DNA of 63,655 nucleotides, counting the filler, from Atractiella rhizophila (Eukaryota), in NCBI GenBank assembly GCA_021432655.1. It is 7 parts of 5 records of this genome, joined end to end, with 100 filler letters (N's around TTAATTAATTAA, not from the genome) between each part and the next. Parts side by side here need not be neighbours in the genome. Positions count along the whole stretch, not along the records: positions 13,712 to 21,032 come from MU271955.1; 6 more parts are not named here. The stretch is one strand, 5' to 3'. The notes under the pieces are model-generated. The model did no database searches and was not told where the DNA came from. It was given only the letters and a program-made list of their open reading frames with translations. The translations under genes were made by a program, and so were the position numbers. Positions 1 to 63,655 of this stretch are shown here, in pieces; positions within the stretch are counted from its first letter, which is position 1, and each line of letters starts with the position of its first letter.

Positions 1-715
1 ATCAATCCCACATGATAATTCCCGCTTCCGGTCGTAGCAGGTAACCACTGGTCGGTCGCCCTCTCGACGTCTAGACGCGGGTTGATGTTGACGCCACCGA
101 TGAAGATATCGTTCTTTCCCATCCCTGCCGCCTCTTTGCTATCCGCGCGAAGGTAGACGGAGAGTGTGATCTCGGACGAGCGGGACACGTCGAAGGCCGT
201 CTCGTAGCAGTAGATGGGCTGTACCGTCCACCCACCCATACACCGTTAGATCAAATGAAAAATCGGATCAGATTTGGAAGGGAGGGACGAACGGAGTCAA
301 AGTCTCCTCCATATGCATCGATCATGACTTCGTTCGCATCGAATCCAAGGACGACGTAAGGTAGATACCAAAGACCCTGTTCCCTGATGCTCTTCCCACC
401 TCGATGTTTCTCCAACGCCTTCCTGATCGAACTCGGGAGGTGTTCGCCCGGAGGGAGGTTGAGGGAGGTGACCTCTATGATCCTCACGGTCAAGACGCCA
501 GTCCTGCGGGATGGGGGCATGGGGGAGGCATCCATTTGGGAGGTAGTGGGAGTGGTGGTGCCATTGGAGTGGAAGGAGAGGGAGGAGGAGGGAGGGGTGT
601 GGCTCGTTGGGGTGGAAGAGGAGGTGGGTGTGGAGGAGGAGACCATGCTTGCGTCGCTGGATTTTATGGTGTCTTTGTGTTGTTGTTGTTGTTGCTGTTG
701 TTGGTGTTGGTCCAA
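1..715 (-). CDS. 5' part of a Ypk1/Gad8-like AGC kinase paralog (N-terminal C2-like region), cut off by the window start; true start codon unresolved
   Basis: Exons 293-715+ and 1-218 are joined by a GT-AG intron at 219-292 and give GVLTVRIIEV...LWYLPYVVLGFDANEVMIDAYGGDFDS|PIYCYETAFDVSRSSEITLSVYLR. This aligns by eye with the Ypk1-like gene at 21374-23513 ([10 protein letters not shown]...[22 protein letters not shown]...[15 protein letters not shown]). Poly-Q tract near 677-703. Confidence 0.8.
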
Positions 716-1417
716 GTGGTGATCTGAGGTTGCGGAGTGGGGTGAGGAGGGAGCACTGCTCGCTTGGTTGCTGGTCGAACTGGAGGAACTGGTCGGACTC
801 GTTGGATCGCTGAGGTGAGGGCCCGACTTAGGTTTTGGAGTGGATGAGCGCGAGGTTTGGAGGTCTAGAAGACATCGATCAGCTTCAAAGATGCAATATA
901 ACTTGATGGATTAAGGATGGATGGATGGATCAGAAAGAATAGAGAAATACCAGAAGTGGCTATTGGATAAGTGTTGGATTTATGAACCTCCTTCTGCTGC
1001 TTGTCACGGTGATGTCCATGGAAGATAGAAATGTAAGGCATCCTGACTCAATCGCTCCAAGCAAAACGCAAAGCAAAAACGCAAAGCAAAATGCAAATAA
1101 GGGGACGCGCCTTAACCAATATGATATGACCCTTATATACCCAGCGCTGAGGCAGAGGGGCAAGCCGATCGATGCCCGTGAAATCTGAGAGAGTGGGAGA
1201 AATCCAAGTTGGCTGAGAGATGGAGAGGACACCGGTCACGAGTCCGATGCCCGAACTTTCCCCGTCTCGTTCTGAATTCGAACTACGGCCATCCTTCGCT
1301 CTTCTCACGTGATTGAAACGCTTTAAGAGATGGCCACACCAAAGCCTGCGCCAAAGACGAGGGACGACACGCGTCGTACCGCAGAACGCGCAGGAACAGT
1401 CCCCCGTGAGTCGTTTA

Positions 1418-3270
1418 ATGAGCGAGTTGCCAAGCGAAAGTAACGAAGATGAACAGGATCCCTGCGCGTCCTTCCCGTCCCAACCATCCACTCCATCTCC
1501 CGTCCCTCCACCAGTTATAACCCCCCCTCCCGCCGACAGCCAGACTCACACGCGCACTCAAATGCGGATCCGGACGCGCTCCATACGCCCACTCTTTCCA
1601 GGCGCCGTTCCGCCGACAAGGGCAACTTGAATCGCATTCCTCCTCCCCTTCCCCTTTCCAATAAGCCATTCAGGACAGCATCTCCTCCTCCACTCTCTCG
1701 CTCCGAATCAACGTCCGATCTTTCCCTTCCGCGGCCCGTCACTGGCACTCCGCCAAGATTGCCATTACCCTCTGGATTATCAGGCAGAGACGACGATGAG
1801 GTCGATGAAGGTCAATCAACACCCGTGCGGAATACATCCGGTTCGAGGGCAGAAGAAGCCAATGACGAGAAGGGGGAGGAAGATGGAGGAACGCCTACGC
1901 GCTTCCAAAGGGACAATGGCGACAAAAACGCCGCAAGCGTGAAGAGGAGGACGCTTCTACCTCCCCCTCCTTCCTCCGTCTTAGGAAAGCGGAAAGCCTC
2001 CCATCTCCCTCTCCCTCTTCCCTCTCTCAAGAAACAAAAGCCGCGGGACATTTCTCTTCCCCCGCCGCCGCTACCTCCTCTCCTTCCTCTTCCCTTTCCC
2101 ACTTCCGCTTCTGCTTCCACTCTGAAAGCGTGGGACGAAAACTACGAAGGAACCAGCATCTGTACTCGTCCCTCCCTCTTTGGCGTTTAAGGTGAGAGTG
2201 AAGAAGGAAGGCGAGGAGATGAAGGTGAAGAAGACCTTGAATCATCCCCTGGTTGGAGAGATGGACGATGGAGATGAGGGGAGAGGCGGAGATGTGGAGA
2301 GGTGGGATAGTCCGAGGAAGAGGAGGAGGGGTGATGTCGTCAAGTATGTTTTTTATCTCTCCCTTCCCTTTCTCCCTTCTCTTTGGCTTCTGGATGGGTA
2401 ATTTCCTTTCTGTTCCTTTGTCCCCCAGTTTCTTAGTTGTTTTGAGGGAACACAAGAGCTTTTTTTTTCATATTTCTCTGCGGAGCAGGAACGGACTGAG
2501 AGAGATGGCTCAACAAATAATCACCCAAGGTTGGTCTCACCTCTTTGCCATAATTTTACCAAATAATCGTATTGACGAGACATTATGGACACAGCCAACT
2601 CTCGACACGCCCTCTGGCACTCCTCCCTCTCCCGTTCCCTCTCCTCCCACTCCCCACACCTGCCCCTCTCCCTCTCCGCGCTTGACCCCGCTCCTTCCTT
2701 CGTTATCCAGATCAAACGCCTTCTCCACTCACCGAAGACGTCTAAAACTGCTCCTCTTCGCCTGCTCGCCTCTCTCCCCATCCCCATCTCACACAGGATT
2801 CCTCTCGCTCTCAGTCCGCTCTACCGGCCCTGCGAATGTAACTGCGACTGCAGATGCTCTGAATTCCAGCCCCCGCCACTGAAGGGAAGAAGGAGAAGGA
2901 GGTGGAGGTGGAGGTAGGGCCGGAGAAAAAGAGATGATACTCGCCTGTTCCCTCCCCCACACAAACTCAAAGGCGCACTCCTCACCCTCTCTCCTCCCGA
3001 CCCAACCAACGAAACGTCCAATCCAAACTCAAAGGCAAATAGGAAGGATAAGGACAAACGGAGTCGGAGTGGGATGTTGGTGCCCCGATCTGTGGAGGCG
3101 GTTGGAGGACCAGGATTGGGGGACGGTTGGAGGGATAGGGAGTTGGTTGTTTGGGAACCTGTTATTTGGGATTGTGCGAGGGAGAGAGCGGTGGTGGAGA
3201 GATGGGCGGTTGTTGTTTCGGGAGGGTAGGGTGAGTACTGCGATTGGTTTGTCGCTTGATTGTGATTTGC
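1418..3270 (+). CDS. Hypothetical Pro/Ser-rich protein, multi-exon, with apparent single-base frameshifts near 1627 and 2180; 3' end uncertain
   Basis: Chain of overlapping ORFs (1313-1630, 1627-2190, 2180-2401, 2585-2917) with coding-like composition and a GTATGT donor at about 2344. No domain recognised. Confidence 0.4.
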
Positions 3271-3622
3271 CGGTGGTGGGTCGAGAATGCATTCACATTT
3301 GTTGTTGTAACCTGAACAAAGCTGGAGCTGTCGCAAGTTGCAAACGTAAAAATGCACAGTGCAGCACAGGGCACGAGCACATCACGGCTTGTTGTTCTGT
3401 CAGGAGCACTTTGTGCCCCATTTCGGTTTCAAAACAATCTTTTCAATGTTACCAAAGTCGGCTGCAAAACACGTTTTAGCTAGACGCATGAGAATTTTAG
3501 TTAAAAACTTGAAGGTCGGAAAATTCTAAAACTTCATCTTTCTCATACGACATTAGCTCACGAATGTCGGCAGTAATATCTCAGACGCCGCTCGCACCAC
3601 AACCAGGAACACTCACAAACTT

Positions 3623-5281
3623 TCACCCCGCGGTGGCCAGTGCTCCTCTCAGCCTTTCCTCTGTTGCCGTATCAACTTTCTTCTGTTGTCGCCATTCCGG
3701 TGGCCCAGGATCTTCATGTTGGAGCAGAATGGACAGGGACTGTAAAGCGGGCAAAGCCTTCTGGACACCGGCGGTTTCCAATCTTTCAGTGAATTCCGAG
3801 AGCAGATTGTCAAGGTCCAACACTCTCACCCCCGTCCACGAACGCAAATCCAAAGTCGCTCGCTGAGTGGCAGAAGTGGTGGAAGCAAAGAGGTTGTTTA
3901 ACATTCTAGGATCTGTCCAGGCTCTGTTATCAGAAAGATGCAGGGACCATCGTGGGAAGTAAGACATCAGTCGCGCAATCTGACAAATGGCATCTGTCGC
4001 GTTGTACCTAGAGCAAGTATGTATGTCGAGGATTACGTTCTTTGGAATTAGTTGTTGCGTGACAATGTATTCAAAACTGTGCTTACAGTTGTCCATCATC
4101 CCAGCGGGGAATCTGTCACCACCAGTGAACATTTTCATTTCCAATCGTGACAGCGACACTGGTGGCAAAACGATGGCAAAGAAGTCTTCAGCTTTGCTAC
4201 AATGAAACAGTTTGACGTCAGAGAGATGGGCAATGTGTCGATGTTCGACGCCGGGAAGGGACCACAGTGACATGTTCACCAACTCCACTTTTCGAAGATG
4301 TTGAGATTGGCAGATGTTAGGAAATATCTGGAAGAAAGAAATCTTAACAGTCATGTTTTCAAACCCGCCATGACAGTAGGAACAGTCGAAAAGCAGAGTT
4401 CGCAGTCTGGGAAGCACGACCAGAGGAGTGTTTAGTGGAGCAAGTTGAGCGTCCTGGGAAATCTTCACGCGTAGGTCCAGCAAAGAATTGGCTACATGGC
4501 CGCGCAATCAGCCATTGCGTTGTACATAGGTTGCTCTGAATGACTGTAGTTCAGTTCCAAATAGGTGACATTCATGGATGAAGGAGGAGTCGCCAAAAGA
4601 GGCACAAAATTGAAGGAACGGTGACGAGAGTTTATATCTAGATGTAGAAGGTTTGATAAGTCAACGGGGGATCCTCCAGCGGGTAAAACAACACGTCCGT
4701 GCAATCGTAGATATCGTAAAGATTTTGAGGAAGCTGCCAGATGCGGGAAAGTCTGTAAGAGATCGAACGCATCGTCCTCGCTGAAACGATGAATGAGAGT
4801 CATGTGTAGGCTTCGTAAATGAGGAAGGGGGAAAAGGTACCCATCGATTGAAGCTGCTAACGTCACTGGTCGAATCCAACCAATGTAGGACTCGAATGTT
4901 CCTGCATCGTTCGACAACGGTCTGAGCAAACGAATAGAGTGAACGGTCTTCACAATGTGAGTCTAATACACGCCAGTAAAGAATCCACACAGCATCAGCA
5001 CCGCCGTTTGTCCTATTCAAGGCTTTCAGGAAGGATCTGGTTCGCCGCCTTCTGACCTGTTTGCCTTGACTTGCTTCGCAAATATAACCTGCGTCGACCA
5101 CCCGCATCAGAAGTTCTCGAGAAAGATCGTTCCATAAACGACAAACGAGTGAAGTCTTATTGTAAGACGGTCGATTGCAGAAGCGTGTTGTCGCCCAAAA
5201 TTCGACATTTTCGACGTCATCAATGGAAACAAGAATCTTTCGAACCAGTTCGATTGGTAAACCATTCATGGGGAATCCCAT
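3623..5281 (-). pseudogene. F-box/LRR(RNI)-like gene with two frameshifts (about 4830 and 4500); either a pseudogene or sequencing errors
   Basis: LPIELVRKILVSID...SLVCRLWNDLSRELL is F-box-like. Three consecutive ORF frames are colinear with the intact paralog at 15024-16736. Confidence 0.65.
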
Positions 5282-6234
5282 GGATACTCCTAATGGAAGA
5301 CTTGGGACGAGGTCAACGGTCCGCCAAAAAAGACGAAACTCGGATAGTAACCTGAGTAGTTTAGTTCTCGCTGACAATTCCCGTGGTCCAAGTTGTGTTA
5401 TGGTGGACGGGAGACGTGGACAGTTTTTTGCTTTGAGAATCAAAGTCAATGACAACTACTTTCCGTAAGTGTTGTGGAGTAGCTGTTCAAGTTGCGGAAT
5501 ATTTTGTGACAACGGGGATTTGAAGTATCTAAGTTGTGCTCTGTTCTACCCTAGTCGTCACTTGAGGTTACGAAAGCAAAGGAGCAGATAGAGGATTCCA
5601 CGAAACTTTATTTTATTACAAGAATGCACAATGTTGACAAACATAAGGAATAGGTTTATTTCGATAGTGGCCAATGTTTAATACTGCTCCTGGTTGATGT
5701 GATGAGAAGCTGCGTTGTGCTCTCAGCTCAAAACAACTAGAAGGGGTGAAAGTCATTGAGCTTCTCATACAGACATGGAGGTAAGCGCGCTGATCAAATC
5801 GCCAACTCCAAAATCCTTACTTTGGGTCGCTTTTCTCTCAGGGAGCTCTCCGAACTGATTCACCATCCCCGACTCACAGGGTTTGTTGCCATCACGAAGC
5901 ACTAGAACTCGAGTGGACCGAATCAAGGTCAACGCTCGCGCTGAAGCTCCACACAACACTACTATAATCCATCATCCAGTTTCTGCCACACCGACTTCGA
6001 AGAGGACTTACCTCAGCCTCCACAATGCCCAGCTTTTTTTGCTTGCGTTCCAGCTTCCATTTGGGAGACGAGACGGGCGGACTGCATTTCTAAACCCCCG
6101 CGTCGAAGCGAGGGTGCAGCGACCGCAGGAGAAGCGACAGGAGAGGAGATAAAAGAGGGCAGACTGATACCTAAAACAGAGAGCAATTTGAAACATTCGC
6201 AAGAAGTTGACGTTGAAGCAAACAGAAATTCAAG

Positions 6235-6590
6235 ATGCCAGCTACCCAGACAGCAGCCATTACTCCCATCGCTCATGGCAGTTTGTTGCTCAAACCTACC
6301 CATGCGAAGGACGAAGTGCTCATCAAGATTGAAGGTGCTGGCTTGAATCCAATGGACTGGAAGATGCACGATTTCAACGCTATGTTTCCTTCTTACCCCT
6401 ACGTTTTCGGAGGAGATATTGCTGGGACAGTTGAAGAGAGGAAGTGAAGGATTTCGAAGTCAGAGACAGAGTGTGAGTCTTTTTCATCCATGTTGCCATA
6501 CAAGAACATTGAACTTGGGACCAGGATGGTGGGAACGATGGGCGGGGCATTTCAACAATATTTTCCTTACAAGACTGACGCTTTGGTTCG
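6235..6590 (+). CDS. Zinc-binding-ADH-like / enoyl-reductase (MDR superfamily) 5' fragment, truncated by contig end and apparently damaged
   Basis: DEVLIKIEGAGLNPMDWK...YPYVFGGDIAGTVEE matches the GroES-like MDR N-terminal motif (NPxDWK; GxDxAGxV). A frameshift follows near 6440. Confidence 0.75.
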
Positions 6591-6690
6591 NNNNNNNNNN
6601 NNNNNNNNNNNNNNNNNNNNNNNNNNNNNNNNNNTTAATTAATTAANNNNNNNNNNNNNNNNNNNNNNNNNNNNNNNNNNNNNNNNNNNN
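6591..6690. other. Artificial contig linker (N44-TTAATTAATTAA-N44); identical linkers at 13612-13711, 21033-21132, 26851-26950, 36984-37083 and 51699-51798
   Basis: Six identical 100-nt spacers whose core carries stop codons in all six frames. Genes are truncated at them. Confidence 0.99.
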
Positions 6691-6781
6691 CCTGAAATAG
6701 TGTAGGGTTGGATTTTTTCAGTGTCGAATTTAGTGCCACCAGTTGCTATCAGTGCCCAGCTGGTGCTTTCGTGGAATTCGA

Positions 6782-6910
6782 TTGTCTAGTGCTTTTGAGT
6801 GTGCAGGAGTAGTCATAATGGTGTCGATCATATGGTTCGGGCCTTTTTGGACGAAGATCCTCGCTGGTGGTAATAGGGGCTGATGAGGTTCTGCCACTTT
6901 TAGCTTAACA
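6782..6910 (+). repeat. About 130-bp imperfect direct repeat; second copy at 8222-8349
   Basis: TTGTCTAGTGCTTTTGAGTGT...CCACTTTTAGCTTAACA is present at both positions. Confidence 0.9.
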
Positions 6911-7455
6911 NNNNNNNNNNNNNNNNNNNNNNNNNNNNNNNNNNNNNNNNNNNNNNNNNNNNNNNNNNNNNNNNNNNNNNNNNNNNNNNNNNNNNNNNNN
7001 NNNNNNNNNNNNNNNNNNNNNNNNNNNNNNNNNNNNNNNNNNNNNNNNNNNNNNNNNNNNNNNNNNNNNNNNNNNNNNNNNNNNNNNNNNNNNNNNNNNN
7101 NNNNNNNNNNNNNNNNNNNNNNNNNNNNNNNNNNNNNNNNNNNNNNNNNNNNNNNNNNNNNNNNNNNNNNNNNNNNNNNNNNNNNNNNNNNNNNNNNNNN
7201 NNNNNNNNNNNNNNNNNNNNNNNNNNNNNNNNNNNNNNNNNNNNNNNNNNNNNNNNNNNNNNNNNNNNNNNNNNNNNNNNNNNNNNNNNNNNNNNNNNNN
7301 NNNNNNNNNNNNNNNNNNNNNNNNNNNNNNNNNNNNNNNNNNNNNNNNNNNNNNNNNNNNNNNNNNNNNNNNNNNNNNNNNNNNNNNNNNNNNNNNNNNN
7401 NNNNNNNNNNNNNNNNNNNNNNNNNNNNNNNNNNNNNNNNNNNNNNNNNNNNNNN

Positions 7456-8221
7456 ACTGGCCGAATCCAACCAATGTAAGACTCAAGTGTTCCTGCATCG
7501 TTCGACAACGGTCTGAGCAAACGAATAGAGTGAACGGTCTTCACAATGTGAGTCCAATACGCGCCAGTAAAGAATCCACACAGCATCAGCGCCGCCGTTT
7601 GTCCTATTCAAGGCTTTCAGGGAGGATCTGGTTCGCCGCCTTCTGACCTGTTTGCCTTGGCTTGCTTCGCAAATATAATCTGTGTCGACCACCCGCATCA
7701 GAAGTTCTCGAGAAAGATCGTTTCATAAACGACAAACGAGCGAAGTCTTATTGTAAGACGGTCGATTGCAGAAGCGTGTTGTCGCCCCAAAATTCGACAT
7801 TTTCGACGTCATCAATGGAAACAAGAATCTCTCGAACCAGTTCGATTGGTAAACCATTCATGGGGAATCCCATGGATACTCCTAATGGAAGACTTGGGAC
7901 GAGGTCAATGGTCTGCCAAAAAAGACGAAACTCGAATAGTAACCTGAGTAGTTTAGTTCTCGCTGACAATTCCCGTGGTCCAAGTTGTGTTATGGTGGAC
8001 GGGAGACGTGGACAATTTTCTGCTTTGAGAATAATAAGTCAATAACCACTACTTTCCGTGAGTGTTGTGGAGTAGTTGTTCAAGTTGCGGAATATTTTGG
8101 ATGACAACAGGGATTTGAAGTCTCTAAGTTGTGCTCTGTTCTACCCTAGTCGTCACTTGAGGTTACGAAAGCAAAGGAGCAGACAGAGGATTCCACGAAA
8201 CTTTATTTTACAAGAATGCAC
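7456..8221 (-). repeat. Near-identical duplicate of 4865-5629 (5' part and upstream region of the F-box-like gene)
   Basis: Direct alignment by eye. Differences are mostly transitions, plus one extra C near 7785 that shifts the frame. Confidence 0.95.
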
Positions 8222-8382
8222 TTGTCTAGTGCTTTTGAGTGTACAAAAGTGTCATAATGGTGTCGATCATATGGTTCGGGCCTTTTTGGACAGCAGATCC
8301 TAGCTGTGGTAATAGGGGCTGATGAGGTTCTGCCACTTTTAGCTTAACAAGTGCTAGGCAGACGGGCTAGCCACACTCATTT

Positions 8383-11300
8383 ATGGCTCCTACGCCTCCC
8401 TCCGCCGTGGGTGGTTCCCCAGTTCATGCACTCGTCGCGAAGTTCGAAAGTCAACAGCGGGTGGATGGTAGCGGGAAGCAGCAGAATTCTAAGGACGATA
8501 TTGAACGTCTTAGGAGGGGTAGAAGAGTTAGCGTGATTGTAGAAGAGGACAGAGAAAAGGCAAAGGACAGGAGAGGTATGTTACTTCACCTTCTGTTGAG
8601 AACCTGTACATGGACGCGGGCACTTCATTTGTTCTGGTGTGGAATGTGGAGTTGCTATTGAGATGCTAACCCACTTCAGCTCCTTCACGCGAGCTATGCT
8701 TTCATGCGCAAAGTTCTACAGATTCGCTGTCTTCGAAGCTAACGCTGTTGTCTTGTGATGGCTTACAGCGTCTCTCCCAATTCCATCTTCAAGCCGCTCA
8801 CCTGCGCTTGCCTCTCCAACCTCTCCAATAAAACTGAAAACAGTCCTACCAACTGCCCTCCAAAGCCCTAACGCGGTGCGGATTCATCGACATGCCCCAG
8901 CTCCTCCGCGGACCACTTCTCCAGAGCCCATGGCAGCTGAGCATGCGGAACCCTCGAAACGAATACGAAGCGATACGAAACATAATGAACACGAAAAGCA
9001 TTTACCTATCTCTCCTAGGAGGACAGCTCATTCTCCACCTTCGCCGAGAAGGGAAATGAAAGGAGAACATGAGACAAAGTCACGCAAGCATGATATACAC
9101 GAATTGGAACGAGTTACGAACCACGCGAACGACGATCGGAGTGCCAGCAAGAACGTAAGAGAAGTAGGAGGGGTGGAACGGATGAAAGAAAGGAGAATGG
9201 AGGAGGGACCGAATCGCGAACGACCGAAAGATGCCACACAGCCGACGCACAGAAGAGATATCATCACCAACTCTCCCCCGCGCATTCCCAAGGGACAAGC
9301 AACGCATCCCCTCCTCATCCCTCCCACGCCTCTCGAACCAGCCCTTTCTCGTGATGGCCTAGCGCCGCCGTACATGCCTTCACCACATTCGCATCACAAG
9401 AGGAAGGATGCGTTTGACGTCACTCAGGCAACGAGGAGGCTGAAGGCGGAACCAGCGAGAAATTATTTGAATGTAGATAAAGCAGAGAGGATCACGGTGC
9501 GAACGAAAACGGGCGAAGTGGAGGAGGTAAAGGAAGTAACTCCTGAAGAATCGAAATGGAAGCCCACCTCGCCCACATCTGCTGCGACACAACACAAGTC
9601 TCCTCCCAAGCCCGGGAATGAGCAGAAAGCTCCCACTCGAGAGACAACTCGGGAGTCTCCTCAAGGCCCATCTCAAAGCCTGTCTCAACTTAATCACACC
9701 CAGCCTACGCCCGGCAACAAATCTCGCCTCTTAGACCATCCGCTCCGCCCTCCCCCTCCTCTTCCTGCCGAGTATGGACAGATGTCTTCTACACCGCTGG
9801 ATCCACCGTTGCGAACCCCAAAGATTGATTTTTCCCCTTCGTTAGAACGACGGCCATTACGTCCTTCACCTGGACCATTACAGAACGGAAGATCACGTTC
9901 AGGAGATCATTACGGGCACTTAGCGACCCACGGTTCGCCTCGTATGGTTTCTTTTGCTGCCTCTTCGAGGTCAAAATCGATATCGAACCTCTCCATGCTC
10001 ACCAAGGACATTCCTGCGTCTTCGGTCTTCAAATCTGACGCGCTCCCACTCCACCTCCCTGCACTGGATGCCTATCTTAGTGAAATTGGACCTGCCAAGT
10101 TCACGGATCCAGAGCAATTCATGACCCAGAATGGTGACGGAGAGGAGCTGAAGAGGTGGAAAGAGTGGGTACGAGGTGGGGAGAGCGAGGAGCAGAAGGG
10201 GCTTTTTGGGAAGATTGGTGATTGGGTCGGAGGAATTTTTGAGAATGGAACAAAAGGGGAGAAGCTGGAAAGACGGACGTTTAAGAAGTTAGAGGAGGCC
10301 CCGGATGATGAGGAGGATAAGGACGAGTTGGATGTGCCTGAGAAACCCACGATAGTTACGAAGGCTTCAGTCGAGCAACAGTCCTCCACCTCCTCCTCCT
10401 CAAACATTCGGAACCTCATCTTTCCACCTCTTCAACTCATTCCTCCCCGACTTACAATCGCGGATCTTTTCTTAAATCGTTCGAAGCCTCCGCCTGTCCT
10501 GACCCTTGATTCAGTTCTGGGAACAGCCATAGACGGCGTGCTAGGAGCAGAGGGCTCAGCTTATGCTGTTGCCCTTGTCAATGTTGAAATTTTCAGGGAC
10601 TTGATCCAGATGATTGCATACAGCTTGGGACTGATCAGCTCTCGTTTCTTCGGAGTTGCGACCGGCGGAAAACTTGTGTTCCCTAAAGATTCCAAAGACA
10701 TGGAACCATGGAAGCGATTGGTCTTCGTTACGATCCCTGGAATCCTATCCCTGGACTTTATCAGTGCTTTTGGCAAAGCTATCCTCTTCTTCTGGCTCTT
10801 TATTGGGCTCACATTCCTAGGATGCTACGAGTTTTGGAGGATGACAGGCAAGGGTTGGAGCTTCGGAATCGGATGCGGAGACAGCTTACCTTCCTTTGGT
10901 TTCAAAAGGAAGAAAAAGTTGGATTCATCTGGAGAAGGAGCAGGCTCATGCACTAATCTTGAGCCTGAGAAGGAGCATCCACTCAACGAAACGGAGAACA
11001 TGAAGATGTCGATTTCCCACCAGCTTGAAGGGTTTGACGTCGACGAAACTGTACGGGAGAACAGGTCGTTAAATAAGAAGGGATTCAGAGATGCGAGGTG
11101 GTACAAGATTACTGTCGTCTTTATCATCTCCTCCCTATATATGCCGTTGTCTAAGATATCAATCTCGGCTCTCCTCTGGTCTTCTGATTTTTGGGCGGTC
11201 TCGAATCCATACCTCGAAAGCGACTTCCCTACCTTCACGCCTCTGGGACCTCCTGACAAATACCGAGATGCAGACGACTTCTGCTATACGACCACAATGA

Positions 11301-13611
11301 AGAAATCCCAGCATTTCTTCGATAACTTCAACTGGGCTCCATTCATTCTTGTCATCTCCGCTATCAACATTCTTGTCGTCACCATCTGGCTCCCGCTTCG
11401 CCTTTGGGGAGTGATCAAAGAGGTGGCGCCGAAGGTTGATAAGTTCAGCGAGTTGGGAGAGAGAAGGACTCCAGAGGAGCGCAAAAGGGAATACGAGCGG
11501 ATTGTTGATAATGATGAAGGCGAATTTAACTTCTTGTACAATTGTCAGTGTCTCTTCCATATATTAAACCTGCAGACTGAGTAAGGGTTCCAGCGTATCG
11601 ATATGAATGGGCTGGATTTAAAGCCATTTAGTAAGTTGGATGGCTTTCATCATCTTTCGCTTCAGGTTGACAATGTAAATAGCATGGCAATCAAGCTCAC
11701 CACAGTCATCATTCTCACTGTCTTCAGCAAGGACAATTGCCTGTTCCGTTCGGCGACGCGAGACAAAGTGTCGATCTTCAGGCAAGCAGTGCAGTTAGGT
11801 TTCATGGTCGGCTTCCTTATTATCCAAACGATCACACATCCCTTTATCGATCGAATTCAAAACAACAGCGACTGGGTCTCTCGAGTGGGATATGTAGTCA
11901 TCGCTCTTATTGGGCTTTTTGTGGCCATAAAGTCTCCTGCAGCAAATGCCCTTAACGGACCGGTTTTACTCATCGCCACTATCACCGTATATATTTTCAA
12001 CGGATACTTCTCGCTGATCCATACGGGTTTCGCCCAACAAGCAGTCAAGCGGTTGCAGAAGCGACTGGACTTTAGTATCGACCTGTTCTCCCCACACTTG
12101 GATCTCGCTAAGCATGTTACACGTCGAATCTGGCAGGAGACTTTTTCAACTATGTGCGTGCATCTTGATTTGTGACCGCAGTCGCTAATGAAATATAACA
12201 GCCTTCTTGCCGCTCCCGAATACCAGATGCCAAAGAACAACAAACTCATCTTCTCTGAATGCTCTAAAGCTAGCCCGTACCTGTTAGGTTTTGAGGGAAC
12301 GCAGGGCGAGCGACATGCCGAGAATGTCAAGGTATGATTACTTTCAAGCTCAAGGGTATTTGCTGATTGTAATACAGATCCTTCGGGAAATAGGCTACGA
12401 AGATTATGTGAGAGGCATTGAGAAGAACCACATCATGGAGAATAAACAGAAGGACCTTTGGACTAATATATTCATGGAGTTCTCTGGTCCCGACTGTTAC
12501 TGGCGACCAACAAAGACCCCACCACCTCCGGAAGTCAAATCGTTCTTTGGACGGGTCAAGGTCATTCCTTTCCCTTTCGCGGTTTGCATGAAGTACGATC
12601 AAAGCCGGACGATCTGCATGATCACAGAGTTGGACGAGCTCGAAGCTTATGTCGCTCAGAACAATGACCCTGATGTCCAACTAAAGCGGAAGGTGCGACA
12701 AGCCCTCCGCGTCTTGGACGGGAGAACAGTATATCATCCTCACACCCAAACCGATCTCGTGGGGACAAGAGTCACTCTCCCGTGGCAAAAGTCAAGTTAT
12801 TCTTTGCAAGTGCAGACTTCGTATCGTACTGACATGCTCCGAATCGAGCGCAATGCAGATCTGACTTGGAGAGGCTATAACTTTTGCTCGGGATTCAACG
12901 TCACCATCGATTATCGGGACGGTCAAGGTCGAACACCAGACGGCGGTCTGCAGCAAGGAAAGGAGTTAAAGCTCGATGCCACCGGTCTGGGCATCTCCGA
13001 CGATTTCTCGATCTCTCCTGTATTGGCAAACCTCTTGCGAGAAAACAAGGAAGCCATTAATCAGGGTCTTGAATCCCTTCAGAATATTCTGCTCGAGCAT
13101 CGAAAATACTTTTACGATCTTGCGACTTGGAAGCGTCGAGTCCTCTCATACTATTTCTTGATGGACATCAGTGCACAGGCTGGTCTCTCACCTGTTCAAA
13201 TTCGCCAGGTGATCGATCGAAACGAGCAGGCCACGAAAACTCGCAACTTGCCTTTGTGGTATTACGGCTCTATGGCAGTGCTCCAGGAAAGGCTGGCTGC
13301 TGTGAATCGTTCGACGGTTTCTCAGTTTTGGTACATTCTTTGGGATGACCTCTGGAGACGTAATGGAAACGACGTTCCTTCTATTGGGAAGCATCCTTCC
13401 CAGTTCAGTCCCTACTATCGCTCTTCGATCTGCTATCATCCTCTCTCCCGACCAGATCTTGAAACCTTCTTGAGAAACCTAGGGCTCTGGGTCAATGAGG
13501 GTCGAAGCGGCTATTTCACGACCGGTTTTCTCAATCGGATCTACCTCTTCCTTGATCAGGTTGTGTTCGAGAATGCTTCAGCTCAAATACCCATCAAAGT
13601 CGGATCAGAAC
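8383..13611 (+). CDS. Large multi-pass membrane protein of unknown function with a long disordered Pro-rich N-terminus; 3' truncated at contig end
   Basis: ATG at 8383, long ORFs 8876-11584, 11603-12175 and 12291-13611 linked by GT-AG introns. Several hydrophobic segments (e.g. KAILFFWLFIGLTFLG, FILVISAINILVVTIWLP). Confidence 0.75.
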
Positions 13612-13711
13612 NNNNNNNNNNNNNNNNNNNNNNNNNNNNNNNNNNNNNNNNNNNNTTAATTAATTAANNNNNNNNNNNNNNNNNNNNNNNNNNNNNNNNN
13701 NNNNNNNNNNN

Positions 13712-14090
13712 ACACCACAGCACGGATGGATGTCAGTCAACTCATCCATCAAGTAAGTTAAACACTTCGTGATTACACTGGCGTCTAGTTGATGATGAAT
13801 TCTATAGGTTCGACTATTCGAGTGTCTCCTTCGGATTGGACAAGGTTCAGTCTCACTTCCTTCACACAAACAGCAGAGCTCCTCGCTATGTCAAAATGTT
13901 CAAAAGAAATCCTCCCATCGACGGCAGTGGGTGGAAGCAAGGTGTTGAAATAACGTTTTCGCTCCAAGTGCCGTACGTCGAATGCTTTCTCCAGACTTTT
14001 CGAAAAGAAGGAGAGCGATGGGGAATTGAAGGTGATATAGAGGTGTGGAAAGGAGAAGAAAGCAAGATAAACGTAGCCAATGAAGCTTGA
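13712..14090 (+). CDS. 3' end of an unknown protein (5' truncated by contig start)
   Basis: GTAAGT...CTAG intron near 13753-13788, followed by an open exon ending VANEA-TGA and then AT-rich 3' sequence. Confidence 0.5.
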
Positions 14091-15023
14091 AATAAATTCT
14101 CACAGTTCTGTAACGTTCTCCGTTATTTATTCTGCAGTTTTGGGAATATCAAGGAAATTCCTTTAGGTCAGGATGTGCCGAATTTCTGGCTGAAATGTAA
14201 TAAATTCGTTAAAAATTCGAATTTACTACAAGGCAGGGCATCGTGAACTCAAATTATCGCTATTATTTAGCTTCTTAGAATTGTTCCCGAAATCACTCCC
14301 TCAACTTCAGAATGGTTCGGAGTATGGAGTGCACGAGAAGTGTGCCATCCACTTCGCACTAAGTAATGATTAATGAGGTCTGCTGACGTTGAAACAACGT
14401 TCATTGTGGTCCCAAAACACGTTGCCCCGGGTTGCAAGCAATAAAAACGCACCACAATCAGGTTCTCATCCCTCTTTTCAGTTGTTTGCATAAAGTTCCT
14501 CCAACACATTTGAATGATGGGCGATTCTCATACCTGCCACGATCAAAGTATCGGATGCTGGATTGGCGTTACACTTTGTTAGGTGCGCACCGTACTTGCA
14601 TATTGCTTGAAGCAAGGCCAGATCTGAGGCCAACAGTTGATTACGGTGATTTAATTGTAGAAATCGGGAAGCTGAGAGTGAAGTATGCTCGAATGCTGAT
14701 AGAGTTGAAGAATTTGTAAACTTGATGGAAAGGTCGGAAAGACGACGGTCACGTCTTCGAGGCAAGCACAAGCTGACAATCCAAATTCGATCAAAACATA
14801 TCGGTAATATAGTTACGACGAGGTCCTCTACAGAAGCACCTGAGCGCCTGAGCTACGTTGCAGCAAAGTCAGAAATGATGGGCTAAAGCTACATTCTTTA
14901 GTGATCATCTCTGGATACAGTTCTTTCTCTTACAGAAATTTACCTTTGCGATTGTTTAAAGTGCCCTAAGATGTCCTCTCAATTGATCATTGTTCTAGAT
15001 ACCTTCCTAAATCCTCCTCCACG

Positions 15024-16736
15024 TCAATGTGTGATAGGGATTACTGAAAAGAACCCACCAAACTTTATACCACGATCTGCCAGCGCATTCCTTAGCCGGA
15101 TGACGCTCTCGCTTTCTCGCCTCCAGACTCCTGATGGCCCATACACCGTTAACGTCTTCAAACAAGGCATGATAGCCTCAGTGGCCTCTTCGAACGTCAT
15201 TGATAATGTGTCTAGAAAGGTGTCGGTGTCGCTAACAGGCTTTCCACACCATGAATACTCGCTGAGATCAATGACCAAATGCTCCGTCCTCGACGTGGTT
15301 GATTTAAGAATATCGTACATCTTCGGCTCATACCATGTTGCGCTGTCGCTCAACCGCAATTTGAGCTCCGGAAAGTGAGTAAGCTGATTCGTGACAGAAC
15401 AGACGATCTTTGTGATAGTGCTGGTGGGGGAAGGGAAGACAACACCTAGATCAAAACTGTGAGGTATCAATTGTCTATTCACAAGTTGTTCAATGGCATC
15501 TCGACATTTCCGCGCCGTCGCAGGTGAGTCCTCCCCAGCGTTTGTTTTCAGCACCAGAGCTCTGAGAGGTGTCGACGGGAGGAATGATAGGAAGAACTCG
15601 TCAACGAAACTACAATGCCAAAGTGTGACTTCCTGAAGGTGTTCTAGTGGGTGGTATCCTTTTGCCAATTCGGTCCCAAATGACATGCTTATTAAGTGTA
15701 ACTTTCGCAATTCTAGAGATTTGGAAATGAGAGGAAACATCTTGAACAATCGGCATTTGTCGTTCATATTGTGTTTGCCCTCGCTGAAATCAAACATGAA
15801 GGTTTTTAATCGCGGAAGGTGTCCAAAAGGAACCATCAGCCGCTGCTGCTGCACGCTTTCTGTGACTGTAACTCGTAAGTCGAGCAAAGCTTTTGCGAGC
15901 AAATTTGTCACGTCAGCGAGGCCCGACCAAGCTAACTCGTGCAGGCATTCGAGTCTCAAATGGGTGACGTGTAGAGAAGTAGCTTGAGCCGTGAACCTCG
16001 TGACAAAGTTAACCGGAGTGTTCTTTAGAGCCAAATAGAAATTGCGAAGTGTAGTTAAATCGGAGCCAATTGTTTCAATGATCTCGGAAGGAACGTCATT
16101 GTGCCCAACATATAGATAGCTGAGAGATGAAAACAATGCAGCCATTGGAAGATCGAAGCGCAAAGTTCCACGTAACCGCGCCACGTGAAGACTACCAGAT
16201 GAACTACCGAGGTTTGGAAGAAGAGTAGAGAGGTAGAACGGCCGAAATCGTGAAGAGTTTGTCACAGAGAGATTTTGGAGAAAGGGTAGAGCTGGAAACC
16301 TGAACCTCGGGTGCTCGACGCCGATAACATCCCACCAGAGGAGAGAACGAAGGTTCGTGCATCGATCGATGACAGCTTGCCCAAATTCGAGAGGGAGGTC
16401 CTTTTGGTCGTTAGAATCTCCTAAAAAGCGGAGTGTCCAAACAGAACTTGCACCATTCTCATCCCTATCCAAAGCAGCCAAGCACGCTTCCATCTTCGCC
16501 ACTCTCATCTCTGGATCCCTAGATCCTTGACAAACGGAGCGCAGATCAATTACTCGCATAATCAATTGGTTCGATATCTCTTTCCATCTTCGACAAACGA
16601 GAGCAGTTGTGCAGTAAGATCTCCGGGGTAAAAAGCGATTCTTTCCCCAGAGCCAGAAGTTTTCTACTTCGTCGATTGAAACGAGAATTTTTCGTATAAG
16701 TTCCAAAGGCAGGATATCGTTCATTGATTTCGCCAT
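15024..16736 (-). CDS. Intronless F-box/LRR(RNI)-like protein
   Basis: Uninterrupted ORF with LPLELIRKILVSID...ALVCRRWKEISNQL followed by LxxLxL-like repeats (LRSLLW, LQNLSV, LPRLKTF, LRKLHL). Confidence 0.75.
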   Translation of the reverse strand: MAKSMNDILPLELIRKILVSIDEVENFWLWGKNRFLPRRSYCTTALVCRRWKEISNQLIMRVIDLRSVCQGSRDPEMRVAKMEACLAALDRDENGASSVWTLRFLGDSNDQKDLPLEFGQAVIDRCTNLRSLLWWDVIGVEHPRFRFPALPFLQNLSVTNSSRFRPFYLSTLLPNLGSSSGSLHVARLRGTLRFDLPMAALFSSLSYLYVGHNDVPSEIIETIGSDLTTLRNFYLALKNTPVNFVTRFTAQATSLHVTHLRLECLHELAWSGLADVTNLLAKALLDLRVTVTESVQQQRLMVPFGHLPRLKTFMFDFSEGKHNMNDKCRLFKMFPLISKSLELRKLHLISMSFGTELAKGYHPLEHLQEVTLWHCSFVDEFFLSFLPSTPLRALVLKTNAGEDSPATARKCRDAIEQLVNRQLIPHSFDLGVVFPSPTSTITKIVCSVTNQLTHFPELKLRLSDSATWYEPKMYDILKSTTSRTEHLVIDLSEYSWCGKPVSDTDTFLDTLSMTFEEATEAIMPCLKTLTVYGPSGVWRRESESVIRLRNALADRGIKFGGFFSVIPITH

Positions 16737-17035
16737 TGTCTGAAGATTTGGTGAGCGTGTTGCCGCGTCTGTTAAACACTGGCAGCCTTTTGAGGCAAGG
16801 ATTTTTGTCCTTGTTGCTTGATAAATAGAGTTCGGGCTTTTGCGTTCAGAACAAGGAACATTTTCCTTGTTCGGAAATTTTTGGTGCTTCAGCTCTCGGA
16901 AATGAAACAATTACATGCCACATATAAGCAACCCAACTTTCTTCAGTGCATTGCAAGTAGTATACATTCGTCATGACCACTATAGTAGTTGAGAGCTAAG
17001 CAACCATACAGGCACAAAAAATTATGCATGCATGA

Positions 17036-18918
17036 TCATGCAAGGGCACCTTTGATTGAGTACAAGTCAGCTTTAATATCTTTCACGTTGAACAGTAAAC
17101 TCACCAAGAGGGTCCCAAGGCGGCAATTCAACGGCATCCTTGTTCTCCCATACCCTCCTTAGGTCCTTAGGGACAAAGCTCTTATGGGCCACAATCTGGT
17201 ACACAAACTCATCGAACCATCCGTCCGTCTACCCATCGGGCGCAGGGGATCGACATCTTATCTCAACCGACAAGAGGTAAGGGTACGAACCATCATGAAA
17301 TAACCTTTCTCTCCTGGAGTTGGACCCCAAGAGTTCTCAACCCTCCATCTGACAGGTTTTCCGTCTTTGTCGAGGTGAACGGCGGTAATGGTCATCGCGT
17401 GCGTCATGGCCGAATCGCCCATTTGGAGTCGTTCAGATTTGGTCATTCCTTTGGTGGTACCAAAGGCGTTGGATAGGTCGAATAACTACAAACATCCACA
17501 TTCTTGTTCATATCAGTCGGTCAGCGAAGGCGATGGGCAGACCTTGTGGTCCATTAATCCAAGAGTGCGCTCAGAGGATTGTCCAACGTCGCACCCGAAC
17601 CAGACTGTGGACCAGATGCAATGAGTCAGCTAGGAATCATAGAACTCGATGGCAAGAACGGACCAGGTTGGTCGGCTTTGAGGAGGGCGATTGCGACCTG
17701 CTTCATCTTCTCCCTTCATGCAAATTCAATACCCATCTTTTAACATCAGGGTCAACTCACACTCCGGAGTTCACATAGCTGGACATCCCATCAATAAACT
17801 AGTCAGGAGTGAGAGAAGGAGATACGAACCTCACTCTTTCTCCCTCCCACACATTACCAAGATGTTTGACGGTATAGAGTTTCCCATACTCGTTCCTCGG
17901 ATCGTCAATCAAAGAAACCGAGTCCTTAGCCGAGAAAAAGTCGCATTGCTCCTTATAAAACGACAACGGCGTCGCCTTGATCGAATGAAACTTGCCATTC
18001 TTATCGTAATACTCCCACGTGAACTCTTCCACCTTCTTCGGGCTTCCACAGGTGATACAAAGGATGCGATAGACCTCGTCCATCTGCTCGCTCTTCCTCT
18101 TCCTCAACGCCTTCACCGCCAACGCCTTCGCTTCGGCGCGCGAGAGACCTTGAGTGGTGTAAGAGGAGAGGAAAGAGGCGTAGAGACGACGGAGCTCGAG
18201 GGTATATTCTCGCAGCTTGGTCGTGAGGAGTGAATCGACTTTGGAGGAGTTGGAGGAGTTGAAGGACTCTGGATAGACGCTTTGGGGTACTAGACCGTAT
18301 TTCTCGATCAGATTCGAGGCCATGTCCCATTGTCCACCATCTATTTCAGTAGATGCTTCAGATTCATGGAGAAGAGAAAGGCTCGAGACAAAGGACGAAC
18401 CATTCTCAGGTGCTGTGGATAGGAATTGGATCACTCGACTGTCAAGAGGCTCATCGACTAATTCAATCATTGTCTCGAGGTAGCTGTCGATACATTCATC
18501 GGTAAATAGCTGGAGCGTAACAGAGTGGGAGGGGGAAAGAAGACGCACTAGTTGCTCTTCTCAACATGGTCATAGAAGAACAGGTAGCTTCGTTTCTCTC
18601 GTCAGCACAGTGGTCTCGCGAGAACTAGAGAAAGAAACACCTTTGCGAGAGTTGGAAGTCGTCTATCTCAAAAAATCCATCAATTTTATTGGGAGAGGAA
18701 GAAGGGACGAAGAGACGAACCAAGGTTATATTTCTTCTTGAGCCCGATCCTGATCACATTCGTTGTAGCAAAGAGCCAGCATCTGCCTGAGGACATTTGA
18801 CTGGTGACTACATACACCAAAGACTTAATAATTGGTGGAGCAGAGCGAGACTGGGAGGGACGAACTCGGCGTTCCCTCCGTCGAAATCTTGGTGTTATAG
18901 ATATGCAAATCCTCCGCC
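17036..18918 (-). CDS. LAP3: Bleomycin hydrolase / cysteine aminopeptidase (peptidase C1B); its 5' exons lie in the mirrored block at 20677-21032
   Basis: Catalytic QMSSGRCWLFA, DGGQWDM, MTHAM and WRVENSWG motifs, plus the C-terminal PPWDPLGALA-stop, across multiple GT-AG introns. Confidence 0.95.
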
Positions 18919-20188
18919 GTCCCGTTTAGGTTGACAGAGGCGCCATACAGGGGTCGAGCAGAGGAGGCGGTTGGTCGTTCCCTTGCATTAAGTGCCTAAC
19001 GCTTGGATGTTAAGCCCCTAACTCGTCACACTGCGAACGCGTCAACCGTCCTGTAGCCTTCGCCTTCCAGCATAGCAACTTTCCACACCGTTAAAAGCGG
19101 TAAATCTGGCGTGATCTGCTTTCTTAGTCATTTGACATAGTTATGACTTCTGCTAACCACTAGCCCGTGTTTCATCACGTCCACTTGTTGTGACATAGAC
19201 AACCTTTTTTAACCTACCGAAAACGACGGGTCTGCAGATGTCATAAAAGCGTGCTTTTTCTAGAAAGAGCACGATTACCGTGTCAAGGCTGTACTGTCCA
19301 TCCTGGGCTCACGTAAAGATCGTACAGTTTAGATTTTCGTCTTGACTTCCAACGGATTAACTGTGTCTGACCTATAAAAACGGTGAGGACAACTGTATTG
19401 TTTTTCAGTGGGAGAAGGAAAAGTGACAGTCCTACACATTACTTCTAATGTCGAAGATTTAAACCCTTCTGTCTGCGTCATGTTTTTCATAAGTAGTATT
19501 AACCCTTAGTTTAACTCTTTCGCTGTTATGATGCGCAAGACGTATATCGTTGTAGGACTACATATGAGCTCCGAAGAATGGGAACTTGAGACCTATGGGT
19601 ACATTATACAGAGGTCAGTAGGACCATGGAGGTCTTTAGATCTTATGATCGAGATTTCTCCTAAAGTTCCACTGAAGAACTTGAGGTCACGTGGTGTAGT
19701 AGTTGTTTAGCTTCCCTCTGAGTGTAGTCGTAAGGAAGGGCAGGTTATTCGCGAGCACGTCAGGTGTTTGACCAGAAACAGGTGGGGTATCTTCGATGAG
19801 AGAGATTGGTTGTTACGCTTAGGGTGCTAGGTTTCCCGTTCTTTGTCACGTTCGTGGCATAAAAAGGTGAACGGGGGTATAGATGGCTGTAGGTTAGATA
19901 GGCGGTTGAGGAGGTTGCCCGGCATTTCGCGGTGGAAAACTAAACGTCGAGCTGCCTTCCTCTTCCAGGCGCGTCGGTCAAGAGCCAACGAGACTTGCCA
20001 CGCTTAAACGCACGGGTGTCGTCGTCCCCTATCATTCCTAACAACCGCACTCCTAGCCACCCCACGCTTCGGATACCTCTACGAGCTCACCGAGACACGC
20101 GCGGCATCGCTACCCCCTTACGACGTCAAGCTAGAACCCAGCTCCTCCGCACCGACGGACACCTCAGAAGCCGACTGTACCGTCGGTA
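18919..20188. CDS. Hidden LCCL-domain membrane protein, 5' part. Read the + sequence backwards without complementing: exon about 20188-19725, intron 19724-19113, exon 19112-18919
   Basis: Reversed text encodes NWLRGPSPSVELQIK...LALFLALWIVGFALLVRESSF...CTSAYWTGRNAD|CGLNGENC.PFNDTTFRFRCPANCASVTLLNPRIVGSQSVNYVPLLVGGGDELGTYRGDSWICP, with a GTGAGT donor and ACTGAT...CTAG acceptor. A few single-base indels are present. Confidence 0.85.
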
Positions 20189-20676
20189 AAGCACCCTCCA
20201 CCCGTCCCCACGCATCAGACTCATCACACTCGCCTCACCCGCTTCCCACTTCCCCTTCCACTCGTATGTTACGATTTACTCGCAGTCTATAAGAACCCGG
20301 CGGCCCCGTGTTGTAACCGTATAAAGTTTAGAAGGTGCTCCTCTTCCACTCTATGCGGCTTGATAGGAGCGTAAACCTAAGATAGATCGTTGTGACTGAT
20401 CTTCAGGATGTCTACGTTTCCCTATCTGACTTGTACGAAACCGACCCTCCTATGTCCTATGTACCACTTTACTTTATCGTTATGGACCTTCGTTAGGTGT
20501 AGGAGTACACTGGGACACCTCGTTAAAGTTTAAGAATAGTGGACGTAGAATTTCGCTCTGGTTGCTGGTCACACCAGGAGGAGGCTCGTCAGGAGGTCAT
20601 TGGGAATATATTGGGAGTTCCAGGCTAAGACTCGAGGAGAAAAGGGTCTGGTCAGTTTCTTTCGTCGTGCTATTGG

Positions 20677-21032
20677 TACCCTCGGTGTGGAAGCTTCGGT
20701 CAGGTCCTTTTTGGTTCACAGGCTCTTCGTTTCCCTCGAGCTCTGCCGGTGCAGGGAGGAAGCGAGCGAGGTCTAGGCGCTGAGGTTACCTAGAAGGAGA
20801 AGGAGGAGAAGCCTCTCCCCCTTATACCTGGACGCTGTCGACTACAGAGCAAACTGCCTAACTTTCTCACCGTCCTCTTGAACAAGCACAACGGTGAAGG
20901 GAAACTGCTGCGATACACGACTAACACCCTACGGCTTACGCATCGCTCTTAAGCCGAGCGAAGGTCGAGAGGGTCGTGCGACAACAGCTTCGTTCTGACC
21001 TGATAGCGTGAGCGGCCGTCCCTCTCTCACTG
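20677..21032. CDS. LAP3: 5' exons of bleomycin hydrolase (complement of the + sequence read left to right)
   Basis: MGATPSKPVQENQVSEKQRELETATSLLRSLQIRD...DVSFDGLKEWQENF, then a GTTCGT...GCTGAT...TAG intron, then ENSARFQLS/STLLSKQDWTIALAGRERVT (one extra C), continuing into AEDLHIYNTK at 18918. Confidence 0.9.
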
Positions 21033-21373
21033 NNNNNNNNNNNNNNNNNNNNNNNNNNNNNNNNNNNNNNNNNNNNTTAATTAATTAANNNNNNNNNNNN
21101 NNNNNNNNNNNNNNNNNNNNNNNNNNNNNNNNAACCAGCATCTGGATTTTGATTGAACATATGTAGCAAAGAAAATCAAAAGGGGGAGAGGTCACATTCG
21201 AACATATTGCACTGCTCGGGAATTGGGAGTGGGGAGTCGAAGGATGGAAAAACACAGACGTGGATCACGGACAAGGCTTTTGAGATGGATCAAATGAGTA
21301 GAGCGAGATGAAGGGAGAGAGTATATGTTAAGGATCGTGTTTCTTGTTTCTCTGCACAGGATGGAAAGTTGGA

Positions 21374-23513
21374 TCATCGCACACTCTCCGGTCCCATGTT
21401 CCGGTTCTGGAACGTGAATCCTAACACAGCAGACACATCAACTTTCTAACAACTGAAGGAAGAAAGCGGTACGATGAACATACCTTCGAACTGTGCCTGT
21501 ACGCTCTCGCTCAAATGACTGGGTTCAACCACACTATCAACAGGCGCTTCGGCAGTAAACTCTTCATCGAACTGTACCCAAACACCAAACCAATCAAAAA
21601 GGGACTATGAGGAAGCATGTGCGGAGTCACGCACATTAGAAGTATCAGCAGCGCTCTCCACGCTAGGCTTGAACGGTGGCTGGATCTTCTTCGTGCTCAA
21701 AAGTGCCCAATCCAAATGATTCTTGAAGAACGGATGGTTCTTTATATCCTCAGCGCCACGATTTCCCAACCTATTGCGCGTGTGAATACGAGTCGAAAGA
21801 GTCTGAATGGAAGAAACGAACCTCTGCGATGGTTCTCTCGTCAGTAAGCCGGTGAGCACGGAGCGAGCTTCAGCTCCCATGTCGTCGGGGAAAATCAACG
21901 GATTCTGCGACAGCACATATCAGTCCAGTACGCTTGCGCTATCTTCTAGAGTTGGTAGAGAGGAGTACGGACCTGCAGAATCTTCTTGTACATGGTTGGC
22001 ACGTCTTCATCATAGTAAGGTGGTAGTCCAGTCAACATTTCGTACAACAAGACGCCGAGCGTCCACCAGTCCACACTCTTCGTGTATCCCTGACCCAGCA
22101 ACAGTTCAGGCGCGAGATATTCGGGTGTTCCGCAGAAAGCTGTTCAGTATCAAAATGGCATGAGTGAGGATCCCAACATGGAGTAGGGAGGACGAACTGT
22201 TAGTCGTCTCTTGATCCGTCATGTTCAGCTTGCACAGACCAAAATCGCAGAGCGAGATGTGTCCGACGTAATCGAGAAGGATATTTTCTGGTTTCAAATC
22301 CCTACGTTGCAGGATCAGCTGGGCGTTTCCACGCAACCGTATGGAAAAAGAGGAACTTACCGATAAACGACATTGAAGCCATGGAGACATTCAAGGGCAC
22401 ACAACAATTCGGCGGCGTAAAACCTGCTCCTCTCTTCACTGAACCTTCCCTCTCGTTGGAGGTGATGAAAGAGTTCTCCACCATTGACGAAGGCTAGGAC
22501 GAGGTACAATTTATCTGGAGATTGGAAGGCGAATTTGAGAGGAGTGATGAATGGATTGTTGACTTTTGCGAGGACGCTCCTCTCAGCAAGCGTATGGGTG
22601 ACTTCGGATCGATTGACGATGTGCGCTTTTTTAATCGTCTTGAGAGCATAAATCCTCCCCGTATCCGTCTTACGGACCTGCATGACTTTTCCAAAGCTTC
22701 CTTTTCCGATGACCCTCAACAAATCCAGATCTTCGATCCTCAAGCCCTGTTCAGTGGCCTTGAACGCGATCTGTAAATGGAAGTGACCGCCTTGACCAGT
22801 CGAAGAGGTGCCTTCGAACCACTTGTCGATTACTTTCGGACCCAATGCGCCGGCGGGGAGAGTGGTGTTGAAGTCGGGTGTGATGGTGACGGATGAGAGA
22901 AAGACGTCGTCCCCCATGTCATTCCTTTGACCGGGAGGAGCGGAGGAGGTGCGTAGGTAGGCGGAAAGGGTGAGTTCAGAGGAGCGGGACACATCACTTT
23001 TTCCCAAGACCACAAACAATCAATACACCCATCATTCAAAAGGGAGTGGTAAGGATAAAAAAAAGACGCACAAAATAGTTCGAAACATGTAAACCGGCTT
23101 GTCCATCTCCCCTCCCAACGCATCGACGAGCACATCGTTTTTATCAAACTGAAGCACGACGTAAGGGAGCCACCAGCACTGTTTCCTCTGCACACTATCC
23201 CTCTTCCCACCTCCCAGACTGCCAGACATCGAGCCACTGCCCACGGGTACGCTGGAGCCTCCGTGTGCGGCCATCGCCTTTTGGATCGATTGAGGGATCG
23301 TGGCTGGAAGCGGGAGGGAGCGTGCCTCAATGAGGCGTACTGTCAGTTGGCCTGACTTTGGGGTGTTGTCATTGTTGGAGGAGGAAAGAGGAGATGGTAC
23401 AGAGGGGCTGGAGGAGGCAGAGGACACGGTTGGCTTGCTGCTTTCTGTGGTTGTGCTCGTTAGCGATGCATGGATTGGAGAAATAACACACTTTTGCCTA
23501 GTTTCCAGGACAT
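21374..23513 (-). CDS. YPK1: Ypk1/Gad8-type AGC Ser/Thr kinase
   Basis: Starts MSWKLGK; has [31 protein letters not shown], turn motif PVDSVV and hydrophobic motif FEGFTF. Confidence 0.93.
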
Positions 23514-23689
23514 GTTTTGCGTTGCTCTGCTGTGGCAAAAGCAGTGAAAGGGGAAGAAGATGGTCGCTTTGGGGAGCCGTTGATTGGTAACGCGATCGAT
23601 GACTCTTCCATTAACCTTTATCCTTCCCGTGGTCTTCCCGTAATATTAACCACCAATCATTCTCTCTGCCTCAGGAGGATATCGAAAAG

Positions 23690-26172
23690 ATGCCTTCGCC
23701 CAAAGCCTACTGGCTCATCGCTTCGCCTCTAGTAGACAATGATCCGGGAACAATGATGGAACAGTTAAAGGGGGTGGTCGACAAGAAAGGGCTGGGAGAT
23801 GTCAGGGGTTGGAATGGATGGGCAGGGGCAGAGGTTAAGGTGAGCGACTTTCTCCTTGCTATGCTTTCTAGGTGTGATTGGATTGTGGTTTGTGGCTGTA
23901 ATATTCTCCCTTAATAGTGCAGCTCATGAGTGAGAACTTGCAACTTTGGAGATTCAAGCGCGTCTGATCTTATTACGAGGAGGAGGATTATCTGCCTCTG
24001 TCTGTTTTGTTAGGCGGTTCCCATCTCAGTGGCAATAAGTATTGAAGACGAAAGCGCAAGATGTCCTATCGTGAAGTGTTACAGACCGTTCTTTCTCATC
24101 TGATGCTAGCCGCACCAACTTAGTTCAGCATATATCATCTTCTGTGACTGGCTACCTGACTACGTCGATCAGAGGTAGACCTGGATTGTTACAACAATTG
24201 AATGAAGGTCACCTTGTTGGCGATCTCAAGCGAGGGACGGCTTCTGAAGTGAATTCAGCTATCCGTGTATGAGGAAGCAAGCATGTCTGCCCTATCGATC
24301 CGTAGCCAGAGTTCGATAGTGCGAGCTTTACATTTCATGTTTGATGCTCTCCTCTCGTCACGGCGGCTGTGAATGCATTCGTGCATCCAGAGAAGGAATG
24401 ACCTTTGGTGGGCAGCAGCGTTTAAGATTCGATCAATTTCCCTTTCGCGGTTGTTCCTCGTGAGAACTGTGACCAAGGTAGTGTTTTTGCACACAACATG
24501 GGTTTATTCCAGTGGTTGCGTGTCGCTTCAGCAGGACTTGGCATATTGCAGTATTTGAACGCAGACCAAGCAAACGCTCGATTGTGAAATAGTTTTAACA
24601 TGACTTGAAGGAGCTTGATGCTTGATATGATTCTACGCTGATAGGTCTCTCGTCTCCGAAAAGAGGAGAATGAGCTACACGTATAGTTTGCCGTGCATGG
24701 CGTGGCGAATTTTACAGCTCGCACAGCAAAGACTAACCCGTATGCCTCCAGACAGCCAGTCTCTCCAGCCTGCTCACCCTCTCAGAAACGCTCAGCAAAG
24801 CCGACACCACGGCCGTATCCGCCGTGTCGAAGATAGTGGAAACCATCCGCACGCTGGTAAACACTCCATCCGCCTCCTCCTCCGCCCCCAAACAACAGAT
24901 CGACATCTCGAAACATTTGGTGATGGATGACGGCGTCCCATATGAGGAGTATGTCTTCTCGAATGAGGCAACGGCTGGAGGAGAGGGATGGCATTGGAAT
25001 CGAGGGAAGTGGAGAGCTGATGGAAGGAAGCTGGAGGAGGTGGTTGATCAACTTGTGAAGGTGATAATATGTCCCTGTTTTGTCTGGCGAGTTGGAACTG
25101 ATTGTCTAAACAGGACATCACCGCAGTTGACAATATCCACAAATCGAAGTTGCAGAGCTACACTATTGCAAAGGGACAGTTGGCACAACTACAACGCAAG
25201 AAAGTGTGAGTCAGTTCTACTCGTCCTCCCCTTTCATACTCACCTTTGGATCTTTGGATCGTAGTGGAAATCTTGCAACTCGTTCCCTCAACGAGGTCCT
25301 GGATCCTTCAGATTTCTCCAGCACTCGAGACTCTGAATACCTCGATTATGTCCTCGTCGCTGTGCCCAAGTGCGTTGGTTCTGCTCGCGGGAGAGAAAAG
25401 TATACTGACCGGAGGATAGGAATAACCTGAAAGATTTCACGACCAAGTATGAGCGATTGACTTCGATGGTCGTTCCACGTTCAGCTGTGTGAGCTAATAG
25501 AGTTTACATCTTCGAACCCAGTCTGATTAAGGAATTAGGATGCTGGCAGAGGATGACGAGTTCTCCCTTTACAGCGTTGTGGTCTTCCGGAAAGTGAAGG
25601 ACGAGTTTAGTCAGAAGTGCCGAGAGAACAAGTGCGTAACCCCACTTTGTTTCCCAAACCTGACAGCGCCTTGTAAGATTTATACCGAGAGACTACAACC
25701 CGGATCCACAGGTGATTGCGAAGCAGAAAAAGGAGTTTGAAGAATTAGAAAAGAAGGAGAGAGAGCTCTGGGTTCGCCCTTCTACTACAGCAACGAATAG
25801 ATCTGATGTGTGCTTTTTTGACAGTCCGACCTCCTGAGATTATCACGCCTCAACTTTGCGGAATCCTTTCAACTCCTGGTACACATCAAGTTCCTACGAA
25901 CCTACGTCGAATCTGTCCTTCGATACGGTCTACCAGCTGACTATTTCTACGCCGTAATCAGGCCCGAGCCGAAGCAGAGCAAGAAGCTGATCTCCACGCT
26001 CCAAAGTCACTTCGAAGGCGTCGTGCCTCACAGCAATGAGGGTCGTGGGAAGAAGAAAGGGGGAGGAGCAGCAGGGGCGGATCAACTGGTTGGAGAGTTT
26101 GCACAGGTTATGGAGGACGAATGGATGGATTTGGTCGTGTTTGACATTGAAAGGTTTGGGGAGGAAGAATAG
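23690..26172 (+). CDS. VMA5: V-ATPase V1 subunit C
   Basis: YWLIASP...EVK|TASLSSLLTLSETLSK...WHWNRGKWR...GNLATRSL...DSEYLDYVLVAVPK...VESVLRYGLP, over many introns; the first intron is 912 nt. Confidence 0.93.
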
Positions 26173-26491
26173 AATGGACGGACTTGTCGCTAGCAATCGA
26201 GCAGCGGACGGCTTTGTATTCATTAATGATAAAGGAGCAATAAATCTCCATCTCTGTATCATTTCTACTGAATGCGAGGAACTGGGACAAGAAAGACAGG
26301 TTGATCGTGCCGATCTGGTGATTGGCACTTTGATTTTGCACAGACAAGTTCTACGGACCGGGGCCTCCAAGGAAGCAGGTATAGATTTACATCCCTAATA
26401 CTTCGAAGACAATCCGAACCATTATTCCAATCCAAACATTGGGAGAGAAAGAAACCGAGCAAACATTACAACGACTCTGAACAGGTAACAG

Positions 26492-26850
26492 TTAACGGCT
26501 GACCGCCATCTCGTTATCCTCATACGTAAATCCTACAGGCACACCCATCAGACACTCTTTTGTGAAGAAAGACGAGACATGAAGCAGAGGACGCACCTTC
26601 GAACTGTCTCTGGAAGCTCTCCGACAAACCGGAGCTCTTCACGACCGAATCCACCGGCTGTTCCGCTAAGAATTCAGCGTCGATCTACTCCCAAACCTCG
26701 CTCAGCATGCTCGTATCACTCCTCGAGACAAGGAAAAAGAAAACCGACATTGCTAACATCGGCTGGGCTCTCGACCGTCGGCTTGAACGGAGGCTTAATC
26801 TTCCTCATCGCGATCTTGACCCAATCGACCTTCTGAAAGAAAGGTTGAGC
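26492..26850 (-). CDS. 3' end of a second Ypk-like AGC kinase (not in the ORF track)
   Basis: Spliced translation AQPFFQKVDWVKIAMRKIKPPFKPTVESPADVSN|IDAEFLAEQPVDSVVKSSGLSESFQRQFE|GFTYEDNEMAVSR-stop. Both introns sit at the same positions as in the gene at 21374-23513. Confidence 0.9.
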
Positions 26851-26950
26851 NNNNNNNNNNNNNNNNNNNNNNNNNNNNNNNNNNNNNNNNNNNNTTAATT
26901 AATTAANNNNNNNNNNNNNNNNNNNNNNNNNNNNNNNNNNNNNNNNNNNN

Positions 26951-27820
26951 GGAGAGAAAGTCGACAGAAGCTTTTCAATTGGTAAATTGGCGCCGTTGAA
27001 CCAAGAATCTGCAGATGGAAAGATCGCCTCTGTCCAAAGTCACAGGGGATCCACAAATATCCCCACCGCGACTGGAAGTGCGTCAACCGGTTCCCTCTGC
27101 GTGATGGGGAAAACGACACGGAGGGACACCATCGCCTCCTCAATGCCACAAGTCTTCCCTCCGAGTTCGAAAGGACGAATTTCCCTCGTAACATTACCTT
27201 CTACTCCAGTTCGACCTTTGAAAGTAGTGAAAACAATGTCGAGAACGTTAATCAGCCAGCCAGTTGAGCCTTTTCCCCTGGAAATGAAGTCGAAACATAC
27301 CTCGAAACCTTCAGCTTTTCTTTCCGACACAGCAATTCTCGAGGGCGCAAGTACGGTCACTCTAGCTTCCTCTAGAGATCATGACTATTCTTCATCTTCG
27401 AATCAATCTCCCGATCGTGGTCATCGTCAACGTAGAGCGAGAGAAAGGGAATTGGCATCAAGGTCTGGCCAAAGTGCAACCAGCGTCACTACAAATTATC
27501 AACATCGGGCTCTGAGACCGATGTCGACATCTTCTCTCGAAGGAACATCTAACGCCATTGGGACAAAGGGTCTCGTTCGAACGTCATCGGTCCACCGTCC
27601 ATCTTCTCGCCTTCCTTCTCGCCTACCGAAGCATGCTACACTTTCATCCGTGGCTGAGCTAGACAGGAAGGACGAGAATACATCCTGGTTGTCTCCGAAA
27701 GGAGATAACTCAAGGAGGACAGTTAACGCGCAAGGAAGAACGAGCTCGAAGATAACTGACGGTACGACTGTTAGGCGGAGAGGAGTTTCAGCGAGTGGGC
27801 ATGTCAAGGCCCAAAAGTGA
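26951..27820 (+). CDS. 3' part of a Ser/Arg-rich hypothetical protein (5' truncated)
   Basis: Open frame from the contig start to a TGA at 27820, low complexity, followed by AT-rich 3' sequence. Confidence 0.55.
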   Translation, partial: GEKVDRSFSIGKLAPLNQESADGKIASVQSHRGSTNIPTATGSASTGSLCVMGKTTRRDTIASSMPQVFPPSSKGRISLVTLPSTPVRPLKVVKTMSRTLISQPVEPFPLEMKSKHTSKPSAFLSDTAILEGASTVTLASSRDHDYSSSSNQSPDRGHRQRRARERELASRSGQSATSVTTNYQHRALRPMSTSSLEGTSNAIGTKGLVRTSSVHRPSSRLPSRLPKHATLSSVAELDRKDENTSWLSPKGDNSRRTVNAQGRTSSKITDGTTVRRRGVSASGHVKAQK

Positions 27821-28413
27821 AACCCTGTAATTATTGTGTCTTGGGGTGTCCTTGGGCTGGCATGTCTGAATATGTTTGTAATCAAATGGTAATCAATTAT
27901 TGTAAGACCTAGAACATCGGGAAGTTTCTACCTCAGTGTAGTTACTTAGTGTAGAGTATTTCATGATGCATTAAGCAACAAACATAGCCGAGATAATACT
28001 CGACAAATACAAAATACCACTCAGTTTCCCATTTAAACATGAGAATGCCTATTGTAGTTCTCTACTTCGTCTCCTCGAAAACAGGTTGATGAGTGTCTAG
28101 CAACATTTCTGGCCCGGAGCGTATACTGTAAGGGAATCACTCACAGTGCGAAACTGTACTGAACAGGTGTGGGGTCTCTCATAACTGCATTCGTCGGGCT
28201 GTTATTTTGAAATGTACTTTCAGCTCTCTGATGTGTTGAAGCCAGTCACTTCAGCTTGAAAGTCAAGTTTAGAACTTTAATTAAGCATTAATTATCCGAA
28301 CTTTGTTCATTTGCTTCTACCAACATATCCGACCGCTGTTGCCAACAACAAACTGAGAAGGTGGTGCGCCGAGTAGCTGTAACATACTGAAGAGGAATTC
28401 CAGCAAGTTGACC

Positions 28414-29966
28414 ATGTCCAAGTTGAAGGCTCGAGACTATCGTACCGCTTTCACAAACGAGAGCAAATCCCGCCTGGTACGTCGTCCTCACACGCACACT
28501 CTGAACACAGCAGCAAACGTTCTATAAATTGTTTATGTTGAGAATGAATCACTGAAGCGCTGATTGGTGGTGACAGACACAACGAATAAGCGACCTCCTC
28601 CTCTCCTCCCTCATCTTCACGCAATCCATCGAAGCACACAAACGCAAGGCTCTTTCCTTACAAGCTTGTCCCACCTGCGGCTCCAAGCGAGTCTTTCCTC
28701 CATCAAACTGTAGATTGCGCTTATTGATGCGTATCCTACAGTTGCAGGACAGTACATCCCTCCGTCCCGTACAGATCGGATGGGAAATACAACTCCGCCC
28801 CCCTTGCTGCTCCGTTACGACCCAACACTCACTTCATTTGACATGTTTGGAATGCGGAAAGCTAGTAGGATCCTCAACGTTCGCCTCTTACTCTCTCGTC
28901 CTTATCATGTCACGAAGATGATGGAAGAATCGCAACTGAATTGCTCGTCTGGGGAAACAGGTACGCGAAGCACCTTTCGGGGTGTATGGACATCGAGAAG
29001 ACGAATGGGAAGTTGGTGGGGACGAGGAAGAGGAAGGAGGTGGGGTATGCCGAGGACTCGAATTCCGAAATCGAGGAGGAAGCCGCTCCTCCTCAGCCTC
29101 TCTTACCTCCAGCCGCATCCACGGAAGACGCGGCGGGGGAGCGGGACGGCGAACTCTTCGTTCCCACCAACGCAGGTGAGGGTTTACTATTTATTGTTTA
29201 TTCCTTATGACGTCGAAAACAGGTAGAATCTCTCCTTCGCCTACTCCACAGGCACAGGCAGCACCGCCCTCCCAATCCAACCCAACAAAACGAGTGCGTA
29301 TCCTATTCCTCCCTTCACCATCCCATCCCACCCACTCACTCGCTCTCGAGCAGAAAAAGGAAAAAGATGCTAAATCAGGTGTGGAGAAGCCGCCAAAGAA
29401 GAAGCGGAAGACGGCGAAAGAGAAGGCGGCTGAAGCTGCAGCTGCCGCCGCTGCAGCAGCGGCTGCGGTTGTGGCGGAGGAAGAGGAAGAGGTGGTGAGG
29501 GGACGAGAGGATTCCGGGAGCGCCTGTTCGTTTCCTCCCCTCTTCTCTCTCGCTCAAGACTGACGGTGATGGACAGCTCCTCCCGCTTTCCGAGCTGCGG
29601 TGCTCGCCGAACCTGTTGTTCGTGTCTTCGTCTCCAACCTTCGTTCTTCATGGATACCTTAACTGAGATGATTGATGGGAACAGAGACCGACGACGAATG
29701 CTTCGGCGATGCAGACTGCGAGACCGATGGGGATGCAACACCTGAACCCGTTCCAAAACGCACCGTACCCGATGTGGGGTTCGCAAATGCCTGCTCCGAC
29801 CGGAATGGGAATGGGACCTGCAACGGGAACGGAGAGGAGGGAGAGCATGGATGGTGCACAGGAGGCTGGTGTTGGAGGAGGAGGAGGAGGAGCGGTGGGG
29901 AGGAAGAAGAAGGGGAAGGAGGACGAGGACTCTGACTATGTGGTCTCGGAGGAGGATAGCGATTGA
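28414..29966 (+). CDS. SGF11: SAGA deubiquitination-module subunit Sgf11-like zinc-finger protein
   Basis: MSKLK...|TQRISDLLLSSLIFTQSIEAHKRKALSLQACPTCGS, then TCLECGKLVGSST|YAKHLSGCM (Cx2C...Hx3C finger typical of Sgf11), then a long low-complexity tail. Confidence 0.75.
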
Positions 29967-30310
29967 TCTTGTCTTTTGGTTTTGCATTTTCAATACGACA
30001 TAAATTATCTGTGCGCGAATCACGTGGTTGCGTGAGAGAATCTTGGCGATGGGAAAGCGATAAAGTTCGGTTGATCGATCGAACTCCGCACTCCCCCGCT
30101 CAATTGCCACTTCGTCCGTTCTTCTTTCAGCGACATCCAGCCAAACTGCCTCACTCCCTCAGCCAACGAGCTAAAACCTCTCAGCTCGGACGCTCGAATT
30201 GCTCGAAATAGACAGCGCAGGATATATCACTTACCCTTCAACGAAGGATTAGGAAGCTGCTCCATTTCATTCAGACGACCACAATATTATTACAGCAACT
30301 TGAAGACAGA

Positions 30311-31194
30311 ATGCAAGACGCCACAAGCATCCCCCTCCCGCCCTCTGCTCCACCCTCCCCCTCCTCCTCTACCACCTCCCTCTCCACGCCCTCCGATCCC
30401 TCCACCATCGCCTCCACATCCACCTCGCTCCCCTCGCCCTCCCTCTCGCTCCCCACCAACCCTCTCCCCAACAGCACCCTCCGCTCTCCCTCCGTCCGCT
30501 TCGCCCCCCTCCCCGAGACGCCGCCCCGGAAGAGCCGCACCGTCTCCCTCGGCGTGTCCAGTCGCGCGGAGATGCTCAAGGCCCAACCGCAGCCTCAACC
30601 GCCGCCTGTGCCTCCGATGCCGGTACAGGTGAAGGTGCAGACGCCGCCGGGGAGCGTGCCGAGTTTGGGTGGGAGGGGTGGGTATGCGTATGCAGGACGA
30701 GGTGGTGGAGGTGCGAGGGGTGGAGGGACGTTTGGACCTGGTGGTGCGACGTATGGACCGGGGTTGATGGGTGGAGCTGTGCGTTTCTCACTGCTTTTTT
30801 CTCGCAGTTTTGTCTGGGAGCGATGATGTTGACTTTTCGATGGGTGATGGAACAGTGGTACGCTCCGCCACCTAACACTTATGGGACGATGGCGGACTCG
30901 GAAGAGGACGTCGTGACGTACAAGGACGTGGTTCGAGGTGTGAAGAGCGCTGCGAGTTGGCTGGGTCTTCGGAGGAAGGAGAGTGGGCTTTCCAACCGGG
31001 AGAAGGAGAAAGAGAAAGGACAGAAGAAGAAGGACGCGGATGGAGAGGAGGAGTGGGTGGAGGACTCGGAGGAGTGGGAGGGGAAGGACGTGTTTGCTAA
31101 TTTGCGGTTGGAGCCCAAAGGGAGCATTTTGAGGAATGGGAGCGAGACTCCGAACCAGGGAAGGGAGCTTGGAAGGAGGGCCACCGTCATCTAA
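30311..31194 (+). CDS. Hypothetical Ser/Pro-rich protein, two exons
   Basis: ORFs 30311-30826 and 30823-31194 joined by a GTGCGT...CAG intron near 30779-30855. Confidence 0.6.
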
Positions 31195-31551
31195 TTCTTT
31201 CCTCACTTTTTAAGCCCATTTTAAGTAATAATAAGGTGATTGTTTCGTCGTATTCTGGGTTGTGTTACGATTTGCTGTTTGTGTGATTTACTCGGTTTGC
31301 TTGTGTAGCTCTCTGCATGTTGGTCAAGGCCATATCTCGGTTGGTGGTGAGACTGTGCTGTGCGTGTCGAGTAATTCCGCGTTCCTTAAAACTCTTCCAA
31401 CTCTCTGCCTTCCTTCTTCCTTACGACCTCTCGCTTCTCCTTCTCAGCAGCGTTGAGCTGTTTGTTGTTCATCTCAGTCGTGTTTCGAGCGTTTGAAAGG
31501 GATCCAAATTGTGATCCCGACATTCAACAGCAGTTAGCTAATCAGGCCGAG

Positions 31552-33980
31552 ATGTCCTCCTTCCCACCGACCTCTCCCACGCTCCCCTCCCACTCCAACT
31601 CCCTCACCTCCTCCACCACCCACGCCTCCTACACCTCCTCAGCCCCAATCATGGCCCACCCATCCCCCTCCCTCCCCGCAGGGTACAACCGTCACTCCTT
31701 CCTCGACCCACACCAGCCCCTCTCCCCGCCGCCGCCCAACGCCAATGCAGACGTGCCACTCGGAAGCGCTGGGCTGCCGCAAGGCGCTGCGTACCAGCCG
31801 CAGAGGTCGTCTTACATCCCTGATGCTCCGGAAGATGGACGGTATGTCTTTCTTTTCTCTTTCTCTCTCCATATTATTTCTGGAATGCAATGCCTTTGAA
31901 TATGATTTGGATTTGTGGAGCGATTGGCGTGTGTGCGCATGGCTGAATGATGCATGATGGATGGTGCTCAGGTACTCGTATGCCCTCGCACCTGCTCCAC
32001 CATCGCCTTCGCCACACAACGGCATCCATTCCGACTTTGCCTATGCGCCCGAAGGACACTCAAACCATCATGTTGGTAGTGGCAGAGCTGGGGTGGAGGA
32101 GGAGGAGAAGAACGAGAAGAGGAGGTGGAGGGAGAAGCAGAGGGAGAGGACCGTGGGTCAGTTCTTTAGGGGGTTTAGGACTCCTAATCAGGTTCGTATC
32201 TCTTTTTCTCTTTTCTTTTCCCTTTTTGGATGTCTTGTTTTTGGGGTGTGCGTGTTTTGGGATGGGATGGGATTGTTTGTATCCTCCATCCGTCTTGGGG
32301 TATGATGAGGGATTATGGTTTCCCTTTGTTCTTGGAATAGGAGGTGTCTTCCTTTGAGTTTCGTGATGTAGTGCTGCTCCTACATCATTGATGGTTCATC
32401 ATTTCACCATAAGGATCGATCTCTATATTTTCCGGGACGAGAAATTTCCCTAGAGAATGTCATATTTTCATGGATAAAGTCCTAAAGCCTGTTATGGATA
32501 TTCATGACTGACGATGGTGACCCAAAGCTCGCCTATCTCCTCACCGTGGCGCTCCAAGGCCCCATCGTGCTCACCATGATCTCGATCGTCTTCGCCCGCA
32601 TACGAGACAACAGCATCCGTACGACGCCCCAACTCCGGTCCATCTCCGTCTACCTCGCCATCTACATCTTCGGGTGCATCTTCGAGATCGTGGCGGCCGT
32701 GGACGCGTTACGGCTCAAGAACACGATCCAACTCGTCGCCATCCTCTTCTTCAACATCGCCATCCTCGTCTACGGTTGCTTGGTCTCTGGACAGGTCGAT
32801 GATGCGCTTAGACCTAGTTTTGGAAGCACTTGTAGGGAGTTGGCGGATGGGACTGTCGTCGGTAGTGATGACAATTTGGTGTGTATTCCTTTCTTTAGCT
32901 TGCAAGAGCGGTTGGTGTGGAGATGTGTATAGGAAGGAGTGACTGATCGGTTGTGTGGGGAACAGACTTGTTTTGGCGTCCTCAAGCTGTACAACGAAGT
33001 CAAAAAGTTCATCTATGTCATCCCAGCGGTCACTGCTGCTGGCACAGCCGTCTTGGCCTACTTGAGCTGGTTCGTCCCTCCATCCCTCTCCTCTCATCAT
33101 GGCGATGTTAACCGTGAGGGAACTACAGGCGGCTCTTTGCTGAGTTCGGGTGGGACGTGTATCGGCGGATCGGCGCGGATATTCAGCTCAAGAGTCCGTT
33201 TATCCCTATACAAATGGAGACAGATGATGACGTTGGGTGTAGGGATGTATTTCTACTATCAGATTTACGTCTGTCTCCTCAAATTCGACTTTTTCTTCTT
33301 CGTCGGATTTACCATCCAATACCTCATCCTCGTCCTCGCCGGATCCAACACCGCCGAGGTACGTCTTCCTCTCCTCCCTCTAGAGCCTCCCTGTGGTTGA
33401 GCAATGTTGGAACTAGTTCGTGGTGACCATCATCGCCTTACCGGTCACTGTGGTCATCATCGTCATTGCCGCCATGGCTGTTAGACTGGAGATACGGTCG
33501 GTGACCTATATCATCTTTGTCACCGAAGCGTTGGGCCTCGTGCGTCTTTCTTCGCATCAGTACTTAGCGGACAACGGGATTGATGGAGAGTGCAGGCATA
33601 TTTTTGTTACAAGCTCTTCAGGCTGTTCGAGAAGTCGCAGCGGTATAGATATGCGTTCTCAAGGAGGACACTCGCCATCTTTTCTGGACTTTCTATCAGT
33701 CAGTCCTCGTCTGTTCATTCGTTGAGTTTGAGATTGATTTTCTGGACAGTAATGATGGTTCTTACCATCATAGCATCTGTGGTGTGCTATTTGAATTTTG
33801 GAAGGGGATTAAAGGACCAGAGTGAGTTCTCCCTCCTCATATCTCCCCTATAGTTAAGAAGGCTGACATGCGACATCAACAGTCCCGCCGTACTTTCCTT
33901 CACTCAATCCACTGAAACAGAGGAAGAACGAAGACGAGAAGGAGGAGAACACGAATCAGAGTCGGACTAGTCTGGATTGA
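31552..33980 (+). CDS. UPF0658-type multi-pass (Golgi) membrane protein
   Basis: ISVYLAIYIFGCIFEIVAAVDALRLKNTIQL, EFGWDVYRRIGAD, YQIYVCLLKFDFFFFVGFTIQYL and NFGRGLK motifs. The Pro-rich N-terminal exons splice in frame (RTPNQ|LAYLL). Confidence 0.8.
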
Positions 33981-34271
33981 TTTTCTACATGGACCAACTT
34001 GGTAGCTTTGCAGCATTATCACGATTTCGATTTCGGGAGGGGGAAGGAGAAGGAGAGTCACGAGGCTCTCAGGATCGGAACCTTGTTTCGTTTCGTCGAA
34101 TGCTGATCACGAATTGATTGCCGATTCCCTTTCAGTTTCTTGTAGTAGTAGCATCTACTTACTTTATTATTCTGTCAATACTATTCCATTGTCACGAAAC
34201 GAATATCTCACGTAACGAACAATTCTCGATACAACAACTGCCGCAAATCAGTTCCATAAGGAGCCCGAAAG

Positions 34272-35779
34272 ATGTCCAAGATCGTGTCTCCCTCCCCAGT
34301 GCAAGCGAAGGTGCGTACCCTCAATAACAGCGTGTGGAGGCATGGGAAGAGCTGAGAGAGCGCTTTCGGGAGCAGTCGACGCCTCTGGTGTGCTCCGGTA
34401 TCCTTCCGCCCTTTTCATCTTCCAGGAATCCCATGGCTGACGCGCCGTCCAATGGATGAGGCCACACCCGCCCAGTGATCCAGCTAGAGTTTTCGTCCAT
34501 ATTACCCCCGGATTTGGGAGGCAATTACCTCTTGATTAGCAGCTGTAAAGATGGCAAACCCATGTTGAGGGATTGGCTTGGAGACTGGGTGGGCACTTTC
34601 ATCGGTAAGCCCCTTCTTCCATGTTTTCGTCTTGTGGGGAGACGTGTTGAGGACGTGTTCGTTGTAGGTCATAAAGGAGCAGTTTGGAGCTCAAAGTTGT
34701 CGCATGACGCCACAAAAGCTGTTACGGGGTCTGCTCACTCCTTTCTTCTATCCATATCTGGGTTGCACTGACAGCTGCTTGTATGGGCCAGATCGGCGGA
34801 TTTTACAGCGTGAGCTTCTCCTTTCTAACGCAAGTGAAGCGAATTTGACACCTGCTTGATAGAAAAGTTTGGGACACCTCATCAGGAGATGCCCTCCTCA
34901 CTCTCCCCCATCCTCACATCGTCCGTTCCGTAGCAATATCTCCGTCAGCGAATGCAGTCGCCACAGGGTGCCAGGACAAGCGTGTTCGAATCTTCGACCT
35001 CTCCTCTTCCTCAACGGAAGGGCAGATGTTAGGCTCTGATGCCGAGACTCATACTTCAACGGTTAGGAGCGTGGTTTGGGACGAACCACGGCGGCAGGTC
35101 ATTAGTGCGGGAGAGGACGGGGCCGTCAAGTCCGTTTCTTTGTTTTCCATCTCAAAGGGTTGCTTTGTTGACGTGGGCGAAGGTGGTGGGACCTCCGCTC
35201 TAATGTGCTCGCCCATTCAGTTTCCTATCCAGAACAGATCACATCGCTGGAAAAACCTTTCGACTCTTCGCTTCTCAGTCTAGTGACAGGGAAGGATGTG
35301 TCGTTCATTGATTTGGATACGTGGGTATTCTCCACTTTTCATACTGTGTTCATATTAGACGGTTGATTAGACAACAAACCTTCCTCTCTCATAAGCTAAA
35401 TTATAAGCCGACAACGGCATCGATACACCCAACATCGCGTTCGACCTTCGTCACTGGATCCTCAGAAGATGGTTGGGTGCGAGTACATGATGCCGAAACT
35501 GGAGTTGAGCGCGAAGTCTACAAGGGCCATCATGGACCTGTTTGGGCTGTAGATCTTCCTTTCCTCTCCTTTGCTTGCACTCAAACTGTCCGCTACAGAT
35601 TTCATACTCACCAGACGGAGAGATGTATGCCAGCGGCTCAGAAGGTGTGCCTTTCCTCTTGTCACGGTGCAAAAAGATATTTTGCTGACCCCTGGATGCA
35701 CAATCCAGATGGCACGATTCGACTGTGGCAGACATCTCCGAAATCTTATGGCCTTTGGCGACTTCCAGAGGACAGCTGA
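34272..35779 (+). CDS. STRAP/UNRIP-like WD40 protein
   Basis: PLVCS|GHTRPV...CKDGKPMLRDWLGDWVGTFI|GHKGAVW...GSADFTA...KGHHGPV...ASGSE|DGTIRLW. Confidence 0.9.
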
Positions 35780-36148
35780 TCACGTCCAGCTCTTGTTTAA
35801 TCCATCTAATCATCAAGCGAGCAGTTGGTGGTATCGTAAACAGCTAAAGAGACCAAGAAATAAGATTGACTAGTGTTTGTACCCAAGACCAAGATCTCCT
35901 CATCAATGCAGTTCAAGTCTCATTTCAGTACTCAATAGGCTGGTTACAAAGGCACGGTAATCTTAGTAGCCGATGACATTTAGCTGTCAGAGAAAGGGAG
36001 TAGTAGAATCACATTTGATAAAGATTTGTTAACATTGTCAAGAGGGCAATGTAATCAAGAAAGTCGAATCGTCGAGAACAATTGGGAGAATTATCAAGAG
36101 ACGATGTTCAAAATCAATAAATCAGAATAAACAAGACTCCAAACCGAT

Positions 36149-36983
36149 CTACCTCTTTCTCTTCCCTCCCACTTTCTTCCAAAAGTATTGCTTGCCTCCT
36201 GCCTTCCTGTTCTCCCTAACAGGTCGGACGAAGTCTACCAATTCCTTCGCTCTTGCCTCATCTGGGTCCTTTTCTGGACAATAATAATATGTGCTTTCGA
36301 TCTCCCTCCCTTCCGCATCCTTCAATCCTTGATTCCCTATCCTCCCAAAGAAGCCTCCGTTCTCCCATCTCTTCCTCAAAATTGCGAGGCAGGGTTCTCT
36401 CCAAATCTCAACCGCCATATCCATATCTTCCTCGGGAGAGACAAGAGTGAGGAGGTCCCTGTTATTGGAAAGGACTTCCCGGATCACTTCGCTTTCTGGG
36501 ACACAGCCTTTAGGGTTGAAGACGATGGCGGTGGCCAGCATTCCTTCGAGAGGGATGTTGGACTTGGAGAGGTGAGAGGAAATTACGGCGCTGTAGTCTT
36601 TCTGAGGCGTTGGCGGTTGAGGAGACGGAACAGGAGAGAGAGGGGAGTCTTCCAGGATCGACGTCGGCGGTTTGGAAACGCGAGTGGGTGTCTTAAGGCT
36701 ATCTGAAGCGACAGGGGGAAGGATAGTAAGGTTGATGACGACTTGTTTTGCTAGCAGCATTTCAAAGCCCCTATCTTCCTCTAAATTACGGCAACACCAA
36801 TCCGCGTCAGCAAGTCTCGGATGATAGTATAGGAACCGACGCACCTTCCCAACTGATCCTAGCTTTCTTCCCGCTCTTGACAACGTAATCATCGACGGTC
36901 ACTCCCGCCTTTCCTTCAACTGCCAGTAAGGCGTATCTACCATCTGCCGCTACTCGAAGTGTACAATGACGACGAGAGACGTG
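36149..36983 (-). CDS. Tos4/Plm2-like FHA-domain protein, 5' truncated by contig end
   Basis: HVSRRHC (FHA-type SRxH) at the contig edge. C-terminal GLKDAEGREIESTYYYCPEKDPD...KQYFWKK resembles the Tos4/Plm2 conserved tail. Confidence 0.75.
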
Positions 36984-37083
36984 NNNNNNNNNNNNNNNNN
37001 NNNNNNNNNNNNNNNNNNNNNNNNNNNTTAATTAATTAANNNNNNNNNNNNNNNNNNNNNNNNNNNNNNNNNNNNNNNNNNNN

Positions 37084-39260
37084 CGAAAAGAAAGTGTAGA
37101 GCGAGCATTGGCAAGTTTTAAACAGTGAAGTGTGGACGAGCAGCGTTGACGGTTCGCGAGACACGACAGCGAAAGGAAATGAGAGAAGGAGCAACGGAGG
37201 GAACAATGACAAATCTTCCCTTTTACGGTGAGAGGAAAAGGACACGAGCGCTCCCGTAAATAGGCTAGCATGGGAAAAGAGCTGACTACCTTTCCCATGA
37301 GACTTTCGAGAACGGGAAGATGCAGCGGGAGTGGTGGAATCAGACAGTGCGGTTATACAGCACAAACTCCAGCCCAGGTTTAGTCCAGCGAACGTTGACA
37401 CTCCGCGCCATACCTTCTCTATTCTCTATCTAGGACACGATGAAGCAGGTTTCGGGAATGAACTTGATAATTGTATTCTCACTACTGTCTTAGGACATAC
37501 TCATTGAAGAATGGTAGAAGAGAAAAGACACAAGGCAATTAGCGAGGCTCAAAGGAGCCGAATATGCTTTTAATTCGACCTCTTTTGGAGAAGAGGTGAA
37601 GGGCACCACTGTTGTACCTCGACGTGCAGCACTCCACGAGTTCAAAATCATGGATACGAGCTTCCATGAAACGTTGATCTTCATTCGATTTTTGATCACG
37701 GTGTCACAAAGCACAACTTTTGATCGTCCCAACGAGCAGACTTTAACGGTCTCACACATAATTCCTCCGTAGGTGTTGGTAATCAAGGAGGGGTTGTCAT
37801 GACCTCCGTCTGGGAGCGTCGATTCCAGATTAGGCGAACAGATATTTCGTTCAGGCTAATATACCTATGCGACGAAAAAGATGGTCAGTCGTATCCTGTC
37901 CAAGTAAGAGTTCGATGAAGGGCTCAGAAAATCTAGCTTTCCCGTTTGTTTCAACTAACCCCTCTCTAGAGAGAAAAGAGGTTCAGATGTCCCTATCAAG
38001 GATGGTTTTTCATCATCGCCCTTCGATACCGATAATGCAGCCATTAGAAACAGAAAGCTCACAGAACGCGATATGATGATACTGGTATTACCCTTCAGAA
38101 GCCCGCACAATTCAGCCTTAGCATCCTGTGTCAACTTTCATTAATTCTAGGGCACACACGAGCCTGGCGGAGTAATAAGGACAGAGGATGCGGACGACGT
38201 TTCACAAAAAATTCAGTCTTCGCTCAGCCGGCTCCGGAATCCGCAGTCTCAACTTTCGAAGGTCGTTCGAAGTCCAGTTTCTCACAACTTTCATCCTAGC
38301 TCTCAAAACCTGAGGAGCTTTTGGTTAGCGCCTATTTGTAGCAAAAGGTTCACGCCTATGATTAATCCGCTAGATAGACTTGTGGTTCATCCATACGTTT
38401 GTACTGAGCGCTAGGGAAGACTTTCCTGATTACGTTCGCATGAAAGAACTTGAGGCATTCTGGGAATCGAGTTCATGTCGAGAAAGGGTGTCTAAATCAA
38501 TTTGAACTCATTGATTTTGCCGCACGAAGTCTGAAAGTGGTTCGCGCTCTGTATTCTGTCTCCAAGTGTCTGGCTAGTTGCTGTTGCTGCTAGCAGCAAC
38601 GGCGTCCGCACATGGTGTAATAGATGCAAGACCCATTATTCTCTAAGACGCCTCTCATAAAGCAGATGTTCCTTTGGCTCCTTAAAGTGAGGTAATCACA
38701 GTAATTTTTTAGTGACCGTGTAGAGCTGTGTACAAGGTGACTTAGATGCGTTAATTTCGTTCTTTAGTCTCTGAGCGCAGAACCTGTGTGACATCGTATG
38801 AATGGGTAGATGTACCCATGTACGGTTAGTTGATGGGAGTAGATCCAAAAAATCAATGAGGGTAGGAGAAGATTCTCGAACAGCTTCAGGACTCAAACAC
38901 GGCGGCTACTCCGAGGATTAGAATGTGTTGCGGTTGTAAAGAAGGAAGAATCAGGTCAATGACGCGCGTACGGGTGTGCAGAAGGGTACGGAGAATTTGT
39001 GAAAAATCTTGCAATTTGGAGTTCTCGCTGATGGTCCCCTCGTCAAGCAGTAATCAGCTCCAGGTTCGCCAGAAGGAGAGTGCCAAGCAACCGACCTTCT
39101 CATACTCTATCACTTGCCCATATCCGTCGATCCATTCGGCGGTTTGTTTATGGGTGTACGCTTTGTGCTTCAGCATCTCGATGGCCCTAGTTCAATAAGG
39201 TTCCATTTCGAGAGGAACATCGACAAAGGACCGACCGTTTCGACATAGGCAAATATGTCG
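37084..39260 (-). pseudogene. Possible decayed or multi-exon hypothetical gene
   Basis: Minus-strand exon-like stretches bounded by splice-like signals (e.g. AIEMLKHKAYTHKQTAEWIDGYGQVIEYEK at about 39097-39186), but no continuous frame or domain was recognised. Confidence 0.25.
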
Positions 39261-40010
39261 GATTTCTTTTCTCCCACTGAGCGAGATCCGAGGCCTATTC
39301 ACATCTCTCGTCACTTTGTGTCGGTCCATTGACAAGTCTGTAGCCCTGCCAGAAACGGCTCGTTCTGTTCCAAAGATGAGATGGATATTCTGTTCCTAAA
39401 ACGAGATGGACATGATGACATGATATATGATGTTAGGAAGAATTCTCTTTTTACTTAATTTCTTAATTTACTCTGTGGCAATAGACATCTGAGGAAAATT
39501 TCTCGTATCCTCCCTTCCAATCAATTCCAATTCCAGGTAGGCATAATTTCTGACGGGAGAGAACTAGGTTGTCAATTATAAAGATTCACAATGGCGAGTA
39601 TCGTGGCCAAGATGGCCAAACTCCAACATATCCTCGGTTCTTTTCCTCGGGCAAGTTGGAACAGAAAGAAAAGACTCATTTGTCAAAATCTACAAAGACT
39701 CCCCATGACGTGAATTTAATCTTCTCGTCATTAAAAGCTTTGCTAGTCACGTTCGTCAGTCGACAGCGTCCACTATTTCAGGACCCACTCGAAATCGCCG
39801 GGTGCCACATTCACTTGAAGCCCAGCCGACGCAAAATGAATGAAGACTTGGAAGCTTTAAGCGGGCATCGCGGACAGGAAGATCATTTCGTTGTGGAGGT
39901 AAAGATTATTCTAAGTGGAGGGCAGAGTTCTAGTTCTAAGCGGCAAATGGAGGAGGGATATTATATAACCTCCCACTTGAGCTTTCCTTTCCCTTTCATC
40001 AAGGGAGAAT

Positions 40011-41274
40011 ATGGCAAGAGTGCTCGTCACAGGTGCAAACGGCTTCGTAGGGATCCACGTCGTACGTCTTTCTCCTCCTCCTCTGTGTTACTCTCAGGCT
40101 GATACCACTTGCGATTCGATGCTCTAGGTGGACAAATTGCTCCAATCCGGATTCTCTGTCCGAGGGACTGTCAGATCAGTTTCAAAGTCCCGCCCATATC
40201 TGGAGAGGACATTCTCGCAGTTCATCAAGGACGGGAGATTTGAAGTCGTCGAGGCTTCGGATCTACTGTATGGAGATTTGTCTATCACAGTGCGAGGTAA
40301 TGCTACGCCTTTCATCTCTTGCCATTTTACATGGATCATTTTCTGATGCGACAGGGATGGAATGCAGGTTGCTCCCTCATTGCACATGTAGCTAGCCCAT
40401 TTCATTACCAGATCGAAGACAACGAGCGCGACATGCTCCTCCCTGCTATTGACGCTACGGTTAATGTTTTAAAGTACGCGAAGCAGGAGGGGGTGACGAG
40501 AGTCGTTGTCACTTCGTCATGTGCAGCAGTTTTCGACGTAAAGCAAGGAGGATTTTGGAGAGACTACACTTATACGGATAAAGGTACATTTGAAACCGCA
40601 AATTTGGCTGTGCGCTCATTCAGAATCTGGTCTTAGATTGGAATTCCACCACTTACGCGGAAGCCAAGGAGTCAAAGTTCCCTGGCTTGGTTTATGCAGC
40701 ATCTAAAAAATTTGCTGAACAAGCTGCGTGGGAATTTGCCTCTTCAAACGACCTGGAGCTCGTGACCAGTGCGTTGATACCTTCAATACGTCCTCCTCAT
40801 TTGTTAACAATCGTCGTAGTCAACCCTCCTATGATTTATGGCCCAGTTCTCCATGAAATCAGTGGCCCAGAAGCGCTCAATACTTCCTCCGCCAACATCT
40901 ACAATCTCCTCACGTCGTCATCTCGCCCCATTCCAGACGACGGTCTTCCCCTCCTCTCAGACGTCCGTGATGTTGCCGAAGCACATGTGCGAGCTCTCCA
41001 AGTCCCAGAGGCGAAGGGCCATAGATTCATCATTTCGAACGGCGCCATTCTCTGGAGAGACCTAGTTAAACAGCTAGGCGAGGAGAGGCCAGAGCACATG
41101 GATAGGCTGCCGAACGTTCCGAGTGATCTCAAGCCGGAGACGAGAACGCTCGCGAAGTTGGATACGACTCCTGCTCGGGAATTGCTGAAACTGAAATTTA
41201 CTGATGTGATGAAAACGTTCGAAGACACGATCGATGAAATTTTGAAAAGGGAAAAGAAGGGATGGGCTCATTGA
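40011..41274 (+). CDS. NADPH-dependent aldehyde reductase / extended SDR (Gre2/Ari1-like), copy 1
   Basis: VLVTGANGFVG, HVASP, VVVTSS, YAASK, NPPMIYGP and DVRDVAEAH motifs; four introns; TATATAA at 39962. Confidence 0.92.
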
Positions 41275-42010
41275 TACCTTTATGATTTGCAGATATTGTG
41301 TCCAGCAGATCTCTCATCAAAGGGAACATGCTTCCCATTTCTTTAAATAATTCTGTTCACAACATCTTTGAAGACGATTACCTCTTGAAATACGTTACAC
41401 AAAGGAATAAATGAGCGCAATGTTGTTCAAGTTAAACTAAGTGCTTCTGGCTCTTGAAGGTACACACGATTCTACTCCAGTACGAGAAGTCGTTGCGTGC
41501 ACACTTCCTGCTCTAAAACCCAGACATTCAATCTTAAATCACGCCCACAAAGTTCACCGTGAAACCCGAAGTATCTCATTTTTGGGATTCGAGAGCATCT
41601 GGCTGGTACTCAAGTGACTCGACGTCAACAAAGCAAGATACTTTCTCAAAACTCACATTACTGAGTCGTATCTAGAGCTGGACTATTTCTAGTAACACTC
41701 GTTCCCTTTGGGCACAATGTTCGTCTAGTTTCGCTCCACCAAGGCGCCGTAGTCAGCAAGCCTCCACCACCCGGCGATTCCGGGTGGTACATTCATCTGC
41801 TTCCCCGCTGACAGGGATTGAATGGATACGGCTTGAAAGTGGTGAACGGTCATCGCTGACAGGTCTCTCTCGTTGTGGAGGAGCAGAGCGTTCAACTGGA
41901 GGGGCCAGTAGGTTCAGGAGTTTTCCAAATGTGGGAGGGGCATATATATATATATACACCAGCGCAAGCTATCACCTTGTCCCATTGACGCAACAATTTG
42001 CGGGAAAGAT

Positions 42011-43294
42011 ATGGCAAGAGTACTGGTCACAGGTGCAAACGGTTTCGTGGGTATCCACGTAGTACGTCTGCCTCCTCGTCGCCTTGTGACTGTTGCGTTG
42101 ATGGCAATTACTTTGATTTGGTTTTGTCCCATTTAGGTGGACAGATTGCTTCAGTCAGGATTCTCTGTTCGAGGGACCGTCAGATCGGTTTCGAAATCGG
42201 GTGCTTATCTGGAGAGAAAGTTCTCAGAGTTTTCCAAGGACAAGAGGTTTGAGGTTGTCGAAGCTGCGGATCTACTCTATGGAGATTTGTCTAGCATCGT
42301 GAGAGGTACGACTAGTCCTTTCATGTTTTCTCCAACAAATCATTTTCTCACCTCACGAATGTGACGGTGTCCAGGTTGCTCCCTCATTGCTCATGTGGCG
42401 AGCCCATATCATTTCCAAACCAAAGACAACGAGCGCGACATGCTCCTCCCTGCCATCGACGCTACCACCAACGTTTTGAAATACGCCAAACAGGAGGCGG
42501 TGAAGAGAGTCGTCGTCACTTCGTCTTGTGCGGCAGTTTTCGATGCGAAGCAAGGAGGGTGTTGGAGAGACTATACTTACACTGACAAAGGTGCACATTT
42601 CTGAACCTGGTGCTGATATATACATTTGCTCATAACTCTGATTGGGACGTAGATTGGAACTCCACCACTTACGCGGAAGCGAAGGCATCCACGCTGCCTG
42701 TCGCTGTTTATGCAGCGTCTAAGAAATTTGCTGAACAGGCAGCATGGGATTTCGCCTCTTCTAACAACATGGAGCTTGTAACTAGTGCGCTTTTTGTTCC
42801 ACCACGGTTTTTCTGGACTAATGATCGCCCCAGTCAACCCGCCTATGATATATGGACCTGCCCTCCAAGACATCAGCAGCCCCGAAGCCCTCAATACTTC
42901 TTCCGCAAACATATACAATCTCCTCACGTCGTCATCCCGTTCTGCTCCACTCCCAGAAGACCGTCTTCCCCTCCTCTCAGACGTACGAGATGTCGCGGAA
43001 GCGCATGTGCGAGCTTTCCAAGTCCCAGAGGCGAAGGGTCATAGGTTCATCGTTTCAAACGGCGCCATTCTTTGGAGGGACCTGGTTAAACAGCTAGGCG
43101 ATCAAAGGCCAGAGCTGAAGGATAGGTTGCCGAACATCCCTAGCGATTTGAAGCCAGAGAACAGGACGCTATCAAGGTTGGATTCGACCCCGGCTAGGGA
43201 AGTATTGGGCTTGAAGTTTACGGGTGTGATGAAGACGTTCAATGATTCGATCGACGAACTTCTAGAAAGAGAGAAGAAGGGATGGACTGATTGA
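42011..43294 (+). CDS. NADPH-dependent aldehyde reductase / extended SDR, tandem copy 2
   Basis: Same motifs and intron positions as copy 1; (TA)n tract at about 41942-41956 upstream. Confidence 0.92.
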
Positions 43295-43604
43295 TTTGTG
43301 AACACGTGATTAGTTAAAATGAAACAACTCCTATTTCCTTGACGTATTCTACCTCTCACACTCGCAAGGGTGTTGTTACAAATGGTCAAAATAATTTGCA
43401 GAAAGGAAAAGGCACTAATGCAACATTGGTAACCTAGTTTCTCCCTTGTTGGCACGGTCACTCAAATAAGCTCAATAAGCTCTGAAATATTGCTTCCGGC
43501 CGATGTTTACACGCAGATCGGAATCATCGTCCTTCTTCTCATAACATAAACAACTTCGCTTTCACCTGCACAGTCTTTCTGCGGCTTCCAGCATCACAGC
43601 GAAG

Positions 43605-45670
43605 ATGGGCAAGACATACCGCTCGCAGCCAGGCGGAGGGGGCAAGAAAGCACGACCAGTTCCCCGTGTCAAATCTCGACGGAATAGACCTGATGTTCGT
43701 CTTGCCCCTTTGCCCCAGTCTCGCTCAGTGCAGCCATGCCGATAATAATGGGACTGGGTGGATAGCTCATAACTGAAGACCCTGAGTCGTACGATCGCGG
43801 CCTGAAAGCTCAACTAAAATCTATGGGCTTATATGCTGCCCACACAATGGGGGATGGGAACTGTCTCTTCCGGTCCATCCCTTCCCCAGAAATGCCATAT
43901 AGAGCTCACACAATGAGAGCAGAGCGCTTTCCGACCAATTGTTTGGCACCCCTAATGCCCATTTGCAGTTGAGGAAGGAAACGGTCGAGTTCGTGCGCAG
44001 TCATAGGGAGCAGTATCTCGCTTTTGTGGATGAGGATGTATGGGGTAACTGGGACGGATATCTCCGGGGAATGAGCACTAGCGGTATGTATTTCTTTTTG
44101 GGTTGGTCACTGTTGGGTAAAGAATGCCTTGGGATGGGTAGGGACGTATGGCGGACATTTGGAACTCTCAGCGTTTGCAAAGTTAAAACGTCGTCGAATC
44201 AAAGTCGTGCAGCCTGGACTCGTCTACGTCGTGGGATGGAAGGACGAAAGTCCCTCAGCATCCAACGACGCTGCTTCCGCATCTCCTTCGGGGACTTCAA
44301 GCTCGACAGTGATGTTGAGCCGGAAGGAGAGAAGGAGTCGTTTGAAGAGGGAGTTGGAAAGGGAGATGGATGCTGAACGAGGAGGAGCTGTTGATCAAGA
44401 TAATGAGGAGGAGGAAGGAGAGCCACTTTATATTGCGTATCACAACTGGGAGGTGAGTTTCTCATTGCTCGTCCTAAGGTCTCGTGCAACATTTCTACAT
44501 TGGTTTCTTTATCATTTATATCACGACCGTGGAGTACCCATCTTCGATGGAAATGATTTGAAGATGCAGTGGTATAACACTGCATCTGTGCGGAGCAATG
44601 AAGGAGTCAAATCCTTGGAGCACATTCGTCATTATTACGTTCACATTTTCAGAAGTACTTGTTTCCATACGTGTACATGGATGACAGAACGAGTGAATAC
44701 ATCTCCAACACCAATTAAAGTGTCTGCAATAATAGTTAGATGGAACAGACGCTGACTATCGTTCTCATGGTAGCATTATTCCAGTGTCCGCAACATCTCC
44801 GGCCCACATCAGGGGCTGCCAAAAATACGCGACACCACCCCGCCATCGTCTGATCCGTCCTCATCATCTCCACTGCCCGTACCATCGCCTCCAAACGACG
44901 ATCCCATTGACTCTGAAGAGACGGAAGAGGAAGCACCACCTCTCCTCAACCTGAACGTCATCCCTCCCTCATCTTCTTCCCCCGCCAAGGCGCTCCTACG
45001 TTCTCCCACCTCTGTAGCTCACCTCCTGAATGGGCAGAATCATGAGCGCGATTCCTCTCCTGCCATCTCGTCCGAATCCGGGTCGAGTAAGCTGACTGGG
45101 AGCTCTTTGGGGACCTCAGTCGTCTCTTCGGAAGAGTGGGAGAAAGAGAAAGGCCATTCTAATGCTTCCACTATTGTAGGTCTCAGAGGGAGGGGATTGA
45201 GGCTCTTGGATACAGGGAGAAGGAGGAGGATGGAGACGGAGAGCGTGAGCGGCGCGAGTTCAGTCATCGGGCGACGGAGTAGGAGTCGCTCTCCCTCGAT
45301 TGGAGAAGAGAGCCCACGTCAGCGATCAAGACGCGAATCGCCCGCTCCTACCACTGTACCTACGACGACTGCTCCCACTCCAGCACCTGGGGAATCAGAC
45401 CTCTCCGAACCCGATGACACAGCGCTCCAACCTTCGACTCAGGAGACGCTTCCTCCCTCACCACCAGAGAAGAGGAAGAGGGGCAGACCGCGAAAGAATC
45501 CCGCTGTTGCTGTCGCAGTAGTTAGCGTTGTCGAGAGCACGATGAAAAGGAAGGAGAGGGAGGCGAAGGAGAGGAAACAGTCGCTGAGGAGTTCAAGCGG
45601 TAAAGGTGTAAAAGAAAGAGGTGGCGCCGGAGGAGGCGTCGAGGGAGGGTTCAAGGAACTCAAAATTTAG
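43605..45670 (+). CDS. OTU-domain deubiquitinase (OTUD3-like) with disordered C-terminus and an AT-hook-like RGRPRK
   Basis: GDGNCLF|RALSDQL, GTYGGHLELSAF and YHNWE|HYSSVR catalytic motifs. Confidence 0.88.
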
Positions 45671-46259
45671 GACGGGTCCTAAAATGCCCCTTCATCCTTC
45701 GTTCGTTCCTGGGAGACGGACAAGGATGGAATGTTCTGAAGGAGGCGGATTACTTGAGTTCTTGTTACCTCTGTTGCTTGACGACTGGATGACGACCCAC
45801 GATTGATGCTTCTCTACGCAATTTCCCTAAATATTGACTTATTCTTCAACAACTCCCATCCATCAACACTAGTTCTTCATCTTCATTATCAAGTTTACCC
45901 AATCAAGTCGATTAGCATTTCCAACGTTCTCGTCATGGTCTCTCGTAGTTGGTCAATGGTCAAGGTGTAGAGATGTTGGGATCGGGGCAGTGAGAGCTGC
46001 AATTTCTTTTTACTCTTCTCTTTTTGCTTTTCTTGATTTGCTCCGCTATCTTCACTTTTTTACTTGTGTTGCAGTGTTCCTTCTCTCTTCGCAATTCGAA
46101 GTTTCAAGGAGACGAACAAGGCGTCTCGTTGTTTTATTAGCCGAGTAGACTTCTCTTCTCACCATCGTGCAATTACTACCACTGGTTATTAAGTAACTCC
46201 ATGAATCAGAACCGTGTGACGTTCATTTCGACCCAACCAGCCGGAGCAAATAAGAGATA

Positions 46260-47951
46260 TTATTTAGTCGCCTCTAACCACTTTCGAATAACCTGTCGAT
46301 CATTCTCGCTCGCCACCCCTCTGCCACCTTTATTCCCAGGTGCCCAATCTTCAGAGTAGATGTCCATCAACAATTTGGTCATCAGGATGTCCACATCCTG
46401 AACCACTTTCCTCTCCACAGCAGGATTTGGAGACGCAAGAAGTTTTCTTGCGGTCTGCATTTGAATTAGGACGGTGTATGTAAAGGTTGAGATGATGACG
46501 CGACGTACAAGCTTGACACCAAAGGCAGCACGGCGACCCAACCCTCCACCAGAGGCGAAGTCGGTCCCAGTCTTTTCCTCTTCCGAATCGATCCACTTTT
46601 CTTTCCAAGAGCCGGATATCTCGATGACGCGTAGGAAGACCTTCCATGCACCTGCACATCAATAAGCATGTGAGCATGGCGGACTAGATGCTCGACGAAC
46701 CTGGGTAATCTTGGGCGGTGTACATCGTTTCAGCATTCCGGAGGAGGAAGAGGGTATTGTAAGGCTGGAGGAGGATGAGATTGCTTAATGCGCTTAGTGA
46801 CTGATTATATCTTCGACGACACGTCAGTTTGCTCGACAAGGTCAGAGGGACACTCACGAAGCTATGCGCTCGTACACCTCTACGAGTTCAAGCCAGCCTT
46901 CTGGGTCATTAAAAACGGCATCAAGGTGTTCGATTAGCAATGCGACTCCTTTCTTGAAGTCTAATGAAGAATCTCTGTACTTTGAGATCTTGGTGTTTGG
47001 AATAGGCGAATGGTTGAGGTGGAGCGAGATAAGACGTTTGCGGATTGGCTAGACTGCTCTGTTGAATGGTAGATCTAAGGAGGAGGATGTGAAGAAATCG
47101 CACGATACAAGTTTCCTCATCAGCGAGGATCTTTTCGTAGAAATCGCGAGCGATACTCCATTGAAGCTTGTGTTCCAGGAGACAGCCTTGCAGGACTTGT
47201 ACGCGAGGAGAGTCGGGAAATTTTTCGGCCAGTCGTGAGATGCATGCCTGTTAACAAAGTCATGAGTGAAACTTTCTAACTTGAGTGAGAGTCCAAGCGG
47301 GAAGCAAATGTATAATCAGGGGAATGTGGCGACCAAGTCTAAGCCGGATTTCAAACTTTCCTCGATAGCACACTCGAGCTGCACTGAGACAGAAAAGGAA
47401 CAAATGTGTTCAACAGGACTGTAAGTATTTCACAGCTCCCCAACCGTTTAAACAAGAAAATTAAGTATCATAGTATCACAAAAAGGTAAAGTATCTACGC
47501 AAGCAAACGTTTTGCTTCGTTTCAGTTCAAATTACAGCGACGATATTCGTTGAGAAGTCGACTGAGAATAATAAAACATAATTGCAAAGACTGCCTTAAA
47601 GCTCATTGTCTCTCATACGGTAGAAGAGACTGAGGAGGTTCATCCCTTTCGAGTTCAAACTCCCACCAATGCCACAACAGAAAGAAGAAACATAACTTAC
47701 CTCTGCCAGCTGCTCCCTGCCACACTCAAGGGCGGCGACCGCCGTCTGCTCCAAGAAAGCCCAAGCTTCATTCCGATGCAGCCTTATGAGTTTATACCTT
47801 AAATAGGATAGAGGAAGCTGGAGATACCTTCGTCTCCCATTCTCTTGAGCATCCCAGCAGCTATTACTTGCTCTCCATGCTCCACGACCAGTGACGGGTT
47901 GCGTACGCCAGAAGTGCGATACGCTTTGAGGAGGGGGAGAGAGGCGGCCAT
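46260..47951 (-). CDS. EMC2: ER membrane complex subunit 2 (TPR protein)
   Basis: AWAFLEQTAVAALECG...LAEKFPDSPRV...VFNDPEGWLEL...WWRVGSP region, across GT-AG introns. Confidence 0.85.
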
Positions 47952-48126
47952 GGTGCTTGCTTTTGCTGATCACTTGGACACAGCGCTGCACGGAAGCTGA
48001 GGTGAAGCTGGTGTGTATCCGAAAAGTTGGACGTGTTGTCGAAATCTGATCGGTGTTACCTTTTCGGGTAGCACTTCCCGCTGTGCCCGTAGACTTCTCT
48101 TTCTCACAGAACACCATTGTAAGAAG

Positions 48127-48530
48127 ATGACCCGAATACCTCGCCTGCATTCCCTCCTCCGCACACAACGCGTAAGTCTGTATTTACTCCTAGTTGAGTT
48201 ACTAACACCTCGCACCAGTTCCCGCCGTTTACTCTACGCCATCCTCTCCTCCTAGCCCCTCGTGCCCACTCCCAATCTCGTCTCTACTCCTATTCATCGT
48301 CCGAACAAGGTCCAAAAGAGCCCGAATGGCATCCTCCCATTTCGGACGCAGAGAAGGAGAAGCAAGAAAAGATCCTGCGCGTCTACAGAGCGTTCATGCT
48401 CGCCTTTGGAATAACCGTCGTCCTGTGGGTGTGGACGCCTAGGGATCCGAGGGAGAAGGAGAAGGTGGGGAGGAGGATGGTCGTCACCAAGGGTGAGGGT
48501 GAGGAGGAAATCAAGGTCGAGTTCAAGTGA
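48127..48530 (+). CDS. Small 118-aa putative mitochondrial single-pass membrane protein (two exons: 48127-48171 and 48219-48530)
   Basis: GTAAGT/ACTAAC/CAG intron splices in frame. Arg-rich, acid-free N-terminus ending SRLYSY, and one hydrophobic segment AFMLAFGITVVLWVW. Confidence 0.7.
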
Positions 48531-48778
48531 ATATTACCTAATTCGTTCAGAGCAAATGACAGCAGTTGCACCAATCAAGCTAGCTTCAGTGTAAGGAAGC
48601 GCAATGTGCTGAAAAAAAGCATGGTATCTGTTCTACCTGAGACGGAATTAACAACAGGGTATATAAAATCGGTTGCTACACTAAGTATGCGTGGATTACA
48701 AAAATGCAGTGTTGCACCAATCGACGGAACACAGGTTTCCGGTGCTTGAAACGAAGAAGTCTACGTTCTTTATCGCTC

Positions 48779-51500
48779 TCAAATTATATGCTCTTCTAAA
48801 AAATCGAGTTAACAGAACTAACCTGAAGACAGAACGGAAGAATGACATACCATCCTCAACAGCCTCATCCTCCTCGACCTCGATATCAGGCACTCTCACA
48901 TACTCATGGACCTCATCCCTCGCATTCAAATCGACATTCCGCATACCGAGGATACCAATGAAAGCGCCAATAAGAGCGAGTATCGCCACTCCATTCAAAA
49001 CACGTTGGACATCGGTATAAGCCTCATTGATCCCTACCCGGATTGGGTCTTCCGGAGGAAAGGAGAGAGCGACCGAGAGAGAAGAAACAATGTCTGGAAT
49101 GAGGTATTGCGATGCAGGTGGCAGATGCACCCTTAGTCGAGAAGGCAACAGGGTGGTCCATAAGGCTCCGGAGATGGCACTGCCTAAGGCACCTCCGATT
49201 TGAGTGATGGTGAGGAAGAGCGCAGTGGCACATGCGATGTCTAGAATGGGATCAGCTTGGGCAAGTTGTTGCTGTTAGGCATGTGACGAACCTTGACTTC
49301 CGACGACGCTCTGCACTCCAACCTGTCCAGCGACGGTGGTGAATCCTGCCCTCCTTTGAGCATTTGTGAATGGACAAAGCAATGTGGTGGCACACCTCCA
49401 CCTATTCCCCCTACTACCTGGCTCAAAACCAGCTCCCACGTCGGATTATCCAGTCGACGAAACCGAACCATCATCAGCTCCCCACTAATACCTCATCAGC
49501 GAACGACCTCGATGAGGAAGTTGAGGGAGAGTTAACATGGTATGAATGATGACCCCAATAAGTCCCCAAATTTTGTAACGCCCGGATATCTTCGTCAGAA
49601 TGCCAATGAATACCGATGAGACCGATGCGGTGAAGATGTAGGTCTGGCTTAAGGGCTGTGAGCGCTTTCTCGCCTTTCACAAGAAGGCAGAAAGTAAACC
49701 TGATATATTGAGCATCTCGAGCCGAATGTCCTGCGAACAAAAAGCAAAAACATAGTCAGAAGAAGAGAGGGAGAGACAAACCTCGAGCAACTTGGAGAAA
49801 ACTCGTAAAGTAGGTTTCATAGATGAATTGACTAGCAAAGTGCCAGAAACCAAGACAACATCCAGCAACAATGGTCGTGTTCTTCGCAAGACGAGGTGGT
49901 AGAATCGGATATTTGGATCTTTGCTCGACTCGTGCGAAGAGAGCGAGTGTCAAGAAGCCGAAAAAGAGAAATAGGTAAAGGCGATCTTCGTCCGAGATAA
50001 GCACCTCTCGTACACTGAGCGTAAATACTCACAGTCACCCCAACCTTTCTTCCACTCTGCTCCAACGCTGAGGGGAAATAGGATAAAGGAGCATCCCAAA
50101 GTCAGGAGGAGCATTCCAAAACCATCAAGCTCTCTCCAAACATTCTTGAGCGCGACGCGCAAGCCTCCTTCAGCTCCGAAGGCATCTCCTAGATGGGTAG
50201 GAATGCCTGCTAATTTCTCCACCGATTCTTCATCGCTTTCGACATCGTCCTCTTCCTGCAAAGATCGCAGGAACCGTGCAACTCTGTTCCACTCCCAGAA
50301 AAGCCGAAAGGAGAGATATAATGCTGAGAGTGGGACGAGGACGGCAAAGATAAGATAGGCTATGCGATATAGAGTTTCGCCTCCGAGAAGGAAGAAGTTA
50401 CCGATTGGAGGGCCTGTTGTTGATCTCAGCCCAGGACCACGAACCAAGAGTACGCTTGTGACTTACCAATCCAGGTTGTAAAGAGCCATGGTAGAGATAT
50501 TGTCGAGATGATGAATGCGCGAGAAGTCAAACTTGAGGTGTCTACAGACGAGTGAACTTAAAGAGTACGAGACGATTGATTGCCTACCAGCCACAACAAC
50601 TTGTTGGCTCAGTTGAAGCCCTTGACTTCCCAAAGCCGCCACAATTTTGCCGACCTTTCTTTCACGTCAGAAGAAGAACGAAATCATGGCGGCACCAACG
50701 CACCCCAAACATCTGTATCGAACCAGCAAAAGCTATGAGAACGTAACCTGACCACAAGCGCATCAGGTTTGATCGCTCCTCGCTAAAGGAGAGGAACTAC
50801 CGATGCCATATGTCACTCCGGATAGTGCAATACCCTCTGCACGTCCAAATACGTCTAACACTTTCGCCAAGGGTGGTTTTCCCACGGCAAGAGCAATCTG
50901 TGATTTACGTGTCACCACAACGAGGGACTTCAAGATATTAGTTGCTTACGTTAATCGCCACATATACACTACTGAGGAAGCCGTGTGCTTTGAATAAGGA
51001 TAGGAAGTACGGCTCAATTGTAGGTGTCACATTCGCTTCCTAAAGACACATTATTTTCGATAGAGGTGTAGAGGTTACCGCCTACTAGCGAAGTTGAAAT
51101 CGAGAGGATGTAGACACTAGGGTTGATGTCAGTCAGCTAAACAGAGTGTCAAGTTCATTGTAGTATGCATCATAATTTCAGTCTCTGCGATTCAGAGGTG
51201 AATAATTGCTAAGCTTAAACTTTCCAGCTGTGCTCCTCCTATTGTGACAAACGAACACATGCAAGCATGTATCATGCTTGTCTTTAGGGTGGTCTATCTC
51301 TATGTCTCTGCTCCAAGCCCACGCCTCATTTTGTGGAAAACTTCTGTTGACAGATAGCACAGACATTCGTGTGCGTCGTTGCCATCTCACTCGACAAATA
51401 AACAAAATAAGGGACGAGACGCAAACGAGACCACCCAAATCCTATTCCATCCCACCTAGAGGAGCAATTCTTCAACTACTCCTCTGGTTACTGCTCGCGG
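48779..51500 (-). CDS. MFS transporter, siderophore-iron (SIT/ARN)-like; 5' end unresolved near contig end
   Basis: AVGKPPLAKVLDVFGRAEG, QQVVVADTSSLTSRA, PWLFTTWIGPPIG, ELDGFG and IGSAL motifs typical of 14-TM SIT/ARN transporters; many introns. Confidence 0.82.
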
Positions 51501-51798
51501 TTTCCAATTAAAGACAATTCAAGTTTGTGAGTCACTGTCGGCTGTGTCAATGGAGAATGCAGACAAGATCTCGGACGACGCCAGTGGCGTAAAGATGGCA
51601 ACAGTATTCACTTCAAATATGTTCTAGGCTATTCTGGGTGAGTGGGCAAGCTTGGGCCTTGGAATACGACGAATGTGGTGGGACGGTCTAAGGACGTCNN
51701 NNNNNNNNNNNNNNNNNNNNNNNNNNNNNNNNNNNNNNNNNNTTAATTAATTAANNNNNNNNNNNNNNNNNNNNNNNNNNNNNNNNNNNNNNNNNNNN

Positions 51799-52235
51799 CG
51801 TCCAGTACGGGCTTGCTCTGGCATTGTGGCTTGTCGGGGACGGAGGCTGTCCTGCCGAGCAAGTGGAGCAGGTGGCTCGCTCTTCTTGTCCACTTTCGCC
51901 TTGTGTTCGCGATGAACTTCTTCATCTGCCTCTCTAAGTTCTTCCAGCTTGTCAGGTGTCGCCTTGTGGATTCTTTCGACAGGAATTGCGTAGTTTCTCT
52001 GAGTGGCCTGAACCCATTCCTTTGTCCTACACTCGGGCTGAGCGTTTGGCTTTGGATTAGGATATAGGACGTACTGGGCGTCATATCTCGCCCAACGAAT
52101 GAAGTACTTTTCCCGATTCTTTCCGTTCTCTTCGGGCGATGGTAGCTTTCGAATAATTGCGACATATTGCTCCTGGTCCTTCTCCCAGTCGCAAACAACA
52201 ATTTCTTGCAAGGAAAAGTTTGGGGAAGACGACAT
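51799..52235 (-). CDS. 5' part of a protein with a possible Tudor-knot/chromo-barrel N-terminus; truncated
   Basis: FSLQEIVVC...QYVAIIRK...KYFIRWARYD...YAIPVERIHK resembles the chromo-barrel pattern (YxAxI...YxVHYxxW...VxxxRI). Confidence 0.45.
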
Positions 52236-53531
52236 TGCTGAAGTTGTCTCGTTCAACAAGATGTGTGTGTATAACCAGCGCGAATATTAAACCCTGCAGG
52301 GCGTCCGTTCCTACTGCACAAAAAGAAGCAGGGTGGGGTAACTTGCGCAGGCTGGACGCCTTTAAATGCGAGCCCACGTAACAAGGGAAAACACAAGTCA
52401 CTAAATGGGGTTACTGGGAATCAAGCAGAGAATACACTTCGCGAGTCACTTGTAAACACTGGGGCAACGAAGTGGCTGGGGGGTGGCGGAATTAATACGT
52501 TCATTGAATATGGCGGTCTTTCCTTGATTGCAATTGCAGAAGCCCCGGCCAGGTCGGGGACTTCCAGAAGAGGAGGAAGTTTGCCACCAAGAAGCAGAAT
52601 ACTTTGAGATGCTGCTGCAAAGTCCGGCCTCGATTATATTCCCTCCCTTGGAGTACTTACCCGAAGCAAGGCTAAAGGTTGATTGGTTAAGATCTGAGAT
52701 CTCAGAAGCCCGGCGTTGACTTTGGCACCTTCTGTCAAATCGCTTAGCAGGCGCTCAGGTCAAGCACGTTACAAGCAAAAGGAGGGGTCAACAATAGTTA
52801 CGATGCATCTTCGTGAAGTGAAGCGAGAATGGCTACCTCACAGTAACAAGCATACAGCTTCTCACCTTGAGTATATATTCTTTCTTGTCCGGCGCGTAGT
52901 TCAGCCACTTACGGTCACTCTGGGTTTCTAGGATGAGTGTTAATAGAGACCGGTCTCTTATTCAAATTGCACACTACAATTCTTCACAAGGTTTCATTCG
53001 AGAAGCCATACTGCTTCTGCTAATATCTGGCCGGAAGCAAAAAGAAACGAAGAAAATGCCTTTCGCCTTTGCTTCATTTTTCCATGCACGGTGCGATGAT
53101 TCTGAGCGCTCATCTCTCCCTATATTGATTATCTGTGCGTCAACTGTTATGAGCTTTTGATTCAGAGAAGGGCACGGAATCACTGCAGGACATGTATCCT
53201 GCCATCCTCCCAGTCTACGAGCATACGGAGGACGATCTTAGATCTTGCCTTACCTATTCACTCGCAACGACTCAGCTGCCAGCGTGCCAGTGTTTGCAGT
53301 CATCGGAATTTACGTTTCTAACAGGAAGTTCCACTCAGACCGTAATAGTATAGATATTATGATTACACATGATCACAATTGTGTTGAGTGTGATAGCAGT
53401 GACAAGTCCAACTGATGAATGGTACATGTGAGACAAATGCAGGGACTAAAAATGTCTAGAGGAAACTGCAGATCAGGTCTGGCGCTGAATGTTCAATGAA
53501 AGTGCGAAGGAGTCCATAATAATCCTCGAAA

Positions 53532-56500
53532 CTATCGCGTACCCTCTGCAGCGGCTTTGTACTTCTTGATGAGGTCTTGAAGCTTCGGATTTGAGGCAGG
53601 TGCTGGAATTCGATTTGCTGACCTCTCGCTCCCAGTGCTGCTGGAAGCGTTAGACATGAGGCCAGTGCTGGGAGCAGTGTTCAGGTAAGCTGGAGATGCG
53701 GAAGCCTTGTTCGGATTCGCAGGGGCAGGGGGTTCACTCAAGCGCTTGAGTTTGGTCGGAATTCCGCGACTCGACGGTGGGAGGTCAGAACCCTTTTCCA
53801 TCATGTTATGCATTGCTTGCAGGGACAATCGGTGGTCCCCTTGCTTCGGTTTGTTGGGAGCGGCGGCTTTTAGGAAATCGTTGACCGATTTCGGTTTCAT
53901 AGCATCTTCCGTTCCATCACCCTCCTCAATCATTCTGCGAGTTTCTCAGATACATATCAAGGAAAAGAGAGAACACGTACTGAGCCCACATGCCAGCAAC
54001 CGCCGTCACAACACCGCCTCGGCCGCCTGACACAGACGTAAGACGACAGTATGGAATCTGGAGGAGCTTACCTCTTGCAGACCTTGCGTCATACTTAGGC
54101 TTGTATGGCCCCTCGATGTCTCTTGGAAGCTTGCCCTCAGGAGAAGACGGTCGTATTGCTTTCGGTTTGATAAGACCAGGAACATCCAGCTTCGGATTGG
54201 GTAAGAAGTCGATAGAGGTTCTCGCGACTGGCTTGGTTGGCGTCTGCGGTGATAACGGAGGAGCGATGGAATTTAGGGCATGCAAGGATGGAGACGGTCG
54301 CGTGCTCGATGGAGAATTGATGGCATGAAGGTCCTGCATCGAGGTGTAGCGATGGCGCGTGGAAGGATCATTCGGCCCACGAATAGGGGCTGGCGCTGCC
54401 TGCGAAGTCGCCAGAGTCTTCCAAGGATCGATCGTTTTCGACTCTTTAGGTGTAGGATTGCCCAGATACGAGGACTGTGGGTGAGAAGGGGACGCAACCG
54501 TCGCATGACTTGATCCACTCGTTTCGACTGGAGAAGTCGACTGCGGCACCCTTGTGTTGGGTACAGCATTTGTGGGTGATGACGTCTGAGGAAGGATGGG
54601 AACGGAGGCGTCAGCTAGAACCTGCTTCACAGTTTTGTCGACTGCAAGCGGTTCCTTCCTTTCTTCCAAAGTCACAGGAGAGGCTGATCTAGTCTTTCGC
54701 ATTCCATTGTTCTTTGAACCGTCAACCAGTGGCTGGGGAGAGATAGACCGTTGGATCGATAGAACGTCCGGCTTGCGGTTGGGAACAGCTACCGCCGGCT
54801 TTTTCGAAACAGGTGAAGGGGTCGATTTCCTTGGATCAGCACCAGCAGAGCTTGGCCGTGTCCTGGACTCCACAGGAAGAGGCACCACTTTGGGGGCAAT
54901 GCTGTAAAGCTCTTTGGTAGGACTCGATCTGGCTTTTGCCATATCCATCGACTTTCTCCGCTGCTTCTCTTCCGGTGGTGGCGAAGGCGAACCAGCAGAC
55001 CTTAACCAGTTTGCGACGCGATCGACGGCTTGATCCTTAAGCCTATTCTGCTCACCGACATTGAGCACCTTTCTGCCATCCTGATATTCTTCTCGCACAG
55101 GCGAAGGTGCATTCGGGACATTCTTCACGATGACTGGACTGGCACTCGCTCGTGTCATGACTTCTTTGACGGGAGTAGGTGGAGCAGGAGGCTCAGGATC
55201 AGCGTAGGAAGAAATAGCAGCTGTCGAGAAGCTCTTGGCTCTCAACGCACCGGCGCCCCCAACTCTCGCTGGTGAACTGGGTCGCATCGGTCCAAAGTCC
55301 GTGGGGAGCTCTAACGGGCGGGAGGAACTGTCGTTTTTGCCTCCCCGAGAAGAGGCGACACTCCTACTGACCTCTGGGGAGGTCGGCCTCGTCAACCTGG
55401 TTTCAAGCGACAACAACCCGGCGTCGGACCTTGACGAAGGCACTCTAACGCTCCTCGAGGCATCGCTGGTATCACTTTCCAGTCTCTGAGGAAAGATATT
55501 TTGAGCCTTGGGTTTCTGAGTTTCGTCCCTCTTCCGCTCCTCATCTTGCAGGACCATGTCCTCCAGCTGCTGAGCACTCGTACTTCTCTCTACAATGGGC
55601 AGACCGGTGACTTTCGGTTGTTCTTCCACCGCCCATTGCTTCACCATCATCCTACTATTCATGGTCCCAGCCTGGCTCTCCCCATCTTCTCCGATGGTTT
55701 CTAAGGCAACATCCGCCTCTCTCGTCATAAACGTACTTTGCTGAACAAGGGGGGAGAATCGACTAGGGGCTGGTGGCGGGGTTGTGCTGGAACGTCTGCC
55801 CGTTGAATTTCTCGACACTGGGCGATCAGGAGCTAGTGGAGGTTCTTGAGATGCTGGCGGCGCTGGAGGAAAATAACTGGCAGGAGGAAGGCTCTTGTGC
55901 TCGTTGACTGGACTGTGATCTGGGCTAGGAGCCTGGTTCTGCATCGCTGTTGCAAAATCCATAGCTCCGCCAGAATTTCTCCTATCTCTCGCTTCCAATA
56001 CTCTCCTCACTTCTTCCGGTGTATCTGCCTGTCTTTCCCTCGTCTCCTCTCCCCCAATCATTGGCAAACCAGGAGAGGGAAGCGGTCCGGGTGAAGGAAG
56101 CAAGTCGTTCGTTACGTTCGTATTGTTGAGAGGACGAGCATACGGATGGGAACTCACAGCAGGAGCAGAACTAGCTGGTTTGGCGGAGGGTGAACGCGGG
56201 GGAGGGATAGGAGGGATATTTGACTGGCGTGTCTGCCTTGATGCCGGACGAGGAGGAGGAATGGGAGGACCAGTCAGACTAGCACCATGTTCCGGAGGCG
56301 TCGCAAGTGGCGGAGGGAGTGGTTCCAGGCTTCCAGGCAGAGGAAGCGGTTGCGAACCACCTTGATATTGATGTGGATGGGTGTACGGACCGGGAGATAC
56401 CACGTTCTGGTGATGCTGAATGGCGCCGACAAGTTTTGAGTGCGTCAAATCCGGCATGGCAGGATCGAAAGATATATACTGAGGTTGCGCTTGAGGATAT

Positions 56501-58382
56501 GAATGTGGAGATGACGATGCAAAATTGTTGTACGGCTGCGGGGAGGAAGGTGATTGATAAGGTTGTGAGAACGGAACAGGGTAAGGCGCTTGCGCAGGGG
56601 ATGAGGGAGATTGATATGGATGCTGATTTGAAGGGGGAGCTTTATAAGGATAGATATTCGGGCTACCTGGAGCTGGACTAGTGGGAGGAAGTGTGGGCGA
56701 ATATGATCCTCCGTTCTGATAGGCGAAAGGCGCTGTAGGAGGTTCTAAGGCTGGTGCCGAGACGGGAACTTGCATTGGAGAGTAGACAGGTTGGATCGGT
56801 GCTGGAGAGCTTGCGTAGCCCCTGGCAGCATCCCAAGGAGCAGGCGATGGAGAGGGTCCCAAACTCCCGTAGTTGACGGATTGTTGGGGGATCTGAAAGT
56901 ATTGTTGCCCGCCAGGAGAAAAATCTGTAGCACCAGGAGACTGAGAGTGATACGACACACTTCCAAAGGAATTCTGGTTGTAGCCAACGGGGCCGTGGTT
57001 GTATCCTTGCTGCAAGTCGGGGGAAGTGAGATTGGGATCAAACTTGTGGCCCTCTGGAGGGACGGCAAGAGGATGCAAGACAGTAATTGGCACTTCGACC
57101 GCCAGCTTTTTGTCGAACATTCCACCTCCCAGTTCGACTCCAACGTAACATCCGATCTCAAACAGCCGGCCCCCTTTAACTGTCCACAACTCTCCCTCTA
57201 ACGATCCATTCTTCTGCCTTCCTCCAATTCGAGGTAGCTCAAGAGCAAGATGAACCTCCTTCCATTCACGAGAGGGAGGAAATTCAAAGGCGCTTCCACG
57301 GAATGGATGGGTTAGGACAACTTCGGTAATCTGTGGCGGGGGAGCGTTGCTGGTGTCGGAAGGAGGGAGGAGTAGGCGTCGTGAGAAACTCATGACCAAT
57401 CCAGAGGCCTGCACTCCCCGAGTCAGTCACAAGCACGTTCAACCAAAGACTGAAGATGCACAGTTTTCTTCCCGCCATTTCTAACTTGCACCACCAAATC
57501 AACTTTGCCATGTCTCCCCACCTCTCCACCGCTCGGACTTTCTTCTCCGTTCTCCAACCTTCCTGGTTGCCTCCAAAACGCGGACCTAAGCAGCCTGACT
57601 TTGACTTCTACCTGCTCTCCCCGCGGTCCTTTCATGTCCCTTCCCTCAACGCTCTTCCAAAACCTCTCTTTCTTCCATTCACCCTCCCTCTGTCCATGCT
57701 CCCATCCCCAGTCCTCGACCACAAAAATTTCTAACCGTTTCGTCACCAAACTCCTTTCTCCTCCTTTATTCCCTTCCGCCCCAAGTGGTAGACCGTCGGG
57801 ACCAATCTTTACCCCCGTGAGGACTTGACAAGTTGCTCGTAGCTCCCAGCGAACATTCGCGTTTGCGCCGAGAGTGAACGTCCCGGGAGGACCGTAGAAA
57901 GTTTCTTGCGACTCTTCGGGGTCTTCGGAGGGAGCGAGGAAACCGCTGGGTATAGGAAACTGGAATTGGAAGCGTGTTCGCCCTTTCAGGCCAGGATAGT
58001 AGTGACCGCCAATAGGTGACGTGGCCTTCACGGCGTTAGAGGGGGGGAGACCGTGTCCTTGAAAGAGGACAGTCCGAGTGTGGAAGGTGCGAGTAGAGCT
58101 GTGGTCCAGAGATCTCAGCTCTAGAAGATACGTAATGCACATCAACATCTCTGTCACGCCTGACTATTCGCAGTGTAATCTGAAGAGACGCGTACCTTCG
58201 ATCCCCTTGAGCTCGATACCAATTTCTCCCAACCAAATAGCGTTGCTTTTCTCGCATCGGACCTCCAAAACACCATCGATTGTCAGGCCTGTCCTAGCTA
58301 GATACACGGCGCGCGCGGGTAAAACCGAAAGTTTGAGAAATGGGTGTGAGCCCATGGCGTTCATAGGCATTGAAGGCTGCAT
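53532..58382 (-). CDS. Arrestin-fold protein with a very long Pro/Ser-rich C-terminal region
   Basis: IDGVLEVRCEK...IGIELKGIE|E...GRTRFQFQFPIP...VRWELRAT is an arrestin-N-like beta-sandwich pattern. ORFs 57423-58157, 53926-57414 and 53532-53933 are linked by short introns. Confidence 0.7.
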
Positions 58383-59244
58383 CGTGAAAGTCGTTATTCA
58401 GTAAAAAGGCCAATAAGCCCCTATTTATGGGTGTTGGTTGTTCTAAACTCGATTGGCTGTGGTTGTCCGTCCAAAGTCACGACTCGGCAACGTGACTTTC
58501 AAGGAAAGTAAACGAGAAGGCCTGGCAGAGTTTCCAGCACTTTTAAGCTAAACAGAAATATAGCACGGAAGGAGATGAGCGGCAGTGAATTCCTATGGGA
58601 AGGAGATGGCAAGATAACCGCAGTAAGGGATGCTGGTACGTGGTCACTCAACTTCGCTTTCTTGTAGTTTATTACGCTGTCGAGAAGTACACCATGCAAA
58701 ATGCATCATGACAGGTGTTTGCAGCAATTCCTTTATTTAAAGGCTAGGATTTCGACAAAATTGTTTTCTCTTACACGACCCCGCTTATGTGGATTGTTGT
58801 AGGATGAACACTCATGCTGGGCAAAGTCAGAGCAGCTACAACAAACTGGCTTAGCTACGATTTGCCTAATCTCTGGCCTACTCTCGAGTTGATTGTGTTG
58901 TTACGCGAGATGAGCATCTTGTGGCTTCTCGAACCCTTATGTCATAGTCTGGCATGTCTGGCATAGGCACTGATGTGAGTATGCTTAAACTCATCATTCT
59001 CATGTCGTTATGCATCGACTAGTCGACCCACGCGATTGCGCTTAGTATGAAATGAACATGAAATGACCACGAAGTGCCAAAAGTTGGAAGTAGCAAAGCA
59101 ATACCACCCATGAGTTTTCATGAGCATGACAAATCTTGATTGTCACGTCAAACTTCCCATATTGTAGAAGATGCCGGGTAGCCACACGACAGTTGGCACA
59201 ATTTTTTGAAGGTTGCTCTTCTTCTTTTCTCAATTCATAGAGCA

Positions 59245-59282
59245 CAAAGGAGGGAAGAAACTCCAAAGGAGGGAAGAAACTC
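59245..59282 (+). repeat. Perfect 19-bp tandem duplication (CAAAGGAGGGAAGAAACTC x2)
   Basis: Directly visible in the sequence. Confidence 0.9.
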
Positions 59283-60960
59283 GGAATCCATGCCCAAACA
59301 TCTCTGACGGCAAATCCAGGCTGGAATTGCAGGTATGATGCTAACACACTTTGATGCAACTGTCTGCTCTCAAGACAAAGGAAAGTAGGAATTGGATAAT
59401 TGCCTGAATGACACGTCTGGCATGATTAATGCCTGTTTTCAGGATCCGTACTCTGGAGTTATAACTGATGATTGATCATGAATTTCATGCCTTTTTCATG
59501 ACCGTATCATGATTCCGTTGTATGGACATGATATGAACGTGAGCTCTGGAATGTTGCGAAAACACATGTGAATTGCTCACGAGTTCGTCATGACACACTC
59601 ATATCAATCCCTGGTCTGGCAGCATCAGTTACCGCACCGGCTAGGATTGCTAGTGGTTTCAGCAAGTACTTTGCAGGCATGTGTTGGTGCAGTCCCTCGT
59701 TTCAAGGACGAGTATTCGAATACTTTAATCTTCACTCATGAAAGTTACGTCGTCATGAGTTGTCATACCAAGTCCAATCAGAATAACGAAGATGAGCTGG
59801 AAGGGCAGACCGCAGCATGATAGTGCTGCTTTCGATCAGTGCTCACTCACGTTAATTGTGTGAAATTTCCAGTTACATTTGCCTGAATAATAATGTGAAC
59901 AATGCTGAAACCATGGAAGGTTACACAGAGCGTGATAGCTCTGGATAGCTTGCTTTTGTCATTCCAGACTAGCTCAGCTGCCCGTGCGGGCCTAATGGCT
60001 AAATTCCTCGCAATCATTTGATCGCTCCTTTAAGCATTATCAGGCTTTCCAAGTCTATTGCATTTCTTCTCACGGTCTGGCATTTCTCGGTTCCGAAGCG
60101 GAGCATCTCAATTGATCAGAAGACACGCTACAACCGCGTGGCAAACCTGCAGCCACGTTTACCAGAGAGGCTTCCAGTCTTCCAGACCTTTGCAAACTGA
60201 TTTCGAGCCATTATCAAGTTGGGAATCGACGGGGCTGACGGAGCCAGAAGCAGGGCAGTCCAGATTATTGAAGAACCAGAGTTCCATCTTGTAAAGGAGC
60301 CCAAACCCAAACAGAGCGACCAAAGAGCTTGCTTTATTCTCCTGAGCAAATCTAGAGATCCCTTTGTCCTGGCTAAAGTTGAAGATTCAGATCTCGCAAC
60401 GTGGTTTCCATGTGGAGAGATAGAATTCGAGGTTGGCATAACAAAAATCTCACTATAAGAGTAGCCCTTTCTTCTCTTCCCTTTCTTCTCCCACATCCCC
60501 TTCACGTCTTGCGGTGCTGTTGGTCAGGATACAGGTTCGTCGGGATTCCCTTTCACGTCGTCTGTGCCTTTCCAAACAAATATTTATTTACTCCTTCCCC
60601 GTCCTCCATCGCATCCTTCCGAACCCTGATATGTTGTGACGACCATTGTTATCCATATCATGGATCTTGTCTAGCCGTGCACCAGTAGATTAGTCCATGT
60701 GAACGGCCCATAAAAGACGATGGAGATCTCTCTGTCTGCACAGAGCTCCATTTTCAAGACCACAAAGGCACTCGTTTCCCTGTGCCTTATTCGCTTTGAC
60801 TGTGCTCATCTCATTTGCACCTTTTGAAAGTGTATCTTTGTGAGCTCAGCGAAGGTGTTATCATCATTTTTTCATCCATGTGAGTACATAGCTCCGGTAT
60901 CCTGCCCAGGCCCAATGTTTTGCTTCGAAGCAACCCGATTGACGAGCTTCGAGCAGGACG

Positions 60961-60983
60961 TGACGTCAGGCTGGCAGTATAAA
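60961..60983 (+). promoter_or_regulatory. CRE palindrome TGACGTCA followed by TATAAA upstream of the HMG-box gene
   Basis: TGACGTCA at 60961-60968 and TATAAA at 60978-60983, about 190 nt before the ATG at 61172. Confidence 0.5.
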
Positions 60984-61171
60984 CTGACATCTCACTTGCC
61001 TTCTCTTTTGCTTTCTTCCATTACTTCTCCACTGTCCTCGATTACTGATCTAATCTGCTTACAGAATCTTATCCCTATCCTATCTGACGGTCTTCACAGA
61101 GTTCTCCTTGTCTCAGGTTTTGTGAGCTTTCTTCTCTCCATTTGACATGCGACTGAGTTCATCGACAGATC

Positions 61172-63121
61172 ATGCCTCCTCGACATAGTACCCGCTCGAC
61201 GCCTGATCCTCACTTCAACGCGACACATTCCGACCTTTATTATATTCAGGGTTACCAAGGAGAGCAGGCTTTATCTTCGTCAGTCGGGACTTCGACGAAG
61301 CGACATCTCCAACAAAATCACGATACGGTGGGCTCCATCGAGCTCAATGCCCATGACTTGGATCTGGAATCGCCAGCGGCTCCTCTTCTTGTTCCATCTA
61401 CGTCGGCTTCAGGTTCTAACCTCTCTCTTGCTTCCACCACGCCATCTTCTTCTTGGTGTACCTCTTCAAATGCAGAAAGTCCTTCTATTCATGGATCTCA
61501 GATCGGCACAGTCGACAATGAGGTCGAAGTCGACTACGATTATACGGAAGAAAGAAAGGCGTCGACCGCTACCGCTCGCCCTTTGAAGAAACCGAAATCC
61601 TCCCACGCAAGAAAGGTTCCGCCTAACCACATAAAACGTCCAAAAAACGCTTTCATACTCTATCGAAGCTGGTTCTGCTCTCAAGAAGGAATGTCGAAAG
61701 CTCACGGCGTTCATGACCATCGTGATATTTCCAGAATTGTTGGTCAGATGTGGAAACAACTTCCTGCGAGCGAGAAGAGGAGGTTTGAGGAAATGGCGGA
61801 GGAAGAGAAGGCGGAACACAAGCGGCTCTACCCTGACTACAAGTACAAGCCCGTGTATAAGAAGACTTTGGCGGACCAAGGCAGGAAACGGAAGAATAAG
61901 AGAGGCGCCGAGGAAGATTACGAGATCAACAGGAGATGCATGGAAATCGCGAATATCATTTCAGAAGAGTCGGTGGGGAACGATCCGGAGAGCTCAAATA
62001 GGGTTCGAGAGCGGGTGAAGAGAGAGGTGGGAGAGTTCCCATTGCCTGGTTCGCTACTTCTTCTGTCTTAAAAGTCCAGTACCAATACTTGGGTGTAGAA
62101 CGATTCGACAAACCTGGCGATATGGTGCACAACTTCGCTGATCCGACGTACTTCACTCCCCAAACAGCTTCGATGTCTGGGATGGACGACATCCCGGTCT
62201 CTGCGGTCGACTACGAAAATATGGAACAGAGCGTCACCAGTGTCGAGCAGCCGACAGCACGAGCGAAGCGAAGCCGGCAGGCCAAGACTTGGAACGTCGA
62301 TTCCGTTGTCGCGCAGGACTACCGCTTTCCCACAGCTCCAATGGAGCCAACGGATCCTACCGCTTACCAGTATCCAACTCCAACTCCAGATTACTCTCTC
62401 GCAAACGGGTGGTATCCAGGAACGTCCGCTGACATGACATCTCTCCTCCAAGCCACAGCCCAAAACTTCGCCGCCGTCACTTCTATCCCACCGACTGCTA
62501 CCACTGAGTCTGTTGCTCAGACCCTTCAGGCGTACAGTATCGTTGGACATCCTAATTGGAACGAGCTCCAGCTCCCTATGTCTACGAGCCACCTTTCCTC
62601 CGTTATTCCACCCTGTGCCACTATTCCTCCGTACGAATCATATCTACCCGCTCCACATCAACCTCAGGCGCAATACCCTGGCTTAAAGGAGCTTCCGTTG
62701 GTTGGACCTGCGGAAGGAGACAACAACCTCATGTTGCTCGACAACGACTGGGCCAACAGGAGAGAAAGTGTTGTGGAGTGGAATCGCGTTGTTCACATGA
62801 ATCTGGCGCAAGATGGAGGGAGTGTCTTTGGTATCGTCCCGAGACCAAGAGAGGATAGCTACGTGAGGCAAGAACGGGCAATGGATGAGGTGAGCCACTC
62901 TTTCGACTGCTTTCTGCTAAATTAACAAATGGAATGGAAATAGTTCCTCAACTATGAAAGCGTAGCTTCGCCAAGTTCCCGTCAATCCTTTGCGGTCCCT
63001 GACTTCTCACAATTCCCAACCCAGCAACTCGTCGTCAATGGTGAATCTAAAACCTACGTTTACTTGGATATGAAACAAGCACAAAATCCCTCTCTCGTCG
63101 AACAAATCATGGCTTCTGGCA
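61172..63121 (+). CDS. HMG-box transcription factor (SOX/MATA_HMG class); last exon lies in low-quality sequence
   Basis: HIKRPKNAFILYRS...ISRIVGQMWKQLPASEKRRFEEMAEEEKAEHKRLYPDYKYKP; introns near 62026, 62890 and 63122. Confidence 0.88.
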
Positions 63122-63655
63122 GTGCGTAAATTTTTCAACCGCGCAAGGGAACAATGAACTAAGTCAAAAAAGGGGGGGTGCCTTACAAAAAGAAGAACCC
63201 GAAAAAAAAAAAGGAACCGGAAGAAAAGCCCCCAAAACCCAAAACAAAAAAACAAGAACGACAGCATCACATTACAGTCAATGTCAATGTCACTCACACG
63301 CACTTCCTTCGGGTCGGCCGTGGGGCAATTCCCCAAAAAAAAAATCCGGCCAAAAAACCCTTCAATCAAAAAAGGTCCAAAAAGTTAAGAATCCGTTGGT
63401 TAAACTGGTCAAAAAGCGCAGTATTGCAGGTGAAGTTGTCTTCGTTTTCGTTTCAGTTGATCTACGATCTACTCTTTGTTCTCATGCTCTATTCCTTCCG
63501 CTCTGGAGAGGACTTTGTTCTGTTCAAATATTCCCAATCTTTGCTGTTATCCCCCACTTCGTTCTGAGATCCGTTTTGTTTGACATGATATCATAGCGCA
63601 AACATTCAACCACTTCAGTGTCAGTTATCAAGGAACTTACTTGATCTGTTGAGAA

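Follow-up and report, generated by a model that had tools for sequence, protein, structure and literature searches.

A 2.1-kb block at a contig end of Atractiella rhizophila is written in mirror order, probably through a half-completed reverse-complement

Introduction

In the stretch of Atractiella rhizophila DNA analysed here (63,655 nt from assembly GCA_021432655.1, hereafter called the window), a gene for a peptidase C1B (bleomycin hydrolase) runs on the minus strand and is cut off abruptly about 98 codons short of its start, at the edge of a block of about 2.1 kb that reaches to the end of the contig. The question raised by this locus is what the letters of the block represent: rearranged DNA, unrelated DNA, or ordinary DNA that has been written in the wrong order. 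The window consists of seven pieces united by six identical linkers, each made up of N44, TTAATTAATTAA and N44, where TTAATTAATTAA is a 12-letter word with stops in all frames. Apart from the linkers, a gap of 545 N is found at 6911-7455. The main features are as follows.

17097-18915, minus strand: correctly written part of the peptidase C1B gene, corresponding to residues 99-515 of the protein P0001 (KAH8923078.1, Atractiella rhizophila), with many short introns
18916-21032, no strand assigned: mirrored block, delimited by homology, the k-mer sign flip, the loose ends of four sequencing runs and the choice of edge
6591-6690, 13612-13711, 21033-21132, 26851-26950, 36984-37083 and 51699-51798: six identical 100-nt linkers

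Results

Homology returns when the block is reversed without complementing

To the left of the block the peptidase gene is well supported. Three of its exon frames matched Pfam family PF03051 with 167, 83.6 and 34 bits (cut-off 22). Over residues 99-515 its spliced translation agrees with P0001 to about 98%, the differences being eight substitutions and one 6-residue gap that depends on the chosen intron, and no frameshift is needed. The PF03051 match of the written gene begins only at about profile position 58, and the tblastn alignment of P0001 ends with residue 99 at position 18914; the first ~98 codons are thus lost at the block edge. With regard to the 6-residue gap, the single 116-nt intron chosen at 17709-17826 drops six residues of P0001, and this region is probably two short introns around a micro-exon. 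In the DNA contigs of two public sequencing runs (X1 and X2, see below) the same region differs from the window by a joint that skips 93 nt.

The block was then read both as written and reversed without complementing. As written, its longest stop-to-stop frame was 117 aa, and none of its 17 ORFs of at least 50 aa reached the Pfam cut-off (a single chance-level match had an E-value of 0.042 and 14.6 bits against a cut-off of 27). Rfam gave no match to the block as written, and the best tblastn alignment of P0001, both strands included, had an E-value of 7.7. When the letters were reversed only, the longest frame increased to 207 aa, and P0001 aligned over residues 1-97 with an E-value of 1e-21. 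Of the first 98 residues of P0001, 92 lie inside exact-match segments, and the last aligned base is base 3 of the reversed block, where the reading frame agrees with that of the exon on the left. Homology that is absent from all six frames is therefore brought back by reversal alone. These results agree with the initial annotation, which had seen no credible gene in the block as written, had described an in-frame junction upon reversal (here the exact segment of residues 79-114 through the edge 18915|18916) and had predicted a peptidase C1B match on the reversed block.

A genuine chromosomal inversion or rearrangement that broke the peptidase gene in this isolate would explain why the gene ends so abruptly at the edge. 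However, an inverted segment is a reverse complement and would leave the missing exons on the other strand, whereas the tblastn search of both strands gave nothing better than the E-value of 7.7. Since this search rules against exons on the opposite strand of the written block, we regard an inversion as very improbable. Another explanation is that real but unrelated DNA (a transposon, foreign DNA or a non-coding spacer) was inserted or misassembled at this place, the mirror reading being a coincidence. The lack of any family match as written is in line with this, as is the lack of similarity between the block, in either reading, and the rest of the window. A mirror homology of 1e-21, in which 92 of 98 residues are exact and the junction is in frame, is, on the other hand, difficult to reconcile with coincidence, and further evidence against unrelated DNA is given below.

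Word asymmetries change sign at the edge of the block

Strand-symmetric word asymmetries occur in natural DNA. In this window AT is favoured over TA with a log-ratio of 0.45, and GAT/ATC over their reversals with a log-ratio of 0.70. We made use of these asymmetries by scoring each stretch against its own reversal, as a log-ratio under a 4-mer model trained on the remainder of the window. All seven 500-nt windows in the block had negative scores (-8.5 to -14.6), whereas the 230 windows of this size outside the block had a mean of +9.5 (standard deviation 4.4, minimum -2.8). Negative scores were also obtained for all 36 windows of 300 nt in the block, which included the 25 most negative ones of the whole window, and for 10 of 10 windows of 200 nt. 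The scores of the block and of the other 61 kb do not overlap, and the edge is placed within a few bases: the cumulative score reaches its top at 18920 and then declines to the contig end. The signal of the block is carried mainly by AT over TA and similar asymmetries, and the asymmetries between words and reversed words are opposite in sign to those of the rest of the window.

The sign flip at the block edge is not a matter of chance. It also bears on the two explanations above: an inversion would not flip a strand-symmetric statistic, and a composition with exactly the opposite sign to that of the genome would not be expected of unrelated DNA. Elsewhere in the 63,655-nt window, none of the pieces showed a mirrored signal in the 4-mer reversal statistic. 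Isolated, weakly negative 200-nt windows at 8001-8750, 50751-51500, 36600-36983 and 57500-59000 were considered as mirrored spots and rejected as noise.

Position of the two edges

The right end of the mirrored block is the contig end, directly adjoined by an artificial linker. With a left edge at 18916, the block comprises 2,117 nt and closes the piece 13712-21032, right before the linker at 21033-21132. The left edge is uncertain by 3 nt. If the edge is set at 18918|18919, the corrected peptidase acquires an extra alanine codon that is found neither in P0001 nor in any of the four public runs described below, whereas an edge at 18915|18916 makes residues 79-114 of P0001 one exact segment across the junction. 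The letters GCC at 18916-18918 can be assigned to either side of the junction; when they are given to the block, the extra alanine codon disappears. The block is therefore more likely to be 18916-21032. The initial annotation, which had placed it at 18919-21032, was right about the mirror order, but its left edge is less parsimonious than 18916.

The missing 5' part of the peptidase gene

After mirror correction, the block supplies the start of the peptidase gene in the following parts; the second exon part carries on from 18915 in the normal minus-strand orientation.

20677-20882, no strand assigned: peptidase exon 1 with the start codon; the ATG is the complement of written 20677-20679, and the exon contains two 1-nt indels
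20883-20944, no strand assigned: peptidase intron, 62 nt, GT..AG, beginning with GTTCGT after mirror correction
20945-21032, no strand assigned: first part of peptidase exon 2, read as the complement of the written letters from left to right

The start GTTCGT is common to the 62-nt intron and four of nine RNA-supported introns, and the fungal genes of the window have many GT..AG introns of 51-78 nt. A GT..AG intron at the correct place also speaks against unrelated DNA. In the reversed block, a TATA-like word lies 71 nt upstream of the peptidase ATG, but this word is a letter palindrome that is the same in both reading directions, and it carries no evidential weight. The ATG, the normal intron and the TATA-like element listed in the initial annotation could thus all be located, the last of them being uninformative. 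The approximately 70 codons described there as open are indeed open, though only by way of two 1-nt indels that compensate each other; the true reading requires three frame changes.

Searches for counterparts of the locus gave the following. Among proteins of 139-443 aa, where the annotated protein of the source was sought, none exceeded 56% identity. The neighbouring ORF has frames of 570 and 566 aa, which were absent from the protein collection searched. A metagenome search for a syntenic natural locus yielded 70 loci, the best of them 50% identical and with 186 nt upstream.

Indels accumulate in the block

Comparison with P0001 revealed three 1-nt indels within 294 nt of coding sequence in the block:

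20704-20717 (written), exon 1: insertion of 1 nt, in an A-run
20813-20828 (written), exon 1: deletion of 1 nt
20964-20979 (written), first part of exon 2: insertion of 1 nt, in a C-run

At least two of the three are located at homopolymer runs, and the first two cancel each other. Outside the block, over about 4,400 nt, no frameshift was found in the other 417 codons of the peptidase or in a 431-codon kinase gene, and a 628-codon frame at 15024-16910 was open. If indels were evenly spread, the probability of finding all three in the block would be about (294/4722)^3, or about 2e-4, although this excess consists of three events only and contig ends are often of low quality anyway. Because the indels occur in the block and none outside it, the block looks like a separate, lower-quality piece that has a history of its own.

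These indels are relevant to the possibility that the reversal was deliberate or took place downstream of the deposited record, either as a decoy or control block or as a slip in building the window or a pseudo-scaffold; in that case the artefact would have arisen outside the assembly. Six identical artificial linkers mark the window as an edited construct, and the block reaches exactly to one of them. Moreover, reversed non-complemented DNA is a standard decoy, as described in a preprint (bioRxiv 10.64898/2026.04.14.718546). The uneven distribution of the 1-nt indels, with three in the 294 coding nt of the block and zero over about 4,400 nt outside, points in contrast to a piece with a separate past and not to an arbitrary stretch that was reversed later. 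On balance we find a deliberate or downstream reversal rather unlikely.

A divergent second gene in the corrected block

The remainder of the block, when corrected, contains long frames on the strand opposite to the peptidase (here called gene X).

18916-20321, no strand assigned: 5' part of gene X, for which the written letters are taken uncomplemented from right to left; long frames of up to 207 aa, truncated at the true contig end
20322-20676, no strand assigned: presumed divergent promoter region between the peptidase and gene X, with the TATA-like palindromic word at about 20606-20611

The long frames extend to the true contig end; a hydrophobic stretch lies within them, and their end is rich in Cys. 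The divergent second gene of the initial annotation thus holds as far as long frames are concerned, and only after mirror correction. The Cys-rich end seems, as judged from the reading frames, to involve at least one further frame change, and it may resemble the start of the core of an LCCL domain (PF03815), to which the initial annotation had expected a match in the reversed block. An HMM was built from 21 bacterial LCCL domains, which were gathered in successive searches (0 of 5 genomes, then 7 of 401 and 6 of 401). It gave no match in 62 corrected or 63 as-written ORFs; nearly all of the bacterial matches begin at about profile position 30, and the contig is estimated to end about 15 positions on. 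Over the 1,579 ORFs of the window, the HMM produced only E-values of 1 or more. A motif search by regular expression revealed no continuation of gene X elsewhere in the window, and tblastn of the corrected gene-X frames against the 70 metagenome loci gave no match.

The next piece of the window contains a gene for an AGC-type kinase that matches P0148 (KAH8923080.1) in 429 of 431 residues and ends 244 nt from the start of that piece. KAH8923078.1 and KAH8923080.1 share one public A. rhizophila contig of 88,447 nt, and the order of the pieces in the window (peptidase, then kinase) therefore follows that contig. As judged by the order of the accessions, gene X is probably the gene between these two on the public contig. 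The same contig also encodes a second protein of the 90% cluster of P0148, namely P0268 (KAH8923082.1, 551 aa). The piece 21133-26850 closes with a second, diverged AGC kinase match (26595-26847), which concerns the C-terminal part and is 56-72% identical to residues 354-417 of P0148.

Public reads continue across the edge in mirror order

Public sequencing runs were searched for the region 16805-21032. Part of it was found in 14 runs, the highest share of words being 0.33, and four of these (X1-X4) were examined. In their sequence near the edge, as many as 14 of 353 letters deviate from the window, so the four runs represent relatives or another haplotype and are not proven to be the source. 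In all four runs, a contig agrees with the window up to 18916 and then continues with 48 to 255 letters that are unlike the written sequence. In X1 and X2, 28 of the 30 letters of an overhang consensus agreed with the mirror of the last letters of the block; in X3, 26 of 30 did. Past the edge, the natural DNA or RNA of these runs thus reads as the written letters do in mirror order. The contigs of X3 and X4 are spliced and RNA-like, and they supply the intron joints of the peptidase gene; the sequence beyond the edge is therefore transcribed in relatives. As for coverage, X1-X4 covered 0 of 15 bins in the block against 13 to 15 of 15 to the left of it, but the zero cover is not counted as evidence.

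Over 16805-18916, the contigs of X1 and X2 display a further feature: a single sample holds, in alternation, contigs that equal the window and contigs that deviate from it by up to 4%, some of them at about half the depth. This suggests that two haplotypes or strains are present in that sample.

The block is accordingly written in mirrored letters from 18915/18916 (±3 nt) to the contig end, and the mirror of these letters is the natural order in relatives. The mirror-order continuation of the contigs from four public runs also weighs against unrelated DNA, which is refuted by the overhangs together with the mirror homology and the exact segments; we consider it extremely improbable. There is, finally, the idea that the isolate truly carries 2.1 kb of mirror-order DNA, generated by some biological or chemical process that copies a sequence reversed without complementing. 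The read evidence comes from relatives or another haplotype, and this alone leaves the idea some room. No polymerase or recombinase is known that yields DNA in mirror order. Furthermore, a mirror copy would be non-functional, yet the 92 of 98 identical residues mean that it has not diverged, and it would have to end exactly at the contig end and a linker while relatives have the natural order. We give such an origin practically no credence.

Discussion

Origin of the block

We consider it likely that the block is an in-silico half reverse-complement, introduced in a joining or orienting step, and that it represents no real genomic feature. The initial annotation had likewise proposed an artefact (of scaffolding, gap-filling or data handling) at the end of a contig, hiding two gene parts, and this reading is upheld by the restored homology, the k-mer flip, the four runs with the mirror sequence and the adjoining linker. 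Reversing a sequence without complementing it is the same as complementing it without reversing it, viewed from the other strand. The history could then be as follows. A terminal piece of about 2.1 kb, genuine DNA of an Atractiella-like fungus, would have been derived separately, with lower quality and in the opposite orientation. It would have been joined during extension or merging, or when pieces were ordered and oriented for the record or for a pseudo-scaffold. If the necessary flip was only half done, so that the piece was complemented but not reversed, exactly the written letters would result. The position at a contig end, the base-perfect join and the poorer quality all fit such a half-completed flip. 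On this basis we infer the existence of a separate piece, and a joining or orienting step as the likely source of the error.

Two points stand against a half reverse-complement from joining or orienting. One of eight window pieces is mirrored, while a general orientation bug would be expected to affect about half. In addition, the read evidence stems from relatives or another haplotype (X1-X4). To our knowledge, no program makes this error. A full-text literature search, with partial journal coverage, found reversed non-complemented DNA as control or decoy only, and no partial mirrored blocks inside assemblies.

Consequences for annotation

Because of the block, six-frame and alignment analyses miss codons 1-98 of the peptidase C1B gene as well as its promoter, and likewise the 5' part of gene X. 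It represents no biological novelty in the organism; its value is that of a quality-control case together with a simple statistic that detects it. Errors of this kind escape BLAST, gene finders and six-frame translation, whereas the log-ratio of words to reversed words is a cheap quality screen that can be applied to whole assemblies. It may be that some widely used joining or orienting program makes half reverse-complements systematically. If so, many public draft assemblies would hide genes in mirrored contig ends, which the k-mer reversal statistic would detect, and database curators should hear of it.

Comparison with known systems

With respect to P0001, the peptidase of the window is an orthologue or allele. 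The two are about 98% identical over residues 99-515, and 92 of the 98 N-terminal residues are exact once the mirror is corrected; the differences are eight substitutions outside the block and three 1-nt indels inside it.

The closest parallel to the block itself is found in decoy genomes, in which reversed, non-complemented sequence is in use, according to the preprint (bioRxiv 10.64898/2026.04.14.718546). In both cases the order of the letters is reversed while the bases are kept, and homology, ORFs and splice signals vanish in six frames and return on reversal. Asymmetries such as AT over TA flip likewise. The difference is that decoy reversal concerns a whole record, whereas here it is confined to the last 2.1 kb of a single contig, whose join to the correctly written sequence is perfect to the base. 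With ordinary misjoins and inversion errors, the block shares its location at a contig end, beside a join, and its lower-quality sequence. An ordinary misorientation, however, is a reverse complement and is still seen by alignment tools, whereas this block is invisible to them.
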